Source: a virus. Taken from it: 63,002 nt of DNA. Location of the stretch: the IMG/VR virus record IMGVR_UViG_3300045988_138661. The stretch is one strand, 5' to 3'. Shown here piece after piece: positions 1 through 63,002 of the stretch; position 1 is the stretch's first letter; each line of letters starts with the position of its first letter. The notes beneath the pieces are model-generated. The model did no database searches. It was not told where the DNA came from and worked only from the letters and a program-made list of their open reading frames with translations. Position numbers and translations under genes: made by a program.

Positions 1-167
1 GAAAAATGATGCCTTATTTTTGGCTTACTCTTGGCGTTCTCGCCAAAGTGACCGGACGAACTGCCGGTGGTAATTATCGCTATGAAACGGTTGTCTCTAA
101 GGAAATCGGACTTGTGACCGCAGACTGGGTCAATACTCATCTGCTGTAAAAGAAAGGGGAAACAAAA

Positions 168-425
168 ATGAAAGTAAATTTTGGCACTAAGGGTCAGGTT
201 CAGATTATTAACATTCTCAGCGGTGGCACATTCACCGACCCGCGCACCAATGGTAACGGTATGGGAATGTATCTCAAAATTGACAGCCATAACAACACGC
301 CGTTTGTCCGGTCGAGAGGTTCGCAGTTTTGCTATGCTGTGAATCTTGAAACGGGTCAGATTCGCGAGTTCCCGCGCGAAAAGATGGTAACGCCAGTCAA
401 GACCGAGGTCAATGTAATTGGCTAA
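168..425 (+). CDS. hypothetical early protein (85 aa)
   Basis: ORF with RBS-like aaagggga upstream, TAA stop, followed by hairpin terminator. Confidence 0.55.
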   Translation: MKVNFGTKGQVQIINILSGGTFTDPRTNGNGMGMYLKIDSHNNTPFVRSRGSQFCYAVNLETGQIREFPREKMVTPVKTEVNVIG

Positions 426-433
426 AAGAAAAT

Positions 434-460
434 CTCCCCAAAAATGGGGAGATTTTTTTG
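434..460 (+). terminator. rho-independent terminator (ctccccaaaaatggggag + T-run)
   Basis: perfect inverted repeat followed by tttttttg seen in sequence. Confidence 0.7.
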
Positions 461-545
461 TTTACTTTGACTATTGACAAAGTTCCTTGAATGTGATATA
501 ATGGGCCGGCCGTTTCCGCGCGCTACGGCCGGAATTCACCATTAT
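457..545 (+). promoter_or_regulatory. sigma70-like promoter (ttgaca..17..tataat) immediately followed by GC-rich hairpin ccggccg-N15-cggccgg (copy a of 4)
   Basis: -35/-10 spacing and the inverted repeat read directly; paralogous copies at 2772, 4878, 5394. Confidence 0.55.
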
Positions 546-786
546 ACACCCTGCCAGCATTTTTGTCAAGAGAAATTTCGCACAAATTTCAATTTTATTT
601 TTTCCCGTTATTTGGTCATTTTACCAATAGACAAATCAAGACCAATCTGTTATACTACATAATGTCAGGAGGAAAGAGTAAGACCTACGGAAAGGCAGTT
701 CCCTTGACCATTATACCAGAAGCCGACACAAGGAATGTTCCAAGCGTGGCATGCCGAACAAACTTTCAAAAAAAAGTTTGAAAAAC

Positions 787-840
787 CCCTTGACAAACCG
801 CTCGACTTATGGTATAATGAATACATCAAATGAGAGAGGT
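787..840 (+). promoter_or_regulatory. sigma70-like promoter (cttgacaaa...tggtataat)
   Basis: TTGACA and TG-extended TATAAT with ~17 bp spacer. Confidence 0.5.
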
Positions 841-977
841 AAAAACAAGATGACTTCTAATGCTCGCCCACCGCCTTAAAAACTGATTTGATTTCTTGAC
901 TTAAAGATTGTAGATAGAGGTATAAACAAGATGTATAGTAATAAAGCTCGCGACCGCCCCTAAAAAAATTCGCAAAA

Positions 978-1036
978 CCTATTGACAACCTGCTCCGCAT
1001 ATGATATAATAACTACATCAAAGACAAGGACAGTCT
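978..1036 (+). promoter_or_regulatory. sigma70-like promoter upstream of 1062 CDS
   Basis: ttgacaacc ...17... tgatataat. Confidence 0.5.
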
Positions 1037-1061
1037 CAAAAACCAGAAAGGAATTGATACT

Positions 1062-1436
1062 ATGGCTACTTCTACTACTAAGAAGCTCACTAAGCGTGAC
1101 CGTTTCGAGGCTCTGCTCAAAATGTCCGAGGTTCAGGCAAATCCTGATATGGTGGCGTTCATCGAGCATGAGATTGAACTGCTCGCCAAGAAGAACGCGG
1201 GCGACAAGAAGCCCACGGCTAAGCAGATGGAGAACGACGCCGTGAAGCAGGTCATTCTGGACGAGATGATCGCAAACCCTGACAAGCTCTACACTGTAAC
1301 CGAACTCATCAAAGGCGTTCCCGAACTTGCGGAGTATTCCAATCAGCGCGTTTCCGCTCTTCTGCGCCAGATGATTGACGCCAACGCGGTTGTCAAGACG
1401 GTTGACAAGCGCAAGTCCTACTTCTCCCTCGCGTGA
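1062..1436 (+). CDS. hypothetical protein, paralog family A (124 aa)
   Basis: ORF; RBS gaaaggaattgatactATG identical to that of 3411 CDS; ~75 percent identical to 3411..3790 product. Confidence 0.7.
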   Translation: MATSTTKKLTKRDRFEALLKMSEVQANPDMVAFIEHEIELLAKKNAGDKKPTAKQMENDAVKQVILDEMIANPDKLYTVTELIKGVPELAEYSNQRVSALLRQMIDANAVVKTVDKRKSYFSLA

Positions 1437-1480
1437 GGGCAAGGGCAGGGGATAAAAAAAATCCCCTGCCCTATAAAAAA

Positions 1481-1560
1481 ACTGTTGACAAACCAATAGC
1501 AAAGTGCTATACTATTATCAGAGGTTGAGAGAACGATGGTAAATCTCAATCTACTTTTCC
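1481..1560 (+). promoter_or_regulatory. promoter (ttgacaaacc..tgctatact) plus conserved 5-prime UTR stem-loop ggttgagagaacgatggtaaatctcaatc
   Basis: motif repeated at 4372-4400 ahead of another CDS; ttgaga/tctcaa inverted repeat. Confidence 0.45.
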
Positions 1561-1576
1561 AATAGGAGATGGTAAA

Positions 1577-2353
1577 ATGGGTATTGATAGGCGCAAAAAC
1601 TACGGCATTATGCTGGACACGGAAACCGCAAACACCATTCAAGACGGCGATAAGCTGGATATGTCAAATGTGCTTCCATACGACTTCGGCTGGGCGGTCA
1701 TTGATTCCAAGGGAAATGTTTATGAAACTCATTCTTTTGTGAATCGCGATATTTTCTGCTACGAGCGCGACCTCATGCAGTCTGCCTACTACGCCGACAA
1801 AATTCCCCGCTATGTCGAGGATATTAAGAACGGCACTCGCATTATGGCTGACCTTTACGAAATTCGTCTTGCATTCTGTGAATGTGTCGAGCGTTATAAC
1901 TGCTCTTTTGTCTGCGCTCATAATATGCGGTTCGACCTTAACGCCTGTAATAACGCGCAAAGATGGGATACGAAAAGCAAGTATCGCTATTTTTTCCCCT
2001 ACGGCCTTGAAGTTTGGGACACGCTGAAAATGGCGCGACAGGTTATTGGCAAAATGCCCACTTACCGCGACTATTGCGAAAAGAATGGCTACAAGACCAA
2101 AAACGGACAGCTCCGTTTTACAGCAGAAATTCTTTACCGCTTTATCAGCGGTGAAGATAGTTTTGATGAGTCCCACACGGGACTTGAAGATGTCCTCATT
2201 GAAGTTGAGATTTTGCGCTATTGCGTCCGACAGCACAAGAAAATGGAAAAGTCCCTTTTCAAAAATTCCACGGTGGAACGCCCTAAGCCTACCGAGTTTC
2301 AGCGCGCGCTCATGCGAAACATTAAGGAAAATCCTATGATAAACATGAGCTAA
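1577..2353 (+). CDS. DEDD-family 3-5 exonuclease (DnaQ/RNase T-like), 258 aa
   Basis: Exo I MLDTETAN, Exo II AHNMRFDLN, Exo III HTGLEDV motifs in order. Confidence 0.7.
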   Translation: MGIDRRKNYGIMLDTETANTIQDGDKLDMSNVLPYDFGWAVIDSKGNVYETHSFVNRDIFCYERDLMQSAYYADKIPRYVEDIKNGTRIMADLYEIRLAFCECVERYNCSFVCAHNMRFDLNACNNAQRWDTKSKYRYFFPYGLEVWDTLKMARQVIGKMPTYRDYCEKNGYKTKNGQLRFTAEILYRFISGEDSFDESHTGLEDVLIEVEILRYCVRQHKKMEKSLFKNSTVERPKPTEFQRALMRNIKENPMINMS

Positions 2354-2411
2354 AAAAATAGGGAATAGGGCTTGACAAGTCCTATTCCCTATGGTATAAT
2401 CAATACATCAA

Positions 2412-2708
2412 ATGAAAGAGGTGTTCCACATGACTGCTAAACAAGTCCTTTTTGTAGTCCCCGATGAAAATGACCCTCACATGGGCATTTTAATCAACCA
2501 TGACTATGTTATCTGCGCTGAATGCGGTGGCGTCTTTGAAGTCGATGAGGTTTTCATCATCAAGACCTATGACGTTTGGGTAAACTTTGAAGACGAAATT
2601 GCGGACGAGCTTGACCTGCTGACCGCAAAAGACATTGGCAAAGAGCTGAATAGCAAGGGAGAATCCGGTCGTTACGCATGGAAAGAAGCAATTAAGAGGG
2701 AGTTTTGA
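2412..2708 (+). CDS. hypothetical protein (98 aa)
   Basis: ORF after promoter cttgacaagtc..tggtataat and RBS gaaagaggtg. Confidence 0.6.
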   Translation: MKEVFHMTAKQVLFVVPDENDPHMGILINHDYVICAECGGVFEVDEVFIIKTYDVWVNFEDEIADELDLLTAKDIGKELNSKGESGRYAWKEAIKREF

Positions 2709-2746
2709 AAATGGATTTGGATTTCCACCTGCTGGAATAAATAAAA

Positions 2747-2777
2747 AACTGCCCAAAAATGGGCAGTTTTTTTTTGT
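2747..2777 (+). terminator. rho-independent terminator (ctgcccaaaaatgggcag + T9)
   Basis: inverted repeat plus T-run. Confidence 0.7.
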
Positions 2778-2860
2778 CTATTTTGCCTATTGACAAATGC
2801 GGATTTTTGTGATAAAATGGTCGGCCCGCTAACGCCCAAAGCGGGCCGAACTCACCATTA
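2772..2860 (+). promoter_or_regulatory. promoter plus GC hairpin, copy b (ggtcggcccgct...agcgggccgaac)
   Basis: same architecture and downstream conserved tcaccattatac...ttttgtcaagagaaa as copy a. Confidence 0.5.
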
Positions 2861-3410
2861 TACCACGCCCCGCCAATTTTGTCAAGAGAAAAGTTGCACA
2901 AAAATGAAAAAAATTTTTTCCCGTAATTTGGCTATTCTGTCAATTGTATTCTGTGGGCAATCTGCTATAATAGATAATGTCAGGAGGGAACAGTGAATTG
3001 CCGAACGGCTTCGCTGATGGGTGTGATAACTCGGTAACTGACCCGTTTTCAAAGAAATTTGAAATTCCCTCTTGACAAACCCCTGCGAGTGTGCTACAAT
3101 AGAAAATGTCAAGAGGGAGTAGCCCAAGAAATCCGAGGGCGCGCGACCTTGAGAAAGTACAGGAAGTAAACATAATACACCACGTTGTAAAGCCAAACGT
3201 TGAACGCGAAAGTGAGTGAGAGTGAGCCAGCTATACTTGAAGCGATTTTCGCTGACAGATAGACTGAGCCAACGGGCAATACCTTATCCGTCAGGTCGGG
3301 GTAGTAATTCGTGTAAAAAGTTTGCGAAACCTCTTGACAAACATTTCAAAGTGTGGTACACTTAATATATCAAAAGGGTAGCGACCTACCGCCAAAGAAA
3401 GGAATTGATA

Positions 3411-3790
3411 CTATGTCTACTTCTACTACTAAGAAGCTCACTAAGCGCGACCGTTTCGAGGCTCTGCTCAAGATGTCCGAGGTTCAGGCTGACCCCGCCA
3501 TGGTTGAGTTTATCAATCACGAGATTGACCTGCTGGCTCGCAAGAATGCCGGTGATAAGAAGCCGACCGCGAATCAGATTGCCAACGATGGTTACAAGGA
3601 CATTATCTTTGCCGAGCTGTCCGCCAATCCTGACAAGCTCTACACTGTGACCGAACTCATTAAGACTGTGGACGGTTTGGGTGACCTCTCCAATCAGCGC
3701 GTCTCCGCTCTTCTGCGTCAGATGATTGAAGCGAACGGTGTCGAGAAGATTGTCGACAAGCGCAAGTCCTATTTCCGTCTCGCCCACTGA
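3411..3790 (+). CDS. hypothetical protein, paralog family A (126 aa)
   Basis: start chosen at ATG after shared RBS gaaaggaattgatact, rather than the ORF-track start 3353. Confidence 0.7.
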
Positions 3791-3890
3791 TTCAGCGGGA
3801 GCGCCTAAAAAAAATTAGGCGCTCCCAAAAATTTCTCTTGACATTTGCTAACGGCGGTGTTATAATCATACTTGAAAGGGGGCAAAGAAA

Positions 3891-4298
3891 ATGCCTAAAA
3901 TGAGTGAAAAAGACTTTCAGGCAAAGATTGATAATCTGATGAAAAAGTTGGATTGTACTGCCGAGGAAGCAAAAGAAATTCTCATGGACGATGATGACAT
4001 TGACCATGGAATTGCCAAAGATTTTGACCTGTCCGCGGAAAAGCTCAAAGAAGCTAACAAGTACTCTAAGACTGGAACGCGCAAAGCGCCGACCGCTTAT
4101 AAGTTTGAGAAGCGACAGCGCAAGGAAAATCCCACAAAACGCTCGATTATCGCTGAACTTGCAACTTTTTTGCGTGAAAACAGCGAAAATGCGTGTGAAA
4201 ACGTGGAAATCACGAACATTGAACGCATGATTGCGTTCCATGTGGGCGAAAATGACTATGAATTGACCCTGATTCAGAAGCGAAAGCCCAAAAACTGA
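3891..4298 (+). CDS. hypothetical protein (135 aa)
   Basis: promoter tcttgacattt..tgttataat, RBS aagggggc, TGA stop, terminator follows. Confidence 0.6.
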   Translation: MPKMSEKDFQAKIDNLMKKLDCTAEEAKEILMDDDDIDHGIAKDFDLSAEKLKEANKYSKTGTRKAPTAYKFEKRQRKENPTKRSIIAELATFLRENSENACENVEITNIERMIAFHVGENDYELTLIQKRKPKN

Positions 4299-4311
4299 CA
4301 AAAAAGGGTGA

Positions 4312-4342
4312 AAAACCGCTGAAAAATGCGGTTTTTCACCCG
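4312..4342 (+). terminator. rho-independent terminator (aaaaaccgctgaaaaatgcggttttt)
   Basis: inverted repeat seen. Confidence 0.6.
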
Positions 4343-4415
4343 AAAACAAGTCAAAAAATGCAAAAAATAATGGTTGAGAGAACGATGGTAAACCTCAATC
4401 AATAGAGAGGATTTT

Positions 4416-4832
4416 GTGTCAATGGAAAAGATTACTATTAAACTACGCCGATTTAAGGACGGTAGACCGCCTGTTTCAATGGAGTTTATGCCCGATTGTG
4501 GCGAGAATCTGAAAGACGTTCAAGCGGTCTACTTTTTCAAGTTTTACAACAACAACAAACTTGAATTTAATAAAGTAGGCACTTCCGCAAAAGACGTTGT
4601 AGGGCGCTTGCGTGATGAAATCGGCGAGTATTCAAAAAAGTATCCTATCACGCGAGTTGAAATTCATCGAATCCGCTCTTGCGGAGACTACCCCGCCGAG
4701 GGCGCGGAAAGCGCGTTGCGTGCGGAACTGATTAGACGCTATCCCAAAGCGTTTAGAAAGAATGACCGCTTTTTTAATGTGGACATTAGCCCCACGGTGT
4801 TCGATGAAATCGTAAGCGCATTTCTTGCATAA
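4416..4832 (+). CDS. hypothetical protein (138 aa)
   Basis: preceded by the ggttgagagaacgatggtaaacctcaatc UTR motif; TAA stop; terminator follows. Confidence 0.6.
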   Translation: MSMEKITIKLRRFKDGRPPVSMEFMPDCGENLKDVQAVYFFKFYNNNKLEFNKVGTSAKDVVGRLRDEIGEYSKKYPITRVEIHRIRSCGDYPAEGAESALRAELIRRYPKAFRKNDRFFNVDISPTVFDEIVSAFLA

Positions 4833-4842
4833 ATATTCAATC

Positions 4843-4872
4843 AGCAGGTTGACTAAAACCTGCTGATTTTTT
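4843..4872 (+). terminator. rho-independent terminator (cagcaggtt...aacctgctg + T8)
   Basis: inverted repeat plus T-run. Confidence 0.7.
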
Positions 4873-4877
4873 TTGTG

Positions 4878-4960
4878 CATTTTGCCTATTGACAAGCGGG
4901 GAAAAGTGTGGTATAATTGGCCGGCCGTAAACTGACGCCACGGCCGGAATTTCGTATCAA
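4878..4960 (+). promoter_or_regulatory. promoter plus GC hairpin, copy c (ttggccggccgt...acggccggaa)
   Basis: ttgacaagc..tggtataat then inverted GC repeat. Confidence 0.5.
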
Positions 4961-5066
4961 TAGGCAAGTTCAACAATTTTTGAGCGAAATGTTTGTGCAT
5001 TTTGTCTATTGATTTTATCCCGAAAATGTAGTATCTTATAATTACAGAAAGGGAGAGTGATACAAA

Positions 5067-5192
5067 ATGCGGTGTGTTGAATGTCCGTACTACTACTGGA
5101 ATGACTACGTGGAGATGGAAATCTGCCATGCTGACCCCAACTGGCCCGCCCCTTGCGAATACGATGATGAACCAGAGGAGGAAGAAAAATGA
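5067..5192 (+). CDS. small Cys-rich acidic protein (41 aa)
   Basis: RBS aaagggagag; CxxC pairs; below ORF-track cutoff. Confidence 0.4.
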   Translation: MRCVECPYYYWNDYVEMEICHADPNWPAPCEYDDEPEEEEK

Positions 5193-5344
5193 AACATTAT
5201 CATTGCCCTGTAAATGGTTGGGATTGTCCTTACTACACAGACGACCCTCAGCCTTGTATGTGTACGCTGGAAGACCCATTCCACGATTGCGATGATTTCG
5301 CATCGATGTGGGATGAAGATGATGATTACACAGATTATGATTAA
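5189..5344 (+). CDS. small Cys-rich acidic protein (51 aa)
   Basis: ATG overlaps upstream TGA; RBS gaggagga; CP..C motifs. Confidence 0.4.
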   Translation: MKHYHCPVNGWDCPYYTDDPQPCMCTLEDPFHDCDDFASMWDEDDDYTDYD

Positions 5345-5349
5345 AATTT

Positions 5350-5390
5350 TCGGGCAGAAAAATCTGCCCGAATTTTTTTTTGTGTAAAAT
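5350..5390 (+). terminator. rho-independent terminator (cgggcagaaaaatctgcccg + T-run)
   Basis: inverted repeat plus T-run. Confidence 0.6.
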
Positions 5391-5393
5391 GCC

Positions 5394-5480
5394 TATTGAC
5401 AAAGCCTGCGGTTTGTGGTATAATAAAGGCGGGGCTGGCCGGGCCGGGGTGGGACGTCCCGGCCCGATTTCCCGATCGGT
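5394..5480 (+). promoter_or_regulatory. promoter plus GC hairpin, copy d (ggccgggccgg...ccggcccg)
   Basis: ttgacaaagc..tggtataat then GC inverted repeat. Confidence 0.45.
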
Positions 5481-5745
5481 ATACCCATATGCGAAATTTT
5501 TCATACTTCTAGCACCTCTCCATATGGCCCAAAAAAATCCCGAAAATTGACTTTTTATAAAAAATATGTTATAATGATAAAAAAAGACTTTTTTAAGCCC
5601 GCGTAGGATCATATGCCTTTATGATTAATTAAAAATTGCTTCGCCCTTACATTGTTTCACGCGTATGTTTTCATTCAAAAAAATCTTGACATTTTTAAAA
5701 AAAAAGTATATAATATATATAGAAAATAAGAAAAGAGGTATTCAT

Positions 5746-6123
5746 ATGGATATGAATGATATTGTTGCTCGTCTGAAAAATGGTGAGGACGCTCAGACTA
5801 TTGCGGACGAGATGGAAAATGCTCTGAATGATGCGATTAAGCAGGTGGAGAAGGAAACCAAGCAGGCCGATCGGAAGACCGCGCTCGCGCAAGAAATCGC
5901 CGATCGGATTAACGAGTATGCCGCTCTTAATGGCCACAAGGATTCCGCGTTGACCGCGTCCGATGTGGAGACTATCTTTGCTGAGGTTTACGGTCTTATG
6001 AACGGGGTCAACGATCTTATTGACGCGCTTTTCCCCAAGAGCACACAGGTAAAGGTTAAGAAGGTCAAGAAAACTGATGATGATGTAATTGCCGAGTTTT
6101 TGAACACTTTCATTAATAAGTGA
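5746..6123 (+). CDS. hypothetical protein (125 aa)
   Basis: first copy of AT-rich promoter-leader consensus upstream (5686-5745); start at ATG after RBS agaggt. Confidence 0.55.
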   Translation: MDMNDIVARLKNGEDAQTIADEMENALNDAIKQVEKETKQADRKTALAQEIADRINEYAALNGHKDSALTASDVETIFAEVYGLMNGVNDLIDALFPKSTQVKVKKVKKTDDDVIAEFLNTFINK

Positions 6124-6185
6124 ACAATGTGTCGGGTGAGATATTTTTCATCCTAAGAATTGACAATTTCACCAAGAATTGCCTA

Positions 6186-6226
6186 ATATGAAAGAAGAGA
6201 GACTAAAAAAAGTCTCTCTTTTTTTT
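6186..6226 (+). terminator. rho-independent terminator (agagagacttttttt agtctctctt + T-run)
   Basis: inverted repeat seen. Confidence 0.6.
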
Positions 6227-6467
6227 AGGTTCGGAGATCGGAGACGGGAAAAAGTGGTTGGTGGTTTAGTAAAACCGATCGGCACCACACTCTCGCAATT
6301 TTCGCTATTTTAGCAATTTCTACAATTATTCCACGTCGTCCGAATTATCCAAACCTTTAATTACTATCCAAAAGCGAATCAACCAATATAGGTCTATTAA
6401 CGGTCTCTTCCAGCGTTCCATAGGCAATATCCAACAGCCACACCAATTAAAAACCAAATAATACCAC

Positions 6468-6872
6468 TCATACAAGCAACTCCTCCAACTTTGTCTTAAA
6501 TACACTATCAAGAATGTCATCAGCAAGCGTTCTCTTACTGAGATCCACATCTTCTGATCCAGAAGCAACCCCATTAACGAGGGCGCTTGTGTCCGAAGTC
6601 GTCTGCGGCTGCTTCTCAAACGCGGGCTTCACATATCTATATTCATTCTCGATATATTCTATCTTACCTTGCTCAGTAATTCGACCAAGAACCTTACCAT
6701 TAAAAACCAACTTATTACAGTCATCCCAAATAAGATATGCGCCTTGCGTATTCTCCCTATTAAAAAACTCTTTCTTAGTAGTAGCAATTACATTCCAATT
6801 GCGGAAAACGCCTACCTTTTCTCCATTATTCTTTTTCAGTTCTTCAGTTGTAAATTTCATTTCAGTTTTCAA
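6468..6872 (-). CDS. hypothetical protein (134 aa), minus strand
   Basis: ORF with RBS aagga ~12 nt upstream on minus strand. Confidence 0.5.
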   Translation of the reverse strand: MKTEMKFTTEELKKNNGEKVGVFRNWNVIATTKKEFFNRENTQGAYLIWDDCNKLVFNGKVLGRITEQGKIEYIENEYRYVKPAFEKQPQTTSDTSALVNGVASGSEDVDLSKRTLADDILDSVFKTKLEELLV

Positions 6873-7016
6873 ATCCTTACTTTCATTTCATTTTTTGAAT
6901 AGTTCCCCGAGACAAATACCCCTGCTTTACGCAGAAATAACCTACCCCGGTATTCCATTTTAAAATTATATTTCTTTCTTTTATTATTTATATTATAATA
7001 TATTATTTATTATAAA

Positions 7017-7262
7017 TCAAATAAACTCCTAAAGAAATGGATTTTCTTCTATTGATTCAGGTCTATCCTCATATTTCATTTTAATTGGTTTTGTACTATC
7101 TGGAACAACAAAATAAATAGTATTATCTTTCATATATAAATCAGGTTTTATCATATTTGTTTTATCTATCATCTTATCAAACTATTCTTGCGTTCCTCTT
7201 ACAAATCTTACTATTGAAGGATTGCCTTTTCCGCCCCTTACTTCTTCATAATTATATTCCAT
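7017..7262 (-). CDS. hypothetical small protein, readable only if one in-frame TAG is sense
   Basis: strong RBS aaaggagt before ATG (complement 7262-7260); TAG in frame; ends TGA. Confidence 0.35.
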
Positions 7263-7349
7263 TACTTTTTACTCCTTTTGCTCTCATTACTGCCCCTGAA
7301 TTACCCAGCCGATATATATTAAATATTATCTATTATATATATATTAATA

Positions 7350-7600
7350 GGAACTTTTTGTTCCGAAAATATAGGCAATTCGGAACTAACGGTTCCAAAC
7401 ATAAGGGGCATTTTGGAACTAACGGTTCCGCAGTCCCTAATAATTCATCACGTTTTAAATGAATGGAACTAACGGTTCCGAATTTAATGTTAAAATTCAA
7501 ATTTGTCTTCTTTCGGAACTTTTTGTTCCACTTTACTATTATTAATTATCTATTTTTGAATAACAACCTATCCCTTCGGAACTTTTTGTTCCAGAAAATC
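7350..7600. repeat. cluster of about 7 GGAAC-N5/6-GTTCC palindromes (ggaactaacggttcc x3, ggaactttttgttcc x4)
   Basis: read directly in sequence; AT-rich non-coding context between divergent gene blocks. Confidence 0.7.
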
Positions 7601-7921
7601 ATTACAATTATCATAAAAATCATATTTTCCTTCCGCGGTTTCGACTAAATAGTTATTATTCTTTAAATCATTTATACCAGCATCAATAGCCTTGCGGACT
7701 GCCCTTGCTTCACTCGCCTTTGAATAATCTTTTCCTAACCAATTGGCATAAGCGGTCGGATTCATAGTCCAAACAAAATTATTAGTATTACCAGCTAAAT
7801 ATAAATATAATCTTAAACCATTCAATGTTAAACTCCCAGTAGCCTAACCCAACGTAGGAGTGTTTATTGAAGTAAAATTACCACTCTATAAAACTTCTTT
7901 ATGAATCTTAAATAGGCTCAT
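7568..7921 (-). CDS. hypothetical protein, about 117 aa with two in-frame TAG codons (ORF track shows only 7568..7825)
   Basis: ATG (complement 7921-7919) overlaps the TAA of the upstream minus-strand gene; in frame with the track ORF. Confidence 0.45.
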
Positions 7922-8097
7922 TATTTCTTGCCCATTAATTCATCCAGAGCCTAAACTAACTCCGGAGTCTTTTCATATATCCAACACATAAAGTTAGGCT
8001 TCCGCGGATTTGCGGTTGTTGTTATTGGATATATTCCTTTCTTTTCTAATTCTAAATATATTCTTAATGAATATATAATTTTATTGGCATTTGGCAT
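7921..8097 (-). CDS. hypothetical small protein (~58 aa) with one in-frame TAG
   Basis: RBS aaggagtcgctaatATG on minus strand. Confidence 0.35.
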
Positions 8098-8110
8098 ATT
8101 AGCGACTCCT

Positions 8111-8624
8111 TTAAGCAATTAAAATATTATTCTAAATATTTAAATGGAGCCAATCTTGATACTTTTTTATTATGTTCCGATTGAAAAATATAATCTAATG
8201 GAAGTTGAATTCCATCTTTAATCGGATAAGCATAAAATTCGAGACAATCTTTACGCTCTCTTAGGTATCCATGATGAACTAATAAGTCAAAATTAAATAC
8301 AATATCTTCTATATCTTTACAATACTAAATATCTGTATTTAAGATATCATTAAAATGAATATAATCTCCATCCTTTTTATTCATTACATAACACCATAAC
8401 TCAAAGTTAATATAATAAGCGAATGTGTATGTAAATAAATAAAGCGGAACTCCATTATATGCTTTATGTGAAGCCAAAGGCGGAATCTCTCTATTTATTT
8501 TAATAGGTTTAGTAAAATCTAATACTGCTCCTGTTTCATATAAATCATAATTATCAGGACTATTTTTTATAACTTGATAATGTTCCTTTTCAGCAATCTA
8601 TTCAATATCTTTAACCGCTCTCAT
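8111..8624 (-). CDS. hypothetical protein (~170 aa) with in-frame TAG codons
   Basis: manual translation of minus strand gives a continuous non-low-complexity protein once TAG is read through. Confidence 0.4.
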
Positions 8625-9081
8625 ACTACCTTTCTTATAATAGTATTTGTCGTGGAAAAAAGTTATCAATTCCTTTTTAGTCAATTTATAAGTCCTCCTC
8701 CTTTTCTTTTTAATTGTTCTATAATAAATAAAAATTTTTTTAATACTTTTAATTGCGTTTGCCCACAAATTTTTAAATATTTTTCTAAAAGTAATAATTT
8801 GTCTTACATTTTAATACAAAATGGTAAAAATTTTCTACAATTTTAACTAACGCGGTTTTCCCGTCTAATGTTCCTTCTATCCTAAGCATAGCGATCTCTA
8901 ATATCTACATAAGCGACTATGAAAAATTGCCTACAATTTTTACCTATTTTAATTACATTTAATATGTTTGCCCAAGCGCTTTTATTTTTTATTTAATTCA
9001 AAAAACATTTATTGATTTTTATTAAATTTTAATATATAATATAAATATAAAATAAAGAAAAACTATTAAAGGTGATAAAAA

Positions 9082-9279
9082 ATGCTAGCTAAACTTATTG
9101 ATAATCAAGGTCAAACTCATATCATCAATACGACCCATATTCATTCAATTTCCGTAAAGAATTCTGGGTCGGATAAACTTGTGATGGTTTTTTGGGACAA
9201 TGAAACAAAAACCGCGTATTATGTAAAACCCACTGAGTATAGCACTTTTATCAATTCTATTTTTAAGGAGGATAAGTAA
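9082..9279 (+). CDS. hypothetical protein (65 aa)
   Basis: RBS aaaggtga; first gene of a long plus-strand array. Confidence 0.55.
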   Translation: MLAKLIDNQGQTHIINTTHIHSISVKNSGSDKLVMVFWDNETKTAYYVKPTEYSTFINSIFKEDK

Positions 9280-9280
9280 T

Positions 9281-9619
9281 ATGTCTGTTGATTTTGGTTC
9301 TAAGCTCGTGTGTGGCTACAAAGTCTCTAAGAACCTTCTTGAGAACTATGATAATATGGCTGAGGCTATTGAACAGCTTACCGAAGAAGGTTATTGGCAT
9401 CGCGCAAGCTGCTATGATAACGACGAAAATCCTATCTTCGGCTATCTTCTCGGTAAGTCTTCCGCGGGCGAGGCCGTCCGCATCGACAACATCTTCATCG
9501 CTCCGCAGGAGTATTATCGCCTTAACGACACAATGAAGGAAGCTTACGCAAAGTTTCTCAAAATCCCCATCGAAAGCCTTGATGATCCCGAGATTTTTCT
9601 AATCTCTACAATTTCTTAA
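9281..9619 (+). CDS. hypothetical protein (112 aa); N-terminus SVDFG shared with 51192 CDS
   Basis: RBS aaggagga; coupled to upstream stop. Confidence 0.6.
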   Translation: MSVDFGSKLVCGYKVSKNLLENYDNMAEAIEQLTEEGYWHRASCYDNDENPIFGYLLGKSSAGEAVRIDNIFIAPQEYYRLNDTMKEAYAKFLKIPIESLDDPEIFLISTIS

Positions 9620-9635
9620 AGAAAGGAAAATAAAT

Positions 9636-9890
9636 ATGAAACAATGCCCTGTTTATTATGAAGCACGCTATTGGGACGATTCTGATAAAATGGATAGACT
9701 TACGTGCGGTTTTATCTTCGCGGAAACCCTCGCAGAAGCCGGCCGTTGGGCAGAAGAATATTTCGAAGATCTTATCACTATCGCATTTACCCCTCTTGAC
9801 GAGGGCCCTTTGCGCGTCAATCATGATCTTGCTAACAAGATTCTAAAATTTGACGGCGAAGATGCTCCATATTCTGCTAAAGTGCTATGA
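9636..9890 (+). CDS. hypothetical protein (84 aa)
   Basis: RBS aaaggaaaataaat; TGA stop overlapping next ATG. Confidence 0.55.
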   Translation: MKQCPVYYEARYWDDSDKMDRLTCGFIFAETLAEAGRWAEEYFEDLITIAFTPLDEGPLRVNHDLANKILKFDGEDAPYSAKVL

Positions 9891-10330
9891 TGACTTTCCT
9901 ATGTAAGAATTGCGCTTACCTTTTGTCTAATGGTGCTTGTCCAATAGCAGGATATTCACCCGACCCCAATCAACCCGTTTGTAATAGCTTTAGCGACACT
10001 AAGTATACTTGTAAAGTTTGTCATAACCCAATTTTCCATAAGCAAATGGTTATTGACGACAAAGGAAATACTTATTGCGATAAATGTTTCGCAAGACTTA
10101 GCACATGCGCTAATTGTGAACAAAATGTGAACTGCGCATTTAATGATTCTCCCGACACGCCGAAAATGGTCCAAAAGCGAGAAATCGTTGGAAATATGCA
10201 AGCCGTCACGAATGTCCGTAATCCCGACATTGTCGAAAAGACGTGTAAGAAAGGTTGTTCTTGTTTTAACGAAGAAAATGGCTGTATGAGAGATTTCAAT
10301 TGTTGCGATAAACTTAACCCTATTCTTTAA
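9887..10330 (+). CDS. Cys-rich protein (147 aa; many CxxC pairs)
   Basis: translation shows more than 20 Cys in zinc-ribbon-like spacing. Confidence 0.55.
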   Translation: MMTFLCKNCAYLLSNGACPIAGYSPDPNQPVCNSFSDTKYTCKVCHNPIFHKQMVIDDKGNTYCDKCFARLSTCANCEQNVNCAFNDSPDTPKMVQKREIVGNMQAVTNVRNPDIVEKTCKKGCSCFNEENGCMRDFNCCDKLNPIL

Positions 10331-10344
10331 AGGAGTTTTTAAAT

Positions 10345-10944
10345 ATGTTTATCTTCTTCTTGAAAACGCTGATGGGCGGATTTGTTCTACCGGCCTTAAT
10401 TATTTTTCTAATTTTCGCCATTCATTCTGCTTATCGTAGTTATAGGTATTATAGCACTCTTTCCGATCCTAAGGCCAAGCATTTCCGCAATTGGTCTCAT
10501 CGCGACCGCGTTGATATTCTCCGTCAAATTATTCCTGCCTTTTGGATCGGCGTTTGTCTTTACCTCGCGGTAGGCATGTTTGGCGGAGTTATGATGTCTT
10601 CGGCTGTTGATGACTATTCTAAGTATGATTATACGATTACGGAAGCCCAAGAGCTAACAAGTATAGATAACGATGGCAATATCTATACTTACCGTGCCTT
10701 TGAAGGTGAGACTGTTTATTACACTTATCTTACACTCAGCACTGATGGCATTATGAGCACTGAGACCCATCCCGTGAATGACACAGTAATTGTTTACTCT
10801 AATCAGGTTCCGCACATTGAAAAGCGTCTCCCACGTTATGGCGATTGGAGAGAGTGGTTCTTTGTCTGCTCTAAGTCAACGCGAGCTTACCTTTATATTC
10901 CAGAAGGAACAGATATAGCGAAAGATTATATTGTGGAGAAATAA
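10345..10944 (+). CDS. membrane protein (199 aa; two hydrophobic helices)
   Basis: N-terminal hydrophobic stretches FVLPALIIFLIFAI and AFWIGVCLYLAVGMFGGVMM. Confidence 0.55.
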   Translation: MFIFFLKTLMGGFVLPALIIFLIFAIHSAYRSYRYYSTLSDPKAKHFRNWSHRDRVDILRQIIPAFWIGVCLYLAVGMFGGVMMSSAVDDYSKYDYTITEAQELTSIDNDGNIYTYRAFEGETVYYTYLTLSTDGIMSTETHPVNDTVIVYSNQVPHIEKRLPRYGDWREWFFVCSKSTRAYLYIPEGTDIAKDYIVEK

Positions 10945-10945
10945 A

Positions 10946-11215
10946 ATGAACAAAGGTGATTTAATTTATTTAAAAATGTCTAACGGCGACAGTGTTTTCT
11001 TCAACGTAAATGAAATCGTTGCGGTTCTTGTTTCTCATATTGCCAAGGATAATTCAGATGATGACAGTATTTCTACTGAAACTTTTGAAACAAAACTTGA
11101 CTTTTATATGAATGATAAATCTCATTATGAATATGTCTTTGATGATAGGTATTCTAATGGTACCGCAATTCTAAAACAACTTAAAAATTTTGTTTCTGAG
11201 GAGGCATTCAAATGA
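10946..11215 (+). CDS. hypothetical protein (~89 aa)
   Basis: start moved to ATG after RBS ggag (track start 10931). Confidence 0.5.
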   Translation: MNKGDLIYLKMSNGDSVFFNVNEIVAVLVSHIAKDNSDDDSISTETFETKLDFYMNDKSHYEYVFDDRYSNGTAILKQLKNFVSEEAFK

Positions 11216-11457
11216 TTGTAATTTTACACAACTTCCGCGGTTCTAAGTATCTTATTAATACTAACAATATTAACGCCGTCGAAATTCGACCCGTGAATTC
11301 TGAAACTTATGCAAAAGAAATCGCGGAAGCAGGCGGTGGTCCGCTCTCGTTTATTTACATTGATTGGCAATTCAATGCTTCAACAAGCATTCTCGTATCT
11401 TCTGAAACTGCCGAAGAGTTTCTCAATCTTTTTGAAGGCGCGATTGAAATCTTTTAA
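11212..11457 (+). CDS. hypothetical protein (81 aa)
   Basis: ATGA overlap with upstream stop, RBS gaggaggc. Confidence 0.55.
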   Translation: MIVILHNFRGSKYLINTNNINAVEIRPVNSETYAKEIAEAGGGPLSFIYIDWQFNASTSILVSSETAEEFLNLFEGAIEIF

Positions 11458-11515
11458 TTTCTAAATATATTATAACAAAAATTTTGGGTAAAATCAATTA
11501 ATGGAGGAATAATAT

Positions 11516-11731
11516 ATGAAGCATATGCCTGTCTTATTCATTTATGACGCGTTCTGTGATGAGATTTACTGCGCCACAAATATAAGTGGATCTGACGCTC
11601 TCGAAATCGCTATGTCCGCGATCGAAGAGAATGTTGAGAAACGATTCCATTGTCGTAAATTTGATACAAGACTTTACAAAGATGCATTGGAAGATATGAT
11701 TATTTATTATAATTATGCTCCCGTTCTCTAA
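11516..11731 (+). CDS. hypothetical protein (71 aa)
   Basis: RBS aatggaggaa; hairpin terminator-like aaaggatttgcgcaaaccgcaaatcctttttt after it. Confidence 0.55.
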   Translation: MKHMPVLFIYDAFCDEIYCATNISGSDALEIAMSAIEENVEKRFHCRKFDTRLYKDALEDMIIYYNYAPVL

Positions 11732-11767
11732 TTTTTAAAAGGATTTGCGCAAACCGCAAATCCTTTT

Positions 11768-11829
11768 TTGATTTTTTATAAAAAATAATATATAATATAT
11801 ATATAAAGTAAAGAAAGGAAATAAAAATT
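11768..11829 (+). promoter_or_regulatory. AT-rich promoter/leader consensus (ttgatttttTATAAAAAATAATATATAATATATATATAAAGTAAAGAAAGGAA)
   Basis: one of ~18 near-identical copies. Confidence 0.55.
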
Positions 11830-12150
11830 ATGACTACTTCTAATTCTAAGATTAAAACTCATTCCATTGGCATTCTTTGTGATACGGCGGGAGACCATAA
11901 TTTCTATTTCTTGAATGCATCTGAGGCCGATATGCAGGAAATGTTTATGGAGTATTGTCGAGATATGGTCGATGATAGTCTTATGGAGCATCAGTTCGAG
12001 GTAATTCAGAAAGACTCTGATAATGATTGGTATCTTTATCACGGCGAGATGACTGGTGATTGGACGAAGAGATTCTCTTCTTATCTCGATATGATGAATA
12101 ACGTCGCCGATGATGTTTTTATTGATTTCGTTGATGCGATTGAAATGTAA
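11830..12150 (+). CDS. acidic hypothetical protein (106 aa)
   Basis: ATG placed ~10 nt after consensus aagga leader. Confidence 0.6.
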   Translation: MTTSNSKIKTHSIGILCDTAGDHNFYFLNASEADMQEMFMEYCRDMVDDSLMEHQFEVIQKDSDNDWYLYHGEMTGDWTKRFSSYLDMMNNVADDVFIDFVDAIEM

Positions 12151-12161
12151 GGAGAATAATT

Positions 12162-12443
12162 ATGAAAGAAATTACTTGTTATAAAATTGAAGATGGAGTG
12201 ATTGGTAAGTCTTGGACCTTCGCCAATATTTCTGAAGCAGAAATACAAGAGTTATATCTCGCTTTCATTGAAGGCGCAATCGAAGAAGATATTATGGAAA
12301 CTCAGCGAATCGAATACTTCGATCTCCCTCTTCCTAAGCCCGATTGGTGGCGAGTAGAAGAGGATTATCAGAAAGAAGTTGATAGACTTCGTCTTATGGA
12401 TAGCGAGTTCTATATGCATAAATTTAATGCTTATACGTTTTAA
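12162..12443 (+). CDS. hypothetical protein (93 aa)
   Basis: RBS aaggagaa. Confidence 0.55.
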   Translation: MKEITCYKIEDGVIGKSWTFANISEAEIQELYLAFIEGAIEEDIMETQRIEYFDLPLPKPDWWRVEEDYQKEVDRLRLMDSEFYMHKFNAYTF

Positions 12444-12454
12444 GGAGAATATAA

Positions 12455-13189
12455 ATGATTCCTGGACTTTATGAAATCTTTAATACGCGCTGGGGTGGTC
12501 AGACGGTCTGGGTATCCTCTGATTGGCATTTTGGCGATTCAGATTTGCGGATTGGCCACCCCAACCGCATTTCTGATGACGATCTTGTAAAACTTTTAAA
12601 TAGCAAAGCAGGTCGGAAAGACACACTCATTTGTCTCGGTGATGTAGGTGATATCTCTTATGTGCGGAAACTGCGCGCCGGTTATAAGGTTCTCATCAAG
12701 GGCAACCACGATGCTGGCTCTGAAAACTATAAGCGCAAAATTGTCAAGAAGAGATTCTCTATGAATCACTATCGAAAGGACGAAGCGCTTATGGAAATGA
12801 AGCGTCTTTATCCTGATTGTAAGTATTTTATTGATTCGGGATTTAATTTCTGCACTCCCTTTGAATATTGGGAGATTACCGCGGATAATGGTCTTTTCGA
12901 CGAAGTATATGATGGCGTGCTCCTTATTGGTGAGAAACTTATGCTTTCTCACGAACCAATTAAGCAGGACTGGGCTCTCGATCTTCACGGCCATGACCAC
13001 AATCATAAAGAGACGGACATCTATCACAAGAATGTTTGTATAGATGTGTTTGGCCCCGCCCCTTTAAACTTAAATCAGTTCATGAAAAATGGCCCGACTG
13101 CGAAGATCGAGAGCGTCCATAGAAAGACGATTGATACCGCGACCAAGAGAAAGCAGAAGCGAGGAGGTAAAAAGATATGGGAGAAATGA
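12455..13189 (+). CDS. calcineurin-like metallophosphoesterase / Ser-Thr phosphatase family (244 aa)
   Basis: motifs SDWHFG (GDxHG), GDVGD (GDxxDRG-like), GNHD (GNHE-like), HGH in canonical order. Confidence 0.65.
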   Translation: MIPGLYEIFNTRWGGQTVWVSSDWHFGDSDLRIGHPNRISDDDLVKLLNSKAGRKDTLICLGDVGDISYVRKLRAGYKVLIKGNHDAGSENYKRKIVKKRFSMNHYRKDEALMEMKRLYPDCKYFIDSGFNFCTPFEYWEITADNGLFDEVYDGVLLIGEKLMLSHEPIKQDWALDLHGHDHNHKETDIYHKNVCIDVFGPAPLNLNQFMKNGPTAKIESVHRKTIDTATKRKQKRGGKKIWEK

Positions 13190-13346
13190 TTATTATGCTA
13201 TTTATCATATTAGTATTTTTCGGCTTTATGTATATGGATCTACTGAATGATGATACTATGCCTCTCAATGAGAAGTATTATTATTGCGGTATGGGCATGT
13301 TGCTTTGCCTGTTTGCCGGTTTTATTCAGTCAGTCTTTTATGTTTA
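13176..13346 (+). CDS. small membrane protein (~56 aa)
   Basis: below ORF-track cutoff; two hydrophobic segments. Confidence 0.35.
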
Positions 13347-13423
13347 AAATAATAATTCTTTGTTTTTGCGCTCTTGGCATTTTATCCGTTTTGTTCGATG
13401 ACTTAGATTAAGGAGAAGGATAT

Positions 13424-13630
13424 ATGGTAGGATTTATTATAGAAATTATTCTTGGATTAATTGTAATAAGGCTTGCCCTATATATCTTCAACCTTACCGA
13501 CTGCGCTGACCCTTTTGAAGATATGTTTCTGATTGATACTTGTCTCATTACCGGAACCCTTCTACTTGTAATCTCTGCACTCCCAATCATTTTAGGATTG
13601 TATGGAGTAATTCAATATTTTATTCATTAA
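13424..13630 (+). CDS. small membrane protein (68 aa)
   Basis: RBS aaggagaagg; highly hydrophobic. Confidence 0.5.
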   Translation: MVGFIIEIILGLIVIRLALYIFNLTDCADPFEDMFLIDTCLITGTLLLVISALPIILGLYGVIQYFIH

Positions 13631-13643
13631 GGAGAAGATAGTT

Positions 13644-14048
13644 ATGCTTTATGTAGTTTTTATTCTTGCGTTCGTGGCCTTTATTGCTCTCGCAGCTTGG
13701 GGTTTTTATAGATATTCTGATCTTGGTTGTATTAGTTCGATTGTCGGCATCATTGGTACTGCTATCTTTGGAATCGTAATAGTATTTTCTACTATTGTGG
13801 TTGTCAATGAAAATGTATGCAGTGATGCTCTTTACGAGAAATATACAACTCGTAAGGCTACTCTTGAATGGCGACTTGAGCAGAACTATACTGATAATGA
13901 CAATAACCTTGGTGCAACTGAACTTTATAAAGAAATTCAGGAATATAATGAAGACCTTGCGAGCGCAAAGGCTAATCGCGCGAACCCTTGGTTGAAGGTT
14001 TTTGCGGGAGAGTATGTTGATCGACTTGAACCTATTGAGTTAAAGTAA
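13644..14048 (+). CDS. membrane-anchored protein (134 aa)
   Basis: RBS aaggagaaga; N-terminal double TM. Confidence 0.5.
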   Translation: MLYVVFILAFVAFIALAAWGFYRYSDLGCISSIVGIIGTAIFGIVIVFSTIVVVNENVCSDALYEKYTTRKATLEWRLEQNYTDNDNNLGATELYKEIQEYNEDLASAKANRANPWLKVFAGEYVDRLEPIELK

Positions 14049-14059
14049 GGAGAATAAAA

Positions 14060-14650
14060 ATGATTATTTGTAAACATTGCGGTCAGCCCATTTCTGATAA
14101 GTCAAAAGTTTGTCCGTTTTGTGGAGGCAATGTAAAGATTCCTTTCTATGATAAGACGTGGTTCCATATTCTCCTTGTGCTTATTATCTTTACGGGAATT
14201 GATTATGTCATTAGGAATCCCAATCCTGAACCCACGGTATATAGCCCTCCGATTGTAGAAAGCGCGGGAGCCTCGTCTCAGAGTTCGGTTGATCCCGTCG
14301 AAGAGACCGATGAGCAGGAAACCGCGGAATACTCATCCGAATCTCTTTCTAAGATGATTGATATGGTAGAAGATTATCCTATTAAGGCTGAGGAAGAGTA
14401 TACCGGTAAGTATATTCAGGTATCAGGATATCTTGACACCGTTGATAGCGATGGTAAATATTTTACTATTGTATCCGATCCTGATGATTTTACTCTCTTA
14501 GATAATATCCATTGGAGTATGGACAAGGACTCTGATGTTTATGATTTCATTAAGAATGCCAAGGAAGGCTCTTATATTACCGTTTGTGGCGAAATCACCG
14601 ATGTAGGCGAAACTATTTATTACATGGGCGACGCTCATTCAGTTCATTAA
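14060..14650 (+). CDS. zinc-ribbon plus TM protein (196 aa)
   Basis: CKHCGQ...CPFCGG then hydrophobic helix. Confidence 0.5.
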   Translation: MIICKHCGQPISDKSKVCPFCGGNVKIPFYDKTWFHILLVLIIFTGIDYVIRNPNPEPTVYSPPIVESAGASSQSSVDPVEETDEQETAEYSSESLSKMIDMVEDYPIKAEEEYTGKYIQVSGYLDTVDSDGKYFTIVSDPDDFTLLDNIHWSMDKDSDVYDFIKNAKEGSYITVCGEITDVGETIYYMGDAHSVH

Positions 14651-14658
14651 ATAAAATA

Positions 14659-14686
14659 AGGACTTATGTTAATTCATAAGTCCTTA
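14659..14686 (+). terminator. hairpin terminator (aaggacttatgttaattcataagtcctt)
   Basis: inverted repeat before next promoter copy. Confidence 0.5.
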
Positions 14687-14740
14687 TTTTATTTTTATAA
14701 AAAAATATAATATAATATATATATAAAGTTAAGAAAGGAA

Positions 14741-15025
14741 ATGAAAATTATGTATGTAGAGCTTTGGGATCTAATTGGTAGAAAGTATACTGATCCAGAA
14801 GATGATGAATACGCAATGCTCGTTTCTAAGGATGGCGTTCATATTGCCAACGCGGTTGAGATTCTTTTCTCTAAGGCTAAGGGCGAGGGTCGAATCCGCG
14901 AGTATAATATTGAAATCCCCTGCGTCTTCGACACAATCGGCATCGAAATGGTTTACGTGCTAATTGTCTCTTGGATTAACGCAGATGGCTCTCTTGGAAC
15001 TTATTATACGGAGGTATGTCATTAA
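14741..15025 (+). CDS. hypothetical protein (94 aa)
   Basis: consensus promoter-leader upstream. Confidence 0.55.
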   Translation: MKIMYVELWDLIGRKYTDPEDDEYAMLVSKDGVHIANAVEILFSKAKGEGRIREYNIEIPCVFDTIGIEMVYVLIVSWINADGSLGTYYTEVCH

Positions 15026-15273
15026 TGACTATTTATGCTCTTTGTTATCATTATGATAGTTTTGGCGGTGATGATACCGCGGTGCTTGGCCTTTATTCTA
15101 CTGAGGAAAAGGCTTTTGAAGCAGGACGAAAAAAAGAAAAGGAAGCGCAAGAACGTTGGAAAAAAAATAAGTCTATTTCATATTGTAAAAAGCCTTCATT
15201 TGATGGGTTTTTCGTTCACAGCTACGGCGACTACTATGTAAAGATTATGGAAGTTGATAAGGAGACTACCTAA
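15026..15273 (+). CDS. hypothetical protein (~82 aa)
   Basis: start set at ATG after RBS ggaggt (track start 15016). Confidence 0.5.
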
Positions 15274-15590
15274 TGGTTGTAATGATTTATGCTTATGAAA
15301 GCGTCTATTGCGGACTCCACGGTATAAATACTGGCGGTGTCTTCGAGGTTGATAGTGCCGCAGAAGCTGATGATATTGGCAAAGGAATGGCTTATGATGT
15401 AATTGATAGTTATAGTCATGCCTTTGAGGATTACGACCTGGAAGAAGTAGAGGAAGGCATTGAATGGGAAGTCTGGCCCGTCCGCGATAACACTGGACTT
15501 TCCGTCAGTGAGCTTGACTGCGAGTTTGCGAACCTCGGTAAAAGTCTCTTTATTGATGAGTATTGTTGTGTAGATATCCACAATACTTAA
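15273..15590 (+). CDS. acidic hypothetical protein (105 aa)
   Basis: taATGg coupling. Confidence 0.5.
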   Translation: MVVMIYAYESVYCGLHGINTGGVFEVDSAAEADDIGKGMAYDVIDSYSHAFEDYDLEEVEEGIEWEVWPVRDNTGLSVSELDCEFANLGKSLFIDEYCCVDIHNT

Positions 15591-15835
15591 TATAAAACTC
15601 TGGAAGGGCATTCTCTTCCCCAATAGGATAAAGTTTCAGTCCATACCGCCCAAGGGTGCTATTCAATAAGGTTAGATTATAAGTGGGTATGATAGTTCTA
15701 CTAACAAACTTGAATAGGCTATATTATATACGCTAAATCCTTGATTGTATGATACCTCCAAAAAAGAGTTTTATTGATTTTTTATAAAAAATAATATATA
15801 ATATATATAGAAAGTTAAGAAAGGGAATGATAATT

Positions 15836-16009
15836 ATGAAGTTGATAGAAAAGCCCTGTACTAAGGAAGACGCAGTTGAGGCTCTTGAAACAATTGACAC
15901 CTATGTTGATATGCTTTACTGGCAAGGTGTCATTGATAGCGATGAGCTTGATGAACTTACTTCGAATATTTCAATTCTCAAAAGCTTTATTCGAAATGTA
16001 AAAGAATAA
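15836..16009 (+). CDS. hypothetical small protein (~57 aa)
   Basis: start per consensus leader spacing (track start 15827). Confidence 0.45.
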   Translation: MKLIEKPCTKEDAVEALETIDTYVDMLYWQGVIDSDELDELTSNISILKSFIRNVKE

Positions 16010-16043
16010 TCAATAAATATTAGTGAGAGAGGAAATGATAATT

Positions 16044-16346
16044 ATGGAGAAGTTTATTAATGCAATCGTTTTTGATGATGGCTATCACGATAAGTTTGTC
16101 ATCTGCAAAGGTGATATTCATAAGTATAATTTCTGTCTTTTTGTTAATAAGATTGCAATTTGTCATGATGAAACTTATATTTTTAAGACCATTCATTATG
16201 AAGACCTCGAAGAAGAAAGCAATGTCGCAGAAGCTTTTGAAGTAATGGATTCTTCTACTGAGTTATTTCATACTGAAAATACTGTAAAGGCTTTCGAAAT
16301 TCTTTGGAATTGCGAAGATGCGGTTGAAGGCATTGATGTTTATTAA
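16044..16346 (+). CDS. hypothetical protein (~100 aa)
   Basis: RBS gagaggaaatg..att ATG (track start 16023). Confidence 0.45.
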   Translation: MEKFINAIVFDDGYHDKFVICKGDIHKYNFCLFVNKIAICHDETYIFKTIHYEDLEEESNVAEAFEVMDSSTELFHTENTVKAFEILWNCEDAVEGIDVY

Positions 16347-16367
16347 GATTATGGAGGAGTGATCAAT

Positions 16368-16967
16368 ATGTTTTATTATGTTAATTATAAAGATAACTGG
16401 GCTGATGAAATGTTTGTTGATGGCTTTTCCATTATGGACGAAAAGGAATACGAGCACTATACTGCGACTGTAAATGCGATCGTTGCAGATATTGAATGTG
16501 GTCTGCCATTTATTTATCAGATCGGCACCAATGAGGAAATTGAATATAATAATGTCAACGATTTCCTTAGTGCATTTGAAGTGTCTGAGTTCGAAGAGTA
16601 TCCCGAAGGCATTGAAATGGTCTTCGGTAAAAAGTTTCCTGAGTTTGGTTTCTTCCCTTATGAGCAGATGCTTGACACTCTTTGGGATCGAGCTAATGAC
16701 CTTGAAGAGGAAGAAGATAATGAAATGCGCGAAGAGTATTATCGCATTGATTATTACAATTCTGTCTCTAATGAACATGTTGGCGATCCGGTGTATATCA
16801 AGGTTAAGGGTTATTCTAATATTGAGATTGATGCTCAGATTGAAACCTTTGAGGAGCATTTTGCCACGGAATATAATAAGCAGTATGGCGTATATGTCTA
16901 CCCTGAGACTTGTCAGATTTATAAGGAACTTTATGACAAGGAGATGAATCTTAATGGCAACGAGTAA
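16368..16967 (+). CDS. acidic hypothetical protein (~199 aa)
   Basis: RBS ggagga 9 nt upstream of ATG 16368. Confidence 0.55.
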   Translation: MFYYVNYKDNWADEMFVDGFSIMDEKEYEHYTATVNAIVADIECGLPFIYQIGTNEEIEYNNVNDFLSAFEVSEFEEYPEGIEMVFGKKFPEFGFFPYEQMLDTLWDRANDLEEEEDNEMREEYYRIDYYNSVSNEHVGDPVYIKVKGYSNIEIDAQIETFEEHFATEYNKQYGVYVYPETCQIYKELYDKEMNLNGNE

Positions 16968-17232
16968 GTATAAGAAGAGCGCGAAAGACCTTGCTTTTGA
17001 GCGCGAGAAGGTTAAACTTCAAGCGCGTAATCTTCAACTTTGTAGAGAACTTGCGGAAGCCCAAAAGGAACTGGAAGCCGCGAAGAAAGAGCTTGAAGAG
17101 AGTCGTGCGCGCAATGCGGAACTCATTTCTTACATTGAGGAAACTACTGGTTGTTGCCCTGAGACTTTCAAGAAAGATATTAAGAACCGCGAAATGATTG
17201 CGGGTTTGCTCTGTTCTCTTCTCAGGCTATAA
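16954..17232 (+). CDS. coiled-coil protein (92 aa)
   Basis: heptad-like ELEAAKKELEESRARNAEL. Confidence 0.5.
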   Translation: MATSKYKKSAKDLAFEREKVKLQARNLQLCRELAEAQKELEAAKKELEESRARNAELISYIEETTGCCPETFKKDIKNREMIAGLLCSLLRL

Positions 17233-17533
17233 GAAAAAGATACAGAGGGCCCTCATGATGAAAAATAATATTTTAGGTAATATTTTAGGCGGACTTTGTT
17301 TCTGGGTTTTATGCATCAATATTATGGAAGGTATTGGCATGAAGATTGCGGTTCCCGCACTAATCACTTGGTTGGTTCTGGCGTTTCGCTGTTTCTGGAA
17401 CGCTTACAATGATAAATATAGCGATGATTAAAGACCTTATATAAACCATAAGGTCTTTCTTTATTTTTATAAAAAAATATATTATAATATTTATAGAAAG
17501 TTAAAGAGAAGATAAAAAAAAGGAGAGACGCTT

Positions 17534-17803
17534 ATGCTTGGCACTGTTAATATTCCTTATTCTAAAATTGAAGAAGATATTGAGAATATTTGCGTTGAGT
17601 ATGGCCATGGTGGTTATGATGTAATGACTTGCGACGAGATCGCAGTTGATAAAATTCTTGAGTATTTTAATCATCTTCGTATTCAGCAATGGAATCTTTC
17701 TTGCGCTGAATGGCCCAATAGAGAAGGTGGTGCTTGCTTTGTCTCTTGGATTGAGGAAGGTCATTTGTGTGGTTATGGATTTGATTATTTGATGGATAAT
17801 TAA
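17534..17803 (+). CDS. hypothetical protein (89 aa)
   Basis: promoter-leader copy at 17456-17515, RBS aaaaggagag. Confidence 0.55.
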   Translation: MLGTVNIPYSKIEEDIENICVEYGHGGYDVMTCDEIAVDKILEYFNHLRIQQWNLSCAEWPNREGGACFVSWIEEGHLCGYGFDYLMDN

Positions 17804-17818
17804 CAAGGAGTTTTAATT

Positions 17819-18133
17819 ATGAAAACGATTTACGCTATTAGGGACAATGAGACTGAGGAGATTGTTCTTCTTACAGAAACTATTGATGACGCTCAGGAGA
17901 CAGTTCTTTCTCTCCAAGAGGAAGCAATGTATGAGCGATTCCTTGATGATACTGTGCGATTCACCAGTTCTTACCTTACTATTGAACCGGAAAAGTGGTG
18001 GAGTGAGGTTGCCAGTTTGAAAAATTTGTATAGCAAGCTTAAGGCAATGAAGTCTCCTTATACTACGACTGAAGGTTTCGCAATTCAGTTTAAGAGCCAT
18101 GAATATTATATTGAGGAGCGGACAATCCTATGA
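17819..18133 (+). CDS. hypothetical protein (104 aa)
   Basis: RBS caaggagt. Confidence 0.55.
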   Translation: MKTIYAIRDNETEEIVLLTETIDDAQETVLSLQEEAMYERFLDDTVRFTSSYLTIEPEKWWSEVASLKNLYSKLKAMKSPYTTTEGFAIQFKSHEYYIEERTIL

Positions 18134-18417
18134 AAAGAGTTTATTTAGTATGTGATGAATTTAGCCCCATTTTAGCTTGCGGTGATCTTTCAGATGCATA
18201 TGAAATGCTTCTTTCTTTTTATGAAGAAAAAACTTATGGTGATTTTCTTTGGTCTTGTGTTTATCACGATTTATCCATTGAAGATTATTTTGATAGTATG
18301 AAAGACTCTTTTGAGCTATATAATAAGTGTAATAACTCTAAGAAATATGAAACACTTGAAGCTTATATCTTAGATCACGAAAAACATTTTAGCATAGTTA
18401 GTATGTGGGAGGCGTAA
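18130..18417 (+). CDS. hypothetical protein (95 aa)
   Basis: ATGA overlap. Confidence 0.5.
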   Translation: MKRVYLVCDEFSPILACGDLSDAYEMLLSFYEEKTYGDFLWSCVYHDLSIEDYFDSMKDSFELYNKCNNSKKYETLEAYILDHEKHFSIVSMWEA

Positions 18418-18420
18418 AGC

Positions 18421-19140
18421 ATGGTGGCTCCGAGTTTTCAGAAATTTGAATTTATTGGCGACGTGTATGTGTCTGCGGGAAAGAAATATATTCAGGTGAA
18501 GAACCCAAAAACCGGAACTATTCGCCAGGTGCGTTGGTATGAAGACGCGGAGTATACTAGGCTTTACCCAGAAAAATCCCAAGAGGTAGCAACTAAGATG
18601 GCTCCACATCGTCAAGTTCTTGGGTTTGGCGACGCAGGCTACATCACGATTTTCAAAGGTAATTGTGATGAAGAGAATGATTGGTTTAAGATGAGTTCCG
18701 CACGTTATACGCGGTTGTGGGGTTGGTATTTCCGCTCATGTGATGAGATTCCCGCGCTTCCCGCAGATGTTGAACCGATTCGTCTTGATTGGGATAAGGT
18801 CGGCGGAGCAGACGGCGAACTTTATCGTGAAGAAGTGGTAAAGCACGCGGTTGATGCCCTTATATATGATGAAAGTTTGGCTCAGTGGATCGGTAATATC
18901 GGCGACCGCATTGATATTACCGTAAAGATTGATGATAAGCACGCTCTTGAAAGCAAATATGGTCATACTATTGCTTACTCTATGAGTGATGCTGATGGTA
19001 ATCAGTTTATGTGGATTACTTCTTCCAAGAGTGATTGGACTATTGGAAATACTTATCATATCCGCGGAACTGTGAAATCACAAGATGTTCGTAAGAATGT
19101 AAAGATTAACACGTTAACGAGATGTAGTGAGGTAAAATAA
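18421..19140 (+). CDS. hypothetical protein (239 aa)
   Basis: long ORF, RBS gggaggcg. Confidence 0.55.
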   Translation: MVAPSFQKFEFIGDVYVSAGKKYIQVKNPKTGTIRQVRWYEDAEYTRLYPEKSQEVATKMAPHRQVLGFGDAGYITIFKGNCDEENDWFKMSSARYTRLWGWYFRSCDEIPALPADVEPIRLDWDKVGGADGELYREEVVKHAVDALIYDESLAQWIGNIGDRIDITVKIDDKHALESKYGHTIAYSMSDADGNQFMWITSSKSDWTIGNTYHIRGTVKSQDVRKNVKINTLTRCSEVK

Positions 19141-19316
19141 TGGAAATGGAACCTATTTATTGTGCGTATGACACTTTAAATCCTACCATCAATCCTGATG
19201 GAACTGAGAAGCATTGGTGCAGTAGTTATAATACTTATATTTGTCTCAAATGTCCTTCTCGATTTGATGGTGAACGTATCAAAAATTATATGGAAAATAA
19301 TCCAAAGGAGCATTAA
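19140..19316 (+). CDS. small Cys-rich protein (58 aa)
   Basis: taATGg coupling; below track cutoff. Confidence 0.4.
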   Translation: MEMEPIYCAYDTLNPTINPDGTEKHWCSSYNTYICLKCPSRFDGERIKNYMENNPKEH

Positions 19317-19319
19317 ATT

Positions 19320-19991
19320 ATGAAGAGATTTATTTGTGGTATTATTGCAATTATCCTTTGCCTTTCGTTGACTGCGTGCGATAGTCCAGAAACAACTACA
19401 ATTACTGCTGAGCCGGAGGATGGCGATGTTAAGCTTTCTTTCCTCGCTACTTTCTATGATAATCACGGCGCTCAGTGGTTTCAGTGTGAAGGCGAGACCT
19501 TCGACATTAAGCCTAATAAGGTAAAGGAATGGGCTTATAACACTGATGGTAGTTGGGTTAGTTCTTATTCTCTTTCGTCGGTTGTAAGCATTGACATTGA
19601 TGGCAAGAGTGTTGAGAGTTGCGGTTCTACTATTGTTTTTGCTGATAGCCGTCTCACTCAGTATGATGTAGATATTCCCGCGGAAGCCTCGACTAATAGT
19701 GGCAATGGAGCCAGCATTTCCGCGCCTACCGACCGCAGTTGGGATGAGTATTGGGATCTTTCTTGGTGGTATTGGAAGTCTAAGAATTTGAACAATGCAG
19801 ATGACGGCAGTAAGATTGTAGTAATTCAGTCTCAGATGGGCGACCCCATTTGTATGTTTGTAGGGGATAACGTCTCTTGGGGCATTCCAAAGAACCTTCC
19901 TAAGACTACTCAGTTGACAATTGATGGCAAGGCAGTATATATTCATCGTGCGAATTTCGCCATTATTGATACTGATTTATTCAATAATTAA
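19320..19991 (+). CDS. lipoprotein (signal peptide plus lipobox LSLTAC)
   Basis: MKRFICGIIAIILCLSLTAC N-terminus. Confidence 0.65.
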   Translation: MKRFICGIIAIILCLSLTACDSPETTTITAEPEDGDVKLSFLATFYDNHGAQWFQCEGETFDIKPNKVKEWAYNTDGSWVSSYSLSSVVSIDIDGKSVESCGSTIVFADSRLTQYDVDIPAEASTNSGNGASISAPTDRSWDEYWDLSWWYWKSKNLNNADDGSKIVVIQSQMGDPICMFVGDNVSWGIPKNLPKTTQLTIDGKAVYIHRANFAIIDTDLFNN

Positions 19992-20187
19992 ATAAATTAA
20001 AAGTCCTTTTTTGATTTTTTATAAATATTATTATATAATATTTATAGAAAGTTAAGAAAGGACTTTTTTTATATGGATTACTGACTATGTAAGCATGCTC
20101 GTGTGTCGTGGTTGGTAAGATCTTTTTGACATTTTTAAAAAAATAATATATAATATATATAGAAAATAAAAAAAGAGGTTATTTGTT

Positions 20188-20430
20188 ATGGAGTATCACT
20201 ACATAGCTCATGTTCATGCAGTAGACTCAGAAAAGGAAGATTTTCAGGGCGTAATAGTAGCCTCTAATTACTTGGAAGCAATTAAGCGTATTGTATATTT
20301 CTATAAATATGATATTGCTTTTGTGGAAATTATTATCGCTGATGATAAAACAGTTCCTTACCTCGGAGCAAAGATTACTTTTAGTCATCAGGCAATTTGT
20401 GATATATTAGGAGAAGATAACAATGGTTAA
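20188..20430 (+). CDS. hypothetical protein (80 aa)
   Basis: promoter-leader copy 20133-20187. Confidence 0.55.
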   Translation: MEYHYIAHVHAVDSEKEDFQGVIVASNYLEAIKRIVYFYKYDIAFVEIIIADDKTVPYLGAKITFSHQAICDILGEDNNG

Positions 20431-20698
20431 AAGAGTAATTGCGGTTCATAGTGAGCATCATGGCTTTGTGTTTTGTTCGCCTACTGAAACTTGGACCGTA
20501 GAGGAATTTATTACCCATTTGGCGAATCCGCATGAGGATTATTATAGTATTCGTGAAATTTGGGAAACTGATTATCCGGAAAATAGTGGCTACAATGATA
20601 TGCTAAATATCCTTATTGAGAAAGATAAGGATGGCACAGCTTATACTGAGTTTATTCTATTTTGGGACGATGAAAATGCCAAAGAATGGGTGGAGTAA
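20423..20698 (+). CDS. hypothetical protein (91 aa)
   Basis: overlapping start. Confidence 0.5.
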   Translation: MVKRVIAVHSEHHGFVFCSPTETWTVEEFITHLANPHEDYYSIREIWETDYPENSGYNDMLNILIEKDKDGTAYTEFILFWDDENAKEWVE

Positions 20699-20865
20699 TG
20701 GATAATTTGTTTATGTGTTATGCGAATCACACTGAGGAACTTGAAAGAATTATCAAGGAAATTAGTGCGGGCGCGACGATTTTCCAGACTGAGCTCACTT
20801 TGACGAATATCGATATGGAATATATCCGACGAGAAGTGGAGAGGAGACTAAATGGCCGAAACTAA
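20698..20865 (+). CDS. small hypothetical protein (55 aa)
   Basis: taATGg coupling, unlisted small ORF. Confidence 0.35.
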   Translation: MDNLFMCYANHTEELERIIKEISAGATIFQTELTLTNIDMEYIRREVERRLNGRN

Positions 20866-22219
20866 TGTAATTGGAATTTTTGAATTCCCACATAATATTT
20901 TTGATAAAATTTTAGATAGATTTAGTCAAGCAGTTCAAGATAATAAGTATCAGAAACTTGATTATGTCTTTTGGCGTAAACTAAAAACTTCTAAAAATAA
21001 TGTCAGAATTGTTGTCAAATCTGACCTCAATGATAAGATTTTCTTTGATATTTACCCTGATGTTTACACTATAAATTATTCTTTTTTTGTTGATGGCATT
21101 GATGGATCTTTTGGTAAATATCTGCTTGATAATATTTGTAATATTTTTACAGATAAGTATGTAATCAAGTGCTCTGAGAAGTTCTTTGAGTATAAGATGC
21201 GTAGAGCGAAGAAGGCTACTGAAAAGAATAATAATATAAGTAAGCCCGGGGATGGACTTGATTATACCAAAGTATTTGACAAGGGAGTATGGAACACAGA
21301 ATTTTCTTGCACGAATACTATTTCTGATGAAGAAGCCCAGAAGATTCTTGGAAAGCTACATACTACACCTATTGTGGCAGTTCCTGATAGCGATTGTAGT
21401 CTTCAAACTGGGAAGGTTGCTTCGATTAATTCTAATACAATTTTCGCTACTACTCTTACTGATCCTACCACAATTACACTCGGTAGTCAAATTGACGCAA
21501 TTAAAGATAAGTGTGCTATGATTGATACCGATTATATCAATGATCGAATCAATAAAGTTTTGAATGAACAAAATACATTTAACAATAATGTTGATGATAA
21601 GAAAGGAAATAATAAAATGAAGGCGTTTAATTTTGATTTTGGCCCCTGCACCAATGATAACATTCGTATGTCTATGTATGGTCTGGCTGTGAAGAATGCG
21701 GCTGGTACTTGGGTTTCTTATAACCCTGAGAGTAAGGAAATTATCGACGTCGATGTCTTCAACTTTGATGGCGGTAAGTTTCTTTACAAGATGCCGGTTG
21801 CCATCAAGGACGTTAAGGTCGGCGACATTGTTATCCACAACCGCAAGGCGATGTTTGTGATTGATGTGTCTGAAACGGGTATGACCGCGATTGATCCGCA
21901 GGCCGGTGAGGAGAAGAAGATTCTGCTTACCAAGTCCCCGTTTGGTTTCAATTTCGCAACGAAGGTCGTGTCTCTCTTTAATATGACTTCTGATGCGCCC
22001 ACTCCGGATGCACCGTTCGGCAATATGCTCCCCTTCCTCATGATGAGTGAGAATAGTGGCGAGTTTGACATGAACACCATGCTGATGCTCTCTATGATGG
22101 GCGGTCAGGGTGGTATGGATTTCTCTAAGAATCCTATGATGATGTATTTCCTTATGAAGGACTCCAAGAACGCGGATGATCTTCTTCCGCTCATGTTCAT
22201 GGGTAATCTTTGTAAGTAA
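20852..22219 (+). CDS. hypothetical protein (455 aa) with Met-rich C-terminal tail
   Basis: last ~70 residues contain ~20 Met (MLMLSMMGGQGGMDF..). Confidence 0.55.
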   Translation: MAETNVIGIFEFPHNIFDKILDRFSQAVQDNKYQKLDYVFWRKLKTSKNNVRIVVKSDLNDKIFFDIYPDVYTINYSFFVDGIDGSFGKYLLDNICNIFTDKYVIKCSEKFFEYKMRRAKKATEKNNNISKPGDGLDYTKVFDKGVWNTEFSCTNTISDEEAQKILGKLHTTPIVAVPDSDCSLQTGKVASINSNTIFATTLTDPTTITLGSQIDAIKDKCAMIDTDYINDRINKVLNEQNTFNNNVDDKKGNNKMKAFNFDFGPCTNDNIRMSMYGLAVKNAAGTWVSYNPESKEIIDVDVFNFDGGKFLYKMPVAIKDVKVGDIVIHNRKAMFVIDVSETGMTAIDPQAGEEKKILLTKSPFGFNFATKVVSLFNMTSDAPTPDAPFGNMLPFLMMSENSGEFDMNTMLMLSMMGGQGGMDFSKNPMMMYFLMKDSKNADDLLPLMFMGNLCK

Positions 22220-22243
22220 ATATAATAAAACCCCTTTCGCAAG

Positions 22244-22275
22244 AAAGCCCTTTGATTGACCGCAAAGGGCTTTCT
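22244..22275 (+). terminator. hairpin terminator (aaagccctttgattgaccgcaaagggcttt)
   Basis: inverted repeat. Confidence 0.55.
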
Positions 22276-22348
22276 TTATTTTTATAAAAAAATATAATAT
22301 AATATATATATAAAGTTAAGAAAGGTATTAAAAAGAGGTTGATAAGAT

Positions 22349-23953
22349 ATGGCTAATTTATTTGAACTCCTTTCCAAAGAAGATTGCGAAAAGATTGAAT
22401 GGTATATCCGTAATTTTGCGGGCCTCGGTGGAGATAGTTCCGATATGAAGGCGTCTCTCGACTACATTCTCCGCTTTTGGGCTTATAATAAGCAGAGTCT
22501 TTATAAAATGTTGGGAGATAATCTTATCATTTCTCGTAAGGTAAGTTATTCTCGCACTTATGAAGATATGAGTGATGATTTTTATGATTATTTCGGTAGA
22601 AATGGTGATGGATATGAATTCCGAAATACCTTTAATAATAAGGTAAGAGATCTTTATCTTAAAACAGACATCTCTGATACTCAGTATTTTAATCTGGTAA
22701 ATCTTTTGGATGTTGAGCCTTTAATGTCTAACATTTATGATGGGGAATCTTTTAAATTCACTTATAACAATAAAACTCTTATGATTAATAAGGGTATGAA
22801 GCTTAGTAAGATGCTTGGTAAGATGAGTGATATCTTGGAGATTGACCGCGATATCTATGAAAAGTTCCGTATCGCTCATTCTCAGTTCCTTAATCAGAAA
22901 AATATCTCTGGTGAACTCTGTCTTTCTATTCATCCTCTTGACTATATCACTATGAGTGATAATGATTGCGGTTGGGATTCTTGTATGAGATGGCAGAGTG
23001 GTGGTGGTGAATATCGTCAGGGAACCGTTGAGATGATGAATTCTCCCATTATCCTCGAAGCTTACCTTAAATCTGATAAGGATATGGAACTTTGGTATAA
23101 GAACGGTCAGCCTGTTATGTGGAATAGTAAGCGTTGGCGCGAGCTTTTCATTGTAGATAAAAGCCTTATTCTTGGCATTAAGGGTTATCCTTATTGTAAT
23201 GAAAATCTTGAAAGCATTTGTCTTGCTTGGATCAAAAAGCTCGCTGAACAGAATCTTGGTTTTGGCCCTTATACCAAGTATTTAAATCAGATTCATAATT
23301 ACAGTAATAACATTATTGGCGAGCTTGACAGAAATATTTATTTCAATCTTGATACCAATTTCATGTATAATGATATCTACTCAGAGCATAATGCTTACGT
23401 TTCCACTAAAATTCCTACGGATGAAAGCGTTAATCTTAACTACTCGGGTGAATCTGAGTGCATGTGTTGCGGAGAACTTCTTGATGATTCTCTTCTCGAT
23501 GATAGAGAGAATAACGCGGAAATGACCATTTGCCCAAGTTGTTCGGGCACAGTAAAGTGCGATAAGTGTGGCGATATTGTTTATGTCGATGACACTTATA
23601 ATGTCGATGGAAGAACTTACTGCGCTTATTGTTATGACGAAAACACAGAAGTTTGTCCTTGTTGCGGAGTCCGCAAAGACTATGATGACATGAAGCAAAT
23701 CCGCCTTCGATTCCAGAAGAAGCCAGTTGGGTTCTATACGGATATTTGTTGGGATTGCTGTGAGGATAAAAAAGTAAAAACCTTCTTCAGTGGTGAAATT
23801 GAAGAAGATAGAGATGGTTGGCGCTCCAATTATTATGTCGATGGAGAAACTCTCACTAAAAAGGGCAGAGACCTCTTTAATATTAGTGAAAAGGAATTTA
23901 TTTCTTGGGCTATTGGCACCAACCCAAATCAAAGACCTTCTTTGATTTTTTAA
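22349..23953 (+). CDS. large hypothetical protein with C-terminal multi-zinc-ribbon region (534 aa); paralog of 26482 CDS
   Basis: shared central block ..LC(L/F)S(I/V)HPLD(Y/F)..WNSK(R/K)WR; C-terminal CxxC clusters. Confidence 0.6.
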   Translation: MANLFELLSKEDCEKIEWYIRNFAGLGGDSSDMKASLDYILRFWAYNKQSLYKMLGDNLIISRKVSYSRTYEDMSDDFYDYFGRNGDGYEFRNTFNNKVRDLYLKTDISDTQYFNLVNLLDVEPLMSNIYDGESFKFTYNNKTLMINKGMKLSKMLGKMSDILEIDRDIYEKFRIAHSQFLNQKNISGELCLSIHPLDYITMSDNDCGWDSCMRWQSGGGEYRQGTVEMMNSPIILEAYLKSDKDMELWYKNGQPVMWNSKRWRELFIVDKSLILGIKGYPYCNENLESICLAWIKKLAEQNLGFGPYTKYLNQIHNYSNNIIGELDRNIYFNLDTNFMYNDIYSEHNAYVSTKIPTDESVNLNYSGESECMCCGELLDDSLLDDRENNAEMTICPSCSGTVKCDKCGDIVYVDDTYNVDGRTYCAYCYDENTEVCPCCGVRKDYDDMKQIRLRFQKKPVGFYTDICWDCCEDKKVKTFFSGEIEEDRDGWRSNYYVDGETLTKKGRDLFNISEKEFISWAIGTNPNQRPSLIF

Positions 23954-24043
23954 AAAAAATAATATATAATATTTATGTAAGGTAAAGGAAGAAATACTTC
24001 CTAAAAATAAAATTGTTATTTATGAAAGGTTAAGGTAAAAATT

Positions 24044-24481
24044 ATGACTAATGAAGTTAAGGTTTCTAAGCGTGAAATGTTTGAGGCAATTAAAGGTCTG
24101 GCTGAGAGTGGCGCTCTGCACATGGTAGACTTCAATGAGAACATCACTGACGAGGCTGTCGCTGAGTTCTGCGCGAACGAGATTGACCTGCTTGATAAGA
24201 AGGCTGCTAAGGCTAAGGAGCGTGCGGCTGCCAAGAAGGCAGAGGGCGATGAGCTGACTGAGCAGATTTATAATGTTCTTTCTAGCGATGAGTTTATGAC
24301 TATCCCCGAGATTGTCAAGGCTCTTGGCGATGAGGATGTCTCTGCGCAGAAGGCAAGCTATCGACTTCGCACTCTTGTGAGCGAGAATCGTGCGGAGAAG
24401 ACTGAGGTTTCCGTTCCGGGTACTGATGGCGGTAAGGCGTCCAAGAAAGTGGCTTATCGAAAGATTGTCGCTGAGGACTAA
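24044..24481 (+). CDS. hypothetical protein, distant member of paralog family A (145 aa)
   Basis: REMFEA..NEIDLLDKKAA resembles RDRFEAL..HEIELLAKKNA. Confidence 0.5.
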   Translation: MTNEVKVSKREMFEAIKGLAESGALHMVDFNENITDEAVAEFCANEIDLLDKKAAKAKERAAAKKAEGDELTEQIYNVLSSDEFMTIPEIVKALGDEDVSAQKASYRLRTLVSENRAEKTEVSVPGTDGGKASKKVAYRKIVAED

Positions 24482-24652
24482 GAGCTAAATGATTAAATGG
24501 ACTGAAAATTTTTCAGTCCATTTTTTCTTGTTATCTGCTTCGACCGGTGCTGGTCGCATATACCGAAAGTCCAAAAGTAAAAAGCCGTTTAGAATTTTCT
24601 TGACAAAATTGGAGTTTTTTGTTATAATTATATTATAAAGGAGTGATATAAT

Positions 24653-25453
24653 TTGAAATATTGTGTTTCTGTGCGTCAACCTGATGTTGTTCGCGAGAAA
24701 GCTGATGAACTTATGGTTAATTATAATGATATAAATATTATGTATGATATGATTTAGAAATTTCCAAATAAACGATATATTATCAGAATCCGCAAAAATG
24801 AAGAAGTGAATTGGGAAGAGATTGATTCATTTAAGGATAAAGTCGATCTTATTGTAGCATTTGAAGATATGCTTACCCGCAATGGATGTAATATTGATGT
24901 AAAGTATTATTTTGCTTATCCTGCTACTACGTGGGCAGAAGTCCGCGTTCTCCTTGATCTTGGAGTTAGCGAACTTTTCATCGGGGCACCGCTTACATTT
25001 GATTTAAGACAATTAAATTAGCAAGCAAAAGTTCCAATTCGTATGATTGCGAATAAGTGCTATGACGATAACCTTCCAAGAGAAAATGGAATATGCGGTT
25101 CTTACGTTCGACCGGAAGACGTAGATTATTATGGAACATATGTCTCAACTTTAGAATTCGATGAACCTGCGCTCTCTAAAGAAGCTGTGCTTTTGGATAT
25201 TTATCAAAGTGGTCATTGGCAAGGTAATCTAAACCTTTTATTAACTAATTTAAATTATAATGTGGATAATCGTGGAATTCCCGAAGATTTTGGCCCCAAC
25301 CGCATCAATTGCGGTCAGCGCTGTCAGCGACAAGGGACGTGTCATTATTGTGAAACCGCATTTATATTTTCTCGTGTTATAGATAAAGCCGTTCAAGCAA
25401 GTAAGCAGAATAATCCTATCCCCGAAGCGGAAGAAGACTCAATTGACAAATAA
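24653..25453 (+). CDS. hypothetical protein (~266 aa) readable only with two in-frame TAG codons (24755, 25019)
   Basis: TTG start after RBS aaaggagtg; contains the track ORFs 24806..25021 and 25043..25453 in one frame. Confidence 0.5.
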
Positions 25454-25504
25454 AAAAAATAATGTTATAATATAAATATAAGATAAAAGATAGGAGAATA
25501 AACT

Positions 25505-26611
25505 GTGAGAGGTTTTAAAACTAATGAACTTTGGTTATTTGAATATCTGGTTCGCTCGACACAAGATGAGTTAAGAGAATATGTTGCCGATGTATTGAAA
25601 GCTAAATATACTGAAGTAGTTATTACTAAAGAGTATGTTTGTGCGGTTGGCGATATTCCTATTGCTTTAGTAGCTCATCTTGATACTGTGTTTGAGAAAC
25701 CGGTCAAAGATTTATATTATGATACAAGAAAAAATGTGCTTTGGTCGCCCGATGGTCTTGGCGCAGATGATAGAGCAGGAGTATATGCGATTCTTCATAT
25801 TTTGAGAAATACATCTTTGCGTCCTTCTATTATTTTTACCACTGATGAAGAAATTGGTGGATTGGGCGCCGAAGCATTAGTATTACAATATTTTGAGTGT
25901 CCATTTCCCAATCTGAAATATATTATTCAGTTGGATAGACAAGGCACAAATGATTGTGTGTTTTATGACCTTTACAATCCTAAATTCATTGATTACATTG
26001 AATCTTTTGGATTTGTAGAGGATTTTGGCACGTTTAGTGATATTAGTGTTTTATGTCCTGAATGGAAAATTTGTGGCGTGAATCTTTCAGTAGGTTATAA
26101 AAATGAACATAACCGTATTGAAACATTAAATGCGGGTGCTCTTTTTGATACGATTAATAAGGTAATCCGCATGCTCAAAGAGAAAGATATTCCTAATTTT
26201 GAGTATTATCGTAATTATCATAGTATTTGGTTCGATAATATTTGTAAGAATTTTCCAACTGATGGCGATGGATTCTACGTTCATTGTAGAGGATGCGGTC
26301 AGTTATTTAGTGAATATGAAACATTTCCAGTAAAGGGATTAGATGGACATACATGTTTTTATTGCCCTGATTGTATTCCCAGTAATGTTGAATGGTGTGC
26401 GGAGTGTGAAGAGGCATTTGAGATTGACCCTGCGAACCCACACAGCGAGTATTGTAAAGATTGTATTGGAGGATTAGTCAAATGTCATATGACTTCGACA
26501 TCGAAAGCATTAAAGAACAGTTCAACAAAGTCATCAGTTACTCCCAAGGAATCAGTAATCCAAAAACAGAAGAACTATTCGAAAGATTCCTCGAAGCCAA
26601 AAAAGACTTAA
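25505..26611 (+). CDS. M20/M28/M42-type zinc peptidase-like protein with C-terminal zinc ribbons
   Basis: HLDTV, GADDRAG, TDEEIGG motifs; GTG start; 3-prime end overlaps next gene by ~130 nt. Confidence 0.5.
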   Translation: MRGFKTNELWLFEYLVRSTQDELREYVADVLKAKYTEVVITKEYVCAVGDIPIALVAHLDTVFEKPVKDLYYDTRKNVLWSPDGLGADDRAGVYAILHILRNTSLRPSIIFTTDEEIGGLGAEALVLQYFECPFPNLKYIIQLDRQGTNDCVFYDLYNPKFIDYIESFGFVEDFGTFSDISVLCPEWKICGVNLSVGYKNEHNRIETLNAGALFDTINKVIRMLKEKDIPNFEYYRNYHSIWFDNICKNFPTDGDGFYVHCRGCGQLFSEYETFPVKGLDGHTCFYCPDCIPSNVEWCAECEEAFEIDPANPHSEYCKDCIGGLVKCHMTSTSKALKNSSTKSSVTPKESVIQKQKNYSKDSSKPKKT

Positions 26612-27912
26612 TTAAATTTTTTCACGGTCATTTAATTTATGAATGGCCGGAAAAGGTATCTTTTTCCTTAGATGATAAAACTAAAGAGCATCGTCTTGAA
26701 GAGTTTCTTGAAACAATTAATTATACTTATAATAATGAAGACTTAAAGGATTTTATTTCAGTAAATAAAGAAGGATTCTTTAACAATACAGTTATAGATA
26801 CTTATTTCTATAAAGATAAAAAGATTCCAAGAGGAATGAAATTAGTTAAGGCTTTTAAGTATTTTGAAGAGAATCCACGCTCTTTGGAAGATATTCAGAA
26901 TTACGCAAGTCGTATTATCCAAGAGGACAAGATTGAGGGAACATTATGTTTCTCAGTTCATCCTTTGGATTTTTTAAGCGTAAGTGAAAATACTTATAAT
27001 TGGCGCTCTTGCCATGCACTTGACGGCGAATATAGAGCAGGAAATTTATCTTACATGGTAGATAAAAGCACTTTTATTTGTTATTTGCGCGGAGCAGAGA
27101 ATCAGAAACTTCCGCATTTCCCTGAAGATGTTCTTTGGAATTCTAAGAAATGGCGTATGCTTCTTTACATGGAAGATAAGCGACGTGGTTTAATGGCTGG
27201 TCGTCAATATCCTTTTATGACAACCAATGCTTTAATTAAAATTAAAGATATTATCAATACTTTTGATAAGACTTTTCAGTTGCGTGAATGGGTAGATGGA
27301 GGTATTAATACTGTTTCTAATAGGATGAGCACTACTTCTTTTGATGAAGAAACTATTGGATTATCCGAGACATGGATTCCTATTTTATCTCGTTTATATC
27401 CTATTAGTGATATTGTTGAAGATATTGGCGAGCATACTCTTCAATATAATGATTTGCTTTATTCTTCTTGCTATTTACCCATTTATAGTTTAAAATTGTA
27501 TTATTATCCATTAGAGACTGATCTTCCTCATTGGTCTATTGGTGGCGATGTCCCTTGTTTACAATGCGGTAAAACTATTATCGAAAGTGGAGAATATATG
27601 CGATGCGGAGACTGTGAATTCAATTATGGAGTAAACGAAGATGATAATTACGGTTATTGCGCTTGTTGCGGTTCTCGTATAATCCTTGATGAAGCAAATT
27701 CCGTAGGCGATGAGAATGAATTGGTTTGCGATAGTTGTGCAGATACTTATTGTAAACGATGCGAATGTTGTAATAATTTATATTATACAGAAGATATTCA
27801 CTATCATAAAGGAACTGATATGTATTTATGTCCTTGGTGTTTTAGAGATGCTGATGAAGAAAAAGTTAATAATTTTAGGTCTTTAAAAGACTTTATACAT
27901 AATTTTAGTTAA
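26482..27912 (+). CDS. large hypothetical protein with C-terminal zinc ribbons; paralog of 22349 CDS
   Basis: start moved to ATG after RBS ggagga (track start 26461). Confidence 0.55.
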   Translation: MSYDFDIESIKEQFNKVISYSQGISNPKTEELFERFLEAKKDLIKFFHGHLIYEWPEKVSFSLDDKTKEHRLEEFLETINYTYNNEDLKDFISVNKEGFFNNTVIDTYFYKDKKIPRGMKLVKAFKYFEENPRSLEDIQNYASRIIQEDKIEGTLCFSVHPLDFLSVSENTYNWRSCHALDGEYRAGNLSYMVDKSTFICYLRGAENQKLPHFPEDVLWNSKKWRMLLYMEDKRRGLMAGRQYPFMTTNALIKIKDIINTFDKTFQLREWVDGGINTVSNRMSTTSFDEETIGLSETWIPILSRLYPISDIVEDIGEHTLQYNDLLYSSCYLPIYSLKLYYYPLETDLPHWSIGGDVPCLQCGKTIIESGEYMRCGDCEFNYGVNEDDNYGYCACCGSRIILDEANSVGDENELVCDSCADTYCKRCECCNNLYYTEDIHYHKGTDMYLCPWCFRDADEEKVNNFRSLKDFIHNFS

Positions 27913-27924
27913 GGAGAATTAGAT

Positions 27925-28230
27925 ATGGCTAAAGGTACAGTAGCTAAGGAACAGATCGCCAAGAAAATGGCGGAAGTATTTGGCGCTGATTGGATCGGCG
28001 AGCGAGATAAAAAGTATTATCTTTGGGCTAACGAGAATGGTGAGCGAATTCAAATTGCTATTAGTATGACATGCCCAAAGACTCCGGTTGGTGAAGCAGG
28101 TGCAACCACGGATTCAAATGTTTTGAATTTTGAAGATGGGGCAACCGCAGGTGGAGAAACCCCGATTGAAATTACTACAGATGAAAAGAAAAATGTTGCT
28201 GATTTGATGGCAAGATTAGGATTGAATTGA
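27925..28230 (+). CDS. hypothetical protein (101 aa)
   Basis: RBS aaggagaa; terminator hairpin 28238-28272 follows. Confidence 0.55.
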   Translation: MAKGTVAKEQIAKKMAEVFGADWIGERDKKYYLWANENGERIQIAISMTCPKTPVGEAGATTDSNVLNFEDGATAGGETPIEITTDEKKNVADLMARLGLN

Positions 28231-28402
28231 TTTAAAGAGTAATGTCATTTGACATTACTCTTTTTTTTTGTTATTATTTATTTAGTAAAAATGATAAATG
28301 GTTAGGTTTAACCGAAATTAAAAAATAAAATAAAATAAATTTTTAATAAAAATAGGATATATAGTATCCTAATTATTTATTTTATTAGGAGGAATTTTAA
28401 TA

Positions 28403-28819
28403 ATGACTGAATTAAATAATACCTTTAAGGTAGTTGTTACTGACAATGAAGGCAAAGAGACTGAAAGTATTATAACTGGTCCTATTGTTTTTTCTACAAG
28501 TATTAATGGAGAAACTAGCGGAATTAAATATACTTTTAGACTTCGTGAATATTCAAAAGGCTATGATGTTGAAACTTTAAGTTTACCTAAAGTTTCTGCT
28601 CAGCTTATTGGAAATTTTGATCGTTCAAAGGTTGCTAAAATTGGTGTATATTATTTAGCTGTTTCTAATGATTATAGAAAAGTTTTTGAAAAAAATGTTG
28701 CCAATATTGCTGAAATGGTATTCGAATATAATAATGATATTGGAGATAAGTCATATGCTAATAGTTATAACACTATAGCAGAGCTTAATATAACTTATAC
28801 TCCCGAGGCTGTAAATTAA
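28403..28819 (+). CDS. hypothetical protein (138 aa)
   Basis: RBS aggaggaa. Confidence 0.5.
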   Translation: MTELNNTFKVVVTDNEGKETESIITGPIVFSTSINGETSGIKYTFRLREYSKGYDVETLSLPKVSAQLIGNFDRSKVAKIGVYYLAVSNDYRKVFEKNVANIAEMVFEYNNDIGDKSYANSYNTIAELNITYTPEAVN

Positions 28820-28832
28820 GGAGAGAATATAA

Positions 28833-29555
28833 ATGGCTGGTAGTCGTATTTCATGGAGCGATGTTCGCGCTCTATATGATACTTTAAATACTGCTTAGAC
28901 TCGTTTTTCTCAATCTCGCACGGCTGCTCCCTCAAATGAGGGGCGTCGTACGAGAGAAAGTGACATTACTACTTTAAAAAATGAAATTGAAAATTTAAGA
29001 AATGTTTCTTATGTAGGAACTTAGGCTACTTTTTCTAATTTTACCGCTCCAAGAGCTAATGAACTTATGAAACGAGTCCCTTTAGAGGAAATTAGAAGTA
29101 AACTTGATACTATAAATGGCATTTGCGCCTATGATGGAGCGAATTATACAAGCAATAATGGTTATCGTGGTGCTAACTATACAAGTAATAATAGTCAACG
29201 TTCTTCTTATTATTCAAGTAATGATGCTCAACGTTCTTCTTATTATTCAAGTAATAATGCTCAACGTGCTTCAGATTATTCAAGTAATAATGCTCAACGT
29301 TCTTCAGATTATTCAAGTAATAATGCTCAACGTTCTTCAAATTATTCAAGTAACTATACTTATTATACTGCTAATTATTCAAGTAATAATGGTCATAGAT
29401 CTGCTAACTATAGTAGTAATAATGGTAATAGATCTTCTAACTATAGTAGTAATAATTCTCAACGTTCTTCAAATTATTCAAGTAATTATACTTATAGAAG
29501 TGCTTATGCTTCTAGAAGTTCAAATCGTAGTGGCGCTGGTAGAGTACGCTCTTAA
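28833..29555 (+). CDS. repeat-rich Ser/Asn/Tyr peptide (candidate RiPP precursor, ~240 aa incl. two in-frame TAG); about eleven ~11-aa repeats (consensus NYSSNNAQRSS)
   Basis: ATG 28833 after RBS aaggagag is in frame with track ORF 29067..29555 through TAGs at 28896 and 29022. Confidence 0.5.
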
Positions 29556-29586
29556 TTTTTTGAGAAAAAGGAGTTTTATAATATAA

Positions 29587-31086
29587 ATGTTTAAAGAAAT
29601 GGATATTAGAGCAATATCTTTAGTTTCTTCATGTGGATGTAATTTACATTGTAAATATTGTCTTATTGAGAATACTTTAAATAATTGCTCTGCAAATTTA
29701 CAACATGAAACTATTAAAGCTTTAAATGATGGTACTTTTTTAAATAATGTAAAAGGTATTTTTAAACGTTTAAATCTTGATAGATATAAAATAGAATGTT
29801 TTACTTTATGGGGTCAAGAGCCTACATTGACATTACATCTTCTTACTGATCATTTGGAAGATTGGTTTAATTATTTCCCAAATATTAATCATATTGACTA
29901 TTCTACTAATGGGATGGATTTTCCTGAAAGAACTGTTAATTTTATTAAAAAGGTTGATGAATTAGCAAATAATGAACTTGCTTTAGAAGTTCAATTCTCT
30001 TATGATGGCACTTACTCAACCAATAATATTAGAAATGCTAATAATGAAAAAATCTTTGAGACTGCTTCAACTGTAATTAAAGAATTAAATAAAATTAAAT
30101 TTCATAATGTAAATGTATCTATTCAATTACATGGTGTTCTTTCTGGAGCTTTAATTCATGAACTTAATACAACTCAAAAAGTTCATGATTATTATAAAGA
30201 TTTAGATAATTTTGGATTTGAATTAGCTGATATTAATCTTAATTAGAGAGTTGAAGTAAATAGTAGTGTATCTATTTGCCCTGAGAATCCAAGAGATGGA
30301 TCAGTTGATGAACGTATTGAATATGAGTCTTTCTTACAACGCATTGTTAATATTGATGTAAGTGATTTTCATGACCCACATCTTCCAGTTAGTATTATTA
30401 TTGGTTATCGTCATCTTTATGAAGAAGTATTTTCTGATTTACATGGATTTACTGGAGAAGATCGTCCAATTACGCCCCAAGAATTAATGCGATTAGTTAT
30501 GGAAGGAAATCAAGAAGCAATTACTGTAGCTTCAAGAAATAATTTTTGTAGTGGTAATTTTAATGAATTAAAATTACTTTATGATGGTACTATGATGTCT
30601 TGTCAAAACTTTATGTTTGATCTTGATGGTAATAATGTTAAAGATGATGGTACTATTGGAGCACAATTGAGAAAAGACACTCGTCGCACTAAAACTGATT
30701 GCATTAATCTTTTAACTGATAGTGAAGAAGATATTAATAAAGTTATATATAAATATAATATGTATAAAACACATTCCTTCCCATTTATGTTTCAAGCAAC
30801 TGTAAATACTTTACAAATGCTTAATGAATGCAATCAATTAAATTCTATTTACAAGTATAATCCTGATAAATTATTAAGATTGGCATTAATTGCAACAAAA
30901 ATTGATGCTTGTACTTATAATAATTTTATTTCTTCTGGTAGCGCGTTGTTAAGAAGTGTAGGCACTTTAAGAACTCAATCAGCACTATTTATGTATGTAG
31001 ATAGAGAAAATAATTTACTTAAACCCGAAGAAGAATGGTTCCGAAATACTGAAAATATGAATGAATATAGAGGAGAAAGTAATTAA
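29587..31086 (+). CDS. radical SAM enzyme (~499 aa, one in-frame TAG at 30244)
   Basis: CGCNLHCKYC = CX3CX2C motif near N-terminus; continuous frame with track ORF 30487..31086. Confidence 0.6.
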
Positions 31087-32489
31087 TGAATATTAGTGAA
31101 GGTTGTCAATTAGATAATAATAAATATTTTGAAAAATTTATAGATAATTATATTTTTAATAGGGATCACCAAGAGGAAGGATACTGGATTAATGGAGAGT
31201 CTTTTGAGCTTATTATAAGACCCGAATGTAATCAACAATGTGAATATTGTTATGTTGCACGGTATGGAGATAAACTCTATCCGATGGAGAAACGCGCCGA
31301 TAAGGAAACTCTTGTTCATAATACAGATATTATTTTGAATTATATCTTTAAAGAAAGAAAAGTTTTATTTCATGAAATGGAACTTTTTGCTGGAGATTTA
31401 TTTTATGATGATATTGGATTTGAAATTCTCGAATTAATGTTTAAATATTATAAAGAATTATTTGATGAACATCCAAATATTTTTAATTTCCATCCTCGTA
31501 TTGTAATTCCTAATAATTTTAGTTTTGCTATTGATGATAAAAAAGCTAAAAAAATGGAAGAGCTTTTAGCTAAATTTAAAACTATCAATATGGAAATAAG
31601 CCTTTCTTGTTCTATAGATGGACCTTATAATAGTGTGCGCGAGCGCGATAAAGATGATAGTTATTATACTAAAATTCTTGAATTCCTTCAAAGAAATCCT
31701 TGTGGTATTCATCCTATGATTTCTCCAAGTAATATTGAGAGTGCTATTAAGAATTTTGATTGGTGGGACGAACAATATGAAAAGTATAATCTTGCTGGTG
31801 AAGACATTCATGATTTTCAACCTATGTATTTGGAAGTCCGCAATGATGAATGGACTGATGAGAAATTAGATCATTATCTTGAATTTTTAACTCATATGCT
31901 TGAAGTAAGATTTCATAAAAATGGTGAGTCTGTAGATAAATTGGCAAGACATATTTTCTTAGGAGATGGAAAAGAAGGTTCTTTACCTTGTCTTGGTAAT
32001 TATGACCCTATTGGATTAACTTCTACTTGGAATAGTGAAGAATATACTTGCGCGATTTCGCATTAGACTTGTCTTTATGTGGCGAGTTTTGAATTTGCGC
32101 CTTGCCATAGAACTTCTTATCCTCAGTTTCTTGGTGGACGTCTTGATGTAAAAGATGACAAAGTAGTTGGTATTACTGCAATTAATCCTACTGTGTATAG
32201 TGTAATTAAAACGAATAATACACATATGAATATTGGTTGTTTAACTTGTCCTTTTGATCCTTATTGTTTAAAAGGATGTTTAGGCGCTCAGTATGAAGCC
32301 ACAGGTGATTTATTTGTTCCCGGTGAAAGCGTTTGTAAATTACATAAAACACATTTAACTTTTTTAGTAAAGACTTATTGTGAGTTGGGATTAACTAAAA
32401 TTGCAGTTGAAAAAAATTATTTTAAGAGTGAAGCAGATAAAGAAAAATGGCTTACTTTATGTCGTAAATTGGGGTATTATAATGATTGA
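31086..32489 (+). CDS. radical SAM enzyme with SPASM-like C-terminal Cys cluster (~467 aa, TAG at 32064)
   Basis: CNQQCEYC (CX3CX2C); C-terminal CLTCPFDPYCLKGCLGAQ. Confidence 0.6.
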
Positions 32490-32784
32490 AGAAATGAAAA
32501 GACAAATTCAACACTTAGATGATACTTTTGATCCTTCTAATGTTGGAGATTATAAAGATTTATTATATGTAATCTATTTAAATTGGATTGAAAATAATGG
32601 AGAAAACGAAGAAGTCAATTCTCTTATTAACAATTTAATTAAAAGAATTATTGATTCTAGCATTAATGATAATAATAATTGTGATAATTGTAATGAAGAT
32701 GAAGATCCTAATATGAGTGAAGATTATTTAATTTATCGCCATTTCTTAGGATATAAAATTCCTGGCTATTGGCGTAATCATTAA
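32486..32784 (+). CDS. hypothetical acidic protein (~99 aa)
   Basis: ATGA overlap. Confidence 0.45.
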
Positions 32785-33372
32785 TGTTAATTAATTTATA
32801 TAATGCTCGTCAAACTTTATTAAGATCAGTAAAGTTTGACGAGCGTGAATGCGATGATATTGTTTTTGGATTAAATTTTCCAAAAGAAATTACTTTTTGC
32901 AAAATTGTAAATAATTCAAATGATATAGAATATTCTTCATTAAATTATCTATATAGTCAATTAAAAGATTTAGAATATAAAGATATAAAAATTATTGAAT
33001 TAGTTTTTAATCAAAAACAAAAATTTACGTTTGAATCTACAGTAAAATCTATTTTTTATAGAACAATGTTATATTCAAGTTAGGGACAATTGGAATTTAA
33101 ATTATATTTAACTTTACGATTTGAAGAAGAACATCCAATTATTTACGATAAAGAAGAATAGATTTTAAAGTGTGACAAAAATTGTAAACAGTTAAATAGA
33201 AAAATACATCGTTGTGAATTTTTTCATAGTGATTTAAATGATATAAATGAAATTTGTACGGAATGTTTTTTGTAGGAAAGAGATAACCAAATAAAAGAAT
33301 TGGTTAATTATAATAGAGATATTATAAATGTTTTGGAGAATAAATATGGAAATAGATAGAACTAAAAATTAT
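32784..33372 (+). CDS. hypothetical protein (~196 aa with four in-frame TAG); Cys pairs
   Basis: manual codon walk: only TAG interruptions until TAA. Confidence 0.4.
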
Positions 33373-35423
33373 CAAGGGATTCCTCCTTATACTAATCCAA
33401 TATGGAAATCGGTTTATGATGGTGTTAGTTTAGAAATGCATATTGTAGATCATTGTAATCTTAATTGCGCAGGATGTAATCATTTTTCCCCTTTAGCAGA
33501 ACCTTGGTATATTGATTTAGATGATTTCCGTGATCAGATTACTTTTGCTTATAAAAAAATTCCAAATATAAAACTTTTTATGATTTTAGGTGGAGAACCT
33601 ACTTTGCATCCAAAATTATTTGAAATATGTTAGATTGCTAGAGAAGTTTTCCCAAAAAATAAAGTAGAAATTAAAATATTAAGCAATGGGTGTCATTTAC
33701 AAGATGCTTTTAAACATGAGAAAGAATATCAAGATATGGGAGTAATATTTGATATTACTACTTATGGGAAATATACTGATCATAAAGCGGTAGAATATTT
33801 AGACAGTCATGGTTTAGGTTTTAATCATAATTCAAGATTATTTATGCGACAATAGCTTGTAAATGAAGCAGGAACTACTGATATAAATGAAGTATATTTT
33901 CATAAATGCCCGCATTAGTTACCTTGTTTTACTTTAAAAAATTATAAAATTTATATATGTCCTTTTTCTGCACATTTGGATATTTATAGAAAAAAATATA
34001 ATGTAAATATTCCAGAAGATGAAAGTGATTATTTGCGATTAGAGGATATAAATAATTTAGATGATTTACATAATTTTATTTTTAAGCCTAAAAATATTTG
34101 TAGATATTGCGATGGAACTATGTCTAAAGCCTCTTGGATTTGGCACAAATATTATGATACAAAATCGGAATTTATAGTTCCAATGGAAGATGCTTATTTT
34201 AGAGATTATGATTTTTATTTAAAATTAGTTAATGATAAAGAAAATTTTTTAGAAAATTATTAGTTATTTAAAGAAAACAGATGCCCAATTGAATTTAGAT
34301 ATAATACTTATTATTTAAAAAAATGTTTTACTCGTTTTATTGATGGAAAAATGGATATTATAATACCTTATTATAATATGAATGATTAGCAAATTATTAA
34401 TTTGTATAATAATTTATCTACCCAAACAATTATAAAAGATTGTTGTGTATATTTTATTAGCGACCATTCTTTCTATGATAAAAAACTTATTGAGATATTT
34501 GATGAAGCGAGTTTTCCTTGTTTCTTTTTTAAGAATTTAAAACGAAAAGGACCAGGTCTAACTCGTAATTTAGGATTAGAATATTCTTTTAATAAATATG
34601 TGTTATTTTGGGATTCTGATGATTTATTCCCAAATGATAATGTTTTAGAAATTTTATATAATTCAATAAAACATAATGAGAAAGATTTTGGAGTATTTAA
34701 AATAGCTAATACTGATAAATCAGTTGAAAAGATTAATTTAATTCTTAAAAGAGATTTTCTTAATAAAAATAATATAAAATATTCAAAATTTTTCTTTGGA
34801 GAAGACAGTATTTTCTTGGATAGATGTGATATTTATGGTGAATCTTATGAGTTAGAAGACTAGAATTTAGGTCTTTATATAACTTAGTTAGAAGACAATC
34901 CTAATTGTTTATCTCATTCTAATTCTAACATGGTAATTACAGCATATATTAATAAAATAATTGTATTTTTTGCTAATTTTATTGATGTTTTGAAATTAGA
35001 AAATATTGATGAAAATCGTAAACAAAGTACTTTAAGACGGAATCTTTATAGAATTATTAATGAAATAAAATCAATAAGTGATTTAGATTCTTCTTTTTAT
35101 GGATATGAAAATAATTATTTTTTAGAAAAAATTCTTCTTTTAATTTATTATATTTTATATACTATGTATAATTTATATAGTAACAAAGAAGATTTTAATA
35201 ATATTCCCAATTTGTGTAATTTAGATAAACAAATTATAGAAGATATCAAAAGTTAGAAAATTAAATTTAGTCTTCTAAGAGGAGAATGTATAACTAATTT
35301 TGATGATATTAAAAATGAAATTTATCCATTGTTAAATTATCTTAACAATGAATTATGCTATGTGCCTACTTATGAATGGTTTCTGAATTATTTAGATGGA
35401 AAAGGAGAGAGTATTTATGATTG
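33328..35423 (+). CDS. radical SAM domain fused to GT2-like glycosyltransferase-like region (~698 codons, eight in-frame TAG)
   Basis: CNLNCAGC CX3CX2C and GGEPTLHP near N-terminus; later GPGLTRNLG..YVLFWDSDDLF resembles GT2 DxD region; track ORFs 33328,33976,34402,34930 all in frame 1 separated only by TAG. Confidence 0.5.
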
Positions 35424-35599
35424 AAACTTATCAAGAATATAAAGAAAAAGTTTATTTTCTTCTAAATAATTTTTTAGATTTTACTAAAGGAGATAAACCT
35501 TATTTATTTAATATGCCTTCAAAATTAGGCAATCTTCCTAATCTAAATGAATATTTATATTTTTGTTTTAATAAATCTGATGCAGGAGAAAATAAATGA
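35418..35599 (+). CDS. hypothetical small protein (60 aa)
   Basis: overlapping start, TGA stop. Confidence 0.4.
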
Positions 35600-36132
35600 G
35601 GTTTACTGATTATCATTTTGGATAGGCAGAGTCTGACTTTTGGACTTTATTAAAAGAATTTCTATTAAGGTTTGATCCCAATAGTATTTATGATTTTTGG
35701 ATTTTATTTATTTATTTTTAGTTAGGTATTATTAGAAAAGATAGATTTATCATTTATTAGGTATAGTATATTTTAAAAGAAAAAATAGATTTTGAAGAAA
35801 TTAATGAAGTAAATTTTAATACAATTATTCCAATAGAAAAGATAAATTTATCTAGTTTAAAAGATTGTATTTGGATAAGCTATTGGATTTGTTAGTATAA
35901 TTATTAGAATGATGAAAATTTAATTTTAATTTATAGTGAGAAAATATTTAATAATCTTACTAATATTTTTGAGCCGGATATTGTTATAGATATTCCAATA
36001 GTGTAGTAGAGTAATAAAATATGTAAAATGTGCGGTTTAGAGTCTAAATCTAATGGATAGAATATACCATTTTTTAAAATAAATGATAATAAATATTTAT
36101 GTCCTAATTGTTATTATTTATTAAAATTAAAT
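35596..36132 (+). CDS. hypothetical protein (~178 aa, nine in-frame TAG), C-terminal CxxC pairs
   Basis: ATGA overlap with upstream TGA; manual codon walk ends at TAA. Confidence 0.4.
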
Positions 36133-36231
36133 GAATAATTATTAAAACCTACTTTTATAGTAGGTTTTAATTGATTTTTAATAAAAAATAATGTATTATA
36201 ATTATAAGATAAATGAAAAGGGTGTGTTTAT

Positions 36232-38016
36232 GTGAATAATTATAATCAACATTATAAAGAAATAAGTCCTATTGAGACTGTTAATAATATTAAAAATTTT
36301 TTAGAAGGACGCGGATTTACTTGTGTTGAGGAAGCTTTACGACAAGAACAATCAACTACTTGGAGTCTTGTATTAAATCTTGAATACAAAGGACATTTTG
36401 TGCTAAAAACTTATGGCAAAGGTGTTACAAAAGAATTCGCCAGAGCTTCTGGTTATGCGGAAATGTATGAGCGTTTTTGTAATGGAATGCACTATCTTTG
36501 TAATTCTTTTCTTTGTGCGGAAAAAATTGAATTAAATAGAAAAAATTATGGTTATTCTTTGTTTAAAAATGAAAAGCCTTTAAGTTATAAAGAGGCACTT
36601 GGAGGAGAAGATACTCTTTTATATAAACTTTTTGATCGTTTGAATAAGAAAGATAATGGTTTATTAGAGGATTATTTTAAAACTATTTATAATAATGAAT
36701 TTTTTGGAATACCATTTAAAGGAGTCAACATTAATAAAACTTTATATATGGATCCTCGTCTTCTTCAACGTTATCATGGTAGTTCGGGAATGGCAGCCGG
36801 CAATACTTTTAATGAAGCCTTAAATCAAGGTTTATCTGAAATTTTCGAGCATTATGTTTTAAGTAATTTTTATATTGATATTGATAATAAAGATTTTTAT
36901 TTTTATGATACAGATAGTATTAAAGATGAAAAATTAAAAAATATTATTAGTGCGATTAAATCTCATAATAATAACTTTTATATTATTGATATGTCAAGAA
37001 CTTATAATGTGCCTGTTATGGTAGCAATTTTGATTAATAAATATAGTGGTACTGTAGCTATTAATTTTGGTGCTTTCCCTGTATTTGAAATTGCAGTTGA
37101 GCGAGTTTGTACTGAAATGTATCAAAATTGTTTTTCTTTTGATACAAGAAAAACTTCAGTTGTATCTCCGTATTATTCTTTAGATAAAGAAGATATGGTT
37201 ATAGATGGCGGTTCTTGTATTACAAATCTTAATACTTTTCCTGAGAGTTTATTCTTGAATAAGAAATTTGTAAATACTATTAATAAAGATGTATTTTTAT
37301 CTTATACTGATAAAAATTACTCTAATGATGAAATCTTAGAGCATAATAAAAAGATTGCTACTAATATTGGAGCAGATATTTATTGTGCTGATGTATCTTT
37401 AATTGATACCGTATCTGCGATTAGTATTTATGTTGATAATCTTGACGGGCTATGGAAATCTTTCTTTGATAGATGCCAAGGAGTTAAAGAAACTGGAGAA
37501 GCAATTACTATAACTAAAAATAAACATTTGGCCATTAAAAACTATTTAAATAATAAAGATAAAGTATATGATGTAATTAAATATTGTCTTGATTATTATA
37601 ATATTACTTTTGACAAAATTGTAGATAGATTTTGTGGTTTACTTACTCATGGAGATCAATTAGTTGCTTATAATAATAAAAATATATTATTAACACCTAA
37701 TGAGATGTTTGTTAAAAACCTTTATATGGATGCAACAGGATATTTATTAGAAGATGAAGGATTTTCTTTAGATATTTCAGTTAGTTGTTTTTATACTTAT
37801 TATAAAAAATATTTAACTTTATTAGCATATGTTCACAGTAGAAAATATACTAAAGAAGATATGATTAAAATTTTCAAAGAATTTGATTATACTTTTACTG
37901 ATGAAGATTTTAAACATATTACGGATAGAAAATATTTAGTAGAAAAATGTATTTTAGAGCCTATGTATAATACATTTAGAAGCAATGATTTTAAAGAAAT
38001 GATTAAAAATTATTAA
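36232..38016 (+). CDS. YcaO-domain protein (594 aa)
   Basis: N-terminal YGKGVTKEFARASGYAEMYERF matches YcaO signature GKG.T...A..SA..E..ER. Confidence 0.6.
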   Translation: MNNYNQHYKEISPIETVNNIKNFLEGRGFTCVEEALRQEQSTTWSLVLNLEYKGHFVLKTYGKGVTKEFARASGYAEMYERFCNGMHYLCNSFLCAEKIELNRKNYGYSLFKNEKPLSYKEALGGEDTLLYKLFDRLNKKDNGLLEDYFKTIYNNEFFGIPFKGVNINKTLYMDPRLLQRYHGSSGMAAGNTFNEALNQGLSEIFEHYVLSNFYIDIDNKDFYFYDTDSIKDEKLKNIISAIKSHNNNFYIIDMSRTYNVPVMVAILINKYSGTVAINFGAFPVFEIAVERVCTEMYQNCFSFDTRKTSVVSPYYSLDKEDMVIDGGSCITNLNTFPESLFLNKKFVNTINKDVFLSYTDKNYSNDEILEHNKKIATNIGADIYCADVSLIDTVSAISIYVDNLDGLWKSFFDRCQGVKETGEAITITKNKHLAIKNYLNNKDKVYDVIKYCLDYYNITFDKIVDRFCGLLTHGDQLVAYNNKNILLTPNEMFVKNLYMDATGYLLEDEGFSLDISVSCFYTYYKKYLTLLAYVHSRKYTKEDMIKIFKEFDYTFTDEDFKHITDRKYLVEKCILEPMYNTFRSNDFKEMIKNY

Positions 38017-38027
38017 TAGGAGATTAT

Positions 38028-38906
38028 ATGAATATTAATTTTAATTGCCCTGAATTTTACTATGGGATTGAAGTATATGATAAACTTTTTGAATTACAAG
38101 AAATTGCTCCAGAAGCATTTTATCCAGAAGCCAAGGTAAAGTATATATATGGCTGTCTTCCTAATATGATTTGGAATGGTGGCGGATTTATGGATGGACG
38201 TCCAGAGCATAATATTGATTATCTTTGCGCAATGCGTGATTTTTATGAAAAAAATAATATTATTTTACGTTTTACATTGACAAATCCGCTTTTAGAAGAA
38301 ACTGACGTTTATGATAGATACTGTAATGAAATGTTAAAACTTTTTGATAATGGTATTAATGAAATTATTGTTAATTCTCCTATTCTTGAGCGCTATCTTC
38401 GAGACAAATTTCCTAATTATAAGTTGACTAAAAGTATTACGGCAGCAAAAGAAGATTATGATTTTGTAAAAGCTCTTGATAATTATGAAAGCATTGTCCT
38501 TCCTCGTCGTCACAATAGAAATTGGGAACTTCTTGATTCTATTCCAAAAGATAAAAGAGAGAAAATTGAAATTCTTGCTGATGAAAGTTGTCCTATTGAT
38601 TGTCCTCGTCTTTATACTCATTACAATGTTTTTGCAAATTTTAGTTTGTTTAAAAAAATTGATGACTCTCAGCGTAATTGTACTACTATGAAAAATAATG
38701 GCGCAGTTTTTCCTGAAATTGATAATAAAGATATGATTTATATGGATGAAATTTTAAATACTTATTTACCAAAAGGATATAATAATTTTAAGATTTCTGG
38801 GCGCAATTGCGCTGACCATTGTGCAAAATCTATTACTCCGTATTTTTTTAAACCAGAATATCAATTAGAAGGTTTTTGCGAGTTGCTCGATATTGGTTTG
38901 AGTTGA
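38028..38906 (+). CDS. hypothetical protein (292 aa), Cys motifs CPIDCP
   Basis: RBS taggagat. Confidence 0.5.
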   Translation: MNINFNCPEFYYGIEVYDKLFELQEIAPEAFYPEAKVKYIYGCLPNMIWNGGGFMDGRPEHNIDYLCAMRDFYEKNNIILRFTLTNPLLEETDVYDRYCNEMLKLFDNGINEIIVNSPILERYLRDKFPNYKLTKSITAAKEDYDFVKALDNYESIVLPRRHNRNWELLDSIPKDKREKIEILADESCPIDCPRLYTHYNVFANFSLFKKIDDSQRNCTTMKNNGAVFPEIDNKDMIYMDEILNTYLPKGYNNFKISGRNCADHCAKSITPYFFKPEYQLEGFCELLDIGLS

Positions 38907-39030
38907 TTTTAACTCCTTACTATTTTATTTAGTAAGGAGTTTTTTTTTTATTTAACCAGATTAAATTAATGACTTCTTATAAATTTTTAAATTTTATAGA
39001 AATAATAAAATTTATAAGGAGGTCATTTAA

Positions 39031-39585
39031 ATGGCAATTCCAAAAGCAATAGAACATATGCGTAGTGGAAGTGGCGGTTTAGAAATTATTCCAATTATTT
39101 CTACTGATGGATTAACTTACACAGGAACCGCAAAATCTATTAAAGAATATAAAGACGGAATGATTATTGGTCTTATTCCAAATATGAATAATATTGCGAC
39201 AAATCCAATTACTAATATAACGATAAATATAAATAATTTAGGAGCATTAAAATTAACTCAATATTATATTAAAAAAGAACATTCTAATAATGGATTAGGG
39301 TGTTGGCACAGCAATACTGCTGTAGAAGCCAATTTTTTATATAAAGATGAAGCTTTTATTGGATAGATACAATTAGGGTCATCTAGTGGTGATTATATTT
39401 TACCTATTAATCCAGGATTAGACTTAGCTTAGATTACTAATGGTTCTATTGGGTCTAATTTGTCTGTCACTGCTAATTCTTCTTATTTAAACAATAATAT
39501 TTTAAGAAATATTAAAGTATCTACTTCTGCTCCCACCGCTTCAGACGGAAATGTTGGAGATATTTGGATTTAGTATTTCACTTAA
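39031..39585 (+). CDS. phage structural protein candidate (~184 aa, three in-frame TAG)
   Basis: RBS aaggaggt; continues in frame past TAG 39364 to TAA 39583. Confidence 0.45.
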
Positions 39586-39601
39586 TAGAGGAGGAATTTA
39601 A

Positions 39602-41017
39602 ATGCCAAATACTTATAATCCTTCTGGAACTTCTATAACAGATTATTCTTCTATTAAATTTATTCCAGGAGATATTATTAATAGTAGCTATTCAGGAGCG
39701 GTAAATCCAGTAAAACTTCCAACGGGAAATTATCAATTAGAATGTTGGGGTGGCTATGGTGGAATTGGTTATTCTGGTTCTTTAACTTCATCAACAACAA
39801 CTTCATGGATATATATAGGAACTAATAATGCAACTAGTTATTTTAGCATTAATAATGATTCAAATTATTATTTCCGTCAAGATGGAAATGACTGGATAGC
39901 TACAAATGGCGGTATACATTCAAGTACTGCAACCACTACATTAACTTGTACTTCTGCGGGAACTTACAAGATTTATTATTATTATCAGACTGAAGTAAAT
40001 TGTGATAAAGTTACTTTAACTGTTGGAGGATCAACGGTTTTAAATGCCGTATCGGGGTCATAGTCTTTAACTGAAGCTGGTAGCTATTCTTTATCATCAG
40101 GGTCTACTATTGTAATGACTTATTCTAAAGATAGTTCAGTAAATGCCGACAATGAAGAAGTTTATTTTTAGATTTAGAAATAGGAGAGTAATACTACTTA
40201 TACTCCCACAAGTTCAAAAAATAGTTATTGGGGTGGAGCAGGAGGATATTCTACAGGAATTCTTTCTTTATCAGCCCCTACTGTTATCTATTTGTATACA
40301 GGAGGTTAGGGTAATTATTCAAGTAATAGTGAAAAAGGAAAAGTAGTTAGTGGCGGATTTAACGGAGGAGGTAGCTCTAGAATCAGATGGTATACTTCTG
40401 CTTATACATCAGGAGGTGGCGGAGGTGGCGCTTCCGATGTTCGTATAGGCCAAGACTCTCTTTACGCCCGTGTAATTGTTGCTGGCGGTGGTGGCGGTGG
40501 CGCAGGAGAAAGCAATTCTTCTATTAAATAGGGCGGTGGATTAACTGGTAATTCTGCTGTTGAAGAATATAAAGCTACGTAGACTAAAGCCGGAACAAAT
40601 GGATCTTTTGGCCAAGGGGCTGATGCTAGTGGATCTGCCAATTATAATTATGGTCCCGGTGGTGGTGGTGGAGGCTGGTACGGTGGTGGTGCTTCTACTA
40701 ATGTTAGTGACAGTTCCGCCGATTATAGAACTTATAATGGCGGAGGTTCTGGCTATGTATATACTTCATCAACTGCCTCTAATTATCCTTCTGGCTGTTT
40801 GTTAAATAGTAATTATTATTTAACAAATGCTTCTACTGCTATAGGATATAGTAAAACCAATCCAGGAGGGCAACATGGGTATATTCGTATTACAGTATTA
40901 TCTCCATTAAATGTAAAAATTAATCCTAACACCTATGCTCCTATTAAAGCAATATATACAAAAATAGATAACACAACTTGGAAAGGAGGAATGACTACAT
41001 GGCAACCTATGACTTAA
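39602..41017 (+). CDS. glycine-rich repeat protein (~471 aa, about seven in-frame TAG), paralog of next gene
   Basis: LECWGGYGG, GGGGGGASDVRIGQDSLYARVIVAGGGGGG, GGGSGYVYTSSTASNYPSGCLLNS blocks shared with 40999 CDS; frame continuity checked (726 nt = 242 codons between 40064 and 40790). Confidence 0.55.
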
Positions 41018-42336
41018 CTTCTTCGATTCCTTCTTCTTCTTCTTTAAGAACGGGGGATATATTAAATTGTCCTTATAGTGGATCTGCTAAATCAATTACT
41101 CTTCCAAAAGGCACTTATAAATTAGAATGTTGGGGAGCACAAGGTGGAAATGCAGGTTATTATAGTTATGTTCATTCAACCCCTAATGGAGGAAAAGGTG
41201 GATACTCTACTGGTGTAATCACTTTATCTTCAAGTGTTATAGTATATCTTTATACCGGAGGACAAGGAGGAAGTACTATCGGGAATAAGCTAGACTAGAA
41301 TTCAGTAGCTACAGCACCTGGTGGATTTAATGGAGGTGGCATCGCTAATCAAATGGGAGCCGCTGGTGGTGGTGGAGCTTCTGATATTCGCATAGGCCAA
41401 GATTCTCTCTATGCTCGTATAATCGTCGCTGGAGGCGGTGGTGGTGGAGGCAATGCGAGTAGTTCTACTTTATTATCTTGTGGCGGAAATGGTGGAGGAA
41501 CTACTGGTGGAACTCCACCTAATTAGCACAATAATAGAACCCCAGGAAAAGGAGGAACTCAAACTGGAATAACAGCTAGTCGTTCATCATCAATTTCTGC
41601 GGGATTTGGTAATGGAGCTGGTGGTACGGGAGAAAATCTTCGTGGAGCCGGTGGCGGTGGCTGGTATGGTGGAACTATGGGTGAAAATTCAACTGGCGGA
41701 GGTGGAGGTTCTGGTTATGTATATACTTCCTCAACTGCTTCTAATTATCCATCTGGTTGCTTATTGAATAGCACTCATTATCTTAGTTCTGCTTCTACAA
41801 TAGCTGGCGACACTTCATTCACTTCTCCAACAGGGTCATCTGAAACAGGTCATAGCGGAAACGGGTATATAAGAATTACTATTTAGTCTATTGTTAACTG
41901 GGCTTATTCTACTGTATCAATTCCTGCTCCTACTTATAGTAAATAGGATACTTCTTCTTGGACTTTATCTCCGAGTGCTTGCAGGTATTTTTCTTTTACC
42001 CCTACTATTTCAGGAGATTTTATTGTTTATTCCAATTCTTCAATAGATACTTTTGGCTATTTAACATCAAATATTGTTTCTCTTAATAGTAGTGGATAGC
42101 CTTCTTCTAATATTTTAGCTAGTGATGATGATTAGGCAAAAAAATATGGTGGATCTGGAAGTAATTTTGGTATTTGTTATAAAGTTACTGCTGGAACTAC
42201 TTATTATATATATGTTAAGCCTTATCGTGATAGTACAGCAAATAGTTCAGTATATTTAACTTATTATATGGCTCATCCTGACAGTAGAGTATATGTAAAA
42301 ACAGATAGTACAACATGGAAATTAATAACCAATTAA
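40999..42336 (+). CDS. glycine-rich repeat protein with C-terminal PPC-like beta domain (~445 aa, several in-frame TAG)
   Basis: RBS aaggagga; track ORFs 40978 and 41677 in same frame; ends TAA 42334. Confidence 0.55.
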
Positions 42337-42508
42337 AAAATTTTTTGACATTTTAAAAAAAATAATATATAATATATTTATAAAATAAAGAAAGACCTTT
42401 ACAGCAAAAATAACTTCCAGAATAAACTAATGATTAAGTCATAATCCTTTAAGATTAAAATAATGGTTCAACTCCATTTTCCGGACAAAGTTAAGGTCTT
42501 GTTTTTAT

Positions 42509-42583
42509 AGGCGTCTGGTGTAACGGTAGCATGCGGGTCTCCAAAACCTTGCGGTGTGGGTTCGAATCCTACGACGCCTGCCA
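42509..42583 (+). tRNA. tRNA-Trp (CCA)
   Basis: cloverleaf by hand: acceptor aggcgtc/gacgcct, anticodon loop ctCCAaa, T-loop ttcgaat, CCA encoded. Confidence 0.7.
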
Positions 42584-42667
42584 TTTTAGACAAAAAGAAC
42601 TTTTTTGATTTTATTAAAAATATATAATATAATATATATAGAAAGTTGAGAAAGGAGAAAATAAATA

Positions 42668-42850
42668 ATGAATATTGAAGTTGGTAATTCTTATTGTTTT
42701 GTCCCTTATCGTGGTCGTTGTTATCGTAGACAGTATCTTAAATGTACTGTTATTCGAGTATTAAATTATCAGATTGAAGTCCTTGATGAGCATGGTGAAA
42801 AATGGCTTCTTTCAGAAGATGATTTAATGCCAATTCAAAGACCTTATTGA
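42668..42850 (+). CDS. hypothetical small protein (60 aa)
   Basis: consensus promoter-leader directly upstream. Confidence 0.5.
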   Translation: MNIEVGNSYCFVPYRGRCYRRQYLKCTVIRVLNYQIEVLDEHGEKWLLSEDDLMPIQRPY

Positions 42851-43002
42851 CATTTTATAAAAAATATTATATAATATTTATATAAGATGAGGAAAGAAAA
42901 AAGAAAATAAAAAACTTTGGGTAAAAGAGAAAAGTTGATTTTTTAAAAAAAATATAATATAATAAATATATAAAGTAAGGATTTTAAAAGTCCTTCTTTT
43001 AT

Positions 43003-43550
43003 GGGAGTGTAGCTCAGTTGGTTAGAGCACGCGGCTGTTTACTTGACCTTATCATTTTCTTATAAAAAAATGAAATGAATAGTAAACAAAAAGGTAATAT
43101 TACCGAGCTTGAAACAATGTTAGCATTTATGAAACTTGGTTATAATGTTCTTACTCCTTACGGAGATTGTGAGCGTTATGATTTTGTGGTTGATGTAAAT
43201 GGTAAATTTATTAGAATTCAAGCTAAAACATCGCGAACCGAAGATGAAGGAGCTTCTTTTATTTTTTCTGGTAGAAGTTGCCATAGAAAAGATGGAAGAA
43301 TAGTTCATCATCAATATACTAACGAAGAAATTGATTACTTCGTAACTACTTTTAATGGAAAATGTTATTTGATTCCAGTGGAAGAGTGCGGAGCAGATAA
43401 AAGACTTCGTATTCTTCCACCTAAAAACAATCAAGTAAGAGGTATTACTTGGGCGAAAGATTATGAGTTGGAGGAAGTAGTAAGAAAATGGTAAGCTGAT
43501 GTGTAAGCAACCGCGGTTTGTCGTGAGTTCGAGTCTCTCCTCTCCCGCCA
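43003..43550 (+). tRNA. tRNA gene (Asp-GUC if spliced) split in the anticodon loop by a ~469-nt insertion
   Basis: 5-prime half gggagtgtagctcagttggttagagcacgcgg + 3-prime half ccgcg..gagttcgagtctc..ctctccc g cca; anticodon stems cgcgg/ccgcg complementary. Confidence 0.5.
43075..43494 (+). CDS. ORF inside the tRNA insertion; possible PD-(D/E)xK-type nuclease (139 aa)
   Basis: YDFVVDVNGKFIRIQAK resembles D..(D/E)xK core; location inside a tRNA gene. Confidence 0.35.
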   Translation: MNSKQKGNITELETMLAFMKLGYNVLTPYGDCERYDFVVDVNGKFIRIQAKTSRTEDEGASFIFSGRSCHRKDGRIVHHQYTNEEIDYFVTTFNGKCYLIPVEECGADKRLRILPPKNNQVRGITWAKDYELEEVVRKW

Positions 43551-43790
43551 TTGGGGCGTTAACACGGATTTTGTAAGTTTAAACTACCACCGATCGAAAG
43601 AGTATGTGGCTTGCGGAAAACGCCCGACTAAATATAAGGAAGCGAAGTAAAACTTATTGTGAAATAGTAGCTATACTCACATTAATCAAGGCTATGGGTT
43701 CTGGGAATCCAAAAGAGTAAAAGTTGGTTCGAGTCCTAACGATTGACGAAGTTCGAATCTTCGCGATGTGGGTTATAAAACTCTTTATTT

Positions 43791-43867
43791 GCTGGTGTAG
43801 CCGAATTGGCATAGGCGAATGATTTAGGATCATTAATCTGAAGGTTCGAGTCCTTTCTCCAGCACCA
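43791..43867 (+). tRNA. tRNA with anticodon UAG (Leu by anticodon) but short variable loop; A73
   Basis: acceptor gctggtg/ctccagc, anticodon arm aatga-tttagga-tcatt, T-loop ttcgagt. Confidence 0.55.
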
Positions 43868-43954
43868 GTCCCTCCCTGGGAATGCGTTGAAGGCTTGCGA
43901 ACTTTGAACGCAGGTGGTTGGCAACTCCATCTATACATAAATAAGTTGCGTTTT

Positions 43955-44033
43955 GGGCTTCGGGACTGCATGGCGTGGTCGTCTGTCTTGCACACAGAAA
44001 ATCAGGTGAGTTCGATTCTCACGAGGTCCACCA
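43955..44033 (+). tRNA. tRNA-Ala (UGC)
   Basis: G3-U70 pair present, anticodon loop cttgcac, T-loop ttcgatt, A73 CCA. Confidence 0.55.
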
Positions 44034-44433
44034 TTATATGGTTATATGGTGTAAAGAGTAAGCACGGCGGTTAAATAAACCGCAAATTTAGGAGCATTGC
44101 CTAATATAACCGATTATATGATTGGTGATAAAAGCAGCCAGAAATATTATCTTATTAATTAAAACTTAATACAATATACTAAACGATATAATAGATAAGG
44201 TATATTAATAAAATTTATATACAATAAGATAATATATACAAAATGCTAATAGTGATTTTGGTTCCAGCGCTAGGAAAGTTTTTCCCACTACGAAGAGAAA
44301 ATTTGAAGAGTTAGCGTAGTCTTGATAATTATGTCTTAAATAATTATCCCTTTTTGGCTCATAACCTTTTTTTGGATAAAAAATTATATTATATTTACCG
44401 TGATGCCGCGGAGGGACGGCCGCCCTAAAGTGC

Positions 44434-44600
44434 GATTAAGATTAGAAAGAAGTTGGAAGATCTTCTTAAAACTTCCATTAGATTAGAAAGAAGTTGGAAG
44501 ATCTTCTTAAAACTTCCATTAGATTAGAAAGAAGTTGGAAGATCTTCTTAAAACTTCCGTTAGATTAGAAAGAAGTTTTGAGGATTCTTCTTAAAAATCC
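44434..44600 (+). repeat. tandem array of four ~39-nt hairpin-forming repeats (gattagaaagaagttggaagatcttcttaaaacttccatta x3 plus diverged 4th)
   Basis: direct repeats read in sequence; each contains palindrome gaagatcttc within gaagtt..aacttc. Confidence 0.7.
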
Positions 44601-44610
44601 TCTTAGTTAT

Positions 44611-44698
44611 GCTTTGATGGCGGAATTGGCAGACGCGATCGGCTCAAACCCGATTATCCGAATGGATGGTGAGAGTTCAAGTCTCTCTCGAAGCACCA
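44611..44698 (+). tRNA. tRNA-Leu (CAA), class II
   Basis: acceptor gctttga/tcgaagc, anticodon loop ctCAAac, long variable arm atccgaatggat, T-loop ttcaagt, A73 CCA. Confidence 0.7.
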
Positions 44699-44878
44699 GT
44701 CACCTCCTTTAATTAGTAGGTTAATGTGAAAATGATAAGCATTTGTGAGTATTGACGGCGGTGGAGTGGCGACCATCGTTAACAAATATCGCTTCTTGGT
44801 TGGTCTTTTAATCTTTTGACATTTTATAAAAAATAAGTTATAATATTTATAGAAAGTTAAGAAAGGAAGATTTAAATT

Positions 44879-44986
44879 ATGTATAATGATTACTATGAAA
44901 GCTATGCTTGTGAGATTCAGAGTGATGAATATGCTGCTTATCAGGATCTTTCCCTTTATGAAGATGAGGATGAATACCGTGAATAA
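44879..44986 (+). CDS. small acidic peptide (35 aa)
   Basis: ATG at consensus distance from promoter-leader aagga; alternative overlapping frame 44886..45134 exists in ORF track. Confidence 0.35.
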   Translation: MYNDYYESYACEIQSDEYAAYQDLSLYEDEDEYRE

Positions 44987-45138
44987 AAGTTATATGAAAA
45001 AGAACAAGGAAGAGCTTAATGAGTATCTTCAATTGTTTCGGCGCAGAGGATTTAAAGTTCCTGCGAAGAAAGGCAAAGGCTCATTTAAGCGAAAACAAAA
45101 GCACAAAAATCAAGATTATGATAGATGTGCTTAAATAT

Positions 45139-45212
45139 GGCCTCATCTACTAATTGGCTTAGGTGGCAACCCTCTCAAGGTTGAGATGTCAGTTCGAATC
45201 TGGCTGAGGTCA
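45139..45212 (+). tRNA. tRNA-Glu (CUC) candidate
   Basis: acceptor ggcctca/tgaggtc, anticodon arm caacc-ctctcaa-ggttg, T-loop ttcgaat; D-stem needs G-U pairs. Confidence 0.45.
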
Positions 45213-45282
45213 GGGATATAAATTCTACAACCTTCACGTGGTATATCCTGTTTTTACTAATGTAGAATAAAATAAATAATAT

Positions 45283-45360
45283 GCTCCTGTCGACAAGTGG
45301 GCTTAAGTCACTAGCCTTTCACGCTAGAGTCGTTGGGTTCGAATCCCACCAGGAGTACCA
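45283..45360 (+). tRNA. tRNA-Glu (UUC)
   Basis: anticodon arm ctagc-ctttcac-gctag, T-loop ttcgaat, CCA. Confidence 0.6.
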
Positions 45361-45364
45361 TATG

Positions 45365-45439
45365 GCCCTGGGGGCAGTCAGCAGAGCCGCCAGCCTGTCA
45401 CGCTGGAGATAGCGGGGTCGGCACCCGTCGGGGTCGCCA
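45365..45439 (+). tRNA. GC-rich tRNA-like element, possibly tRNA-Asp (GUC) with atypical T-loop gtcggca
   Basis: acceptor ggccctg/cggggtc, anticodon arm ccagc-ctgtcac-gctgg, G73 CCA; ~70 percent GC vs ~35 percent surroundings. Confidence 0.4.
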
Positions 45440-45599
45440 TACGTTGGCATCATTCTTATGTCTATGTTAGTGCGCAGGCGGTCGCACAAAAGCCTCTACA
45501 AAAGTTGGCCATTTGATGAGGTCTATTAAGAATTTTGGGACGATGGGTTAGAAAGTCCAATAGATATAATGGTCGCGAATATTATATCTATCCCATTTT

Positions 45600-45675
45600 C
45601 GGTCAATAGCTTAATTGGTAGAGCATTGTTCTCATAAGACAAGGAATATTAGTTCGATTCTAATTTGACCGACCA
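45600..45675 (+). tRNA. tRNA-Met (CAU), elongator-type
   Basis: acceptor cggtcaa/ttgaccg all Watson-Crick, loop ctCATaa, T-loop ttcgatt, CCA. Confidence 0.7.
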
Positions 45676-45676
45676 T

Positions 45677-45755
45677 TGCGGAAGAGTGAAACGGATTTAT
45701 CATGCCAGGCTCATAACCTGCGCGATATTGGGTTCGACTCCCATTTCCGCAACCA
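45677..45755 (+). tRNA. second CAU-anticodon tRNA (Met or Ile2-lysidine type)
   Basis: acceptor tgcggaa/ttccgca, loop ctCATaa, T-loop ttcgact, CCA. Confidence 0.6.
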
Positions 45756-45787
45756 TAAGACACACACAGCAATCATTTTCTATTGAA

Positions 45788-45860
45788 AATATTTTAGCTC
45801 ATTTGGTAGAGCATTTGTCTGTTAAACAAACTGTAGTTGGTTCAAGTCCAACAAATATTT
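45788..45860 (+). tRNA. tRNA-Asn (GUU), all-AU acceptor stem, no encoded CCA
   Basis: aatattt/aaatatt acceptor, D-arm gctcatttggtagagc, loop ctGTTaa, T-loop ttcaagt. Confidence 0.6.
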
Positions 45861-45905
45861 CATTTGTGTCTTGTAAATTAAAATAATCCAAAAGGAGATA
45901 TCTAA

Positions 45906-46109
45906 ATGAAGTTTAAGTTTAAGCCCGGCGACAAGGTTTATTCTAAGAAGTACGGTAAGGGCTTTTGCCATCAGGTTGATGAACAGGATAAGGATTTTAC
46001 TTATGATTTCCATTTTAAGGATAGCACAATCATTTGGATGTCCCGATATGATGGTGAGCGTTATGTAAAGTTCCGCAGACCGAAGAACGTGGAACCCGCA
46101 AACGCATAA
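45906..46109 (+). CDS. hypothetical basic protein (67 aa)
   Basis: RBS aaaaggagat. Confidence 0.5.
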   Translation: MKFKFKPGDKVYSKKYGKGFCHQVDEQDKDFTYDFHFKDSTIIWMSRYDGERYVKFRRPKNVEPANA

Positions 46110-46323
46110 TTTATCTTTCCTTTCTTTTTGAATAATTAAGGCGCTAACAGCAAACTTTAAAACATCAATGTACGAAATACATATGCTTAGGATTGTTTAT
46201 AGCGTCTTGTTCTATTTATATTGTTGATGTAGTACGATAAATAAAATATCACATTCTTTTAGTCAATTTTAAAGGAAGAATGACTACGTGGAGAATCGGG
46301 AATCGTAGCAATATAAATATTAT

Positions 46324-46399
46324 GGGTGGATAGCTCAGCTGGTAGAGCGTAGGATTGAAGATCCTAGCGTCGGCAGTTCGATTCTGTCTCCGCCCACCA
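46324..46399 (+). tRNA. tRNA-Phe (GAA)
   Basis: gggtggatagctcagctggtagagc D-arm, loop ttGAAga, T-loop ttcgatt, A73 CCA. Confidence 0.75.
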
Positions 46400-46808
46400 A
46401 AAGACCAACAAATGAGGAACCTCTTTGCTGCTCGAGGCTGTTGGAATGCCTGTTAGAAAGGCTACTCTTCTATATATTTAGATATATAGAAACAAAAGAC
46501 TATACAATAGAGAGAGTCTTTTACATCTAGTTCATTTTCTTACTTATCTTTCTGTTTGATTTCCCCTTTCGTTTGATATATAGATTGTTGTTTTCTCTCA
46601 CTTCCATAGAAATGAATTGTTTTTCTACTCTCTATTTTGTTTCATAAAATTAAATAAAAAAGGAGGATTATCTGATATGTTTAAAGATGTTGATGATTTG
46701 ATTTTCGGCGATGAGCGTGAATTTTGTCCTAGCGAACGATAAGCGCGGTCGCCTACCTAATGCTACCATAGGCTGGTTCCAAGTCCAGAAAAGCAGAGGA
46801 GGTAGAAT

Positions 46809-47045
46809 ATGAAAAATATTTTAAGTTATAAAAATCCTTGTTTTAGCGGTCAAGAAATTCTTGATTGGGCTAATTATCAAGTAAATAATAAAACTTCTCA
46901 TTATAAACAGGGATTGAGAGTTTTAAATTTATTTGGTAATATTAAACCTGATAGAAAGTATTATATTTTTAGTAATTATCGCACTTGGCATAGTTATTGT
47001 GGATATAGTATTAAGCATAAACTAATCATATATAGGTATAAATAA
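46809..47045 (+). CDS. hypothetical protein (78 aa)
   Basis: RBS agaggaggt. Confidence 0.45.
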   Translation: MKNILSYKNPCFSGQEILDWANYQVNNKTSHYKQGLRVLNLFGNIKPDRKYYIFSNYRTWHSYCGYSIKHKLIIYRYK

Positions 47046-47046
47046 T

Positions 47047-47134
47047 GGAGCTATGGTGTAATGGTATCACAAAAGCCTGCTAAGCTTTCCTACCTTTATA
47101 GGTAGTCCGCGTTCGACTCGCGGTGGCTCCGCCA
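47047..47134 (+). tRNA. tRNA-Ser (GCU), class II
   Basis: loop ctGCTaa, long variable arm ctacctttataggtag, T-loop ttcgact, G73 CCA. Confidence 0.7.
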
Positions 47135-47161
47135 TTAAATTTTAAATTAAGAGGATTAAGT

Positions 47162-48301
47162 ATGAATATTGTAAATGCTGGTTCTCGCTATCAGATTTAT
47201 GGCGAGGACGTTAAGACTTATAAGCGACTTCCGCTTATGTCTTTTGAAATCTGTTTTAATAAAATGGCAGGTTTTTATCTTTCTTCTCGTCCAGACCTTG
47301 CGGTCAATGAGGAAAAGATTTATGGTAATCACGAAGTTAAAGTCAATAAAGTGCTTAATTCTTTTAAGCATTCAGACCGTAATCTTGGTGTTATTTTAAG
47401 TGGGCAGAAGGGTATTGGTAAGTCATTGTTTGCTCGTATTCTTTCTCATCATGCTATTGAAGATGGTTATCCTGTTCTCTTGGCTAATACTTATATGCCT
47501 GGTATTGCGGATTTTATTTCCAGTATTGAACAGGAAGTTGTAATCATTTTTGATGAGTTTGAAAAGAATTTCTCTAATAGCCCTGACGATCATGCGGGCC
47601 CCTCTCCGCAGGAGGAAATGCTTTCTCTTTTTGATGGTCTTGATAATGGTAAGAAGCTTTTCGTTATTACTTGTAATGAAGTTGATCGACTTAGCACTTA
47701 TCTATTGAATCGGCCTGGTCGTTTTCATTATCATTTTAAGATCACTTATCCAACAGAGGAAGAGATTGTAGAATATCTTACTGATAAGGTTAAGCCTAAA
47801 TATGCGAGTGGTATTAAGGATATTGTGAATTTTTCTCGTACTACCAATATGACTTATGATTATCTTCGCGCGATTGCTTTTGAACTTAATCAGGGTTATG
47901 GTGTGGCAGAAACTCTTGAAGACCTTAATATTTCTCAAACTTCCAATGTTCGTTTCAATATCACTATTACTACGGTAAATGGTGATGTGTATAATACCTA
48001 TGGTGTTTCAGTTAATTTGTTTAGCAATCCTAATGCCAATCATCAAAGATGGTATGATGGTTATACCTCGGATAGTAAGACTATTCGTTATGCCTTGACT
48101 CCTGAATCAATTAAGATTGAAAAGGGTATGATTACGGCCGATCCGAAAAAGGTTGAAATTTACATTGATCCTGACGACTTTTGGACGATCAGCAATGAGG
48201 AAAAGCGTAAGGAAGCTATCGAAAAGGCTAAAAATGAGCGCGTGATTAAGTCTGTTGTTTTAACTAAGGTCGCAAATACTATTGAACAGTATCTTTATTA
48301 A
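47162..48301 (+). CDS. AAA-family ATPase (~380 aa)
   Basis: Walker A GQKGIGKS, Walker B VIIFDEFE, second-region-of-homology NRPGRFHYHF; start moved from 47123 (overlaps tRNA) to ATG after RBS aagaggat. Confidence 0.65.
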   Translation: MNIVNAGSRYQIYGEDVKTYKRLPLMSFEICFNKMAGFYLSSRPDLAVNEEKIYGNHEVKVNKVLNSFKHSDRNLGVILSGQKGIGKSLFARILSHHAIEDGYPVLLANTYMPGIADFISSIEQEVVIIFDEFEKNFSNSPDDHAGPSPQEEMLSLFDGLDNGKKLFVITCNEVDRLSTYLLNRPGRFHYHFKITYPTEEEIVEYLTDKVKPKYASGIKDIVNFSRTTNMTYDYLRAIAFELNQGYGVAETLEDLNISQTSNVRFNITITTVNGDVYNTYGVSVNLFSNPNANHQRWYDGYTSDSKTIRYALTPESIKIEKGMITADPKKVEIYIDPDDFWTISNEEKRKEAIEKAKNERVIKSVVLTKVANTIEQYLY

Positions 48302-48304
48302 CGC

Positions 48305-48345
48305 GACGGCCGATGTAAAGTGAATATACTTTACATCGGCCCCTT
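48305..48345 (+). terminator. rho-independent terminator (ggccgatgtaaagtgaatatactttacatcggcc + T-run)
   Basis: long perfect inverted repeat. Confidence 0.75.
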
Positions 48346-48441
48346 TTGACTTTATAAAAAAAATATTATATAATAAATATATAAAAAATAAGAAAATGCT
48401 TTTGTGATGGAATTGGTATACATACTAGACTAGGTGAAATT

Positions 48442-48597
48442 ATGAATTATACCATAGATTAGTTAATCGCTGAATGGAAAGATTAGATTGCTTCTATGAA
48501 GTATTATAATTATAGTCCAGAGATTATTGATAAAAATGAGTAGATTCTTACTTATTTCCAAGAGTTAAAGGAGTATAAAAATGGAAATCGAACGTAA
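48442..48597 (+). CDS. small protein (~51 aa) with three in-frame TAG
   Basis: MNYTID*LIAEWKD*IASMKYYNYSPEIIDKNE*ILTYFQELKEYK reads as plausible protein if TAG=Q. Confidence 0.35.
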
Positions 48598-49099
48598 GTT
48601 TGATATTAAAAATATTCCTTCTTGGATGAAGGAAAAAAGTGTTCGTCATAAGAAAATTGAGCAAATCTATCTTATGATTGACTTTGATAATGATGGTAAA
48701 GTGCTTGAAGAAATTCGAGCGCGGAAAGCTATTAATCTTAAAACCAATCAAGTTGATTATAAGATGACTTATAAATATGGTGATGGTCTTTCTCGTGAAG
48801 AAATTGAAACGCCAATTTCCTCAGATTTCTATGAAATGATTAAGAAAACTCGACATGAAGGTTATAATCCTATTATTAAGGATTATTACATGGTTGAAGA
48901 TATTTACAATCCTAATCGTTTGATTGAAATTAGTGAAGTTGATGGGAAATTTTGCTATGCAGAAGTTGAATTTCCTGATGAAAAGACTGCTAATGAATAT
49001 ATCTGGCCTTATCCTGAAATCTTAGGGCCAAAAGGTGAAATGACAAATCAGCCTAATGAACGAATGTCAGTTTATTGGTTGAAATCGCGGGTTTCTTGA
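48581..49099 (+). CDS. CYTH / triphosphate-tunnel metalloenzyme family protein (172 aa)
   Basis: N-terminal MEIERKF (ExExK signature of CYTH domain). Confidence 0.55.
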   Translation: MEIERKFDIKNIPSWMKEKSVRHKKIEQIYLMIDFDNDGKVLEEIRARKAINLKTNQVDYKMTYKYGDGLSREEIETPISSDFYEMIKKTRHEGYNPIIKDYYMVEDIYNPNRLIEISEVDGKFCYAEVEFPDEKTANEYIWPYPEILGPKGEMTNQPNERMSVYWLKSRVS

Positions 49100-49110
49100 C
49101 TCGCCGATCT

Positions 49111-49259
49111 GGGGTGGTAAGTCAAAGGCTAGACTAGGCGACTTATCTGTGAGTAGTTTAAATGGTAAAATAACGGTAGTACTACGAAGATTTAGGTTCA
49201 AGGCCTAATTCACAGGCCAAATCGCTCAATGGTGAGTTCGAGTCTCCCTCGCCCTACCA
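49111..49259 (+). tRNA. tRNA gene split in anticodon loop by ~70-nt insertion (Trp-CCA if exon junction follows group-I-like U/G rule)
   Basis: 5-prime half ggggtgg ta agtc aaaggcta gact a ggcga ct; 3-prime half tcgct caatg gtgag ttcgagt ctccc tcgccct a cca; stems ggcga/tcgct pair. Confidence 0.45.
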
Positions 49260-49371
49260 GTGTCATGGTATTTCCTTTCTTAACTAAATAAAGACTCATA
49301 CAGCAACTTTTTTGCTTACAATAAGCGCTTAATGTGGGATTAAGAAGAATGAAGAGTCTTGTAGCGAATTT

Positions 49372-49448
49372 GTCCCCGTAGTTCAGTTGGATAGAACAAA
49401 GGATTTCTAATCCTTGTGTCGGGCGTTCGAATCGCTCCGGGGATGCCA
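49372..49448 (+). tRNA. tRNA-Arg (UCU)
   Basis: D-arm gttcagttggatagaac, loop ttTCTaa, T-loop ttcgaat, G73 CCA. Confidence 0.7.
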
Positions 49449-49508
49449 AGGGTATATTTCATTAATAAAAGTCATTGAAACCTTAAAAATATTAAGGAAG
49501 GTGATTTG

Positions 49509-50366
49509 ATGAAGATATATTCTCCAAGTAATTATTCATATATAAAAATTATTGAAATTCCAAAAGAAGAAATTAGCAAGTTGGATATGGCGTTATGCGC
49601 TCAACCGCGTTAGACTTTAAAGCAATACTATGATAGTTGCGCGGTTAAACCTACTATTTTAACTAATGGTGGTTTTTTTAGCATGGATAATGGTGGCACT
49701 TGTTTTAATTATATGGACGATGGCGTAATCATTAATTCCACTTCTTCTTATAAAGAAGGTTTTGGTATTATTAATGGTGAATTGAAATACGGTATAATTG
49801 GAACAGAAAAGTTTGAAGATTTTGTTAGCGGTTATCCAGTATTGATTAAAGCTGGTAAAAAAGCTCAAATTACTTATGCTAAAGAGTTAAATTATAAAGC
49901 TCGTAGAACAGTATTAGCATATAATAAATTTAATATTTATTTAATTGCTATTGAAAAGCCAGGTATGGCATTTACAGAAATGTAGAATTTACTTTTAGCA
50001 TTAAAAGTTGATTATGCAATTAACCTTGATGGCGGTGGTAGCACAAAAGTTCTTCATAATGGAACTTGTATCACTAAGGATTGGGGCGATCGCGCAGTCG
50101 ATAATGTAATGGCTATTTATCTTAAACCGCAAATTATTTATCGCGTTCAACTTGGTGCTTTTGGATCTAAATCCAACGCTGACGCTTTCTTATTGAAAAT
50201 TAAAGCATTACCTGATACTATTGGAGCAGGTTATAAAAATGCTTATATTCGTAAAATTGGTAAGTATTATAAAGTTCAAGTTGGTGCTTTTTCTGTCAAA
50301 GCAAATGCTATAAAAGTAATTAATGATTTAAAATCAAAAGGTTATAATGCGTTTTTAACTACTTAA
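49509..50366 (+). CDS. cell-wall-associated protein: phosphodiester-glycosidase-like core (NLDGGGS) plus two C-terminal SPOR repeats (~286 aa, two in-frame TAG)
   Basis: ATG 49509 after RBS aaggaaggtg; track ORFs 49683 and 50109 are in the same frame separated by TAG; YRVQLGAFGSKSNA and YKVQVGAFSVKANA SPOR-like repeats. Confidence 0.5.
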
Positions 50367-50561
50367 TAAAACTTTTTGACATTTTAAAAAAAATATTATA
50401 TAATAAATATATAAGTTAAAGACATTAACAGCAATTTTGATTGCATGCCAAGCCGGAAGTGTAGGTTCGATTCCTTTCATCCCCTGCCATTATATAGGGG
50501 ATTAGTTCAATGGTAGAACGCCGTAAATCAATGGTGTCTTGTTCTAATAAGGAGAAATATT

Positions 50562-50768
50562 ATGCTTTGTTATCGTGTTGCGGTTCAAAATAGCCCTTTA
50601 TATTTTCCCGTAGATTTCAAATTCAAAGAAAATGCTGAAATTCTTTGTAATTATTTATCCAAAAGAGATGGAAGAACTGATTATTATATTGCAGAAATTT
50701 TCTATGAAATTGGTCTTCCGGATTATCAAGATGAAAGAGTTCTTTTACTTCTTTCTCAAAATAAATAA
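50562..50768 (+). CDS. hypothetical protein (68 aa)
   Basis: RBS aaggagaa. Confidence 0.5.
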   Translation: MLCYRVAVQNSPLYFPVDFKFKENAEILCNYLSKRDGRTDYYIAEIFYEIGLPDYQDERVLLLLSQNK

Positions 50769-50845
50769 TGTTTGGTAGCTCAGTTGGTTAGAGCACCGTG
50801 CTGATAACGCGGGGGTCGAGGGTTCGAGTCCCTCCCAGACAACCA
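50769..50845 (+). tRNA. tRNA-Ile (GAU)
   Basis: D-arm gctcagttggttagagc, loop ctGATaa, T-loop ttcgagt, A73 CCA. Confidence 0.7.
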
Positions 50846-50922
50846 TAAGACCAGAAGTAACTGCAATTAAAACATCTGACTTAAAATCCGACTCCTTTAA
50901 CAAGGTCTGGTCTTGTTTATAT

Positions 50923-50998
50923 CCGGGTGTAGTTCAGTTGGAAGAACGCTTGATTTGGGTTCAAGAGGCCGGACGTTCAAGTCGTCTCACTCGGACCA
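50923..50998 (+). tRNA. tRNA-Pro (UGG)
   Basis: D-arm gttcagttggaagaac, loop ttTGGgt, T-loop ttcaagt, A73 CCA. Confidence 0.7.
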
Positions 50999-51191
50999 TA
51001 AGACACATACAGCAATTCTTTCATTAGAAAGGTATACAGGTTCAAATCCTGTAAACTCCAATTGGGGTTTTGGCGAAATTGGTTAACGCACATAACTTAA
51101 AATTATGTTTCTAATGTGTCTAGTTTGAAATAACTTTTTTGATTTTTTATAAAAAATATAATATAATATATATAGAAAGTTAAGAAAGGAA

Positions 51192-51395
51192 TTGAAAAAA
51201 ATGAAAAAGATTTCTGTTGATTTTGGTTGTTATTATAATTCCATTGATAATAAGGAGCTTGTAAAAGCAATTACTCGTGCTTCCAATCCCAATGCGGAAG
51301 ATATTATTCTGTATTGTAAGATTGATGATGGCGGTTTTGCTTCTGCTCCCATGTATATGCTCGAAAAGGATTTTGTAGCAACTTTCATTAATTGA
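51192..51395 (+). CDS. hypothetical protein (67 aa), SVDFG N-terminal motif
   Basis: consensus promoter-leader upstream. Confidence 0.5.
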   Translation: MKKMKKISVDFGCYYNSIDNKELVKAITRASNPNAEDIILYCKIDDGGFASAPMYMLEKDFVATFIN

Positions 51396-51404
51396 GTTGC
51401 TTAT

Positions 51405-51480
51405 ACGGGATTAGCGCAGCTGGTAGCGCATCTGACTTACATTCAGGAGGTCGTGGGTTCGAGTCCCTCATCCCGTACCA
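51405..51480 (+). tRNA. tRNA-Val (UAC)
   Basis: acceptor acgggat/atcccgt, D-arm gcgcagctggtagcgc, loop ctTACat, T-loop ttcgagt, A73 CCA. Confidence 0.7.
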
Positions 51481-51730
51481 CCGAACGCAGGATTGGTTCG
51501 ATTCCAATAATCAGCTGTAATTAGTGTAATGGTTGAGCACAGCGTTCGCGTCTTAAATATATCAAAGACACCACAAACTGCGAATTTTCTATAACAGAAG
51601 ATACAGAGATATTGTTTTACCAATAATTTTTGATTGCCTATTGAAGGTGTAGTCTGTTTGGGGTAAGAGAGAATTAATCGACAAATAGATGAAATGAATT
51701 GATTGAAATTCTTTGGTGTCTTGTTTTATA

Positions 51731-51928
51731 CGGCCGTCGCCAAAATGGTAAGGCACAGGACTTTCTCAAAATCAGTTAAATGAGTTATATAATATGACGG
51801 GGTTAAGTAGTATTATATAAGTTCTGTTAGTAGGCTTCCGGTTCTATAAAACCGAGAATGTTGGTGCAAGTCCAACTTTTGAGCCCTGACTCCTGCATCT
51901 GCTGGTTCGAGTCCAGCCGGCCGTGCCA
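51731..51928 (+). tRNA. tRNA gene split in anticodon loop by ~120-145-nt insertion (Gln CUG/UUG or Glu UUC depending on junction)
   Basis: 5-prime half acggccg tc gcc aaaatggtaa ggc a cagga ct..; 3-prime half ..tcctg catct gctgg ttcgagt ccagc cggccgt g cca; all stems complementary. Confidence 0.45.
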
Positions 51929-52061
51929 CCAGAGTTCTGCTAAGTTATATATTTAATTAAGAATTTGCTACTCTGAAAGAATATATAATGAATAAAAAAT
52001 TGGGTCTAAATAACGCAGATAATCCGCTCTGGACCATAAATTCAATTTAAGGAGAAAAATT

Positions 52062-52181
52062 ATGATTTGTCGCACTAAAGAGCATTATGAAAATCGCATT
52101 GCGAAGTTGTATTCCCATAGTGAAGTTATGAATCAGCGCCTCATTAATAAGATGAAGCGAAAACTCCGTAAGTTGAATTAA
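52062..52181 (+). CDS. small basic protein (39 aa)
   Basis: RBS taaggagaaaaatt; unlisted small ORF directly upstream of suppressor tRNA. Confidence 0.3.
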   Translation: MICRTKEHYENRIAKLYSHSEVMNQRLINKMKRKLRKLN

Positions 52182-52190
52182 GGAGTTTAT

Positions 52191-52262
52191 TGAGGGGTAG
52201 CATAGCGGCAAATGCGCTGGTCTCTAAAACCAGATAAGTGGGATCGACACCCACCCCCTCCG
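52191..52262 (+). tRNA. suppressor tRNA, anticodon CUA (reads UAG); Gln-like features
   Basis: acceptor tgagggg/cccctcc (1-72 mismatch), U8 A9, D-arm gcat-agcggcaa-atgc, anticodon arm ctggt-ctCTAaa-accag, 4-nt variable loop, T-arm gtggg-atcgaca-cccac, G73; no encoded CCA. Confidence 0.65.
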
Positions 52263-52496
52263 CGGTGCTAAAAACAAAACCTCCTCGTGGTAGCACTGGG
52301 TAATGCTAATTTGTTTATAAAGGTAATAAAGGCAATATGTATAAAAGTCATTGATAAGTCCTTTTATACGATAGGAAGTAGGATTAGAAGCGTCCATCTT
52401 TTAAAGAGCGAAATGCGGCGATCGGGTATTTCCTTGGTCCAGTAGACACACTATCGGAGGTTGTGGGTTAACCTAATTAAAACCCTCAAAATAAAA

Positions 52497-52859
52497 ATGT
52501 TTGATATTTATTTAAATTATTGCGAAGAAATTTTTGGTGGTTCTCATAAGTTTACCAAAAATGGCCTTGGTTATGATGTTTTAAATATTCATAATAATCG
52601 AGATAATTTTAAAATTATACTTGCGGATAAAGTGCGGTTTGGAGAATATACTTTATTTCATCGTGCTTATGGAGCTAGACTTGATGGTTCTTATGAGTGG
52701 CATGTCCAATTAAAATCTAAATATTTAGATTTTCTAATTTATTGTGCTTTCGCGCATGATTTTAATAAATATAATAACATTCCTTATAATCGAGAAGATT
52801 ATTGGCGTTTTATTAAAGATTATAAGAAATATATTTCGGAGATTAACGTGATAAGGTAG
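52497..52859 (+). CDS. hypothetical protein (~120 aa); 3-prime end overlaps tRNA-Tyr
   Basis: ORF track 52461..52859; ATG 52497 preferred; terminating codon is TAG, so true end uncertain under recoding. Confidence 0.3.
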   Translation: MFDIYLNYCEEIFGGSHKFTKNGLGYDVLNIHNNRDNFKIILADKVRFGEYTLFHRAYGARLDGSYEWHVQLKSKYLDFLIYCAFAHDFNKYNNIPYNREDYWRFIKDYKKYISEINVIR

Positions 52860-52926
52860 ACACCCCGGTCTGTAAAACCGGTGCGCTTAGTCGCTCGAGT
52901 GGGTTCGATTCCCTCATCTCCGACCA
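52837..52926 (+). tRNA. tRNA-Tyr (GUA), class II
   Basis: acceptor cggagat/atctccg perfect, loop ctGTAaa, long variable arm gcgcttagtcgc, T-loop ttcgatt, A73 CCA; two extra nt between acceptor and D-stem. Confidence 0.6.
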
Positions 52927-53445
52927 AAGTATTTGGCAGTATACTTTATAGTAATCGCAAAAACTGCTTATCGTACCTGAGTAAGTGGCAAGGTCGTAGA
53001 TGGCGACGGCGTTGTTTATTTAAAACGATAGGTTTCTTTTCCTAACAGGCTGAAGAAAAGACGTTAACCACAACGAAAGAGTGATTAAGAATAGGTAAGG
53101 AATATTTATATTAAAGGTGATTTGGCACTATTGTTAATTTTAATGTTGATCGGTGCGGAATAAGTAAGATTTCCTATTTAAATCTAACCAAATTGAATAC
53201 TGAAAACAAACCGAGGAAATGCTCTTAAATGGAGTTTGATTGTTCTTTGATGGTGGAAGGAAGCGTAAGGCAACCTGCGGGTTAGCGTTTGCGGAGTAAA
53301 AGAACATGATGACAAAATTTAAGAGCATTTTTGTTTGCTTAAATAAGAGCAGTTAATGTGGCTTGACCGGCATCAAGCGCAAGGACCGAAAACCGCAATT
53401 TAAAATGCTTTTAGAAATTTTTAAGATAAAAAAGGAGGAAATTAA

Positions 53446-54969
53446 ATGTCATATTTTAATGCTAGTTTGGACTGTGAAAATGGTACAATATATTGCTCTG
53501 GATCAGTAGATCCTCCTGTCATTACATCAATAGAACTTTATATTCGTATTAAAATAAATGGTATAGACTCTGGTTATATTTATGTTGGAAGCGGTTCAAA
53601 CAGAATACGTTTTAATGAAGAGATTCCAAATTATGATCATGTTAACTTTGATAGTTATAATGATTATGAATTAATAGTATTAGATGGTGATTTATATGAA
53701 TTAGGTGCTTATACTCCTTGCACTGGTTCTTTTTATGCTTCATCATCGGGAGGAGGAGGAGGAGGCGGTGGATCGGGCGGAACTGATCCAATGTACGCTT
53801 GTTATGATGTTACAACTGGAAATTATATAAACGGTTGGACGCAAGGTAGTTTTGGTATGACCGCTCCCTCTTATGGTAGTAGTTATACTTATTTAGGATA
53901 TTGCCCTGGTAATTCAGAATAGGAATGTTTAAATTATTATACTAATAATGGCACTACATGGAGTCAAGATTCTACTTATATAGTAGGAGATTGTAGTTAT
54001 GTTATATTTTTTTATAGACAAAATTTATCTTATGCTTATATAACTTATTATTATAATGGAGGATCTGGTAGTTATAATAATGGAGCTCAAAATGCTTTTT
54101 CAAGTACAACTCAACCTTGGAACATATATTTAGATACTCCTTCGCGCTCTGGATATAATTTTTTAGGATGGACAACAGACAATTCATCAGCTTATGTGAG
54201 TAGTCCTATACAAGCATATAATGGTTCAACTTATACATTATATGCTATGTGGTAGCGAATTTATTATTATACCTATATAACCTATCACTATAATGGAGGA
54301 TCTGGTAGTTATAGTGATGGATAGCAAGTAAGTTATTCAAGTGTCAATTCTAGTCGAACTATTACTTTAGATACTCCAACAAGAGCAAATTATACTTTTT
54401 TAGGTTGGGGAACCAGTTCTTCTTCTGCTGATATTGGCACACAACTATAGGTGTCATCTACAAGCACTGTATATAAAACTTTATACGCAATTTGGCGTAG
54501 AAATACAATTATTGTAACTTATAATGCAAATGGAGGTTCTGGTGGACCCGGATCATAGACTGTTAATACCAATTCTTCTTTTAATATAAATGGATCTAAT
54601 TTTCCAACAAAGTCTAATTATATTTTTAAAGGATGGTCTACATCGTCTTCAGCAAAAACTGCAACTTATAAAAAAGGAGCAACACCTTCAATTTCTACTG
54701 GTACATCTAATATAACTTATTATGCAGTTTGGTGGCCTGTATTTACTTGGAAAGATTATTCCAGAAGTGAAGCAAATACTTTCGCAGGATATATAAATAC
54801 TTATCTAAGTAAATCAATCTCTTCTATTGATGACACAAATCCTCTGCGGTTAGTTATTTGGTTTAATGCAATAGCTACGGCATTAAACAATAATACTAGA
54901 CTTGCATCAGGAGACGCAAGTTTTAAAGCACAATTAGATACTCTATTAACTGCATATAATAATTATTAA
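53446..54969 (+). CDS. surface-binding / receptor-binding candidate with three Listeria-Bacteroides (Flg_new-type) repeats (~507 codons, about six in-frame TAG)
   Basis: RBS aaaggaggaa; repeats GYNFLGWTT..YTLYAMW, NYTFLGWGT..TLYAIW, NYIFKGWST..YYAVW; ends TAA 54967; terminator hairpin 54977-55010. Confidence 0.55.
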
Positions 54970-55073
54970 AATTAATTGGCCTACTGAGAATTTCAGTAGG
55001 CCAATTTTTTATATTCATAAAGAATATTTTTTTATATTATTTAGAATGATGTAATAAAAGAGGAGGCAATAAG

Positions 55074-55346
55074 ATGTATACTTTAACACATCAAAATGGT
55101 AAAGTTAATTATGGATTAAAAAAATTCATAGTTGATTCTGTTGAAGATATTGAAAAAATTCCAACAATTTCATTGCTCCCTGGCAGTACTGCTTTTATTC
55201 CTAAATCATCAAAATTATATATTTATCAAGATAATAATACTTGGGTTGAACAAAAATCCAATAGTAATAATGGTAGTAGTGGCGGAAGCTCCGAACCTTC
55301 TAATCCTGATAATACATATGTTTGGGATGGCGGTAGTATTGATTAA
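55074..55346 (+). CDS. hypothetical protein (90 aa)
   Basis: RBS agaggaggc. Confidence 0.5.
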   Translation: MYTLTHQNGKVNYGLKKFIVDSVEDIEKIPTISLLPGSTAFIPKSSKLYIYQDNNTWVEQKSNSNNGSSGGSSEPSNPDNTYVWDGGSID

Positions 55347-55360
55347 GGAGGTGCGTTTAG

Positions 55361-56614
55361 TTGGCTGATGTTTATATGAAATCAAAATTTTATTTTAAAC
55401 GCGGAAAGGCAGCTTCTTGGGCTGAAAAAAATGTACTCTTAGGCCCTGGTGAGCCTGGGTTTGAAATAGATACTGGTAGATTGAAAGTTGGCGATGGTAT
55501 TCGCACTTGGAATGATCTTCCTTACCTTACAGAAAATGAAATAAAAAACGGAATAAATGATGTTGCTTATTTTATTGGATAGAAAGAATCTTTACCAGAA
55601 GATCCAAATACTAAAGAAGGTACAATGTGTTTAGTCGGTGAAGATTTTTATATTTATGATGGAAAAGAATGGAGAGAATTAAAAAGCAAATCTTCTCAAG
55701 GAACTATTGAAGTTATAAAAATAAAAGGTGAAGATCAAGAATCTTCTTCTGCTGATGAAGTAGAAATTAATGGAACAAAATATTCCACTATTGAAGAAGC
55801 TATTCAAAATACCACTAATAATGATACAATAATTTTGTAGAAAACAGTCAAAAATATTAACATTCCAGAAGGAAAAAATATTAATATTGATTTAAATAAT
55901 ATCAACATCTTAAATAACGAAGACAATCCAGTTAAAATTAATAATAACGCTTCTCTAATTATTTCGGGAGAAGGATGCGTTGAATGTAATAAACATGGTA
56001 AAGCATCTATTGAAAATAATGGAAATACAACTATTATAAATGGTGAATATAAGCGTTCTATTGATGAAAAAGGTAATGGATATTACGTAATAGTAAACCA
56101 TGGCGAAATGTCTATTTATGATGGAATATTTTCTTCTCCTGGTGGATTATCTAGTATGATTGAAAATGGATATTATGATTATCTTTCTCAATACCATTTA
56201 GGCGAGTCTGCGGAATATCCTAAATTAATTATTAATGGTGGTACTTTTATTAATACTTATACTACTATTAAAAATGATGATGCTGGTATTTGTGAAATTA
56301 ATGGTGGTAATTTTTATGGTATGCTTTATAACGTTGGTAAAAGTTTAACTATAAATGATGGTTATTTCTATACTAATGATGGCTATGAAATTATTCAATG
56401 TAAAAAAAATAATGATGATATTAATGCTGGTATTTTAACTATTAATGGAGGAATTTTTGAAACTACTTGCGATAAAATTCTTTCTAGTATAAATAATGCC
56501 GAAATTATTATTAAAGGTGGAAAATTTAATAAACCTCTACCCGAAGAATTTATTGCTTCTGGATATAAACAAAAATTAGTAGATGGTTATTATAATATAA
56601 TAAAGGAGGGATAA
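55361..56614 (+). CDS. tail fibre / beta-helix-like structural protein (~417 codons, two in-frame TAG)
   Basis: track ORFs 55361, 55625, 56108 share frame 2; N-terminal GDGIRTWNDLPYL motif shared with 56991 and 61419 products. Confidence 0.5.
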
Positions 56615-56615
56615 T

Positions 56616-56960
56616 ATGGCGTTTAATGTTATCTATGCAGATAAAAATAAAATTAAATCCAGCATTAAACAAGGTATTATTCCAAAAGAAAGCCTAATTT
56701 TAACAACTGATGAAAATCAATCAGAGGCTTATTATTATGATGATGTTGGTAAATTAAAATATATTACTAAAAAAACATCATTTAGTTCTTTACTGGAAGC
56801 TCGCATTTGGGTTGCTAAATACGACTATGAAGGTGAGATTATTTCAGTTTATGAAAATAATAAGTGGGTTCCCTATATTGTTGGTAAAAATCAAGTTATT
56901 ACCGCTATTCAATACGGTCAAGATGATGATTATACTCTCATTAATGGTGGAAACGCTTAA
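56616..56960 (+). CDS. hypothetical structural-module protein (114 aa)
   Basis: RBS aaggaggg. Confidence 0.5.
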   Translation: MAFNVIYADKNKIKSSIKQGIIPKESLILTTDENQSEAYYYDDVGKLKYITKKTSFSSLLEARIWVAKYDYEGEIISVYENNKWVPYIVGKNQVITAIQYGQDDDYTLINGGNA

Positions 56961-56990
56961 TATAAAAAAAAATAGGAGGATAATATATTT

Positions 56991-58229
56991 ATGGCTAGTA
57001 AGACCTTAAATACTCGCATCCAAATTCGCAATGACCTCGCGGCGACCTGGACTGAAAAAAATCCTGTGCTCCTTAAAGGTGAAATGGGTGTCGAGACTGA
57101 TACTCGTAAAATTAAAATTGGCGATGGCTTAAGTAAGTGGTCTGCTCTTGGTTATTCTGGGGCAGATGTTGCTGATATTGAAAAAGTTATTGCCGACAAT
57201 CGTGATACTACCTATTCTTTAGAACCAGTTGCTGATCAAACTGATGCTCAAGCTCTTGGTACAATTGAGTCTCCTAAAGATGGTGACACTGCCATTATTA
57301 AGCGTGTTATTTCTGGCGACAAAGCTTCTTATACCGCTTATGTTTATGATGGCACTTGGAAAGCAATGGATGGCAACTATAATGCTAATAATGTTTACTT
57401 TGATAAAGATTTGACTTATACGGCTAATATTGGCGTTAAGACTGTTCCCGATTCTGGCTCCGGCACTATTGCAGCTGCTGGTAAGAATGTTCAACAAGTT
57501 TTTGCTGATATTCTTGCTAAAGAAGAGAATCCTGTCACTACTCAACCTAGTGCTTCTATGAGCTCTTCTAATATTGGAGCTTATGAGGCAGGTACTGATG
57601 TAACTATTCAATACAGTATTTCTACCAATCCTGGTTCTTATACTTATGGACCTAATCCAACAGGTGTTACTTTCTCTGGTCATAAGGCTACTTTTAATGG
57701 TGAAACAGTTACTGGTGCTTCTGGAACCTTTACATCTGTTAAAGTTACTGATTCTACTAATTTAAGTATTAGTGGTTCTGTTGATTATTCTAACGGTGAA
57801 ATTCCTGTGACCAATTTAGGTAATAACTATACTTCTGGTCAGATTAAGACCGGTACCAAGACTCTTTCTAAGGGTACTTTGACTGGTTATCGTAACTGGT
57901 TCTATGGTTATAAAGCTGGCGGCGCTACTATTGATGTTTCTGCACTTGATTCTGCTAAGATTCGTGCTTTAAAGGCACAAAATGGTAGTTTCCCTGCTAC
58001 TCTTAGTACAAACAAAATGCAACAGATGTTCTTTGCCATTCCAAAAGGCAGAAAAACTGAAGTGTCTGTTGCTAATAATGTTAATGGTGCTCCTTGTACT
58101 GTTACTAAAGTAACTGATGTTATGGTTGAAGGTGCTAATGGCTTTACTGCTGTTGCCTATGATGTCTGGTATGTTAATAATGCAGCTGCTGACGGTGGCG
58201 CAAATACATATAAGATTACTGTTAAGTAA
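56991..58229 (+). CDS. tail fibre-like protein (412 aa)
   Basis: RBS taggagga; N-terminal KIGDGLSKWSALGY motif; Ser/Thr/Gly-rich beta-rich sequence. Confidence 0.55.
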   Translation: MASKTLNTRIQIRNDLAATWTEKNPVLLKGEMGVETDTRKIKIGDGLSKWSALGYSGADVADIEKVIADNRDTTYSLEPVADQTDAQALGTIESPKDGDTAIIKRVISGDKASYTAYVYDGTWKAMDGNYNANNVYFDKDLTYTANIGVKTVPDSGSGTIAAAGKNVQQVFADILAKEENPVTTQPSASMSSSNIGAYEAGTDVTIQYSISTNPGSYTYGPNPTGVTFSGHKATFNGETVTGASGTFTSVKVTDSTNLSISGSVDYSNGEIPVTNLGNNYTSGQIKTGTKTLSKGTLTGYRNWFYGYKAGGATIDVSALDSAKIRALKAQNGSFPATLSTNKMQQMFFAIPKGRKTEVSVANNVNGAPCTVTKVTDVMVEGANGFTAVAYDVWYVNNAAADGGANTYKITVK

Positions 58230-58245
58230 GGAGGATATATAATAT

Positions 58246-61200
58246 ATGACTCGCGAAGAATTTTTTGCCGCTAAAAATAAAGGCGCTTTATGGGATGTTG
58301 GCGTAAGTATTAACCGCACTAACCCACTGCCCCTTGATAAGAATGCGGTTTTTGATACTTATGAAAATGCCCTTACTTATGCTAAAGGTGTTTTAGCTTA
58401 TCCTGGTCAGTTTATCGCTGTCGTTGGCGAAGACGCGGTTACCGGTTATTTAATCACTGTTGCAGGTGGTGAAGGAGCTACTCTTGTTAAGCTCGCTCAA
58501 ACTTCTGGTTCTGGTGATGTTAACGAGCAATTAAATGCTTTATCTACTAAAGTTAATAATATCGTTAATGAAATTGGTAAAGCCTCTACAGATGGCTCCG
58601 ATGCTACTGGTCTTTATAAACTTATTGAAGCTAATAAAAATGCTATTACTGTTTTAAATGGTACTGTTCAGACAGAGGGTTCAGTCAAGAAAACTGTTTC
58701 TGATGAAATTGCTAAAGTTATTGGCAAAGCGCCTGAGACTTTTGATACTTTACAAGAAATTGCTACTTGGATTGAAACTCATGGTACACAAGCTACTGGA
58801 ATGCAGACTGCTATTAGCAAACTTGAAACTATTCTTGAAGGTATTGGTGGCGAAGGAGAAAAGGCTACTGTAGTTGCTTATGTTACCGATGCTATTAATG
58901 CATTAAAGAATGGTGATATTAAAACTGCTTAGGATAATTTAGCAGCTCTTACCACACGTGTAGATGGACATGATACTAAGCTCGGTGAACTTGAAACTGC
59001 GATTGCTGGGGTAAAGGCTACTGCGGATGCAGCTGTTGTTGCTAACGCTAGTATCACTGGTGGAACAGCTACTAAAGTTACTTTTGATAGTAAGGGCTTA
59101 ATTACTGGTAGTAGTTCTTTAGTTGCGGAAGATATTCCAAATATTGCTATCAGTTAGGTTGATAACCTTTCTAGTGAGTTAAGCAAGAAACAAAATAATC
59201 TTGCTATTAGCGATAAATATAGTGAAACTACTTCTAAGATTGCTTCTATGAAGGATATTACTGATGCTTCTAATGCAATTCTTGGTGATTCTGCCACTGA
59301 TACTGAAGCTTCTAATACTCTGGCTGGTCTTAAGAAGTATGCTGATAAAAAAGCTTCTGACGCTGAGTCTAATGCTAAAGCCGATACAAAGAGTAAAACC
59401 GATGCTCTTGATGCTCGTTTAAAGAGCGTTGAAGATGCTGTTGGTTCTACTGGTAGTGTTTCTGAAGCTATTAAAGCTGCTAAGGAAGAAGCTATTAATG
59501 CCGCTGCTACTGACGCTACAACTAAAGTTAATGCTGCTAAAACTGATATCCTTGGTGCAGAAGGTTATACTCATACTGTAAAGGATGCTTATGAATTAGC
59601 TGATGGTAAGACTACTATGGCTGAGGTTGAAGCCAAGGATTATGCTACCAAGAGTTATGTTGATACTCAAGATGGCGTACTCAAAGGCACTGTTGCTGAC
59701 CAAGATACCGAAGTTACCATTTATGGTGCTCGTAAGTTAGCTCAGAAAGGCATTGATGACGCAGCTGCTGCTAAAACTGCCGCTGATAATTACAATACTG
59801 CTTTAACTAATACTATCAGTACTGTTAAGAGCGATTTACTTGGCTCTACTGAAGATGATAGCACTAAAGAAACCATTCGTGGCGCACGTAAGTATTCTGA
59901 AGCTAAAGCTAATGCTGTCCTTGGTACTGCTCAAGATACTGCTTCTGAAAAGACAGTTTATGGTGCATTCGCCGCAGCTAAAGCCGCACAGGACAAGGCT
60001 AATGCCAATGAAACGGCTATTGGTTCTGATACTACTACTGGTTCAGTAAAGGGTCGTATCAAAACTTTAGAAACCACTTCTGCTAGCTATGGCGCTCGTA
60101 TTACTAAGAACGAATCCGATATTGCCTCTCTCGTTGGTAATATGTCTGGCGTCTTCCATTTCAAGGGCGCAGCAACTAAAACTGGTACTGAACTTTATGT
60201 AAGTGGCGCTCAAGTAGTTGAAAAAGCAGTTGGTGACGTTTATACCGTTGGCGAGGAAGAATACGCTTGGTCTGGATCTGCCTGGATTATGCTTGGTATT
60301 ACTACCGATCTTTCTAACTATTATGATAAGAGCGCAATTGATAAAAAGATTGCAGGCTTCTCTGGGGCTTTCCACTTCAAGGGTGTTGCTAATCAATTCG
60401 ATAATGTTGGTGCTCCTATTGTTTCTAATCCTGCTGAAGGTGACGTTTGGCTTGATAATGATAATGCACAATGGGCTTGGAATGGCGAGAAATGGATTAA
60501 ACTTGGTTTCTTAACTGATCTTACTGGTTATGCTACCACTGCTGAAGTTGATGCTAAAATTGAAGGTGCTCTTCAAGGACTTTATACTTTTAAGGGTGAA
60601 ATTGAATCTCTTGATAATGTTGTTAGTCCAACCCGTGGCGACGTTTATGTCGTTCCTCAAAAAGATGGCTCTAAAAAGCAATATGCCTATTCTGGTGATG
60701 GCAACTGGGTAGAAATCTCTACTAATGTCGATTTAAGTGCTTATGCTTTAACTACTGCGGTTGATGAAAAGATCCGTGTTGCCAAGAATCAAGCAAATAA
60801 TCTTGCTACTGAGCTTTCCGCCACTGCTGAAACTAATGCTAAAGCTTATACTGACACTCAGCTTGATACTCTTAAGGGTGGTTCTACTAAGACCATTAAA
60901 GAAATTCAAACTGTTGCTGAAAGTGCTCAAACTCAGGCTGGTACTAATGCTAACGCAATTACTGCAATTAATACTTCTCTCACTGAGACTGGAACTGTTG
61001 GTAGAAAGATAAAAGCTAATGCGGATGCTATTAGAGCTATCCAAGAGGCAGATTATGCAAGAATTACTTCTGAGAAAATCGCCCAGTGGGATGCTGCTCA
61101 ACCTAATGTAATTGAAAAGATTCAAGTTAATGGCACTGAAATCGCAATTAGTGAAAAGACTGTTAATATTCCTCTTGCTACCGCAGCTCGCGCAGGTTTA

Positions 61201-61332
61201 ATTATTAGCTCTGATGCTGAAAATGCTATTAGCGTTTCTGATACTGGTGTAGCTACTGTTAATAATATAAATGTTAATAAATTAGTTCAAACCGCTGGTG
61301 ATGAACTTATTCTTAACGGTGGAAATGCTTAA
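58246..61332 (+). CDS. large tail fibre protein (~1028 codons, two in-frame TAG) with Ala-rich coiled-coil segment and three ~70-aa repeats (FHFKG..GDVY..W.G..W..LG)
   Basis: track ORFs 58246 and 59248 are in frame 1, separated only by TAG at 58930 and 59155. Confidence 0.55.
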
Positions 61333-61351
61333 TTAAATAAATAATAAATAA

Positions 61352-61380
61352 AGAGGGGATTTATTTCCCCTCTTTATTTC
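61352..61380 (+). terminator. rho-independent terminator (aagaggggatttatttcccctctt + T)
   Basis: inverted repeat. Confidence 0.65.
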
Positions 61381-61418
61381 ATATATATAGATATTTTTAA
61401 ATATGGAGGTTCTTAAAA

Positions 61419-62762
61419 ATGGCTAATACAGCATTTAATACTCGTATTAAATTAAAGTATGATACTCTGGCCAATTGGACTACTAATGAAGCAAAAGTTT
61501 TATTAGCTGGTGAAGTTGGTCTTTGTTATGTGCCTTCTGTAACTTCTGGAACTACTACAACTGCCCCTACTATCTTATTTAAAGTCGGTGATGGCGAAAC
61601 AGCTTGGGGAAGATTACCTTGGGGTTCCGGTCTTGCTGCGGACGTTTATGATTGGGCTAAAACTCCCACAAAACCATCTTATGATTATAGTGAGATTAAA
61701 AATACTCCCACTATGACTGTAGATACTAATACTACTTATAAATTAGTTCAAGATGGTACTAATAATCATAAATTTACTTTACAAAGTAAAGAAAAGAATA
61801 GTGAAAATTGGATTCCAGTATCTACTATTACTATTCCAGATAATAACAATAACCAAACTATTACCGTTGGGTCTACTTCCTTTGGGGCAGATGATGCTGT
61901 AAAGTTAGTGGCTGGTGATGGAATTACTATTACTCCTGATTCAACTGGGAAGACAATTACAATTACTGCTAGTAAAGTTGCTAATGCAACTCATGCCGAT
62001 AATGCGACTAATGCTACAAGCGCTGGTAAAGTAGCTAACGCTTTAACTCTTCAGGTTGGTGGTACTACTAAAGCTACATTTGATGGTTCTTCTGCGAAAA
62101 CCTTTAATATTACTGCAGGAGATCTTGGTCTTAGCTCTGCGATGCATTTTGTTGGTGCTGCTACTGTTGCTATTACCGAAGATTCTAAAGTTGATCCGGA
62201 AATCACTGGTTATACTTTTGCTAATGCTCAAAAAGGTGACGTAGTTCTTTATAACCATTTAGAATTTGTATGGGACGGCACTAAGTGGGAAAAACTTGGT
62301 GATGATAGCTCTTATGCTTTAAAGACTATCACTGCTACTGCTACTGATGATGACGTAGTAGTTTTAACCGGTACTTCTGGTTCTAATGGCGTCACTTTTG
62401 ATGCCAAACATGCTAAGAAAGGTCCAACAGGTGGCGCAACTAAGGGCGCAACCGCAAATGTAAGTGTTTCTGGTTATGGCGCTTCTGGATCCATTAAAGT
62501 TCCAAAAGTCGTAGTTGATGAATATGGTCATACTACTGGTTTAACTGAACAAACATTAACTATTACGATGCCAAATCAGCAAACTCTTCCTGTCGCTGGA
62601 AGTGTTGCTCCTAAAAATCTTGGAACAGCTACAGTTGGTACTTCTGCTAAATATGCTCGTGAAGACCACGTTCATAAGATGCCCACCTTAGATGAAATTA
62701 GTGTTAATACTAATGCTAATTATGTCATTTTTGACTGCGGAAGTTCTACGGTAAATATTTAA
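61419..62762 (+). CDS. tail fibre-like protein (447 aa) sharing N-terminal motif and the FHF/MHFVG repeat with neighbours
   Basis: RBS atggaggt; FKVGDGETAWGRLPW; MHFVGAAT..GDVVLY..WDGTKWEKLG. Confidence 0.55.
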   Translation: MANTAFNTRIKLKYDTLANWTTNEAKVLLAGEVGLCYVPSVTSGTTTTAPTILFKVGDGETAWGRLPWGSGLAADVYDWAKTPTKPSYDYSEIKNTPTMTVDTNTTYKLVQDGTNNHKFTLQSKEKNSENWIPVSTITIPDNNNNQTITVGSTSFGADDAVKLVAGDGITITPDSTGKTITITASKVANATHADNATNATSAGKVANALTLQVGGTTKATFDGSSAKTFNITAGDLGLSSAMHFVGAATVAITEDSKVDPEITGYTFANAQKGDVVLYNHLEFVWDGTKWEKLGDDSSYALKTITATATDDDVVVLTGTSGSNGVTFDAKHAKKGPTGGATKGATANVSVSGYGASGSIKVPKVVVDEYGHTTGLTEQTLTITMPNQQTLPVAGSVAPKNLGTATVGTSAKYAREDHVHKMPTLDEISVNTNANYVIFDCGSSTVNI

Positions 62763-62764
62763 TT

Positions 62765-62793
62765 AAAGGCTCTCTTAATTGAGAGCCTTTTTC
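62765..62793 (+). terminator. rho-independent terminator (aaaggctctcttaattgagagccttttt)
   Basis: inverted repeat plus T-run. Confidence 0.65.
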
Positions 62794-63002
62794 TTTTTGG
62801 ACTAAAATATGCAATTATATTATTTAAAATTTTAATATATTTTAGAAAATAATAAGTTTGAAATTGATAACTTATTTTGAATATATATATTTTACTCTTT
62901 TGGAAATAGATGATTGAGAAAGATATAAAATTATGGGGATAAATATCTTTATATCTATTTTTAAAGATATTTATCCCCATAATTTTATTTAAGGAGAAAA
63001 TA

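What the first reader, a model, noticed from the sequence alone, without database searches (positions are those of the whole stretch)
28833..38016. RiPP-like biosynthetic cluster in a phage: repeat-containing precursor, three radical SAM enzymes, a YcaO protein, a GT2-like domain
A ~240-aa Ser/Asn/Tyr-rich peptide carries about eleven near-identical 11-aa repeats (ANYSSNNAQRSS-like) after a ~78-aa leader. Three enzymes with CX3CX2C radical SAM motifs follow; the second has a SPASM-like C-terminal Cys cluster and the third is fused to a region with a GT2-type FWDSDD motif. Next comes a YcaO-signature protein (YGKGVTKEFARASGYAEMYERF). Upstream lie an M20/M42-like peptidase (25505) and two paralogous zinc-ribbon proteins. 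A multi-core repeat precursor next to rSAM/SPASM and YcaO is the standard architecture of rSAM-crosslinked or azoline/thioamide RiPPs. All genes use recoded TAG.
Basis: partly seen in the sequence, partly recalled or inferred. Interest (0 to 1): 0.9.

Follow-up and report, generated by a model that had tools for sequence, protein, structure and literature searches.

The report
Phage island for radical-SAM-modified repeat protein
A 10.7-kb optional gene island in a large, stop-codon-recoded gut phage encodes a repeat-rich protein next to the radical-SAM and other enzymes that most likely modify it; this looks like a widespread, apparently undescribed phage counterpart of bacterial modified-peptide gene clusters.

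Summary
With TAG read as sense, window 28833-38016 encodes a 240-aa protein (REP: about 100-aa N-domain, then eleven 11-aa units xxY[ST]SNNxxRS), three CX3CX2C radical SAM enzymes (the second with a seven-Cys SPASM domain, the third fused to GT2) and a YcaO.

Comparison with about 125 related loci changes the picture:
- The conserved unit is REP -> rSAM1 -> rSAM2. It occurs in 52 distinct versions in phage or provirus contigs, always in this order.
- REP tails are hypervariable (Tyr-, Cys-, His- or Phe-rich, on an S/N/G/T background).
- YcaO (E. coli type, no azoline or thioamide partner), a U32-fold protein, and the rSAM3/GT2 gene (fused or as separate halves) are accessory.
- The whole cluster is a discrete island, window 28268-38942, 26% GC against 36.5% elsewhere. 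It has its own promoter-like site and terminators.
- Three near-identical phages lack the island exactly. Others carry a 40-70% identical allele at the same site.
- The upstream peptidase and zinc-ribbon genes belong to the phage backbone, not the island.

Best reading: a dispensable, fast-evolving, RiPP-type maturation island. The chemistry and the fate of the product (cleaved peptides, released protein or optional virion decoration) are unresolved. I found no paper describing it. I rate it a new variant of a known kind.

The parts
28268..38942 (+). Accessory island (10,675 bp; 26.0% GC against 36.5% in the rest of the window).
   Evidence: In three near-identical phages (L121, L124, L126), blastn homology stops at window 28267-28269 and resumes at 38943-38944. 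Gene-by-gene comparison is, GC.
28234..28277 (+). Terminator-like hairpin of the preceding backbone gene (28234-28263). It overlaps an 11/12 sigma70-like promoter site (28249-28277) that spans the left island junction.
   Evidence: The junction lies in the T-run after the hairpin. These are consensus matches only.
28403..28819 (+). g28373, 138 aa, unknown function. It ends 13 bp before REP and is found only in the window clade.
   Evidence: No hit in Pfam, NCBIfam or PHROGs.
28833..29555 (+). REP, the precursor-like protein, 240 aa, with 2 in-frame TAG. Residues 1-100 form a three-helix N-domain ending in a conserved Cys98. Residues 103-223 are 11 tandem 11-aa units. The C-terminal end is SNRSGAGRVRS.
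   Evidence: AF2 gives pLDDT 65-80 for residues 1-100 and about 30 for the tail. The family has 344 clusters.
29142..29486 (+). Tandem DNA repeat inside REP: 33-bp period, 10.5 copies, 82% matches.
29587..31086 (+). rSAM1, 499 aa, 1 TAG. CX3CX2C at C18/C22/C25, plus three further invariant Cys (C321, C339, C442), which resembles a twitch-type auxiliary site.
   Evidence: The profile matches anSME 4k37 (1e-5). Family members hit the NCBIfam PapB, YhhB and twitch models.
31086..32489 (+). rSAM2, 467 aa, 1 TAG. CX3CX2C at C48/C52/C55, plus seven invariant C-terminal Cys (a SPASM domain).
   Evidence: CteB 5wgg 1.1e-5. The PapB model hits 11 of 11 members (best 1.9e-15).
32482..32784 (+). Small acidic protein, 100 aa, found only in the window clade.
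   Evidence: No family hit.
32784..33365 (+). g32784, 193 aa, 4 TAG, with a Cys-rich C-terminus (CX3C...C...CX2C). Homologues lie beside U32-like genes in seven distinct cassettes.
33328..35424 (+). rSAM3-GT2 fusion, 698 aa, 8 TAG. The radical SAM part has C43/C47/C50. The GT2 domain covers residues 344-488 and carries FWDSDD.
   Evidence: PF00535 1.5e-11, PF04055 2.5e-7, PF13353 1.5e-5. (7wzv_A 1.5e-7; GalT1 5hea 2.9e-5). The same fusion occurs in L089.
35596..36138 (+). g35596, 180 aa, 9 TAG, with a C-terminal CxxC...CxxC zinc-ribbon-like motif. Found only in the window clade.
36141..36171 (+). Terminator-like hairpin between the REP operon and the YcaO/U32 unit.
36232..38016 (+). YcaO, 594 aa, no TAG. 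It is E. coli-type in length, and its ATP/Mg-binding ExxE pairs are conserved.
38028..38906 (+). U32-fold TIM-barrel protein, 292 aa, no TAG. Invariant residues are C188, C192 and C218; H198 is nearly invariant (at least 90%).
38911..38941 (+). Terminator-like hairpin plus T-run at the right end of the island.
52191..52263 (+). Amber-suppressor tRNA (anticodon CTA), needed to translate REP, the three rSAM genes, g32784 and g35596. It lies outside the island.

Best explanation
Window 28268-38942 is a self-contained, dispensable accessory island, like a phage 'moron'. It sits in a phage of roughly 190 kb (related contigs are 124-197 kb) that reads TAG as sense and probably infects gut Clostridia.

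The conserved core of the island is a three-gene, RiPP-type maturation cassette:
- REP, a ribosomal precursor-like protein. Its ~100-residue helical N-domain ends in a conserved Cys and is followed by a hypervariable low-complexity tail. Here the tail is 11 units of xxY[ST]SNNxxRS.
- rSAM1, a radical SAM enzyme with a twitch-like three-Cys auxiliary site.
- rSAM2, a radical SAM enzyme with a seven-Cys SPASM domain.

What I infer:
- The N-domain is the leader-like handle by which the enzymes recognise REP.
- rSAM1 and rSAM2 install radical-mediated modifications in every repeat unit, most likely intrachain cross-links.
- The lineage-specific extras of this island tailor the same substrate. rSAM3-GT2 would glycosylate it, possibly with a radical-SAM-modified sugar. 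The ATP-using E. coli-type YcaO would activate the backbone or assist an rSAM enzyme. The U32-fold protein would act as an anaerobic hydroxylase or a peptidase.
- The REP operon can only be translated once the phage's amber-suppressor tRNA is active, so the product is made late. It is then released at lysis or optionally displayed on the virion.

What is shown: the anatomy, superfamily assignments, conservation, co-inheritance, island boundaries and dispensability.

What is inferred: the enzyme-substrate relationship, the chemistry and the fate of the product.
For: 1. REP -> rSAM1 -> rSAM2 are contiguous and in the same order in 103 loci, which reduce to 52 distinct cassettes. A REP is detected by profile in 32 of these, and REP-like genes are visible by eye in about 10 more.
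2. One 175-kb contig carries three divergent cassettes. The pairwise identities of REP, rSAM1 and rSAM2 rank the three pairs almost identically (36/37/47, 31/28/35, 28/23/35%). The three genes are therefore inherited as a unit.
3. The REP N-domain family has 344 clusters at 50% identity. The domain is always at residues 1 to about 107 of 60-422-aa proteins, with S/N/G/T-rich tails. A junction Cys is present in 123 of 131 members. A conserved leader with a hypervariable core is the RiPP signature.
4. rSAM2 has a full SPASM Cys set. Its family members hit PapB (11 of 11, best 1.9e-15), QhpD, the Nif11 maturase and SCIFF maturase models, and its profile matches CteB. The rSAM1 family hits PapB, YhhB, DynA, GggB, twitch and anSME. 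All of these families modify peptides or proteins.
5. REP evolves faster than its enzymes: 79% identity against 94-98% in the closest relatives.
6. The island is exactly absent in three phages whose flanking genes are mostly 85-100% identical. It is replaced by a 40-70% identical allele in others. It is 26% GC against 36.5%, and is bounded by terminators with its own promoter-like site.
Against: - No enzyme comes near the curated cut-off of any named family (for example PapB 21-22 bits against 340; YcaO_for_S12 100 against 700). The chemistry therefore cannot be transferred from known enzymes.
- No RRE/PqqD-like domain was detected, and the N-terminal extensions are too short for one.
- The island holds no recognisable protease, transporter or immunity gene.
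- The tails are so diverse (Tyr-rich without Cys here; Cys-, His-, Phe- or Asp-rich elsewhere) that one shared chemistry is hard to name.
- REP proteins (up to 446 aa) are larger than classical RiPP precursors, and many have a conserved C-terminal motif.
- YcaO and U32-like genes also occur together without a REP within 10 kb (L012, L019), so they may have another substrate.
- There is no expression, proteomic or chemical evidence.
Confidence: 0.65

Rival explanations
1. Classical multi-core RiPP. After modification, REP is cut into about eleven cross-linked undecapeptides, for example after the single Arg of each unit by a gut or host trypsin-like protease. The peptides are released at lysis and act as diffusible bacteriocins or signals that benefit the phage or its lysogen population.
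For: - There are eleven near-identical units, each with one Arg.
- The island is an optional cargo module, as expected for a fitness factor.
- Two-rSAM sactipeptide systems exist in gut Clostridia, for example ruminococcin C (PMC8188230, listed). That its leader is removed by trypsin is my own knowledge.
- The leader-plus-variable-core architecture fits.
Against: - The island holds no protease, transporter or immunity gene.
- The M28/M20-like peptidase upstream is backbone, present in island-less phages.
- Many relatives have non-periodic tails of 150-330 aa, no regular basic residue and a conserved C-terminal T[IV]DI motif. This looks more like a protein than a string of cores.
Confidence: 0.25
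2. Optional virion decoration. REP is a low-complexity 'hair' or fibre anchored to the particle by its N-domain. The island's enzymes cross-link and glycosylate it to make it protease-resistant or adhesive in the gut, for example to mucus. The enzymes still act on REP, but the product is structural.
For: - In several unrelated phages the cassette lies directly downstream of tail-fibre-like genes (L100, L075, L049, L003, L052, L098), or near a terminase (L089).
- In the window it lies in the TAG-containing late region, upstream of Gly-rich and tail-fibre genes.
- A GT2 is present. Phage-encoded glycosylation of virion proteins is known in mycobacteriophages (own knowledge).
- The tail is S/N/T-rich with an excess of [ST]N-x-[ST].
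- Both ends are conserved in many members.
Against: - Near-identical phages lack the whole island, so it is not needed to build a particle.
- The N-domain matches no known virion protein or fold.
- The N-domain is never fused to another structural domain in 344 clusters.
- The region after tail-fibre genes is also the classic site for cargo genes (own knowledge).
Confidence: 0.2
3. The enzymes do not act on REP. The YcaO/U32 unit, and perhaps the rSAM enzymes, modify host or phage macromolecules such as ribosomal protein, rRNA or tRNA, as E. coli YcaO-RimO, RlhA and TrhP do. REP would then be an unrelated low-complexity protein that merely travels with them.
For: - The YcaO is closest to the E. 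coli S12-accessory type.
- Characterised U32 members hydroxylate RNA or quinones (PMC5727448, PMC6599085, PMC6747719, PMC10990095).
- YcaO and U32-like genes are neighbours even where no REP is nearby (L012, L019).
- In the window they form a separate, TAG-free transcription unit.
- The best PDB match of rSAM1 is anSME.
Against: - For rSAM1 and rSAM2, the strict REP adjacency in 52 cassettes and the unit-wise duplication argue strongly for REP as substrate.
- In several lineages the YcaO ORF overlaps or abuts the REP ORF, read from stop to stop (L016, L003, L008).
- YcaO and U32 lie inside the same indel as REP.
Confidence: 0.1

Closest known systems
Radical SAM/SPASM peptide maturation systems: ranthipeptides (PapB), SCIFF (CteB), sactipeptides such as ruminococcin C with two rSAM enzymes, and repeat-target systems in NCBIfam (His-Xaa-Ser HxsB/HxsC, CXXX-repeat, Cys-every-fifth)
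   Same: - The precursor gene sits directly upstream of the rSAM enzymes.
- The N-terminal part is conserved and the C-terminal part is variable and repeated.
- rSAM2 has a seven-Cys SPASM domain.
- Two paired rSAM enzymes are present.
- Many family members have Cys-periodic tails.
   Different: - Scores lie far below every curated cut-off.
- No RRE was detected.
- The ~100-aa helical N-domain belongs to no known leader family.
- Precursors are 150-446 aa.
- The window's tail has no Cys apart from the junction Cys.
- The system is carried by phages as a dispensable island.
E. coli YcaO (PDB 4q84), accessory factor for RimO methylthiolation of ribosomal protein S12
   Same: - It is the best structural and sequence relative (1.1e-21).
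- The length is similar (594 against 586 aa).
- The ExxE ATP/Mg motifs are conserved.
- There is no fused or adjacent E1-like partner.
- It is associated with radical SAM enzymes that act on a protein.
   Different: - It scores only 100 bits against the 700-bit cut-off of NF040716.
- The C-terminal half is divergent. PF18381 is recorded only for distant homologues.
- The neighbouring rSAM enzymes are SPASM/twitch type, not RimO/MiaB methylthiotransferases.
Azoline-forming (TOMM) and thioamide-forming YcaO systems (SagD, TruD, MusD; YcaO-TfuA)
   Same: YcaO domain with ATP-binding residues. There are weak matches to MusD (5e-8), TruD (2e-4) and TIGR03604 (3e-9). The substrate is rich in Ser/Thr, and in relatives also Cys.
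   Different: No E1-like or Ocin-ThiF partner, no SagB-type dehydrogenase, no TfuA and no PxPxP C-terminus.
Peptidase U32 family: Mk0906 (5d88); the Fe-S, prephenate-dependent O2-independent hydroxylases UbiU/UbiV, RlhA and TrhP
   Different: - It is below the Pfam gathering score.
- The Cys pattern is C-x3-C-x25-C with a nearly invariant His, not CX6CX15CX3/4C (PMC6747719).
- A protein substrate would be new for this family.
Sublancin (glycocin) locus of the B. subtilis SPbeta prophage, and phage 'morons' in general (own knowledge)
   Same: A phage-borne, dispensable cargo cluster with its own promoter and terminator, encoding a ribosomal peptide and a GT2 glycosyltransferase.
   Different: Sublancin is a small, disulfide-stabilised, S-glycosylated peptide with a dedicated exporter. 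It has no radical SAM enzymes, no repeats and no YcaO.
rSAM/SPASM enzymes that modify whole proteins (anSME on sulfatases, QhpD on the quinohemoprotein amine dehydrogenase gamma subunit)
   Same: Sequence neighbourhood of rSAM1 (anSME 4k37, 1e-5) and of rSAM2 (QhpD model, 10 of 11 members). The substrate may remain a protein.
   Different: Those substrates are enzymes with one or a few modified sites, not hypervariable repeat proteins. No sulfatase or dehydrogenase gene lies nearby.

Membership tests
Radical SAM superfamily (all three enzymes) | CX3CX2C cluster-binding motif near the N-terminus of a partial TIM barrel | tested here: met
   C18/C22/C25, C48/C52/C55 and C43/C47/C50. PF04055 gives 31.5 bits for rSAM3 (above the 29.5 cut-off) and 25.8 for rSAM1 (below it). 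rSAM2 is assigned only through profiles and PHROG 1802.
SPASM-domain rSAM peptide maturases | C-terminal seven-Cys motif for two auxiliary 4Fe-4S clusters | tested here: met
   In rSAM2, C322, C340, C385, C388, C394, C398 and C417 are invariant in 11 diverse homologues. TIGR04085 hits 7 of 11 members (best 7.8e-7; the window protein alone scores 19.3 against the 27-bit cut-off). The profile aligns with the SPASM region of CteB 5wgg. rSAM1 has only three extra invariant Cys, which is twitch-like.
SPASM-domain rSAM peptide maturases | RRE (PqqD-like) leader-recognition domain, fused or separate | tested here: not met
   No PqqD/RRE hit in Pfam or NCBIfam for any island protein. CX3CX2C starts at residue 18 in rSAM1 and 48 in rSAM2, which leaves no room for an N-terminal RRE. 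A structurally divergent RRE in g32784, g35596 or s32482 was not excluded.
Named rSAM maturase families (PapB, HxsB/C, YhhB/XyeB 3-CyFE, CteB/SCIFF, CXXX-repeat, anSME) | Score above the curated NCBIfam cut-off, plus the cognate substrate motif | tested here: not met
   The best scores for the window's rSAM1 and rSAM2 are 16-26 bits against cut-offs of 170-600. The window tail has no HXS repeats, no Cys repeats, and no constant third residue after Tyr as needed for a three-residue cyclophane.
RiPP biosynthetic gene cluster (general definition) | Ribosomal precursor with a recognition (leader) part and a modified core, encoded next to its modifying enzymes | tested here: inconclusive
   Architecture and genetic linkage are met. 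That REP is actually modified is inferred, not shown.
RiPP biosynthetic gene cluster (general definition) | Proteolytic removal of the leader, giving a small (<10 kDa) product | not testable with these tools
   No protease was recognised in the island. The U32-fold protein is a candidate only by family name. The upstream M28/M20-like peptidase is backbone.
Azoline-forming YcaO (TOMM cyclodehydratase) | YcaO domain with ATP/Mg-binding residues | tested here: met
   PF02624 5e-28. E77, E80, E203 and E206 are invariant in 37 homologues, and the surrounding motifs (..YAEMYERF / ..LSEIFEHY) align with GEYFERL / LSEVFERY of E. coli YcaO. The role of these residues comes from my own knowledge of the 4q84-4q86 work.
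Azoline-forming YcaO (TOMM cyclodehydratase) | E1-like/Ocin-ThiF partner, C-terminal PxPxP motif, usually an FMN dehydrogenase | tested here: not met
   None was detected among the island proteins. The protein ends ...EPMYNTFRSNDFKEMIKNY. TIGR03604 scores 36 bits against the 219 cut-off.
Thioamide-forming YcaO-TfuA | Adjacent TfuA or another sulfur-delivery partner | tested here: not met
   No TfuA hit. TIGR03266 scores 33.5 bits against the 365 cut-off.
E. coli-type YcaO (NF040716, S12 methylthiotransferase accessory factor) | Full-length equivalog score, and association with RimO | tested here: not met
   This is the best-scoring family, but at 100 bits against the 700 cut-off. No MiaB/RimO-type rSAM gene is in the island.
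Peptidase U32 family | U32 TIM-barrel fold | tested here: met
Peptidase U32 family | Pfam PF01136 gathering score, and the CX6CX15CX3/4C four-Cys motif of the Fe-S members | tested here: not met
   19.3 bits against 22.4, and only 3 of 13 homologues hit. The invariant pattern is C188-x3-C192...C218, with nearly invariant H198, compared with the motif described in PMC6747719.
GT2 glycosyltransferases | GT-A fold domain with a DxD motif | tested here: met
   PF00535 1.5e-11, 45 bits against the 23.3 cut-off, residues 344-488. FWDSDD is present. PDB GalT1 5hea 2.9e-5.
Phage moron / accessory island | Presence/absence polymorphism between otherwise near-identical genomes; own promoter and terminator; atypical composition | tested here: met

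The most novel reading that the evidence does not exclude
REP and its two rSAM enzymes define a new, phage-borne class of ribosomally made, radical-SAM-matured products. These would be large hypervariable S/N/G/T-rich polypeptides stapled repeat by repeat. In this island they would be tailored further by enzyme types never shown to act on such substrates: an E. coli-type YcaO, a U32-type (possibly prephenate-dependent, O2-independent) hydroxylase, and a radical SAM enzyme fused to a glycosyltransferase. That would give the orphan E. coli-type YcaO and the U32 family a protein substrate. It would also reveal a phage 'weapon or coat' that evolves as an exchangeable cassette.
Probability: 0.3. 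Interest if true: 0.88.

Novelty: new variant of a known kind. Interest (0 to 1): 0.75.

Why it matters
If the inference holds, large gut phages carry their own exchangeable machinery for making chemically modified polypeptides.
- The machinery is widespread: 52 distinct cassettes were seen here, and the precursor family has 344 clusters at 50% identity.
- Several of its components lack any known reaction or substrate in this setting. These are two new rSAM subfamilies, an E. coli-type YcaO (a long-standing orphan), a U32-fold protein and an rSAM-GT2 fusion.
- Natural island-plus and island-minus phage pairs exist, which offers a direct way to ask what the product does for the phage.
- A standard-code version sits in a provirus of a bacterial genome not labelled as a MAG (Clostridiales Family XIII bacterium PM5-7), which offers a route to the chemistry.
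- The case also shows that RiPP mining misses such clusters when stop-codon recoding fragments the genes.

Tried and rejected
- Known phages. Megablast of the cluster, and tblastn of YcaO, REP and rSAM2, against INPHARED found nothing relevant. A standard-code rSAM2 homologue gave only 21%-identical rSAM genes of Campylobacter CP220-type phages, in an unrelated context. These were rejected as relatives.
- REP N-domain as a known leader or virion domain. There was no hit in Pfam, NCBIfam or PHROGs even at E up to 1. Foldseek found no significant match in PDB or BFVD.
- Peptidase and zinc-ribbon genes as cluster members. Rejected, because they are present in island-less phages.
- Three-residue cyclophane (Tyr-X-X), His-Xaa-Ser or Cys-thioether chemistry for the window's REP. 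The motifs are not constant or are absent, and enzyme scores are far below cut-offs.
- N-glycosylation sequon idea. N-x-[ST] is enriched against shuffles (z 10.7), but so is [ST]N (z 14.4), and the repeats are not independent. It is kept only as a remark.
- Correlation between tail type and accessory enzymes (YcaO, U32, GT2). None was evident by inspection.
- Identity of the amino acid at TAG. Gln is the commonest aligned residue, but only 12 of 51. This is consistent with TAG as Gln but not decisive.
- Literature. Eight full-text searches, plus a term search inside one jumbo-phage paper, found no description of this system.
- The identity of PDB 7wzv (best match of rSAM3) could not be established from the tools.

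Full report
**Observation**

Under table 11 the region is a litter of short ORFs. If only TAA and TGA are stops, it resolves into a tight, co-oriented gene series:

| Gene | Coordinates | Length | In-frame TAG |
|---|---|---|---|
| g28373 | 28403-28819 | 138 aa | 0 |
| REP | 28833-29555 | 240 aa | 2 |
| rSAM1 | 29587-31086 | 499 aa | 1 |
| rSAM2 | 31086-32489 | 467 aa | 1 |
| small ORF (s32482) | 32482-32784 | 100 aa | 0 |
| g32784 | 32784-33365 | 193 aa | 4 |
| rSAM3-GT2 | 33328-35424 | 698 aa | 8 |
| g35596 | 35596-36138 | 180 aa | 9 |
| YcaO | 36232-38016 | 594 aa | 0 |
| U32-like | 38028-38906 | 292 aa | 0 |

The recoding is real:
- Plus-strand genes between about 8.5 and 24 kb have no in-frame TAG. 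Many genes from 24.6 kb onwards do.
- The window encodes a tRNA with anticodon CTA at 52191-52263, inside an 18-tRNA array.
- Gln is the residue most often aligned with TAG, but only in 12 of 51 cases.

REP is as described. TRF finds a 33-bp unit, 10.5 copies, 82% matches, at 29142-29486. The protein has eleven in-register 11-aa units, xxY[ST]SNNxxRS. The N-terminal part is about 100 aa, not about 78.

The family scans give the following:
- All three CX3CX2C motifs are present.
- Pfam gives GT2 at 1.5e-11, YcaO at 5e-28 and Radical_SAM at 2.5e-7 for rSAM3.
- rSAM1 is just under the Pfam threshold.
- rSAM2 is recognisable only through profiles, PHROG 1802 and its seven invariant SPASM cysteines.

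**The conserved unit**

The YcaO has about 50 full-length relatives of about 590 aa at 30-37% identity, several on contigs of 100-270 kb.

I fetched loci around YcaO homologues, around rSAM2 homologues in viral contigs and in genomes. I then mapped the window's proteins onto six-frame, TAG-read-through ORFs with jackhmmer.

REP -> rSAM1 -> rSAM2 are contiguous, in that order, in 103 loci. These reduce to 52 distinct cassettes (rSAM2 below 90% identity). Other genes occur within 10 kb in only some cassettes:

| Gene within 10 kb | Distinct cassettes (of 52) |
|---|---|
| U32-like | 20 |
| rSAM3 and/or GT2 | 16 |
| YcaO | 13 (a biased-high figure, because some loci were fetched through YcaO) |
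| peptidase and zinc-ribbon genes | 8 |
| g27913 | 9 |

A REP gene is found by profile in 32 cassettes. In about ten more, inspection shows one or two tandem REP-like genes upstream of rSAM1. These begin M[GA]F[TS]W..D[IV]..G..I.A.D[IV]NE[IV] and continue with Asp/Tyr/His/Ser-rich tails.

One 175-kb contig carries three divergent cassettes. The identities of REP, rSAM1 and rSAM2 rank the three pairs almost identically (36/37/47, 31/28/35, 28/23/35%). The trio is therefore duplicated or acquired as a unit.

**The REP family**

- A profile of the N-domain finds 344 clusters at 50% identity among 1.84 billion representatives.
- The domain always occupies residues 1 to about 107 of proteins of 60-422 aa.
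- The tails are S 15%, N 15%, G 12%, T 11%, C 6.5%, Y 5%, H 4% and F 4%.
- Tails are often periodic: CSNTCSGQA, HSSKSCTHST, CCNTNSTNAN, GSNFSFGF, AYDGSYNGSYRASNN.
- 123 of 131 members have a Cys at the domain/tail junction (GICAYDG in the window, KVKCRN in many others).
- Many members end in T[IV]DI..N.
- AF2 models residues 1-100 as three helices at moderate confidence (pLDDT 65-80) and the tail as disordered.
- The model matches nothing in PDB or BFVD.
- No Pfam, NCBIfam or PHROG family matches the N-domain.
- In the closest relatives REP is 79% identical while the enzymes are 94-98% identical.

A conserved N-terminal handle with a hypervariable C-terminal part, placed next to dedicated enzymes, is the hallmark of RiPP precursors.

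**The enzymes**

*rSAM2.* Family members hit the PapB ranthipeptide maturase model (11 of 11, best 1.9e-15), QhpD, the Nif11 maturase, SCIFF and SPASM models. The profile matches CteB.

*rSAM1.* It has three extra invariant Cys, which is twitch-like. It hits PapB, YhhB, DynA, GggB and twitch models, and its profile matches anSME.

Every score is far below the curated family cut-offs. Both are therefore new subfamilies within the peptide- and protein-modifying SPASM/twitch group. No RRE was detected.

*rSAM3.* Its best PDB match is 7wzv_A (1.5e-7). It is fused to a clear GT2 domain. The same fusion occurs in a standard-code provirus.

*YcaO.*
- It is closest to E. coli YcaO (4q84, 1.1e-21; NF040716 is the best family, but at 100 bits against 700).
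- It keeps the ExxE motifs.
- It has no E1-like partner, TfuA, dehydrogenase or PxPxP end.

*The last gene.*
- It gives only weak Pfam U32 hits.
- Its conserved C-x3-C...H...C pattern differs from the four-Cys motif of UbiU, RlhA and TrhP.
- Characterised members of that family are O2-independent, prephenate-dependent hydroxylases.

**The cluster is a dispensable island**

A scan seeded with the upstream peptidase returned nine contigs of the same phage group. In three of them the flanking genes are mostly 85-100% identical to the window. In those three, the g27913 homologue is followed directly by the homologue of window 39031-39585. The three contigs are IMGVR_UViG_3300045988_126669, _126226 and _118370.

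blastn places the breakpoints at window 28267-28269 and 38943-38944:
- The 10,675-bp island sits in the T-run after the terminator-like hairpin of g27913 (28234-28263).
- It ends with its own hairpin and T-run (38911-38941).
- An 11/12 promoter-like site spans the left junction.
- A further hairpin at 36141-36171 separates the TAG-containing REP operon from the TAG-free YcaO/U32 unit.

The island is 26.0% GC against 36.5% for the rest of the window.

Three other contigs carry, at the same site, a second allele. Its proteins are only 40-70% identical, while the flanks are 92-99% identical.

Three conclusions follow:
- The peptidase, the zinc-ribbon paralogues and g27913 are backbone genes.
- REP is not needed to build a particle.
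- The island behaves like exchangeable, fast-evolving cargo.

**Hosts and context**

- Genome-collection hits are mostly contigs assigned to Clostridia: Gemmiger, Oscillospiraceae, Lachnospiraceae, Roseburia and Neglectibacter. Distant versions occur in contigs binned with sediment and halophile lineages.
- One hit is in the genome record of Clostridiales Family XIII bacterium PM5-7, which is not labelled as a MAG. There the cassette lies beside a large terminase, so it is a provirus.
- Standard-code versions with 45-56% GC exist.
- In several unrelated phages the cassette lies just downstream of tail-fibre-like genes.
- In the window it lies upstream of two ALK/LTK glycine-rich-domain proteins, an endolysin-like gene and tail fibres.

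**Interpretation**

The best-supported reading is a phage-borne, RiPP-type maturation cassette. REP is the substrate, its N-domain is the recognition handle, and rSAM1 and rSAM2 install repeat-wise radical modifications, probably cross-links. The island's YcaO, U32-fold protein and rSAM3-GT2 would be lineage-specific tailoring enzymes.

The enzyme-substrate link rests on genetic linkage, co-inheritance and family neighbourhood. The chemistry and the fate of the product are inferred.

Three rivals remain:
- cleavage into unit-sized diffusible peptides;
- an optional, enzymatically hardened or glycosylated virion decoration;
- for the YcaO/U32 unit in particular, a different (ribosomal or RNA) substrate.

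Eight full-text searches, plus a term search inside one jumbo-phage paper, found no description of this system.

**Verdict**

It also lacks the key facts, namely the conserved trio, the size of the family and the island's dispensability.

I rate this a new variant of a known kind (radical-SAM-matured ribosomal products), with high interest.

Noticed in passing
window 42416-52926: An array of 18 tRNA genes, including an amber suppressor (anticodon CTA, 52191-52263). ARAGORN also reports an odd tRNA with a two-base anticodon call at 42416-42486.
   Followed up: partly
window, plus-strand ORFs 8.5-24 kb compared with 24.6-63 kb: In-frame TAG codons are absent from plus-strand genes between about 8.5 and 24 kb and common afterwards. 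Inside the island, the YcaO/U32 unit has none while the REP operon has 25. This suggests code-dependent timing of expression.
   Followed up: partly
window 39602-41017 and 40972-42336: Two paralogous Gly-rich proteins (about 44% identical) carrying the ALK/LTK glycine-rich domain (PF12810, 3.9e-35). They lie directly downstream of the island and are conserved in island-less relatives.
   Followed up: no
window 22346-23953, 25505-26611, 26482-27912: Two paralogous proteins of about 480-535 aa with Cys-rich zinc-ribbon C-termini flank a weak M28/M20-like peptidase that itself has a Cys-rich tail. The same trio lies upstream of cassettes in several lineages, but it belongs to the phage backbone.
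   Followed up: partly
window 19317-19991: A phage-encoded predicted lipoprotein (signal peptide ending LTAC) of family DUF5052 (2.4e-42).
   Followed up: no
window 1-6000: The first 6 kb are 42-45% GC (the rest is about 36%). The next 4 kb show reversed GC skew. Ten ORFs from 1-11 kb gave no Pfam hit. This could be a different module or a boundary.
   Followed up: partly
window 29116-29586: A 156-aa ORF in another frame lies wholly inside the REP repeat region. It is most likely a by-product of the repeats, not a gene.
   Followed up: no
L096 and L097 (JALFQD010000409.1, 174,861 bp); also contigs IMGVR_UViG_3300045988_175607 and _177309: Up to three divergent REP-rSAM1-rSAM2 cassettes lie in one phage-sized contig.
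   Followed up: yes
P0289 (373 aa, REP family member): After a Phe/Asp/Asn/Ser-rich repeat tail, this member ends in a Hint/intein-like domain (CLIPGT...HNYIANDIIVHN). This hints at autoprocessing or ligation of the tail in some members.
   Followed up: no
L089 14154-14972 and 16082-17977 (Clostridiales Family XIII bacterium PM5-7): A DAHP-synthase-family gene (1.7e-72) lies beside the cassette and its three U32-like paralogues, followed by a large terminase. It may link to prephenate supply for U32-type hydroxylases, or to sugar synthesis for the GT2.
   Followed up: no
REP family tails (35 non-redundant members): There is an excess of N-x-[ST] (430 observed against 288 +/- 13 in shuffles) and of [ST]N dipeptides (z 14.4), that is, an [ST]N-x-[ST] pattern. 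The repeats are not independent, so this is only suggestive.
   Followed up: partly
L012, L013, L019: YcaO and U32-like genes are adjacent in many loci, sometimes with duplicated YcaO (L012, L013). In L012 and L019 no REP cassette lies within the sequence held.
   Followed up: no
L004/L011 6728-7459 and 18774-21157: A more distant phage YcaO (P0021, 31% identical) sits near a ThiF-family gene and two other radical SAM genes, but no REP was detected. This may be a different YcaO-based system in a 188-kb phage.
   Followed up: no
L124 12436-13171: One island-less relative has an extra insertion of about 0.7 kb between the zinc-ribbon gene and g27913. The same intergenic zone may therefore be a hot spot for insertions.
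   Followed up: no

What the first reader, a model, noticed from the sequence alone, without database searches (positions are those of the whole stretch)
43003..43550. tRNA gene interrupted in the anticodon loop by a 469-nt insertion carrying a nuclease-like ORF
Clean 5-prime half (acceptor, D-arm, anticodon stem cgcgg) and 3-prime half (ccgcg, T-arm ttcgagt, acceptor, G73 CCA) flank an insertion that is almost entirely a 139-aa ORF with a PD-(D/E)xK-like core, the family of the I-Ssp6803I tRNA-intron homing endonuclease. If splicing followed the group I rule (exon ends in U, intron ends in G), the mature loop would be cuGUCaa, giving Asp. However, only ~50 nt are non-ORF, too few for a conventional group I core. 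The gene is therefore either an unusual small intron, an ORF overlapping the ribozyme, or a disrupted tRNA.
Basis: partly seen in the sequence, partly recalled or inferred. Interest (0 to 1): 0.75.

Follow-up and report, generated by a model that had tools for sequence, protein, structure and literature searches.

The report
Ribozyme-less mobile intron in phage tRNA-Asn
A phage tRNA-Asn gene is split right after its anticodon by a 469-base mobile element that carries a DNA-cutting enzyme gene but no self-splicing ribozyme; it instead folds into a conserved hairpin that pairs with the anticodon, which points to an undescribed way of removing introns in viruses of bacteria.

Summary
Window 43003-43550 is a tRNA gene with a 469-nt insert in the anticodon loop, nearly filled by a 139-aa PF11645 (I-Ssp6803I-type) PD-(D/E)XK endonuclease ORF.

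Two details are wrong. The tRNA is Asn(GUU), not Asp. The insert lies between nt 36 and 37 (43040-43508), fixed by intron-less alleles of a homologous element in cultured Enterococcus phages.

It is not a group I intron:
- The insert ends in C; none of 28 relatives ends in G.
- No Intron_gpI hit in the window or in 10 diverse relatives.
- Only 49 non-coding nt.
- Synonymous variation across the ORF is flat.

It is not a bulge-helix-bulge intron either.

About 40 homologous elements (434-486 nt) sit at 36/37 of tRNAs with nine different anticodons. In 26 of 28 the last three insert bases pair with the anticodon, extending the anticodon stem into a long covarying helix around the ORF. Spliced in silico, the tRNAs are as intact as their neighbours.

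Best reading: a mobile, protein-spliced hairpin intron, with an unknown nuclease and an RNA ligase (one carrier phage encodes RtcB). Splicing is inferred, not shown. The main rival is an unspliced selfish insertion.

The parts
43003..43039 (+). 5' exon of tRNA-Asn(GUU), nt 1-36: acceptor, D arm, anticodon stem CGCGG, then C32 U33 G34 U35 U36
   Evidence: ARAGORN. Junction fixed by analogy with the EFP01/EFDG1 alleles and by the exon-junction 22-mer found in 13 intact phage tRNA-Asn genes.
43040..43508 (+). 469-nt insert (intron-like element), UAC...AAGC. It begins with U and ends with C.
   Evidence: No Rfam Intron_gpI hit.
43509..43550 (+). 3' exon: A37 A38, anticodon stem CCGCG, 7-nt variable loop, T arm, acceptor, G73, CCA
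   Evidence: The spliced sequence folds as tRNA-Asn(gtt), with two U-U mismatches.
43075..43494 (+). ORF, 139 aa: PD-(D/E)XK homing-endonuclease homologue (PF11645, I-Ssp6803I family)
   Evidence: E11, D36, Q49 and K51 are invariant in 15 homologues.
43036..43042 (+). 5' strand of helix P-a: U33, anticodon G34 U35 U36, then intron nt +1 to +3 (UAC)
   Evidence: Pairs with 43503-43509 (MFE; RNAalifold; pair counts).
43503..43509 (+). 3' strand of helix P-a: intron nt -6 to -1 (GUAAGC), then A37. AGC pairs with the anticodon (G-C, U.G, U-A).
   Evidence: The pairing covaries with the anticodon across nine different anticodons.
43043..43047 (+). 5' side of the internal loop, UUGAC (CUGAC in most relatives); resembles a box D CUGA
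   Evidence: Conserved in the Asn/Lys clade and absent in the Ile and Gln clades. The K-turn reading is by eye only.
43496..43502 (+). 3' side of the internal loop, CUGAUGU; resembles a box C UGAUGA
   Evidence: Could form G.A/A.G/U.U/G-Y pairs with 43043-43046. Inference only.
43048..43062 (+). 5' strand of closing helix P-b (CUUAUCAUUUUCUUA)
   Evidence: Pairs with 43481-43495. Compensatory changes occur in relatives, e.g. CUCAC/GUGAG in L010 and CUUAAAGAC/GUCUUUAAG in L015.
43481..43495 (+). 3' strand of closing helix P-b (UAAGAAAAUGGUAAG); overlaps the last ORF codons and the stop codon UAA at 43492-43494

Best explanation
This is a mobile, endonuclease-encoding intron of a kind that has no ribozyme, inserted between nt 36 and 37 of a phage tRNA-Asn(GUU) gene. 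In the transcript, the last three intron bases (AGC) pair with the anticodon (GUU), and U33 pairs with A37. The anticodon stem therefore continues into a long irregular hairpin: P-a, an internal loop, then a 15-bp helix P-b that loops out the ORF. Both splice sites lie inside this helix, three base pairs apart, each on the 3' side of the anticodon/AGC segment (a 3-nt 3' stagger). I infer that a protein endonuclease recognises this helix and cuts at both sites. That leaves a tRNA nicked between 36 and 37, which an RNA ligase then reseals; the ligase could be RtcB-type, phage- or host-encoded. The ORF product is inferred to be a DNA homing endonuclease that cuts intron-less tRNA genes in the anticodon region and so spreads the element between phages and between tRNA species. 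Shown here: the anatomy, the exact insertion site, the absence of group I and BHB hallmarks, covariation of the helices with the anticodon, intact exons, the same element in unrelated genomic contexts, intron-plus and intron-minus alleles, and RtcB in one carrier phage. Inferred: that splicing happens at all, that it depends on proteins, which nuclease and ligase act, and the DNA-cleaving activity of the ORF product.
For: Insertion site and identity: EFP01 (with intron) versus EFDG1 and phiSHEF16 (tRNA-Asn-GTT without it) show identical exons and the junction CUGUU|...|AA. The window's exon junction 22-mer occurs in 13 intact phage tRNA-Asn genes, the Asp alternative in none. Family: about 40 loci carry 434-486-nt inserts at 36/37 of tRNAs with anticodons GUU, UUU, UUG, GAU, UUA, UGC, AGU, UGU and GUC. 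Structure: in 26 of 28 distinct junctions the last 3 intron nt pair with nt 34-36, including RNA-only G.U pairs; the +1/-4 pair is present in 28 of 28 and U33-A37 in 26 of 28. RNAalifold finds compensatory changes in 14 of 18 pairs. Paired cells are 95.7%, against 77% in shuffles (0 of 500 reach the observed value) and 33-45% when partners are slid. Three paralogous copies in locus L015 each match their own anticodon. Exons: after in-silico splicing, 26 of 27 are called as tRNAs, with stems at least as intact as 256 intron-less neighbours. Mobility: intron identity is 79-87% where flanks are unalignable at 48-63%. Free-standing homologues sit next to intact tRNA-Asn or tRNA-Ile genes. ORF: intact in 25 of 27 elements, with invariant catalytic-type residues. 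Ligase: EFP01 encodes RtcB (PF01139, E=3e-59). Other ORF-less, non-group-I inserts occur in the anticodon loops of the same phages, which suggests a general excision route.
Against: No RNA data: no spliced junction has been seen. No candidate splicing nuclease was identified, and no bacterial enzyme is known (to my knowledge) that cuts both strands of an RNA helix with a 3-nt 3' stagger. No RtcB or other RNA ligase was found in the 63-kb window. In EFP01, RtcB is shared with close relatives (whether those carry the intron was not checked), so it is not specific evidence. The window's own tRNA has two U-U mismatches and a 7-nt variable loop. Its exons differ far more from the close relative L002 (84% and 69% identity) than the intron and flanks do (97-98%), which could mean relaxed constraint. 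Intact exons elsewhere could reflect recent homing rather than function. Phage tRNAs are usually dispensable.
Confidence: 0.55

Rival explanations
1. Unspliced selfish insertion. A free-standing homing endonuclease gene has landed in its own target, the anticodon loop, and inactivated a dispensable phage tRNA. The long helix serves the endonuclease mRNA, for example through protection of its ends, RNase III-type processing, or control of translation. It does not serve tRNA maturation.
For: Free-standing homologues lie beside tRNA genes in cultured phages and MAG contigs. Decaying copies exist: L029 has a degenerate 5' half, and L020 and L029 have in-frame TAG. The window tRNA has two mismatched pairs. 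Exons are unusually diverged between WIN and L002. No nuclease or ligase for splicing was found in the window.
Against: A helix that only serves the mRNA need not reach into the exon. Yet the last three insert bases track the anticodon across nine anticodons, with G.U pairs that exist only in RNA. The exon cloverleaves are as intact as those of neighbouring tRNAs. Element length and architecture are tightly conserved at 434-486 nt.
Confidence: 0.25
2. The intron-encoded PD-(D/E)XK protein is itself the splicing endonuclease. The RNA helix presents nt 33-36 paired to their complements, as in the DNA target. The tetrameric enzyme would cut both strands 3 bp apart in RNA as it does in DNA, and an RNA ligase would seal the tRNA.
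For: The splice sites are related by a 3-nt 3' stagger around the anticodon. PF11645 genes are associated with insertion at 33/34 (I-Ssp6803I; PMC13011429) or at 36/37 (here), which are the two sides of the anticodon triplet. I-Ssp6803I is a tetramer with two DNA-contacting and two structural subunits (PMC3384342), an arrangement I recall as also true of archaeal EndA. EndA also has the PD-(D/E)XK fold (PMC3424549). No ORF-less copy of this intron family was found.
Against: No PF11645 member is known to cut RNA. A-form RNA differs from B-DNA. EndA uses a different active site. The claim that I-Ssp6803I leaves 3-nt 3' overhangs is from memory; the papers were not available. The geometric coincidence follows largely from the anticodon pairing itself, so it is not independent evidence. 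RtcB, the only ligase found, does not join the 5'-P/3'-OH ends that a metal-dependent nuclease would make.
Confidence: 0.12
3. Self-splicing or self-cleaving RNA: either a group I ribozyme hidden in the ORF, or a new small ribozyme built from the conserved internal loop.
For: The whole precursor folds better than shuffles (z = -6.7). The loop YUGAC/CUGAUGU is conserved in the Asn/Lys clade. Small self-cleaving ribozymes (twister-like, HDV-like) are present in these tRNA arrays, and RtcB would fit their end chemistry.
Against: No Intron_gpI or other ribozyme hit in the element at E<=10, nor in 10 diverse relatives at E<=1. The last intron base is never G in 28 junctions. The base before the 5' splice site is U, C, G or A, and it pairs with the intron's 3' end rather than with a 5' guide sequence. 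The synonymous-difference fraction is 0.24-0.50 across the whole ORF. The internal-loop motif is missing in the Ile and Gln clades and lies 3 or more bp from the 5' splice site and 6 or more from the 3' one. Known endonuclease-bearing tRNA group I introns all exceed 500 nt.
Confidence: 0.05
4. Archaeal-type bulge-helix-bulge intron cut by an EndA-like splicing endonuclease.
For: [quoted passage not shown]
Against: There are no 3-nt bulges: both splice sites lie in continuous Watson-Crick or G.U helix, and the central segment is 3 bp, not 4. Hosts are bacteria, with Enterococcus as the host of the cultured carrier, and I know of no EndA in bacteria. No EndA-like Pfam hit among the window ORFs tested.
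Confidence: 0.03

Closest known systems
Group I intron of Synechocystis PCC 6803 tRNA-fMet encoding I-Ssp6803I (PF11645)
   Same: The same endonuclease family. The insert is in the anticodon loop of a tRNA gene, next to the anticodon triplet. Presumed homing into intron-less tRNA genes.
   Different: That intron is 655 nt with a 150-codon ORF and a ribozyme core, lies at 33/34, and follows the U(-1)/omega-G rule. Here the insert is 469 nt with 49 non-coding nt, lies at 36/37, ends in C, and has no group I signal.
Group I introns at 35/36 of tRNA-Asn and tRNA-Asp in Patescibacteria (PMC13011429)
   Same: The same tRNA species, and standard tRNA finders miss them. ARAGORN mis-assigns the junction in the same way.
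   Different: Those are 184-894-nt self-splicing ribozymes, verified in vitro, mostly without endonuclease genes. The few with such genes carry HNH types and exceed 500 nt.
Archaeal and eukaryal protein-spliced tRNA introns (BHB motif, EndA/Sen plus RtcB); archaeal rRNA BHB introns carrying homing endonuclease genes (the latter from my own knowledge)
   Same: No ribozyme. The anticodon pairs with the intron. The cuts are staggered, each 3' of a short helix. The site is adjacent to the canonical one. The ORF is looped out of a stem. The RtcB ligase family is present in one carrier phage.
   Different: No bulges, a 3-bp rather than a 4-bp central segment, position 36/37, bacterial hosts, and a PD-(D/E)XK rather than a LAGLIDADG endonuclease.
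Free-standing homing endonuclease genes in phage tRNA clusters (T4 SegB, PMC2330249; PF11645 ORFs beside tRNA-Asn in Kuttervirus PM10 and beside tRNA-Ile in Pectobacterium phage My1)
   Same: The same protein family in the PF11645 cases, and the same genomic niche. Probably the evolutionary source of the element.
   Different: Those genes lie between tRNA genes and leave them intact. Here the gene sits inside the anticodon loop, flanked by arms that pair with each other and with the anticodon.

Membership tests
Group I intron | Conserved catalytic core (P3-P9) detectable by a covariance model | tested here: not met
   No RF00028 hit at E<=10 in 42900-43800, at E<=5 in 42000-53500, or at E<=1 in 10 diverse homologous loci. 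A bacterial-tRNA-specific model (gpI_bact_tRNA) was not available.
Group I intron | Guanosine (omega-G) as the last intron nucleotide | tested here: not met
   The last base is C in the window. Across 28 distinct junctions it is C 19, A 8, U 1, G 0. The junction is fixed by intron-less alleles.
Group I intron | U at -1 forming a U.G pair in P1 with a guide sequence near the intron's 5' end | tested here: not met
   Nt 36 is U 22, C 3, G 2, A 1. It pairs with nt -3 at the intron's 3' end, mostly as U-A.
Group I intron | Enough RNA for a core (about 180 nt or more), either non-coding or overlapping the ORF | tested here: not met
   49 non-coding nt. The synonymous-difference fraction is 0.24-0.50 in every 8-codon window of the ORF. 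Known tRNA group I introns are 184-894 nt, and those with endonuclease genes exceed 500 nt.
Group I intron | Self-splicing in vitro with Mg2+ and guanosine | not testable with these tools
   Needs a transcription and splicing assay.
Bulge-helix-bulge (archaeal/eukaryal tRNA-type) intron | Two 3-nt bulges holding the splice sites, separated by a 4-bp helix | tested here: not met
   Both sites lie in continuous helix, 3 bp apart. The only nearby irregularity is the C32/A38 mismatch.
Bulge-helix-bulge (archaeal/eukaryal tRNA-type) intron | EndA/Sen splicing endonuclease available in the host or virus | tested here: inconclusive
   No such Pfam hit in about 30 window ORFs. The cultured carrier infects Enterococcus. 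Complete carrier genomes and host genomes were not screened.
Bulge-helix-bulge (archaeal/eukaryal tRNA-type) intron | RtcB-type ligase available | tested here: inconclusive
   Present in EFP01. Not found in the 63-kb window or the fetched pieces. The rest of the window's genome was not available.
PF11645 / I-Ssp6803I homing endonuclease family (the ORF) | Full-length match above the Pfam gathering score, and similarity to the solved enzyme | tested here: met
   109.8 bits against a cut-off of 26.1, residues 1-132. 2OST E=2.7e-10.
PF11645 / I-Ssp6803I homing endonuclease family (the ORF) | Conserved acidic and lysine active-site residues (PD...(D/E/Q)xK) | tested here: met
   E11, D36, Q49 and K51 are invariant in 15 homologues and align to GD...D...QVK of 2OST. 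Assigning them as catalytic rests on my knowledge of the fold.
PF11645 / I-Ssp6803I homing endonuclease family (the ORF) | Site-specific cleavage of the intron-less allele | not testable with these tools
   Needs a cleavage assay on, for example, the EFDG1 tRNA-Asn gene.
Mobile (homing) genetic element | Occupied and empty alleles of the same site in related genomes | tested here: met
   EFP01 against about 60 Schiekvirus genomes that lack the 463-nt insert and are annotated tRNA-Asn.
Mobile (homing) genetic element | The element is more conserved than its surroundings and present in unrelated contexts and targets | tested here: met
   Intron identity 79-87% against flank identity 48-63%. Nine tRNA anticodon types are invaded. 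Three copies occur in one locus.
tRNA-Asn(GUU) (the interrupted gene) | Cloverleaf with anticodon GUU after removal of the insert at the allele-defined site | tested here: met
   ARAGORN calls tRNA-Asn(gtt), 79 nt, with two U-U mismatches. The anticodon arm is identical to 13 intact phage tRNA-Asn genes.

The most novel reading that the evidence does not exclude
Phages of bacteria carry a class of tRNA introns that are neither group I nor BHB. They are hairpin introns at 36/37 whose 3' end base-pairs with the anticodon, removed by a protein endonuclease and an RNA ligase, which would be an enzymatic tRNA-splicing pathway in the bacterial world. In the boldest version, the intron's own PD-(D/E)XK 'homing' endonuclease cuts both the DNA target and the RNA helix with the same 3-nt stagger. 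It would then act as homing enzyme and splicing enzyme at once, and would offer a living model for how BHB introns and EndA could have arisen.
Probability: 0.5. Interest if true: 0.9.

Novelty: categorically new. Interest (0 to 1): 0.82.

Why it matters
To my knowledge, and from eight full-text literature searches here that turned up no exception, every tRNA intron described in bacteria and their phages is a self-splicing group I (rarely group II) ribozyme. Protein-spliced tRNA introns are regarded as a hallmark of archaea and eukaryotes.

A conserved, mobile, ribozyme-less intron in phage tRNA genes would change that picture in several ways:
- It implies an unrecognised RNA cutting-and-joining pathway in infected bacteria.
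- It would give RtcB and other bacterial or phage RNA ligases a natural splicing substrate.
- It explains tRNA genes that annotation pipelines miss in large gut phages.
- It bears on how homing endonuclease genes and introns become associated.

It is directly testable, because one carrier, Enterococcus phage EFP01, is cultured and has dozens of intron-less relatives. If the element is instead never spliced, it still shows a new way for a homing endonuclease gene to live inside, and pair with, its target RNA.

Tried and rejected
- **Group I intron:** Rfam scans at the gathering threshold and at permissive E-values on the window and on 10 relatives found nothing. The omega-G and U(-1) rules fail.
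- **Ribozyme hidden in the ORF:** the synonymous-variation profile over 25 homologous ORFs is flat.
- **BHB motif:** no bulges in single-sequence folds or in the consensus fold.
- **Asp(GUC) reading:** rejected by intron-less alleles, by comparison with intron-less Asp and Asn tRNAs of the same phages, and by junction k-mer searches.
- **ORF-less copies of this intron:** a search for the 3'-end 15-mer in viral contigs returned only known carriers plus chance or unrelated matches.
- **Near-identical phage records:** megablast of 5 kb against GenBank phages found nothing. The protein-level search did find cultured relatives.
- **Splicing enzymes in the window:** Pfam and PHROG scans of about 30 ORFs found no RNA ligase, EndA or RNase. 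tblastn with EFP01 RtcB against the window and the fetched loci found nothing. A viral-contig scan with EFP01 RtcB reached only close relatives, so co-occurrence with the intron could not be tested.
- **I-Ssp6803I cleavage geometry:** the primary papers are not in the library, so the 3-nt 3' overhang remains a recollection.
- **Literature:** eight full-text searches found no description of non-group-I introns in phage or bacterial tRNA genes.
- **K-turn / box C/D reading of the internal loop:** kept only as a resemblance. It has a 1x2 rather than a 3-nt bulge and is absent from two clades.
Full report
**1. What is there**

The window is AT-rich phage-like DNA. An array of about 20 tRNA genes lies at 42.4-52.9 kb. 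It includes a CUA suppressor tRNA, small ribozyme-like elements, and a Mtd_N (diversity-generating retroelement type) protein.

The default run and Rfam's tRNA model miss it.

The insert is almost filled by a 139-aa ORF at 43075-43494. That ORF:
- matches Pfam PF11645 PDDEXK_5 end to end (E=1.4e-31);
- matches the solved I-Ssp6803I structure 2OST (E=2.7e-10);
- has E11, D36, Q49 and K51 invariant among 15 homologues.

**2. Where exactly the insert sits, and which tRNA it is**

Three independent lines place it at 36/37 and give Asn(GUU).

(a) A homologous element (58% protein identity) lies in the cultured Enterococcus phage EFP01. About 60 related Schiekvirus genomes lack the 463-nt insert and annotate the locus as tRNA-Asn-GTT. 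The alignment shows identical exons and an unambiguous junction...GGCTGTT|TTTTCTGACC...AGAAAGC|AACCAG....

(b) Intron-less Asp tRNAs of the carrier phages have GTTC/GAAC-type D stems and mostly C38. Intron-less Asn tRNAs resemble the interrupted genes.

(c) The 22-mer created by joining the window's exons at 36/37 occurs in 13 uninterrupted phage tRNA-Asn genes. The Asp-type junction occurs in none.

The insert is therefore 43040-43508. It begins with U and ends with C. Spliced in silico, the gene is called tRNA-Asn(gtt), with two U-U mismatches and a 7-nt variable loop.

**3. It is a family, and it moves**

The family:
- 35 viral contigs (mostly 100-190 kb) and 9 MAG contigs encode homologues at 30-97% identity.
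- Nearly all are embedded in a tRNA with an insert of 434-486 nt.
- The targets are tRNAs with anticodons GUU, UUU, UUG, GAU, UUA, UGC, AGU, UGU and GUC.
- One locus (L015) carries three copies in three different tRNAs.

Evidence for mobility:
- Intron identity between phages (79-87%) far exceeds that of the flanks (48-63%, essentially unrelated).
- More distant homologues are free-standing genes beside intact tRNA-Asn, tRNA-Ile or tRNA-Arg genes: Kuttervirus PM10, Pectobacterium phage My1, a Synechococcus phage, and the MAG loci L106 and L112.

Together with the occupied and empty alleles in Schiekvirus, this is the signature of a homing element.

**4. It is not a group I intron**

- There is no Intron_gpI hit (and no hit to any known ribozyme) in the element at E<=10.
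- There is none in the whole tRNA array at E<=5.
- There is none in ten diverse homologous loci at E<=1.
- The last intron base is never G in 28 distinct junctions: C 19, A 8, U 1.
- The base before the 5' splice site is U, C, G or A. [quoted passage not shown]
- Only 49 nt are non-coding.
- The ORF shows no window of suppressed synonymous change; the fraction is 0.24-0.50 throughout. A core overlapping the ORF is therefore unsupported.
- For comparison, the I-Ssp6803I intron is 655 nt. All endonuclease-bearing tRNA group I introns in a recent survey exceed 500 nt (PMC13011429).

**5. What is conserved instead**

The last three intron bases pair with anticodon nt 34-36 in 26 of 28 junctions. 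The pairings seen are:

| Anticodon | Last three intron bases |
|---|---|
| GUU | AGC |
| UUU | AAA |
| UUG | CAA |
| GAU | AUC |
| UUA | UAA |
| UGC | GCA or GUA |
| AGU | AUU |
| UGU | AUA |
| GUC | GGC |

Several of these include G.U pairs, which exist only at the RNA level. U33 pairs with A37 in 26 of 28 junctions, and intron nt +1 pairs with nt -4 in 28 of 28.

The helix (P-a) continues for 3-7 more pairs. In the Asn/Lys clade it is followed by an internal loop, YUGAC/CUGAUGU. A second helix of 10-16 bp (P-b) then closes off the ORF and overlaps its last codons and stop codon.

Covariation support:
- RNAalifold on 17 distinct sequences recovers this fold, with compensatory changes in 14 of 18 pairs.
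- 95.7% of cells are paired, against 77% in column shuffles (0 of 500 reach the observed value) and 33-45% when partners are slid by 1-3 columns.

The internal loop resembles a box C/D K-turn (G.A, A.G, U.U, G-C). However, it is absent in the Ile and Gln clades, so it cannot be a universal catalytic element.

Both splice sites lie in continuous helix, three base pairs apart, each on the 3' side of the anticodon/intron-end segment. This is the topology of the archaeal bulge-helix-bulge motif, but without the bulges and with 3 bp rather than 4.

**6. Is the tRNA alive?**

In favour:
- After in-silico splicing at 36/37, 26 of 27 genes are called as tRNAs of the expected identity.
- Their stem mismatch count (mean 0.85 flagged positions) is no worse than that of 256 intron-less tRNAs in the same loci (mean 1.34).
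- Anticodon-stem pairs covary.

Caveats:
- Intact exons could also reflect recent homing.
- Decaying copies exist (L029; in-frame TAG in L020 and L029).
- The window's own exons are oddly diverged from its close relative L002: 84% and 69% identity, against 97-98% for the intron and the flanks.

The strongest argument for an RNA-level function that involves the exon is that the intron's 3' end tracks the anticodon.

**7. Mechanism**

I commit to protein-dependent splicing. A nuclease recognises the extended anticodon helix and cuts after nt 36 and after intron nt -1. A ligase then reseals the tRNA nicked at 36/37. The ORF product drives DNA-level homing.

Support is indirect:
- The topology resembles enzymatic tRNA splicing.
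- EFP01 encodes RtcB (PF01139, E=3e-59).
- The same phages carry other ORF-less, non-group-I inserts in anticodon loops.

Weak points:
- No nuclease was identified.
- No ligase was found in the window.
- There is no RNA evidence.

A bolder variant is that the tetrameric PD-(D/E)XK protein cuts the RNA helix as it cuts DNA. PF11645 genes are associated with insertion at 33/34 (I-Ssp6803I) or 36/37 (here), which are the two flanks of the anticodon. My recollection that I-Ssp6803I leaves 3-nt 3' overhangs could not be checked.

The main rival is an unspliced selfish insertion whose helices serve the endonuclease mRNA.

**8. Comparison and novelty**

The element shares its protein family and niche with the I-Ssp6803I group I intron and with free-standing phage endonuclease genes. 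It shares its RNA topology with BHB introns. It fails the defining tests of both intron classes (see the membership table).

Eight full-text searches found no description of such introns in phages or bacteria.

I rate it as categorically new, on the condition that it is spliced. It can be tested at once in phage EFP01.

Noticed in passing
window 51730-51928 (insert 51765-51887); also L037 541-739, L009 4069-4190 and 827-1045, L028 3882-4030, L032 4622-4742, L105 3180-3336: A second, ORF-less family of inserts (44-143 nt) in phage tRNA anticodon loops, at 35/36 or 34/35. The window copy splits a tRNA-Gln(UUG) that ARAGORN calls Glu. Each insert starts with the 5' strand of a 7-bp helix. A 3-5-bp hairpin with a T-loop-like 7-nt loop, UGCAAKU in most copies (UUCAACU in L032), sits next to (in L032 one base from) the 3' strand. 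Four of six distinct copies then end in NCCA (ACCA three times, TCCA once; CCCT in the window). This is an acceptor/T-arm minihelix, which looks like a substrate for RNase P and tRNA 3'-end processing. They are too short for group I and have no Rfam hit.
   Followed up: partly
L016 4367-4471: tRNA-Gly(UCC) with a plain 31-nt hairpin insert at 36/37 (Rfam tRNA 50 bits over 102 nt). This may be an ORF-less relative of the hairpin intron, with the splice sites 2 bp apart.
   Followed up: partly
window 46754-46804: Twister-P1-like ribozyme (41 bits, below the gathering score of 67; local E=3e-8) that keeps the conserved core nucleotides, just upstream of a 78-aa ORF and tRNA-Ser. A similar hit lies at L032 2546-2597.
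   Followed up: partly
window 52191-52318: Suppressor tRNA(CUA) (ARAGORN 'Pyl') followed immediately by an HDV-F-prausnitzii-like ribozyme match (27.7 bits, E=0.08). The same kind of hit directly follows the intron-bearing tRNA-Asn in L016 (3473-3540, 38 bits). This suggests stop-codon recoding and ribozyme-made tRNA 3' ends.
   Followed up: no
window 43003-43550 versus L002 2929-3474: Flanks are 97-98% identical and the intron 97%, but the tRNA exons only 84% (5') and 69% (3'). The exons are the most diverged part of an otherwise near-identical locus. Unexplained; possibilities include exon replacement during homing or relaxed constraint.
   Followed up: partly
L139 (Salmonella phage PM10) 1105-1692; L039 (Pectobacterium phage My1) 1501-1968; L106, L112; L140: Free-standing PF11645 homologues lie immediately beside intact tRNA-Asn, tRNA-Ile, or tRNA-Arg/Val genes in cultured phages and MAG contigs. 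These are the likely precursors of the intron-borne gene.
   Followed up: partly
window 45788-45861 and 42416-42486: A second, very AT-rich 'tRNA-Asn(GTT)' without CCA (also in L001 and L004), and a tRNA-like gene with a 6-nt anticodon loop that ARAGORN reads as a 2-base 'tt' anticodon. Their function is unclear.
   Followed up: no
window 29587-30246, 36232-38016, 56991-58229, 44886-45134: Radical SAM and YcaO-domain ORFs (possible peptide-modification genes), a Mtd_N tropism-determinant protein (diversity-generating retroelement target), and a small ORF with a weak ArfA-like match inside the tRNA array.
   Followed up: no
L022 3930-4516, L024 4611-5235 and 5918-6219: ROOL RNA (265-341 bits) lies next to the tRNA arrays of EFP01 and another carrier phage. 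L024 also holds a tmRNA gene.
   Followed up: no
L044, L056, L061, L064, L090, L092, L098, L103: The 15-mer CTGATGTGTAAGCAA recurs in unrelated viral contigs, followed by a conserved AGTTTTGATCTAGGATTGA...GGGGTTTGGGG stretch that is not in a tRNA. It may be a different conserved element or gene.
   Followed up: no
L010 4833-5138: tRNA-Leu(UAA) with a 218-nt insert after U34 that ends in G. It looks like the classical tRNA-Leu group I intron. If so, true group I introns and the ribozyme-less type would coexist in these phages. Not checked with Rfam.
   Followed up: no

What the first reader, a model, noticed from the sequence alone, without database searches (positions are those of the whole stretch)
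49111..49259. Second split tRNA: ~70-nt insertion in the anticodon loop
5-prime half ggggtgg-ta-agtc-aaaggcta-gact-a-ggcga and 3-prime half tcgct-caatg-gtgag-ttcgagt-ctccc-tcgccct-a-cca give a full cloverleaf once about 70 nt are removed. The insertion is far too short for group I or II. A U/G-rule junction would restore ctCCAaa (Trp), duplicating the intact tRNA-Trp at 42509.
Basis: seen in the sequence. Interest (0 to 1): 0.65.

Follow-up and report, generated by a model that had tools for sequence, protein, structure and literature searches.

The report
tRNA gene interrupted by a tRNA
A gut-phage isoleucine tRNA gene is split in its anticodon loop by a 73-base insert that is itself tRNA-shaped, a rare intron type seen once before in other gut phages, with no known removal mechanism.

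Summary
Window 49111-49259 holds two tRNA halves (49111-49146 and 49220-49259) separated by 73 nt inside the anticodon loop. The same composite occurs in 15 loci (11 distinct sequence contexts) from IMG/VR phage contigs, metagenome contigs (at least one from human gut) and one MAG.

Related phages carry an uninterrupted tRNA at the same site with loop CTTATAA, so the mature product is tRNA-Ile(UAU), joined as CUUAU|AA.

The excised piece (49147-49219) is a complete tRNA-shaped unit: 7-bp acceptor stem, D arm, T arm, discriminator G and CCA. It scores 34.6 bits on Rfam tRNA (threshold 29).

A second gene in the window, tRNA-Gln(UUG) at 51730-51928, follows the same rule. A third, tRNA-Asn at 43003-43550, carries a homing-endonuclease intron with no detectable group I core.

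Exons vary less than the insert (5/76 vs 16/74 columns), and all three compensatory changes fall in the insert's helices.

The phage reads TAG as a sense codon. Lak megaphages were reported in 2019 to have "enigmatic" tRNA introns that may encode a tRNA, so this is a new variant of a known, unexplained kind.

Inferred mechanism: RNase P cuts the 5' junction, an endonuclease cuts after CCA, and an RNA ligase seals the exons.

The parts
49111..49146 (+). 5' exon of tRNA-Ile(UAU): acceptor 5' strand 49111-49117, D arm 49120-49135, anticodon-stem 5' strand 49137-49141, loop positions 32-36 CUUAU 49142-49146
   Evidence: Sequence. Invariant except position 32 C/U in 9 distinct versions. The spliced form is called tRNA-Ile by default ARAGORN. 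The junction is fixed by the uninterrupted syntenic tRNAs in L006 and L013.
49147..49219 (+). 73-nt intervening sequence, itself tRNA-shaped: acceptor-like stem 49147-49153 with 49209-49215; D arm 49156-49171; reduced anticodon-like arm (3-bp stem 49173-49175 with 49185-49187, 9-nt loop with a palindrome); T arm 49192-49208; discriminator G 49216; CCA 49217-49219
   Evidence: Rfam tRNA RF00005 at 34.6 bits (gathering score 29), E 4.8e-6 in a local scan. All three two-sided compensatory changes of the alignment lie in its helices. GCCA is invariant in all versions.
49220..49259 (+). 3' exon of tRNA-Ile(UAU): loop positions 37-38 AA 49220-49221, anticodon-stem 3' strand 49222-49226, variable loop, T arm 49232-49248, acceptor 3' strand 49249-49255, discriminator A 49256, CCA 49257-49259
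   Evidence: Sequence. It is a member of the T-arm/acceptor/CCA repeat family shared with the other tRNAs of the cluster (D2). Changes in the acceptor strand keep pairing: U.G to U-A and G.U to G-C.
48346..48374 (+). Promoter-like site (TTGACT-17-TATAAT, 11/12) heading the unit ORF 48581-49099 / split tRNA-Ile / tRNA-Arg 49372-49448
   Evidence: It is preceded by a terminator-like hairpin at 48308-48341, and it is one of 8 copies of a 74-nt promoter-like repeat in the tRNA cluster (D1).
51730..51928 (+). Second gene of the same kind: tRNA-Gln(UUG). Exons 51730-51764 and 51888-51928; 123-nt cloverleaf-like insert 51765-51887 (stem CTCAAAA/TTTTGAG, T-arm-like GTTGG-TGCAAGT-CCAAC, tail C-CCT)
   Evidence: Sequence. 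The uninterrupted relative in L015 has an identical D arm and anticodon stem and loop CTTTGAC. The spliced form is called tRNA-Gln by ARAGORN. The insert's minimum-free-energy fold is a four-way junction.
43003..43550 (+). Third interrupted tRNA, of a different intron type: tRNA-Asn(GUU). Intron 43040-43508 (469 nt) at position 36/37, encoding a PD-(D/E)XK endonuclease (ORF 43075-43494)
   Evidence: Sequence. Pfam PF11645, E 1.4e-31. The uninterrupted relative in L023 has loop CTGTTAA. No group I or other Rfam match at E<=10.

Best explanation
Window 49111-49259 is a functional phage gene for tRNA-Ile(UAU), which reads AUA. It is interrupted between anticodon-loop positions 36 and 37 by a 73-nt intervening sequence that is itself folded like a tRNA (acceptor stem, D arm, T arm, G73, CCA) but has no usable anticodon arm.

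Shown:
- The anatomy of the composite gene.
- Its conservation across related phages.
- The mature junction CUUAU|AA, deduced from uninterrupted alleles at the same locus.
- The coincidence, to the nucleotide, of the insert's ends with position 1 and position 76 of the inner tRNA fold.
- The same rule in a second gene, tRNA-Gln(UUG), where the position in the host loop differs (35/36) but the register relative to the inner fold is the same.

Inferred:
- Because the cut sites track the inner fold and not the outer tRNA, the insert directs its own removal by the ordinary tRNA end-maturation machinery.
- RNase P would cut at the 5' junction. There is a U at -1, a 7+5-bp acceptor/T helix and a 3' GCCA. 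This leaves a 3'-OH on the 5' exon.
- An endonuclease would cut immediately after the inner CCA, in the manner of Thermotoga-type tRNase Z, leaving a 5'-phosphate on the 3' exon.
- The two exon halves would stay held together by the outer acceptor and anticodon stems and be sealed by an Rnl-type (3'-OH/5'-P) RNA ligase of phage or host.

No ribozyme and no archaeal-type splicing endonuclease is needed in this model.
For: Junction and identity:
- L006 and L013 have an uninterrupted tRNA with loop CTTATAA between identical flanks. It is the best match of the spliced outer tRNA among all the tRNAs compared.
- The outer tRNA has A73, U12-A23, C29-G41, A37 and A38, the bacterial Ile identity set (PMC9976931).
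- AUA is used at 10.8 per 1000 codons.

The insert is tRNA-like:
- It scores 34.6 bits on Rfam tRNA, above the 29-bit gathering score.
- The inner helices carry the three compensatory pairs of the alignment, and 97.2% of cells are paired against 38-52% in slid controls.

Function of the outer tRNA:
- Variable columns are 5/76 in the exons against 16/74 in the insert (p=0.009) and 42/200 in the neighbouring ORF (p=0.004).
- The gene sits in a normal promoter-ORF-tRNA-tRNA unit.

The rule is measured from the inner fold:
- tRNA-Gln at 51730-51928 gives CTTT|GAC when its inner unit plus 4 nt is removed, matching the uninterrupted L015 tRNA.
- The alternative 33/34 junctions give inconsistent offsets and disagree with both uninterrupted relatives.

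Enzyme precedents:
- T. maritima tRNase Z cuts precisely after A76 of CCA-containing precursors (PMC1540738).
- Large tRNA-bearing phages commonly encode Rnl or RtcB ligases (PMC7824862).
- Two-piece tmRNA precursors are cut by tRNA-processing enzymes (PMC11915505).
Against: - No RNA data exist: neither the spliced tRNA nor the free 73-nt RNA has been seen.
- No RNA ligase, kinase-phosphatase or RtcB was found among the window ORFs tested. About two thirds of the genome lies outside the window.
- The host's RNase Z type is unknown. In Bacillus-type bacteria CCA blocks RNase Z and CCA-bearing precursors are trimmed by exonucleases (own knowledge), which could not release the 3' exon.
- The Gln insert ends in C-CCU or C-UCU, not NCCA.
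- The published Lak megaphage introns put a 27-32-nt hairpin and linker before the tRNA-like domain and end only 1-2 nt after its stem (Table S6). An RNase P plus after-CCA cut cannot be a universal rule for this intron class.
- Divergence among the available copies is low (97% mean column identity), so the covariation support is modest.
Confidence: 0.55

Rival explanations
1. Disrupted gene. A tRNA-like element, either mobile or placed by recombination, landed in the anticodon loop and inactivated the tRNA. RNase P and exonucleases may release the inner tRNA-like RNA, but the halves are never joined. The composite persists because the tRNA is dispensable.
For: - Some relatives (L007, L009, L010) lack any tRNA at this site, so it is not essential.
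- No uninterrupted copy of this particular tRNA body exists in IMG/VR, the metagenomes or the genomes scanned.
- No ligase was found in the window.
- The locus behaves like a swappable cassette.
Against: - The exons are the most conserved segment of the region while the insert changes about three times as often.
- All exon substitutions in stems keep pairing.
- The insert ends restore, to the nucleotide, a canonical 7-nt loop identical to that of the uninterrupted allele.
- The same holds independently for tRNA-Gln.
Confidence: 0.2
2. A real intron removed by a dedicated endonuclease, phage-encoded or host, of unknown family. The enzyme would recognise the two-helix junction (outer anticodon stem, 5x6 internal loop, inner stem) and make both cuts, as archaeal and eukaryal splicing endonucleases do. 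Ligation would then be by RtcB (2',3'-cyclic phosphate / 5'-OH ends). In this reading the tRNA shape of the insert is only a handle or a historical relic.
For: - Lak introns do not fit the RNase P register.
- The Asn intron in the same window has no tRNA-like domain and no group I core, yet sits at 36/37, which suggests a machinery acting on anticodon loops in general.
- The cluster also holds twister-like and HDV-like self-cleaving motifs that generate cyclic-phosphate ends, so enzymes handling such ends are likely present.
Against: - There is no bulge-helix-bulge motif: the junction is a 5-nt by 6-nt internal loop and the cut sites are not in 3-nt bulges (sequence).
- No candidate endonuclease gene was recognised in the window.
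- The 5' cut position relative to the outer tRNA differs between Ile (36/37) and Gln (35/36), which argues against a ruler on the outer tRNA.
Confidence: 0.13
3. A novel small self-splicing or self-cleaving RNA: the 73-nt insert catalyses its own excision.
For: Small ribozymes are used elsewhere in this tRNA cluster. The insert has conserved structure.
Against: - No Rfam ribozyme family matches at E<=10.
- The conserved structure is fully accounted for by a tRNA fold.
- No known ribozyme of this size performs both cleavages and the ligation.
Confidence: 0.05
4. One reading: tRNA-Trp(CCA) with an intron at 33/34 obeying the group I U/G rule, duplicating tRNA-Trp at 42509.
For: CU + CCAAA gives a formally valid 7-nt loop, and ARAGORN accepts that spliced form as well. 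The acceptor stem has G1.U72 and U5.G68.
Against: - The uninterrupted syntenic allele has anticodon UAU on the same acceptor stem.
- The discriminator is A73, whereas bacterial Trp needs G73.
- The insert is not a group I intron.
- The analogous 33/34 reading of the Gln gene gives different offsets and disagrees with L015.
Confidence: 0.03

Closest known systems
'Enigmatic' tRNA introns of Lak megaphages (Devoto et al. 2019, Nat Microbiol, PMC6784885), including a tRNA-Thr(TGT) whose intron 'itself may encode a tRNA'
   Same: - Gut phages that read TAG as sense and carry large tRNA sets.
- Insert in the anticodon loop, at 36/37.
- The insert contains a 7-bp stem plus T arm, a tRNA-like domain that abuts the 3' junction.
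- Natural alleles exist with and without the insert.
- No Rfam ribozyme match and no known mechanism.
   Different: - Lak introns begin with a hairpin and an A/U-rich linker (27-32 nt) before the tRNA-like domain, and end 1-2 nt after its stem.
- Here the tRNA-like unit starts at the junction itself and ends with discriminator plus CCA (4 nt).
- The phage lineage differs: about 160-197 kb and 35% GC, against about 540 kb and 26% GC.
Archaeal and eukaryal protein-spliced tRNA introns (bulge-helix-bulge motif, splicing endonuclease plus RtcB or Trl1 ligase)
   Same: A short intron in the anticodon loop with no ribozyme. The exons are held by the mature tRNA domain. Removal is expected to be by protein enzymes followed by ligation.
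   Different: There is no bulge-helix-bulge motif. The setting is bacterial virus and host, where no splicing endonuclease is known. The insert is a whole tRNA mimic, and the cut sites track the insert rather than the mature domain (established knowledge).
Bacterial group I introns in tRNA anticodon loops (cyanobacterial tRNA-Leu(UAA); tRNA-fMet with the PD-(D/E)XK homing endonuclease I-Ssp6803I)
   Same: The position is in the anticodon loop of a bacterial-type tRNA. The neighbouring tRNA-Asn intron in this window even carries a PD-(D/E)XK endonuclease of family PF11645; own knowledge, not tested here, places the tRNA-fMet intron endonuclease I-Ssp6803I in that family.
   Different: The insert is 73 nt, against at least about 200 nt for a group I core. 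There is no Intron_gpI match. The last intron base is A, not the omega-G.
Excision of RNAs by tRNA end-processing enzymes: permuted two-piece tmRNA, and the MALAT1 mascRNA
   Same: A tRNA-like fold inside a longer transcript defines the RNase P and 3'-end cut sites. The flanking pieces of two-piece tmRNA stay together by base pairing (PMC11915505).
   Different: In those systems the flanking pieces are not religated. Here a continuous anticodon loop is needed for decoding, so a ligation step must be added.
Phage T4 anticodon-loop repair (Pnkp plus Rnl1)
   Same: A phage pathway that seals a break in a tRNA anticodon loop while the halves stay paired. Rnl-type ligases are common in large phages (PMC7824862).
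   Different: That is a repair response to host anticodon nucleases, not gene-encoded splicing. No such ligase has yet been identified in this phage.

Membership tests
tRNA (outer gene, after removal of 49147-49219) | Cloverleaf with a 7-bp acceptor stem, D arm, 5-bp anticodon stem with a 7-nt loop (U33, purine 37), T arm with TTCGA loop, discriminator and CCA | tested here: met
   Default ARAGORN calls the spliced sequence as a 76-nt tRNA. All 21 outer pairs are formed except one T-stem mismatch.
tRNA-Ile(UAU) | Anticodon UAU; bacterial Ile determinants A73, U12-A23, C29-G41, A37, A38, C4-G69 | tested here: met
   The loop CUUAUAA is deduced from the uninterrupted syntenic allele. A73, U12-A23, C29-G41, A37 and A38 are present; C4-G69 is not (it is G4-C69). 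The determinant list is from PMC9976931. Aminoacylation itself is not testable here.
tRNA-Trp(CCA), bacterial | Anticodon CCA and discriminator G73 | tested here: not met
   The discriminator is A (49256). The syntenic uninterrupted allele has UAU. The G73 requirement is from PMC9976931.
tRNA / tRNA-like (the insert itself) | A match to the tRNA covariance model above the curated threshold | tested here: met
   RF00005 at 34.6 bits against a gathering score of 29, over 49147-49216. The anticodon arm is reduced to a 3-bp stem with a 9-nt loop, and default ARAGORN rejects it. It is tRNA-shaped but not a decoding tRNA.
Group I intron | A catalytic core P3-P9 of at least about 200 nt; U at -1 paired with G in P1; a 3'-terminal omega-G | tested here: not met
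   The insert is 73 nt. There is no Intron_gpI hit at E<=10. With the junction fixed by the uninterrupted allele, the last intron base is A.
Group II intron | Six-domain structure of several hundred nt, with domain V | tested here: not met
   The insert is 73 nt and has no Rfam match.
Bulge-helix-bulge (archaeal-type) tRNA intron | Two 3-nt bulges carrying the splice sites, separated by a 4-bp helix | tested here: not met
   The junction is a 5-nt (CUUAU) by 6-nt (GCCAAA) internal loop between a 5-bp helix and a 7-bp helix. The 5' site lies at the helix base (sequence).
Lak-type phage tRNA intron (Devoto 2019) | An insert in the anticodon loop at 36/37 of a tRNA of a TAG-recoded gut phage | tested here: met
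   The junction is at 36/37. In-frame TAG occurs in many late genes and there is a tRNA(CUA). At least one related contig comes from a human-gut metagenome assembly.
Lak-type phage tRNA intron (Devoto 2019) | A tRNA-like domain (7-bp stem plus T arm) abutting the 3' splice site | tested here: met
Lak-type phage tRNA intron (Devoto 2019) | A 5' hairpin plus A/U-rich linker preceding the tRNA-like domain, with the 3' site 1-2 nt after the stem | tested here: not met
   Here the tRNA-like unit starts at the 5' junction and ends 4 nt (G-CCA) after the stem.
RNase P substrate (inner unit) | A 12-bp coaxial acceptor/T helix, a 7-nt T loop, a pyrimidine (U) at -1, and 3' RCCA | tested here: met
   7+5 bp, T loop TTCAAGG or TTCAAAT, U49146 at -1, and GCCA invariant. 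Actual cleavage is not testable with these tools.

The most novel reading that the evidence does not exclude
A third route of tRNA splicing, operating in bacteria: introns that are tRNA mimics and are cut out by the universal tRNA end-maturation enzymes (RNase P at the 5' junction, an after-CCA endonuclease at the 3' junction), with the exon halves sealed by a repair-type RNA ligase. There would be no ribozyme and no dedicated splicing endonuclease. The register of the cuts would be set by the intron's own tRNA fold, as the Ile and Gln genes of this phage suggest.
Probability: 0.3. Interest if true: 0.85.

Novelty: new variant of a known kind. Interest (0 to 1): 0.68.

Why it matters
Bacteria and their viruses are thought to have only self-splicing (group I or II) introns. 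Protein-dependent tRNA splicing is regarded as an archaeal and eukaryal trait. Short ribozyme-less introns in phage tRNAs were noted once, in Lak megaphages in 2019, and left unexplained.

This locus is the cleanest case so far:
- The insert is exactly one tRNA-shaped unit from position 1 to CCA.
- Natural alleles with and without it fix the junction to the nucleotide.
- A second gene in the same phage obeys the same rule.

That turns an "enigmatic" annotation into a mechanism that can be tested at the bench with a 150-nt transcript, RNase P, RNase Z and a ligase.

There is also a practical consequence. Standard tRNA finders miss these genes, so the decoding capacity of recoded gut phages is underestimated. 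Here tRNA-Ile(UAU), tRNA-Gln(UUG) and tRNA-Asn(GUU) were all missed. Naive junction rules also assign the wrong amino acid.

Tried and rejected
- ARAGORN with intron detection at a relaxed threshold calls the gene but also gives 111-144 calls on shuffled windows, so I rejected it as evidence.
- Whole-region RNA folding gives no signal, z = -0.42.
- INPHARED phages: no relative of the locus.
- Searches for an uninterrupted copy of this exact tRNA body found none in IMG/VR, the metagenomes or the GTDB genomes.
- The idea that the inner unit derives from the uninterrupted L006-type tRNA, prompted by D-arm similarity, did not hold. Global alignment shows it is no closer to that tRNA than to others.
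- Group I core in the Asn intron: no hit at E<=10.
- RNA ligase or end-healing genes: none among 14 window ORFs tested by Pfam and/or PHROGs. Only a Metallophos phosphoesterase (12455-13186) turned up.
- The neighbouring ORF 48581-49099 as a CYTH enzyme: only E~0.45 PDB hits and no Pfam hit, so it is left as a weak lead.
- Reading the inner 9-nt loop as an anticodon loop: there is no U33/R37 frame, so I rejected it.
- Extending the (0,+4) cut rule to the Lak introns: it fails.
- Literature searches for a mechanism or a follow-up found none.

Full report
**Setting**

The window is part of a large phage genome of 34.7% GC. A tRNA cluster lies at 42.4-53 kb on the + strand. ARAGORN finds 18 genes there, including a tRNA with anticodon CUA. 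Many late-looking ORFs are only continuous if TAG is read as a sense codon; for example 33328-35424 has 8 in-frame TAGs. In a related contig a GIY-YIG motif reads YIG*S where Q is expected. This is therefore a stop-codon-recoded phage.

Related contigs are 159-197 kb IMG/VR viral genomes, metagenome contigs (one titled a human-gut metagenome assembly) and one 164-kb contig binned as an "uncultured Mollicutes" MAG.

**Check of the observation**

- 5' half: GGGGTGG-TA-AGTC-AAAGGCTA-GACT-A-GGCGA.
- 3' half: TCGCT-CAATG-GTGAG-TTCGAGT-CTCCC-TCGCCCT-A-CCA.

Standard tools miss the gene. These were ARAGORN at default settings and Rfam cmscan at E<=1 over 15 kb. ARAGORN with introns finds it only at an 80% threshold, where shuffled windows yield 111-144 calls, so I do not count that.

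What counts:
- The spliced sequence is called as a tRNA at default settings.
- The composite gene recurs in 15 loci with 11 distinct sequence contexts.
- On an alignment of 9 distinct versions, 97.2% of pair cells of the proposed structure are standard pairs, against 38-52% when partners are slid.

**Which tRNA, and where exactly is the junction**

Several junctions give a formally valid 7-nt loop: CU+CCAAA (Trp), CUU+CAAA (UCA) and CUUAU+AA (Ile).

Comparative data decide between them. In L006 and L013 there is an uninterrupted 75-nt tRNA between the same flanks (...CTCGCCGATCT upstream, CATGG(T/C)ATTTCCTTTCTTAA downstream). Its sequence is GGGGTGG-TA-GTTT-AATGGTA-AAAC-G-GAGGA-CTTATAA-TCCTT-TGTTG-ATGAG-TTCAAT(C/T)-CTCTC-CCGCCC(C/T)-A-CCA. 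It shares the acceptor 5' strand (GGGGTGG) and discriminator A with the window's outer tRNA, and its 3' strand is nearly the same (CCGCCCC/CCGCCCT against TCGCCCT). It is the best match of the spliced outer tRNA among all tRNAs compared. Its anticodon is UAU.

The window sequence CTTAT|[73 nt]|AA reproduces that loop exactly. The solution is unique: no other pair of cuts yields CTTATAA.

The outer body has A73, U12-A23, C29-G41, A37 and A38, which are bacterial Ile determinants. Bacterial Trp has G73 as its major determinant (PMC9976931). The intact tRNA-Trp at 42509 does have G73. AUA is used at 10.8 per 1000 codons. Lak phages also carry a tRNA-Ile(TAT). The Trp reading, and the supposed duplication of tRNA-Trp, are therefore rejected.

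**The insert is a tRNA-shaped unit**

With the junction fixed, the excised piece is 49147-49219. It reads CTGTGAG-TA-GTTT-AAATGGTA-AAAT-A-ACG-GTAGTACTA-CGA-AGAT-TTAGG-TTCAAGG-CCTAA-TTCACAG-G-CCA.

In a local Rfam scan it matches the tRNA model at 34.6 bits (gathering score 29, E 4.8e-6). The acceptor, D and T arms align. Only the anticodon arm is aberrant, with a 3-bp stem and a 9-nt loop. Default ARAGORN does not accept it as a tRNA.

All three pairs of the alignment with changes on both sides are in the inner helices:
- Acceptor position 7: G-C, A-U or G.U.
- Anticodon-like stem: U-A to C-G.
- T stem: A-U to G-C.

The ends of the insert coincide to the nucleotide with position 1 of the inner acceptor stem and with A76 of its G-CCA tail. 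GCCA is invariant in all versions.

**Constraint**

Across 11 distinct contexts the variable columns are:
- Exons: 5/76.
- Insert: 16/74 (Fisher p=0.009 against the exons).
- Last 200 nt of the upstream ORF: 42/200 (p=0.004).
- Downstream spacer: 17/116 (p=0.11).

Exon changes in stems keep pairing: U.G to U-A, and G.U to G-C. This is the pattern of a functional tRNA whose intervening sequence is constrained only in structure. It argues against a dead gene.

**A second, independent case of the same rule**

At 51730-51928 a tRNA with a Gln-type body is interrupted by 123 nt. L015, an unrelated contig, has an uninterrupted tRNA with an identical D arm and anticodon stem and loop CTTTGAC, which is UUG, Gln.

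The window gives CTTT|[51765-51887]|GAC. The insert begins with a 7-nt strand, CTCAAAA, that pairs with TTTTGAG next to a T-arm-like hairpin. It ends 4 nt after that stem, with C-CCT (C-TCT in L003). A one-base shift to the left is equally possible because of a repeated T. Its minimum-free-energy fold is a four-way, cloverleaf-like junction, though it is too divergent for the Rfam tRNA model.

So the position in the host loop differs, 36/37 in Ile and 35/36 in Gln. The register relative to the inner fold is the same: a cut at the stem base, and a cut 4 nt past the stem. The alternative 33/34 junctions (Trp CCA, Gln CUG) give offsets of (3,+1) and (2,+2), and they disagree with both uninterrupted relatives.

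**Mechanism (inferred)**

Because the cuts track the inner fold, the simplest model is that the insert is processed like a tRNA embedded in a precursor.

- The 5' junction has what bacterial RNase P prefers: a 7+5-bp acceptor/T helix, a 7-nt T loop, U at -1 and 3' GCCA. RNase P would leave the 5' exon with a 3'-OH.
- The 3' junction needs an endonucleolytic cut right after CCA. Thermotoga maritima tRNase Z does exactly that on CCA-containing precursors (PMC1540738). That would leave a 5'-phosphate on the 3' exon.
- The halves, held by the outer acceptor and anticodon stems, would then be a direct substrate for an Rnl-type ligase. Such ligases are common in large tRNA-bearing phages (PMC7824862).

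A nicked anticodon loop is known to inactivate tRNAs (anticodon nucleases; established knowledge), so ligation is required.

The weak points:
- There are no RNA data.
- No ligase was found among the window ORFs tested, although the window covers only about a third of the genome.
- The host's RNase Z type is unknown.
- The tail of the Gln insert is not CCA.
- The rule does not transfer to the published Lak introns.

**Comparison with what is known**

Devoto et al. [quoted passage not shown] Their Table S6 shows four introns (Tyr, Phe, Thr, Gly), all at 36/37. Each has a 5' hairpin, an A/U-rich linker, then a 7-bp-stem/T-arm tRNA-like domain that ends 1-2 nt before the 3' junction. I found no later paper proposing a mechanism.

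The present gene belongs to the same phenomenon but has a different, simpler architecture. It is not a group I or II intron, given its size, the absence of an Rfam hit and a last base that is A rather than G. It has no bulge-helix-bulge motif.

**Verdict**

The Trp interpretation is wrong: the gene is tRNA-Ile(UAU) carrying a tRNA-shaped 73-nt intervening sequence. It is a new variant of a known but unexplained kind. The locus offers a sharp, testable hypothesis for how such introns are removed.

Noticed in passing
window 43003-43550: tRNA-Asn(GUU) is interrupted at 36/37 by a 469-nt intron (43040-43508). The intron is almost entirely filled by a PD-(D/E)XK endonuclease ORF (43075-43494; PF11645, E 1.4e-31). 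Only about 35 and 14 nt are non-coding, and there is no group I match even at E<=10. The anticodon GUU and the first 3 intron bases can pair with the last 6 intron bases (GTTTAC/GTAAGC). The uninterrupted relative L023 has loop CTGTTAA.
   Followed up: partly
window 51730-51928: tRNA-Gln(UUG) carries a 123-nt cloverleaf-like insert (51765-51887). Default ARAGORN and Rfam both missed it. The phage has no other tRNA-Gln call in the window apart from the CUA suppressor.
   Followed up: yes
window 46754-46804: A minimal twister-P1-like ribozyme (41.1 bits against a gathering score of 67.2; local E 6.4e-8). It keeps the conserved UAA, GGU-CCAAG-CC and GAGG elements but lacks one stem of the model. 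It sits between tRNA genes.
   Followed up: partly
window 52264-52318: An HDV-like ribozyme motif (HDV-F-prausnitzii model, 27.7 bits, below threshold) starts one base after tRNA(CUA) at 52191-52263. That tRNA, unlike its neighbours, has no encoded CCA. This suggests ribozyme-made tRNA 3' ends.
   Followed up: partly
window 33328-42336 and 53446-61332: TAG is read as a sense codon in many late or structural ORFs (up to 9 per ORF) but in few ORFs upstream of about 24.6 kb. TGA never occurs in frame. A GIY-YIG motif in L013 reads YIG*S, which points to TAG = Gln.
   Followed up: partly
window 43551-43790: A 240-nt non-coding stretch between tRNA-Asn and tRNA-Leu is 97-98% conserved in L024 and L025. 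It has a GGGGCG...CGCCC closing helix and two T-arm-like hairpins (GTTGG-TTCGAGT-CCTAAC and CGAAG-TTCGAAT-CTTCG). There is no Rfam match and the fold z-score is -0.64.
   Followed up: partly
window 49176-49184 (the inner 9-nt loop): The loop of the insert's anticodon-like arm holds a 6-8-nt palindrome that stays palindromic across alleles: TAGTACTA, AGTACT or AGCGCT, with the central TA changed to CG. The format resembles a kissing-loop dimerisation site, or it could be a DNA-level recognition site.
   Followed up: no
L013 about 3070-3300: A tRNA-Arg(TCT) that is uninterrupted in L006 and L014 is interrupted in L013 after CAGCC-TTC by an intron with a GIY-YIG endonuclease ORF. This is another intron type in the same phage group.
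   Followed up: partly
window 42322-51189: Eight copies of a 74-nt promoter-like repeat (TTGACA-17-TATAAT, with an A/T-rich context) are spread through the tRNA cluster. Sigma-70-type promoters suggest a Firmicutes- or Mollicutes-like host rather than a Bacteroidota host.
   Followed up: no
window 42377-42407, 46499-46529, 49276-49306: A repeated motif (AAAGAC..TACAGCAA) lies in the leaders upstream of some tRNAs. The copy at 49276 is part of a conserved spacer of about 110 nt with an AAGACTC/GAGTCTT closing stem, between tRNA-Ile and tRNA-Arg.
   Followed up: no
window 42416-42486: A tRNA-like gene (Rfam 37.5 bits) for which ARAGORN reports a 2-nt 'anticodon' (tt), meaning an abnormal anticodon loop. 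It lies immediately upstream of tRNA-Trp.
   Followed up: no
window 44439-44577: Three near-perfect 41-nt tandem repeats lie just upstream of tRNA-Leu(CAA).
   Followed up: no
L026 (CAMELE010000001.1): A 163,874-bp contig labelled 'uncultured Mollicutes bacterium' MAG carries the window's exact insert allele. It is most likely this phage genome, which is either mis-binned or gives a hint about the host.
   Followed up: no
window 29587-38016: A YcaO cyclodehydratase (36232-38013; PF02624, E 5e-28) follows three long ORFs with CxxxCxxC radical-SAM-like motifs. This would be a peptide-modification gene set inside a phage. Only YcaO was tested against Pfam.
   Followed up: no
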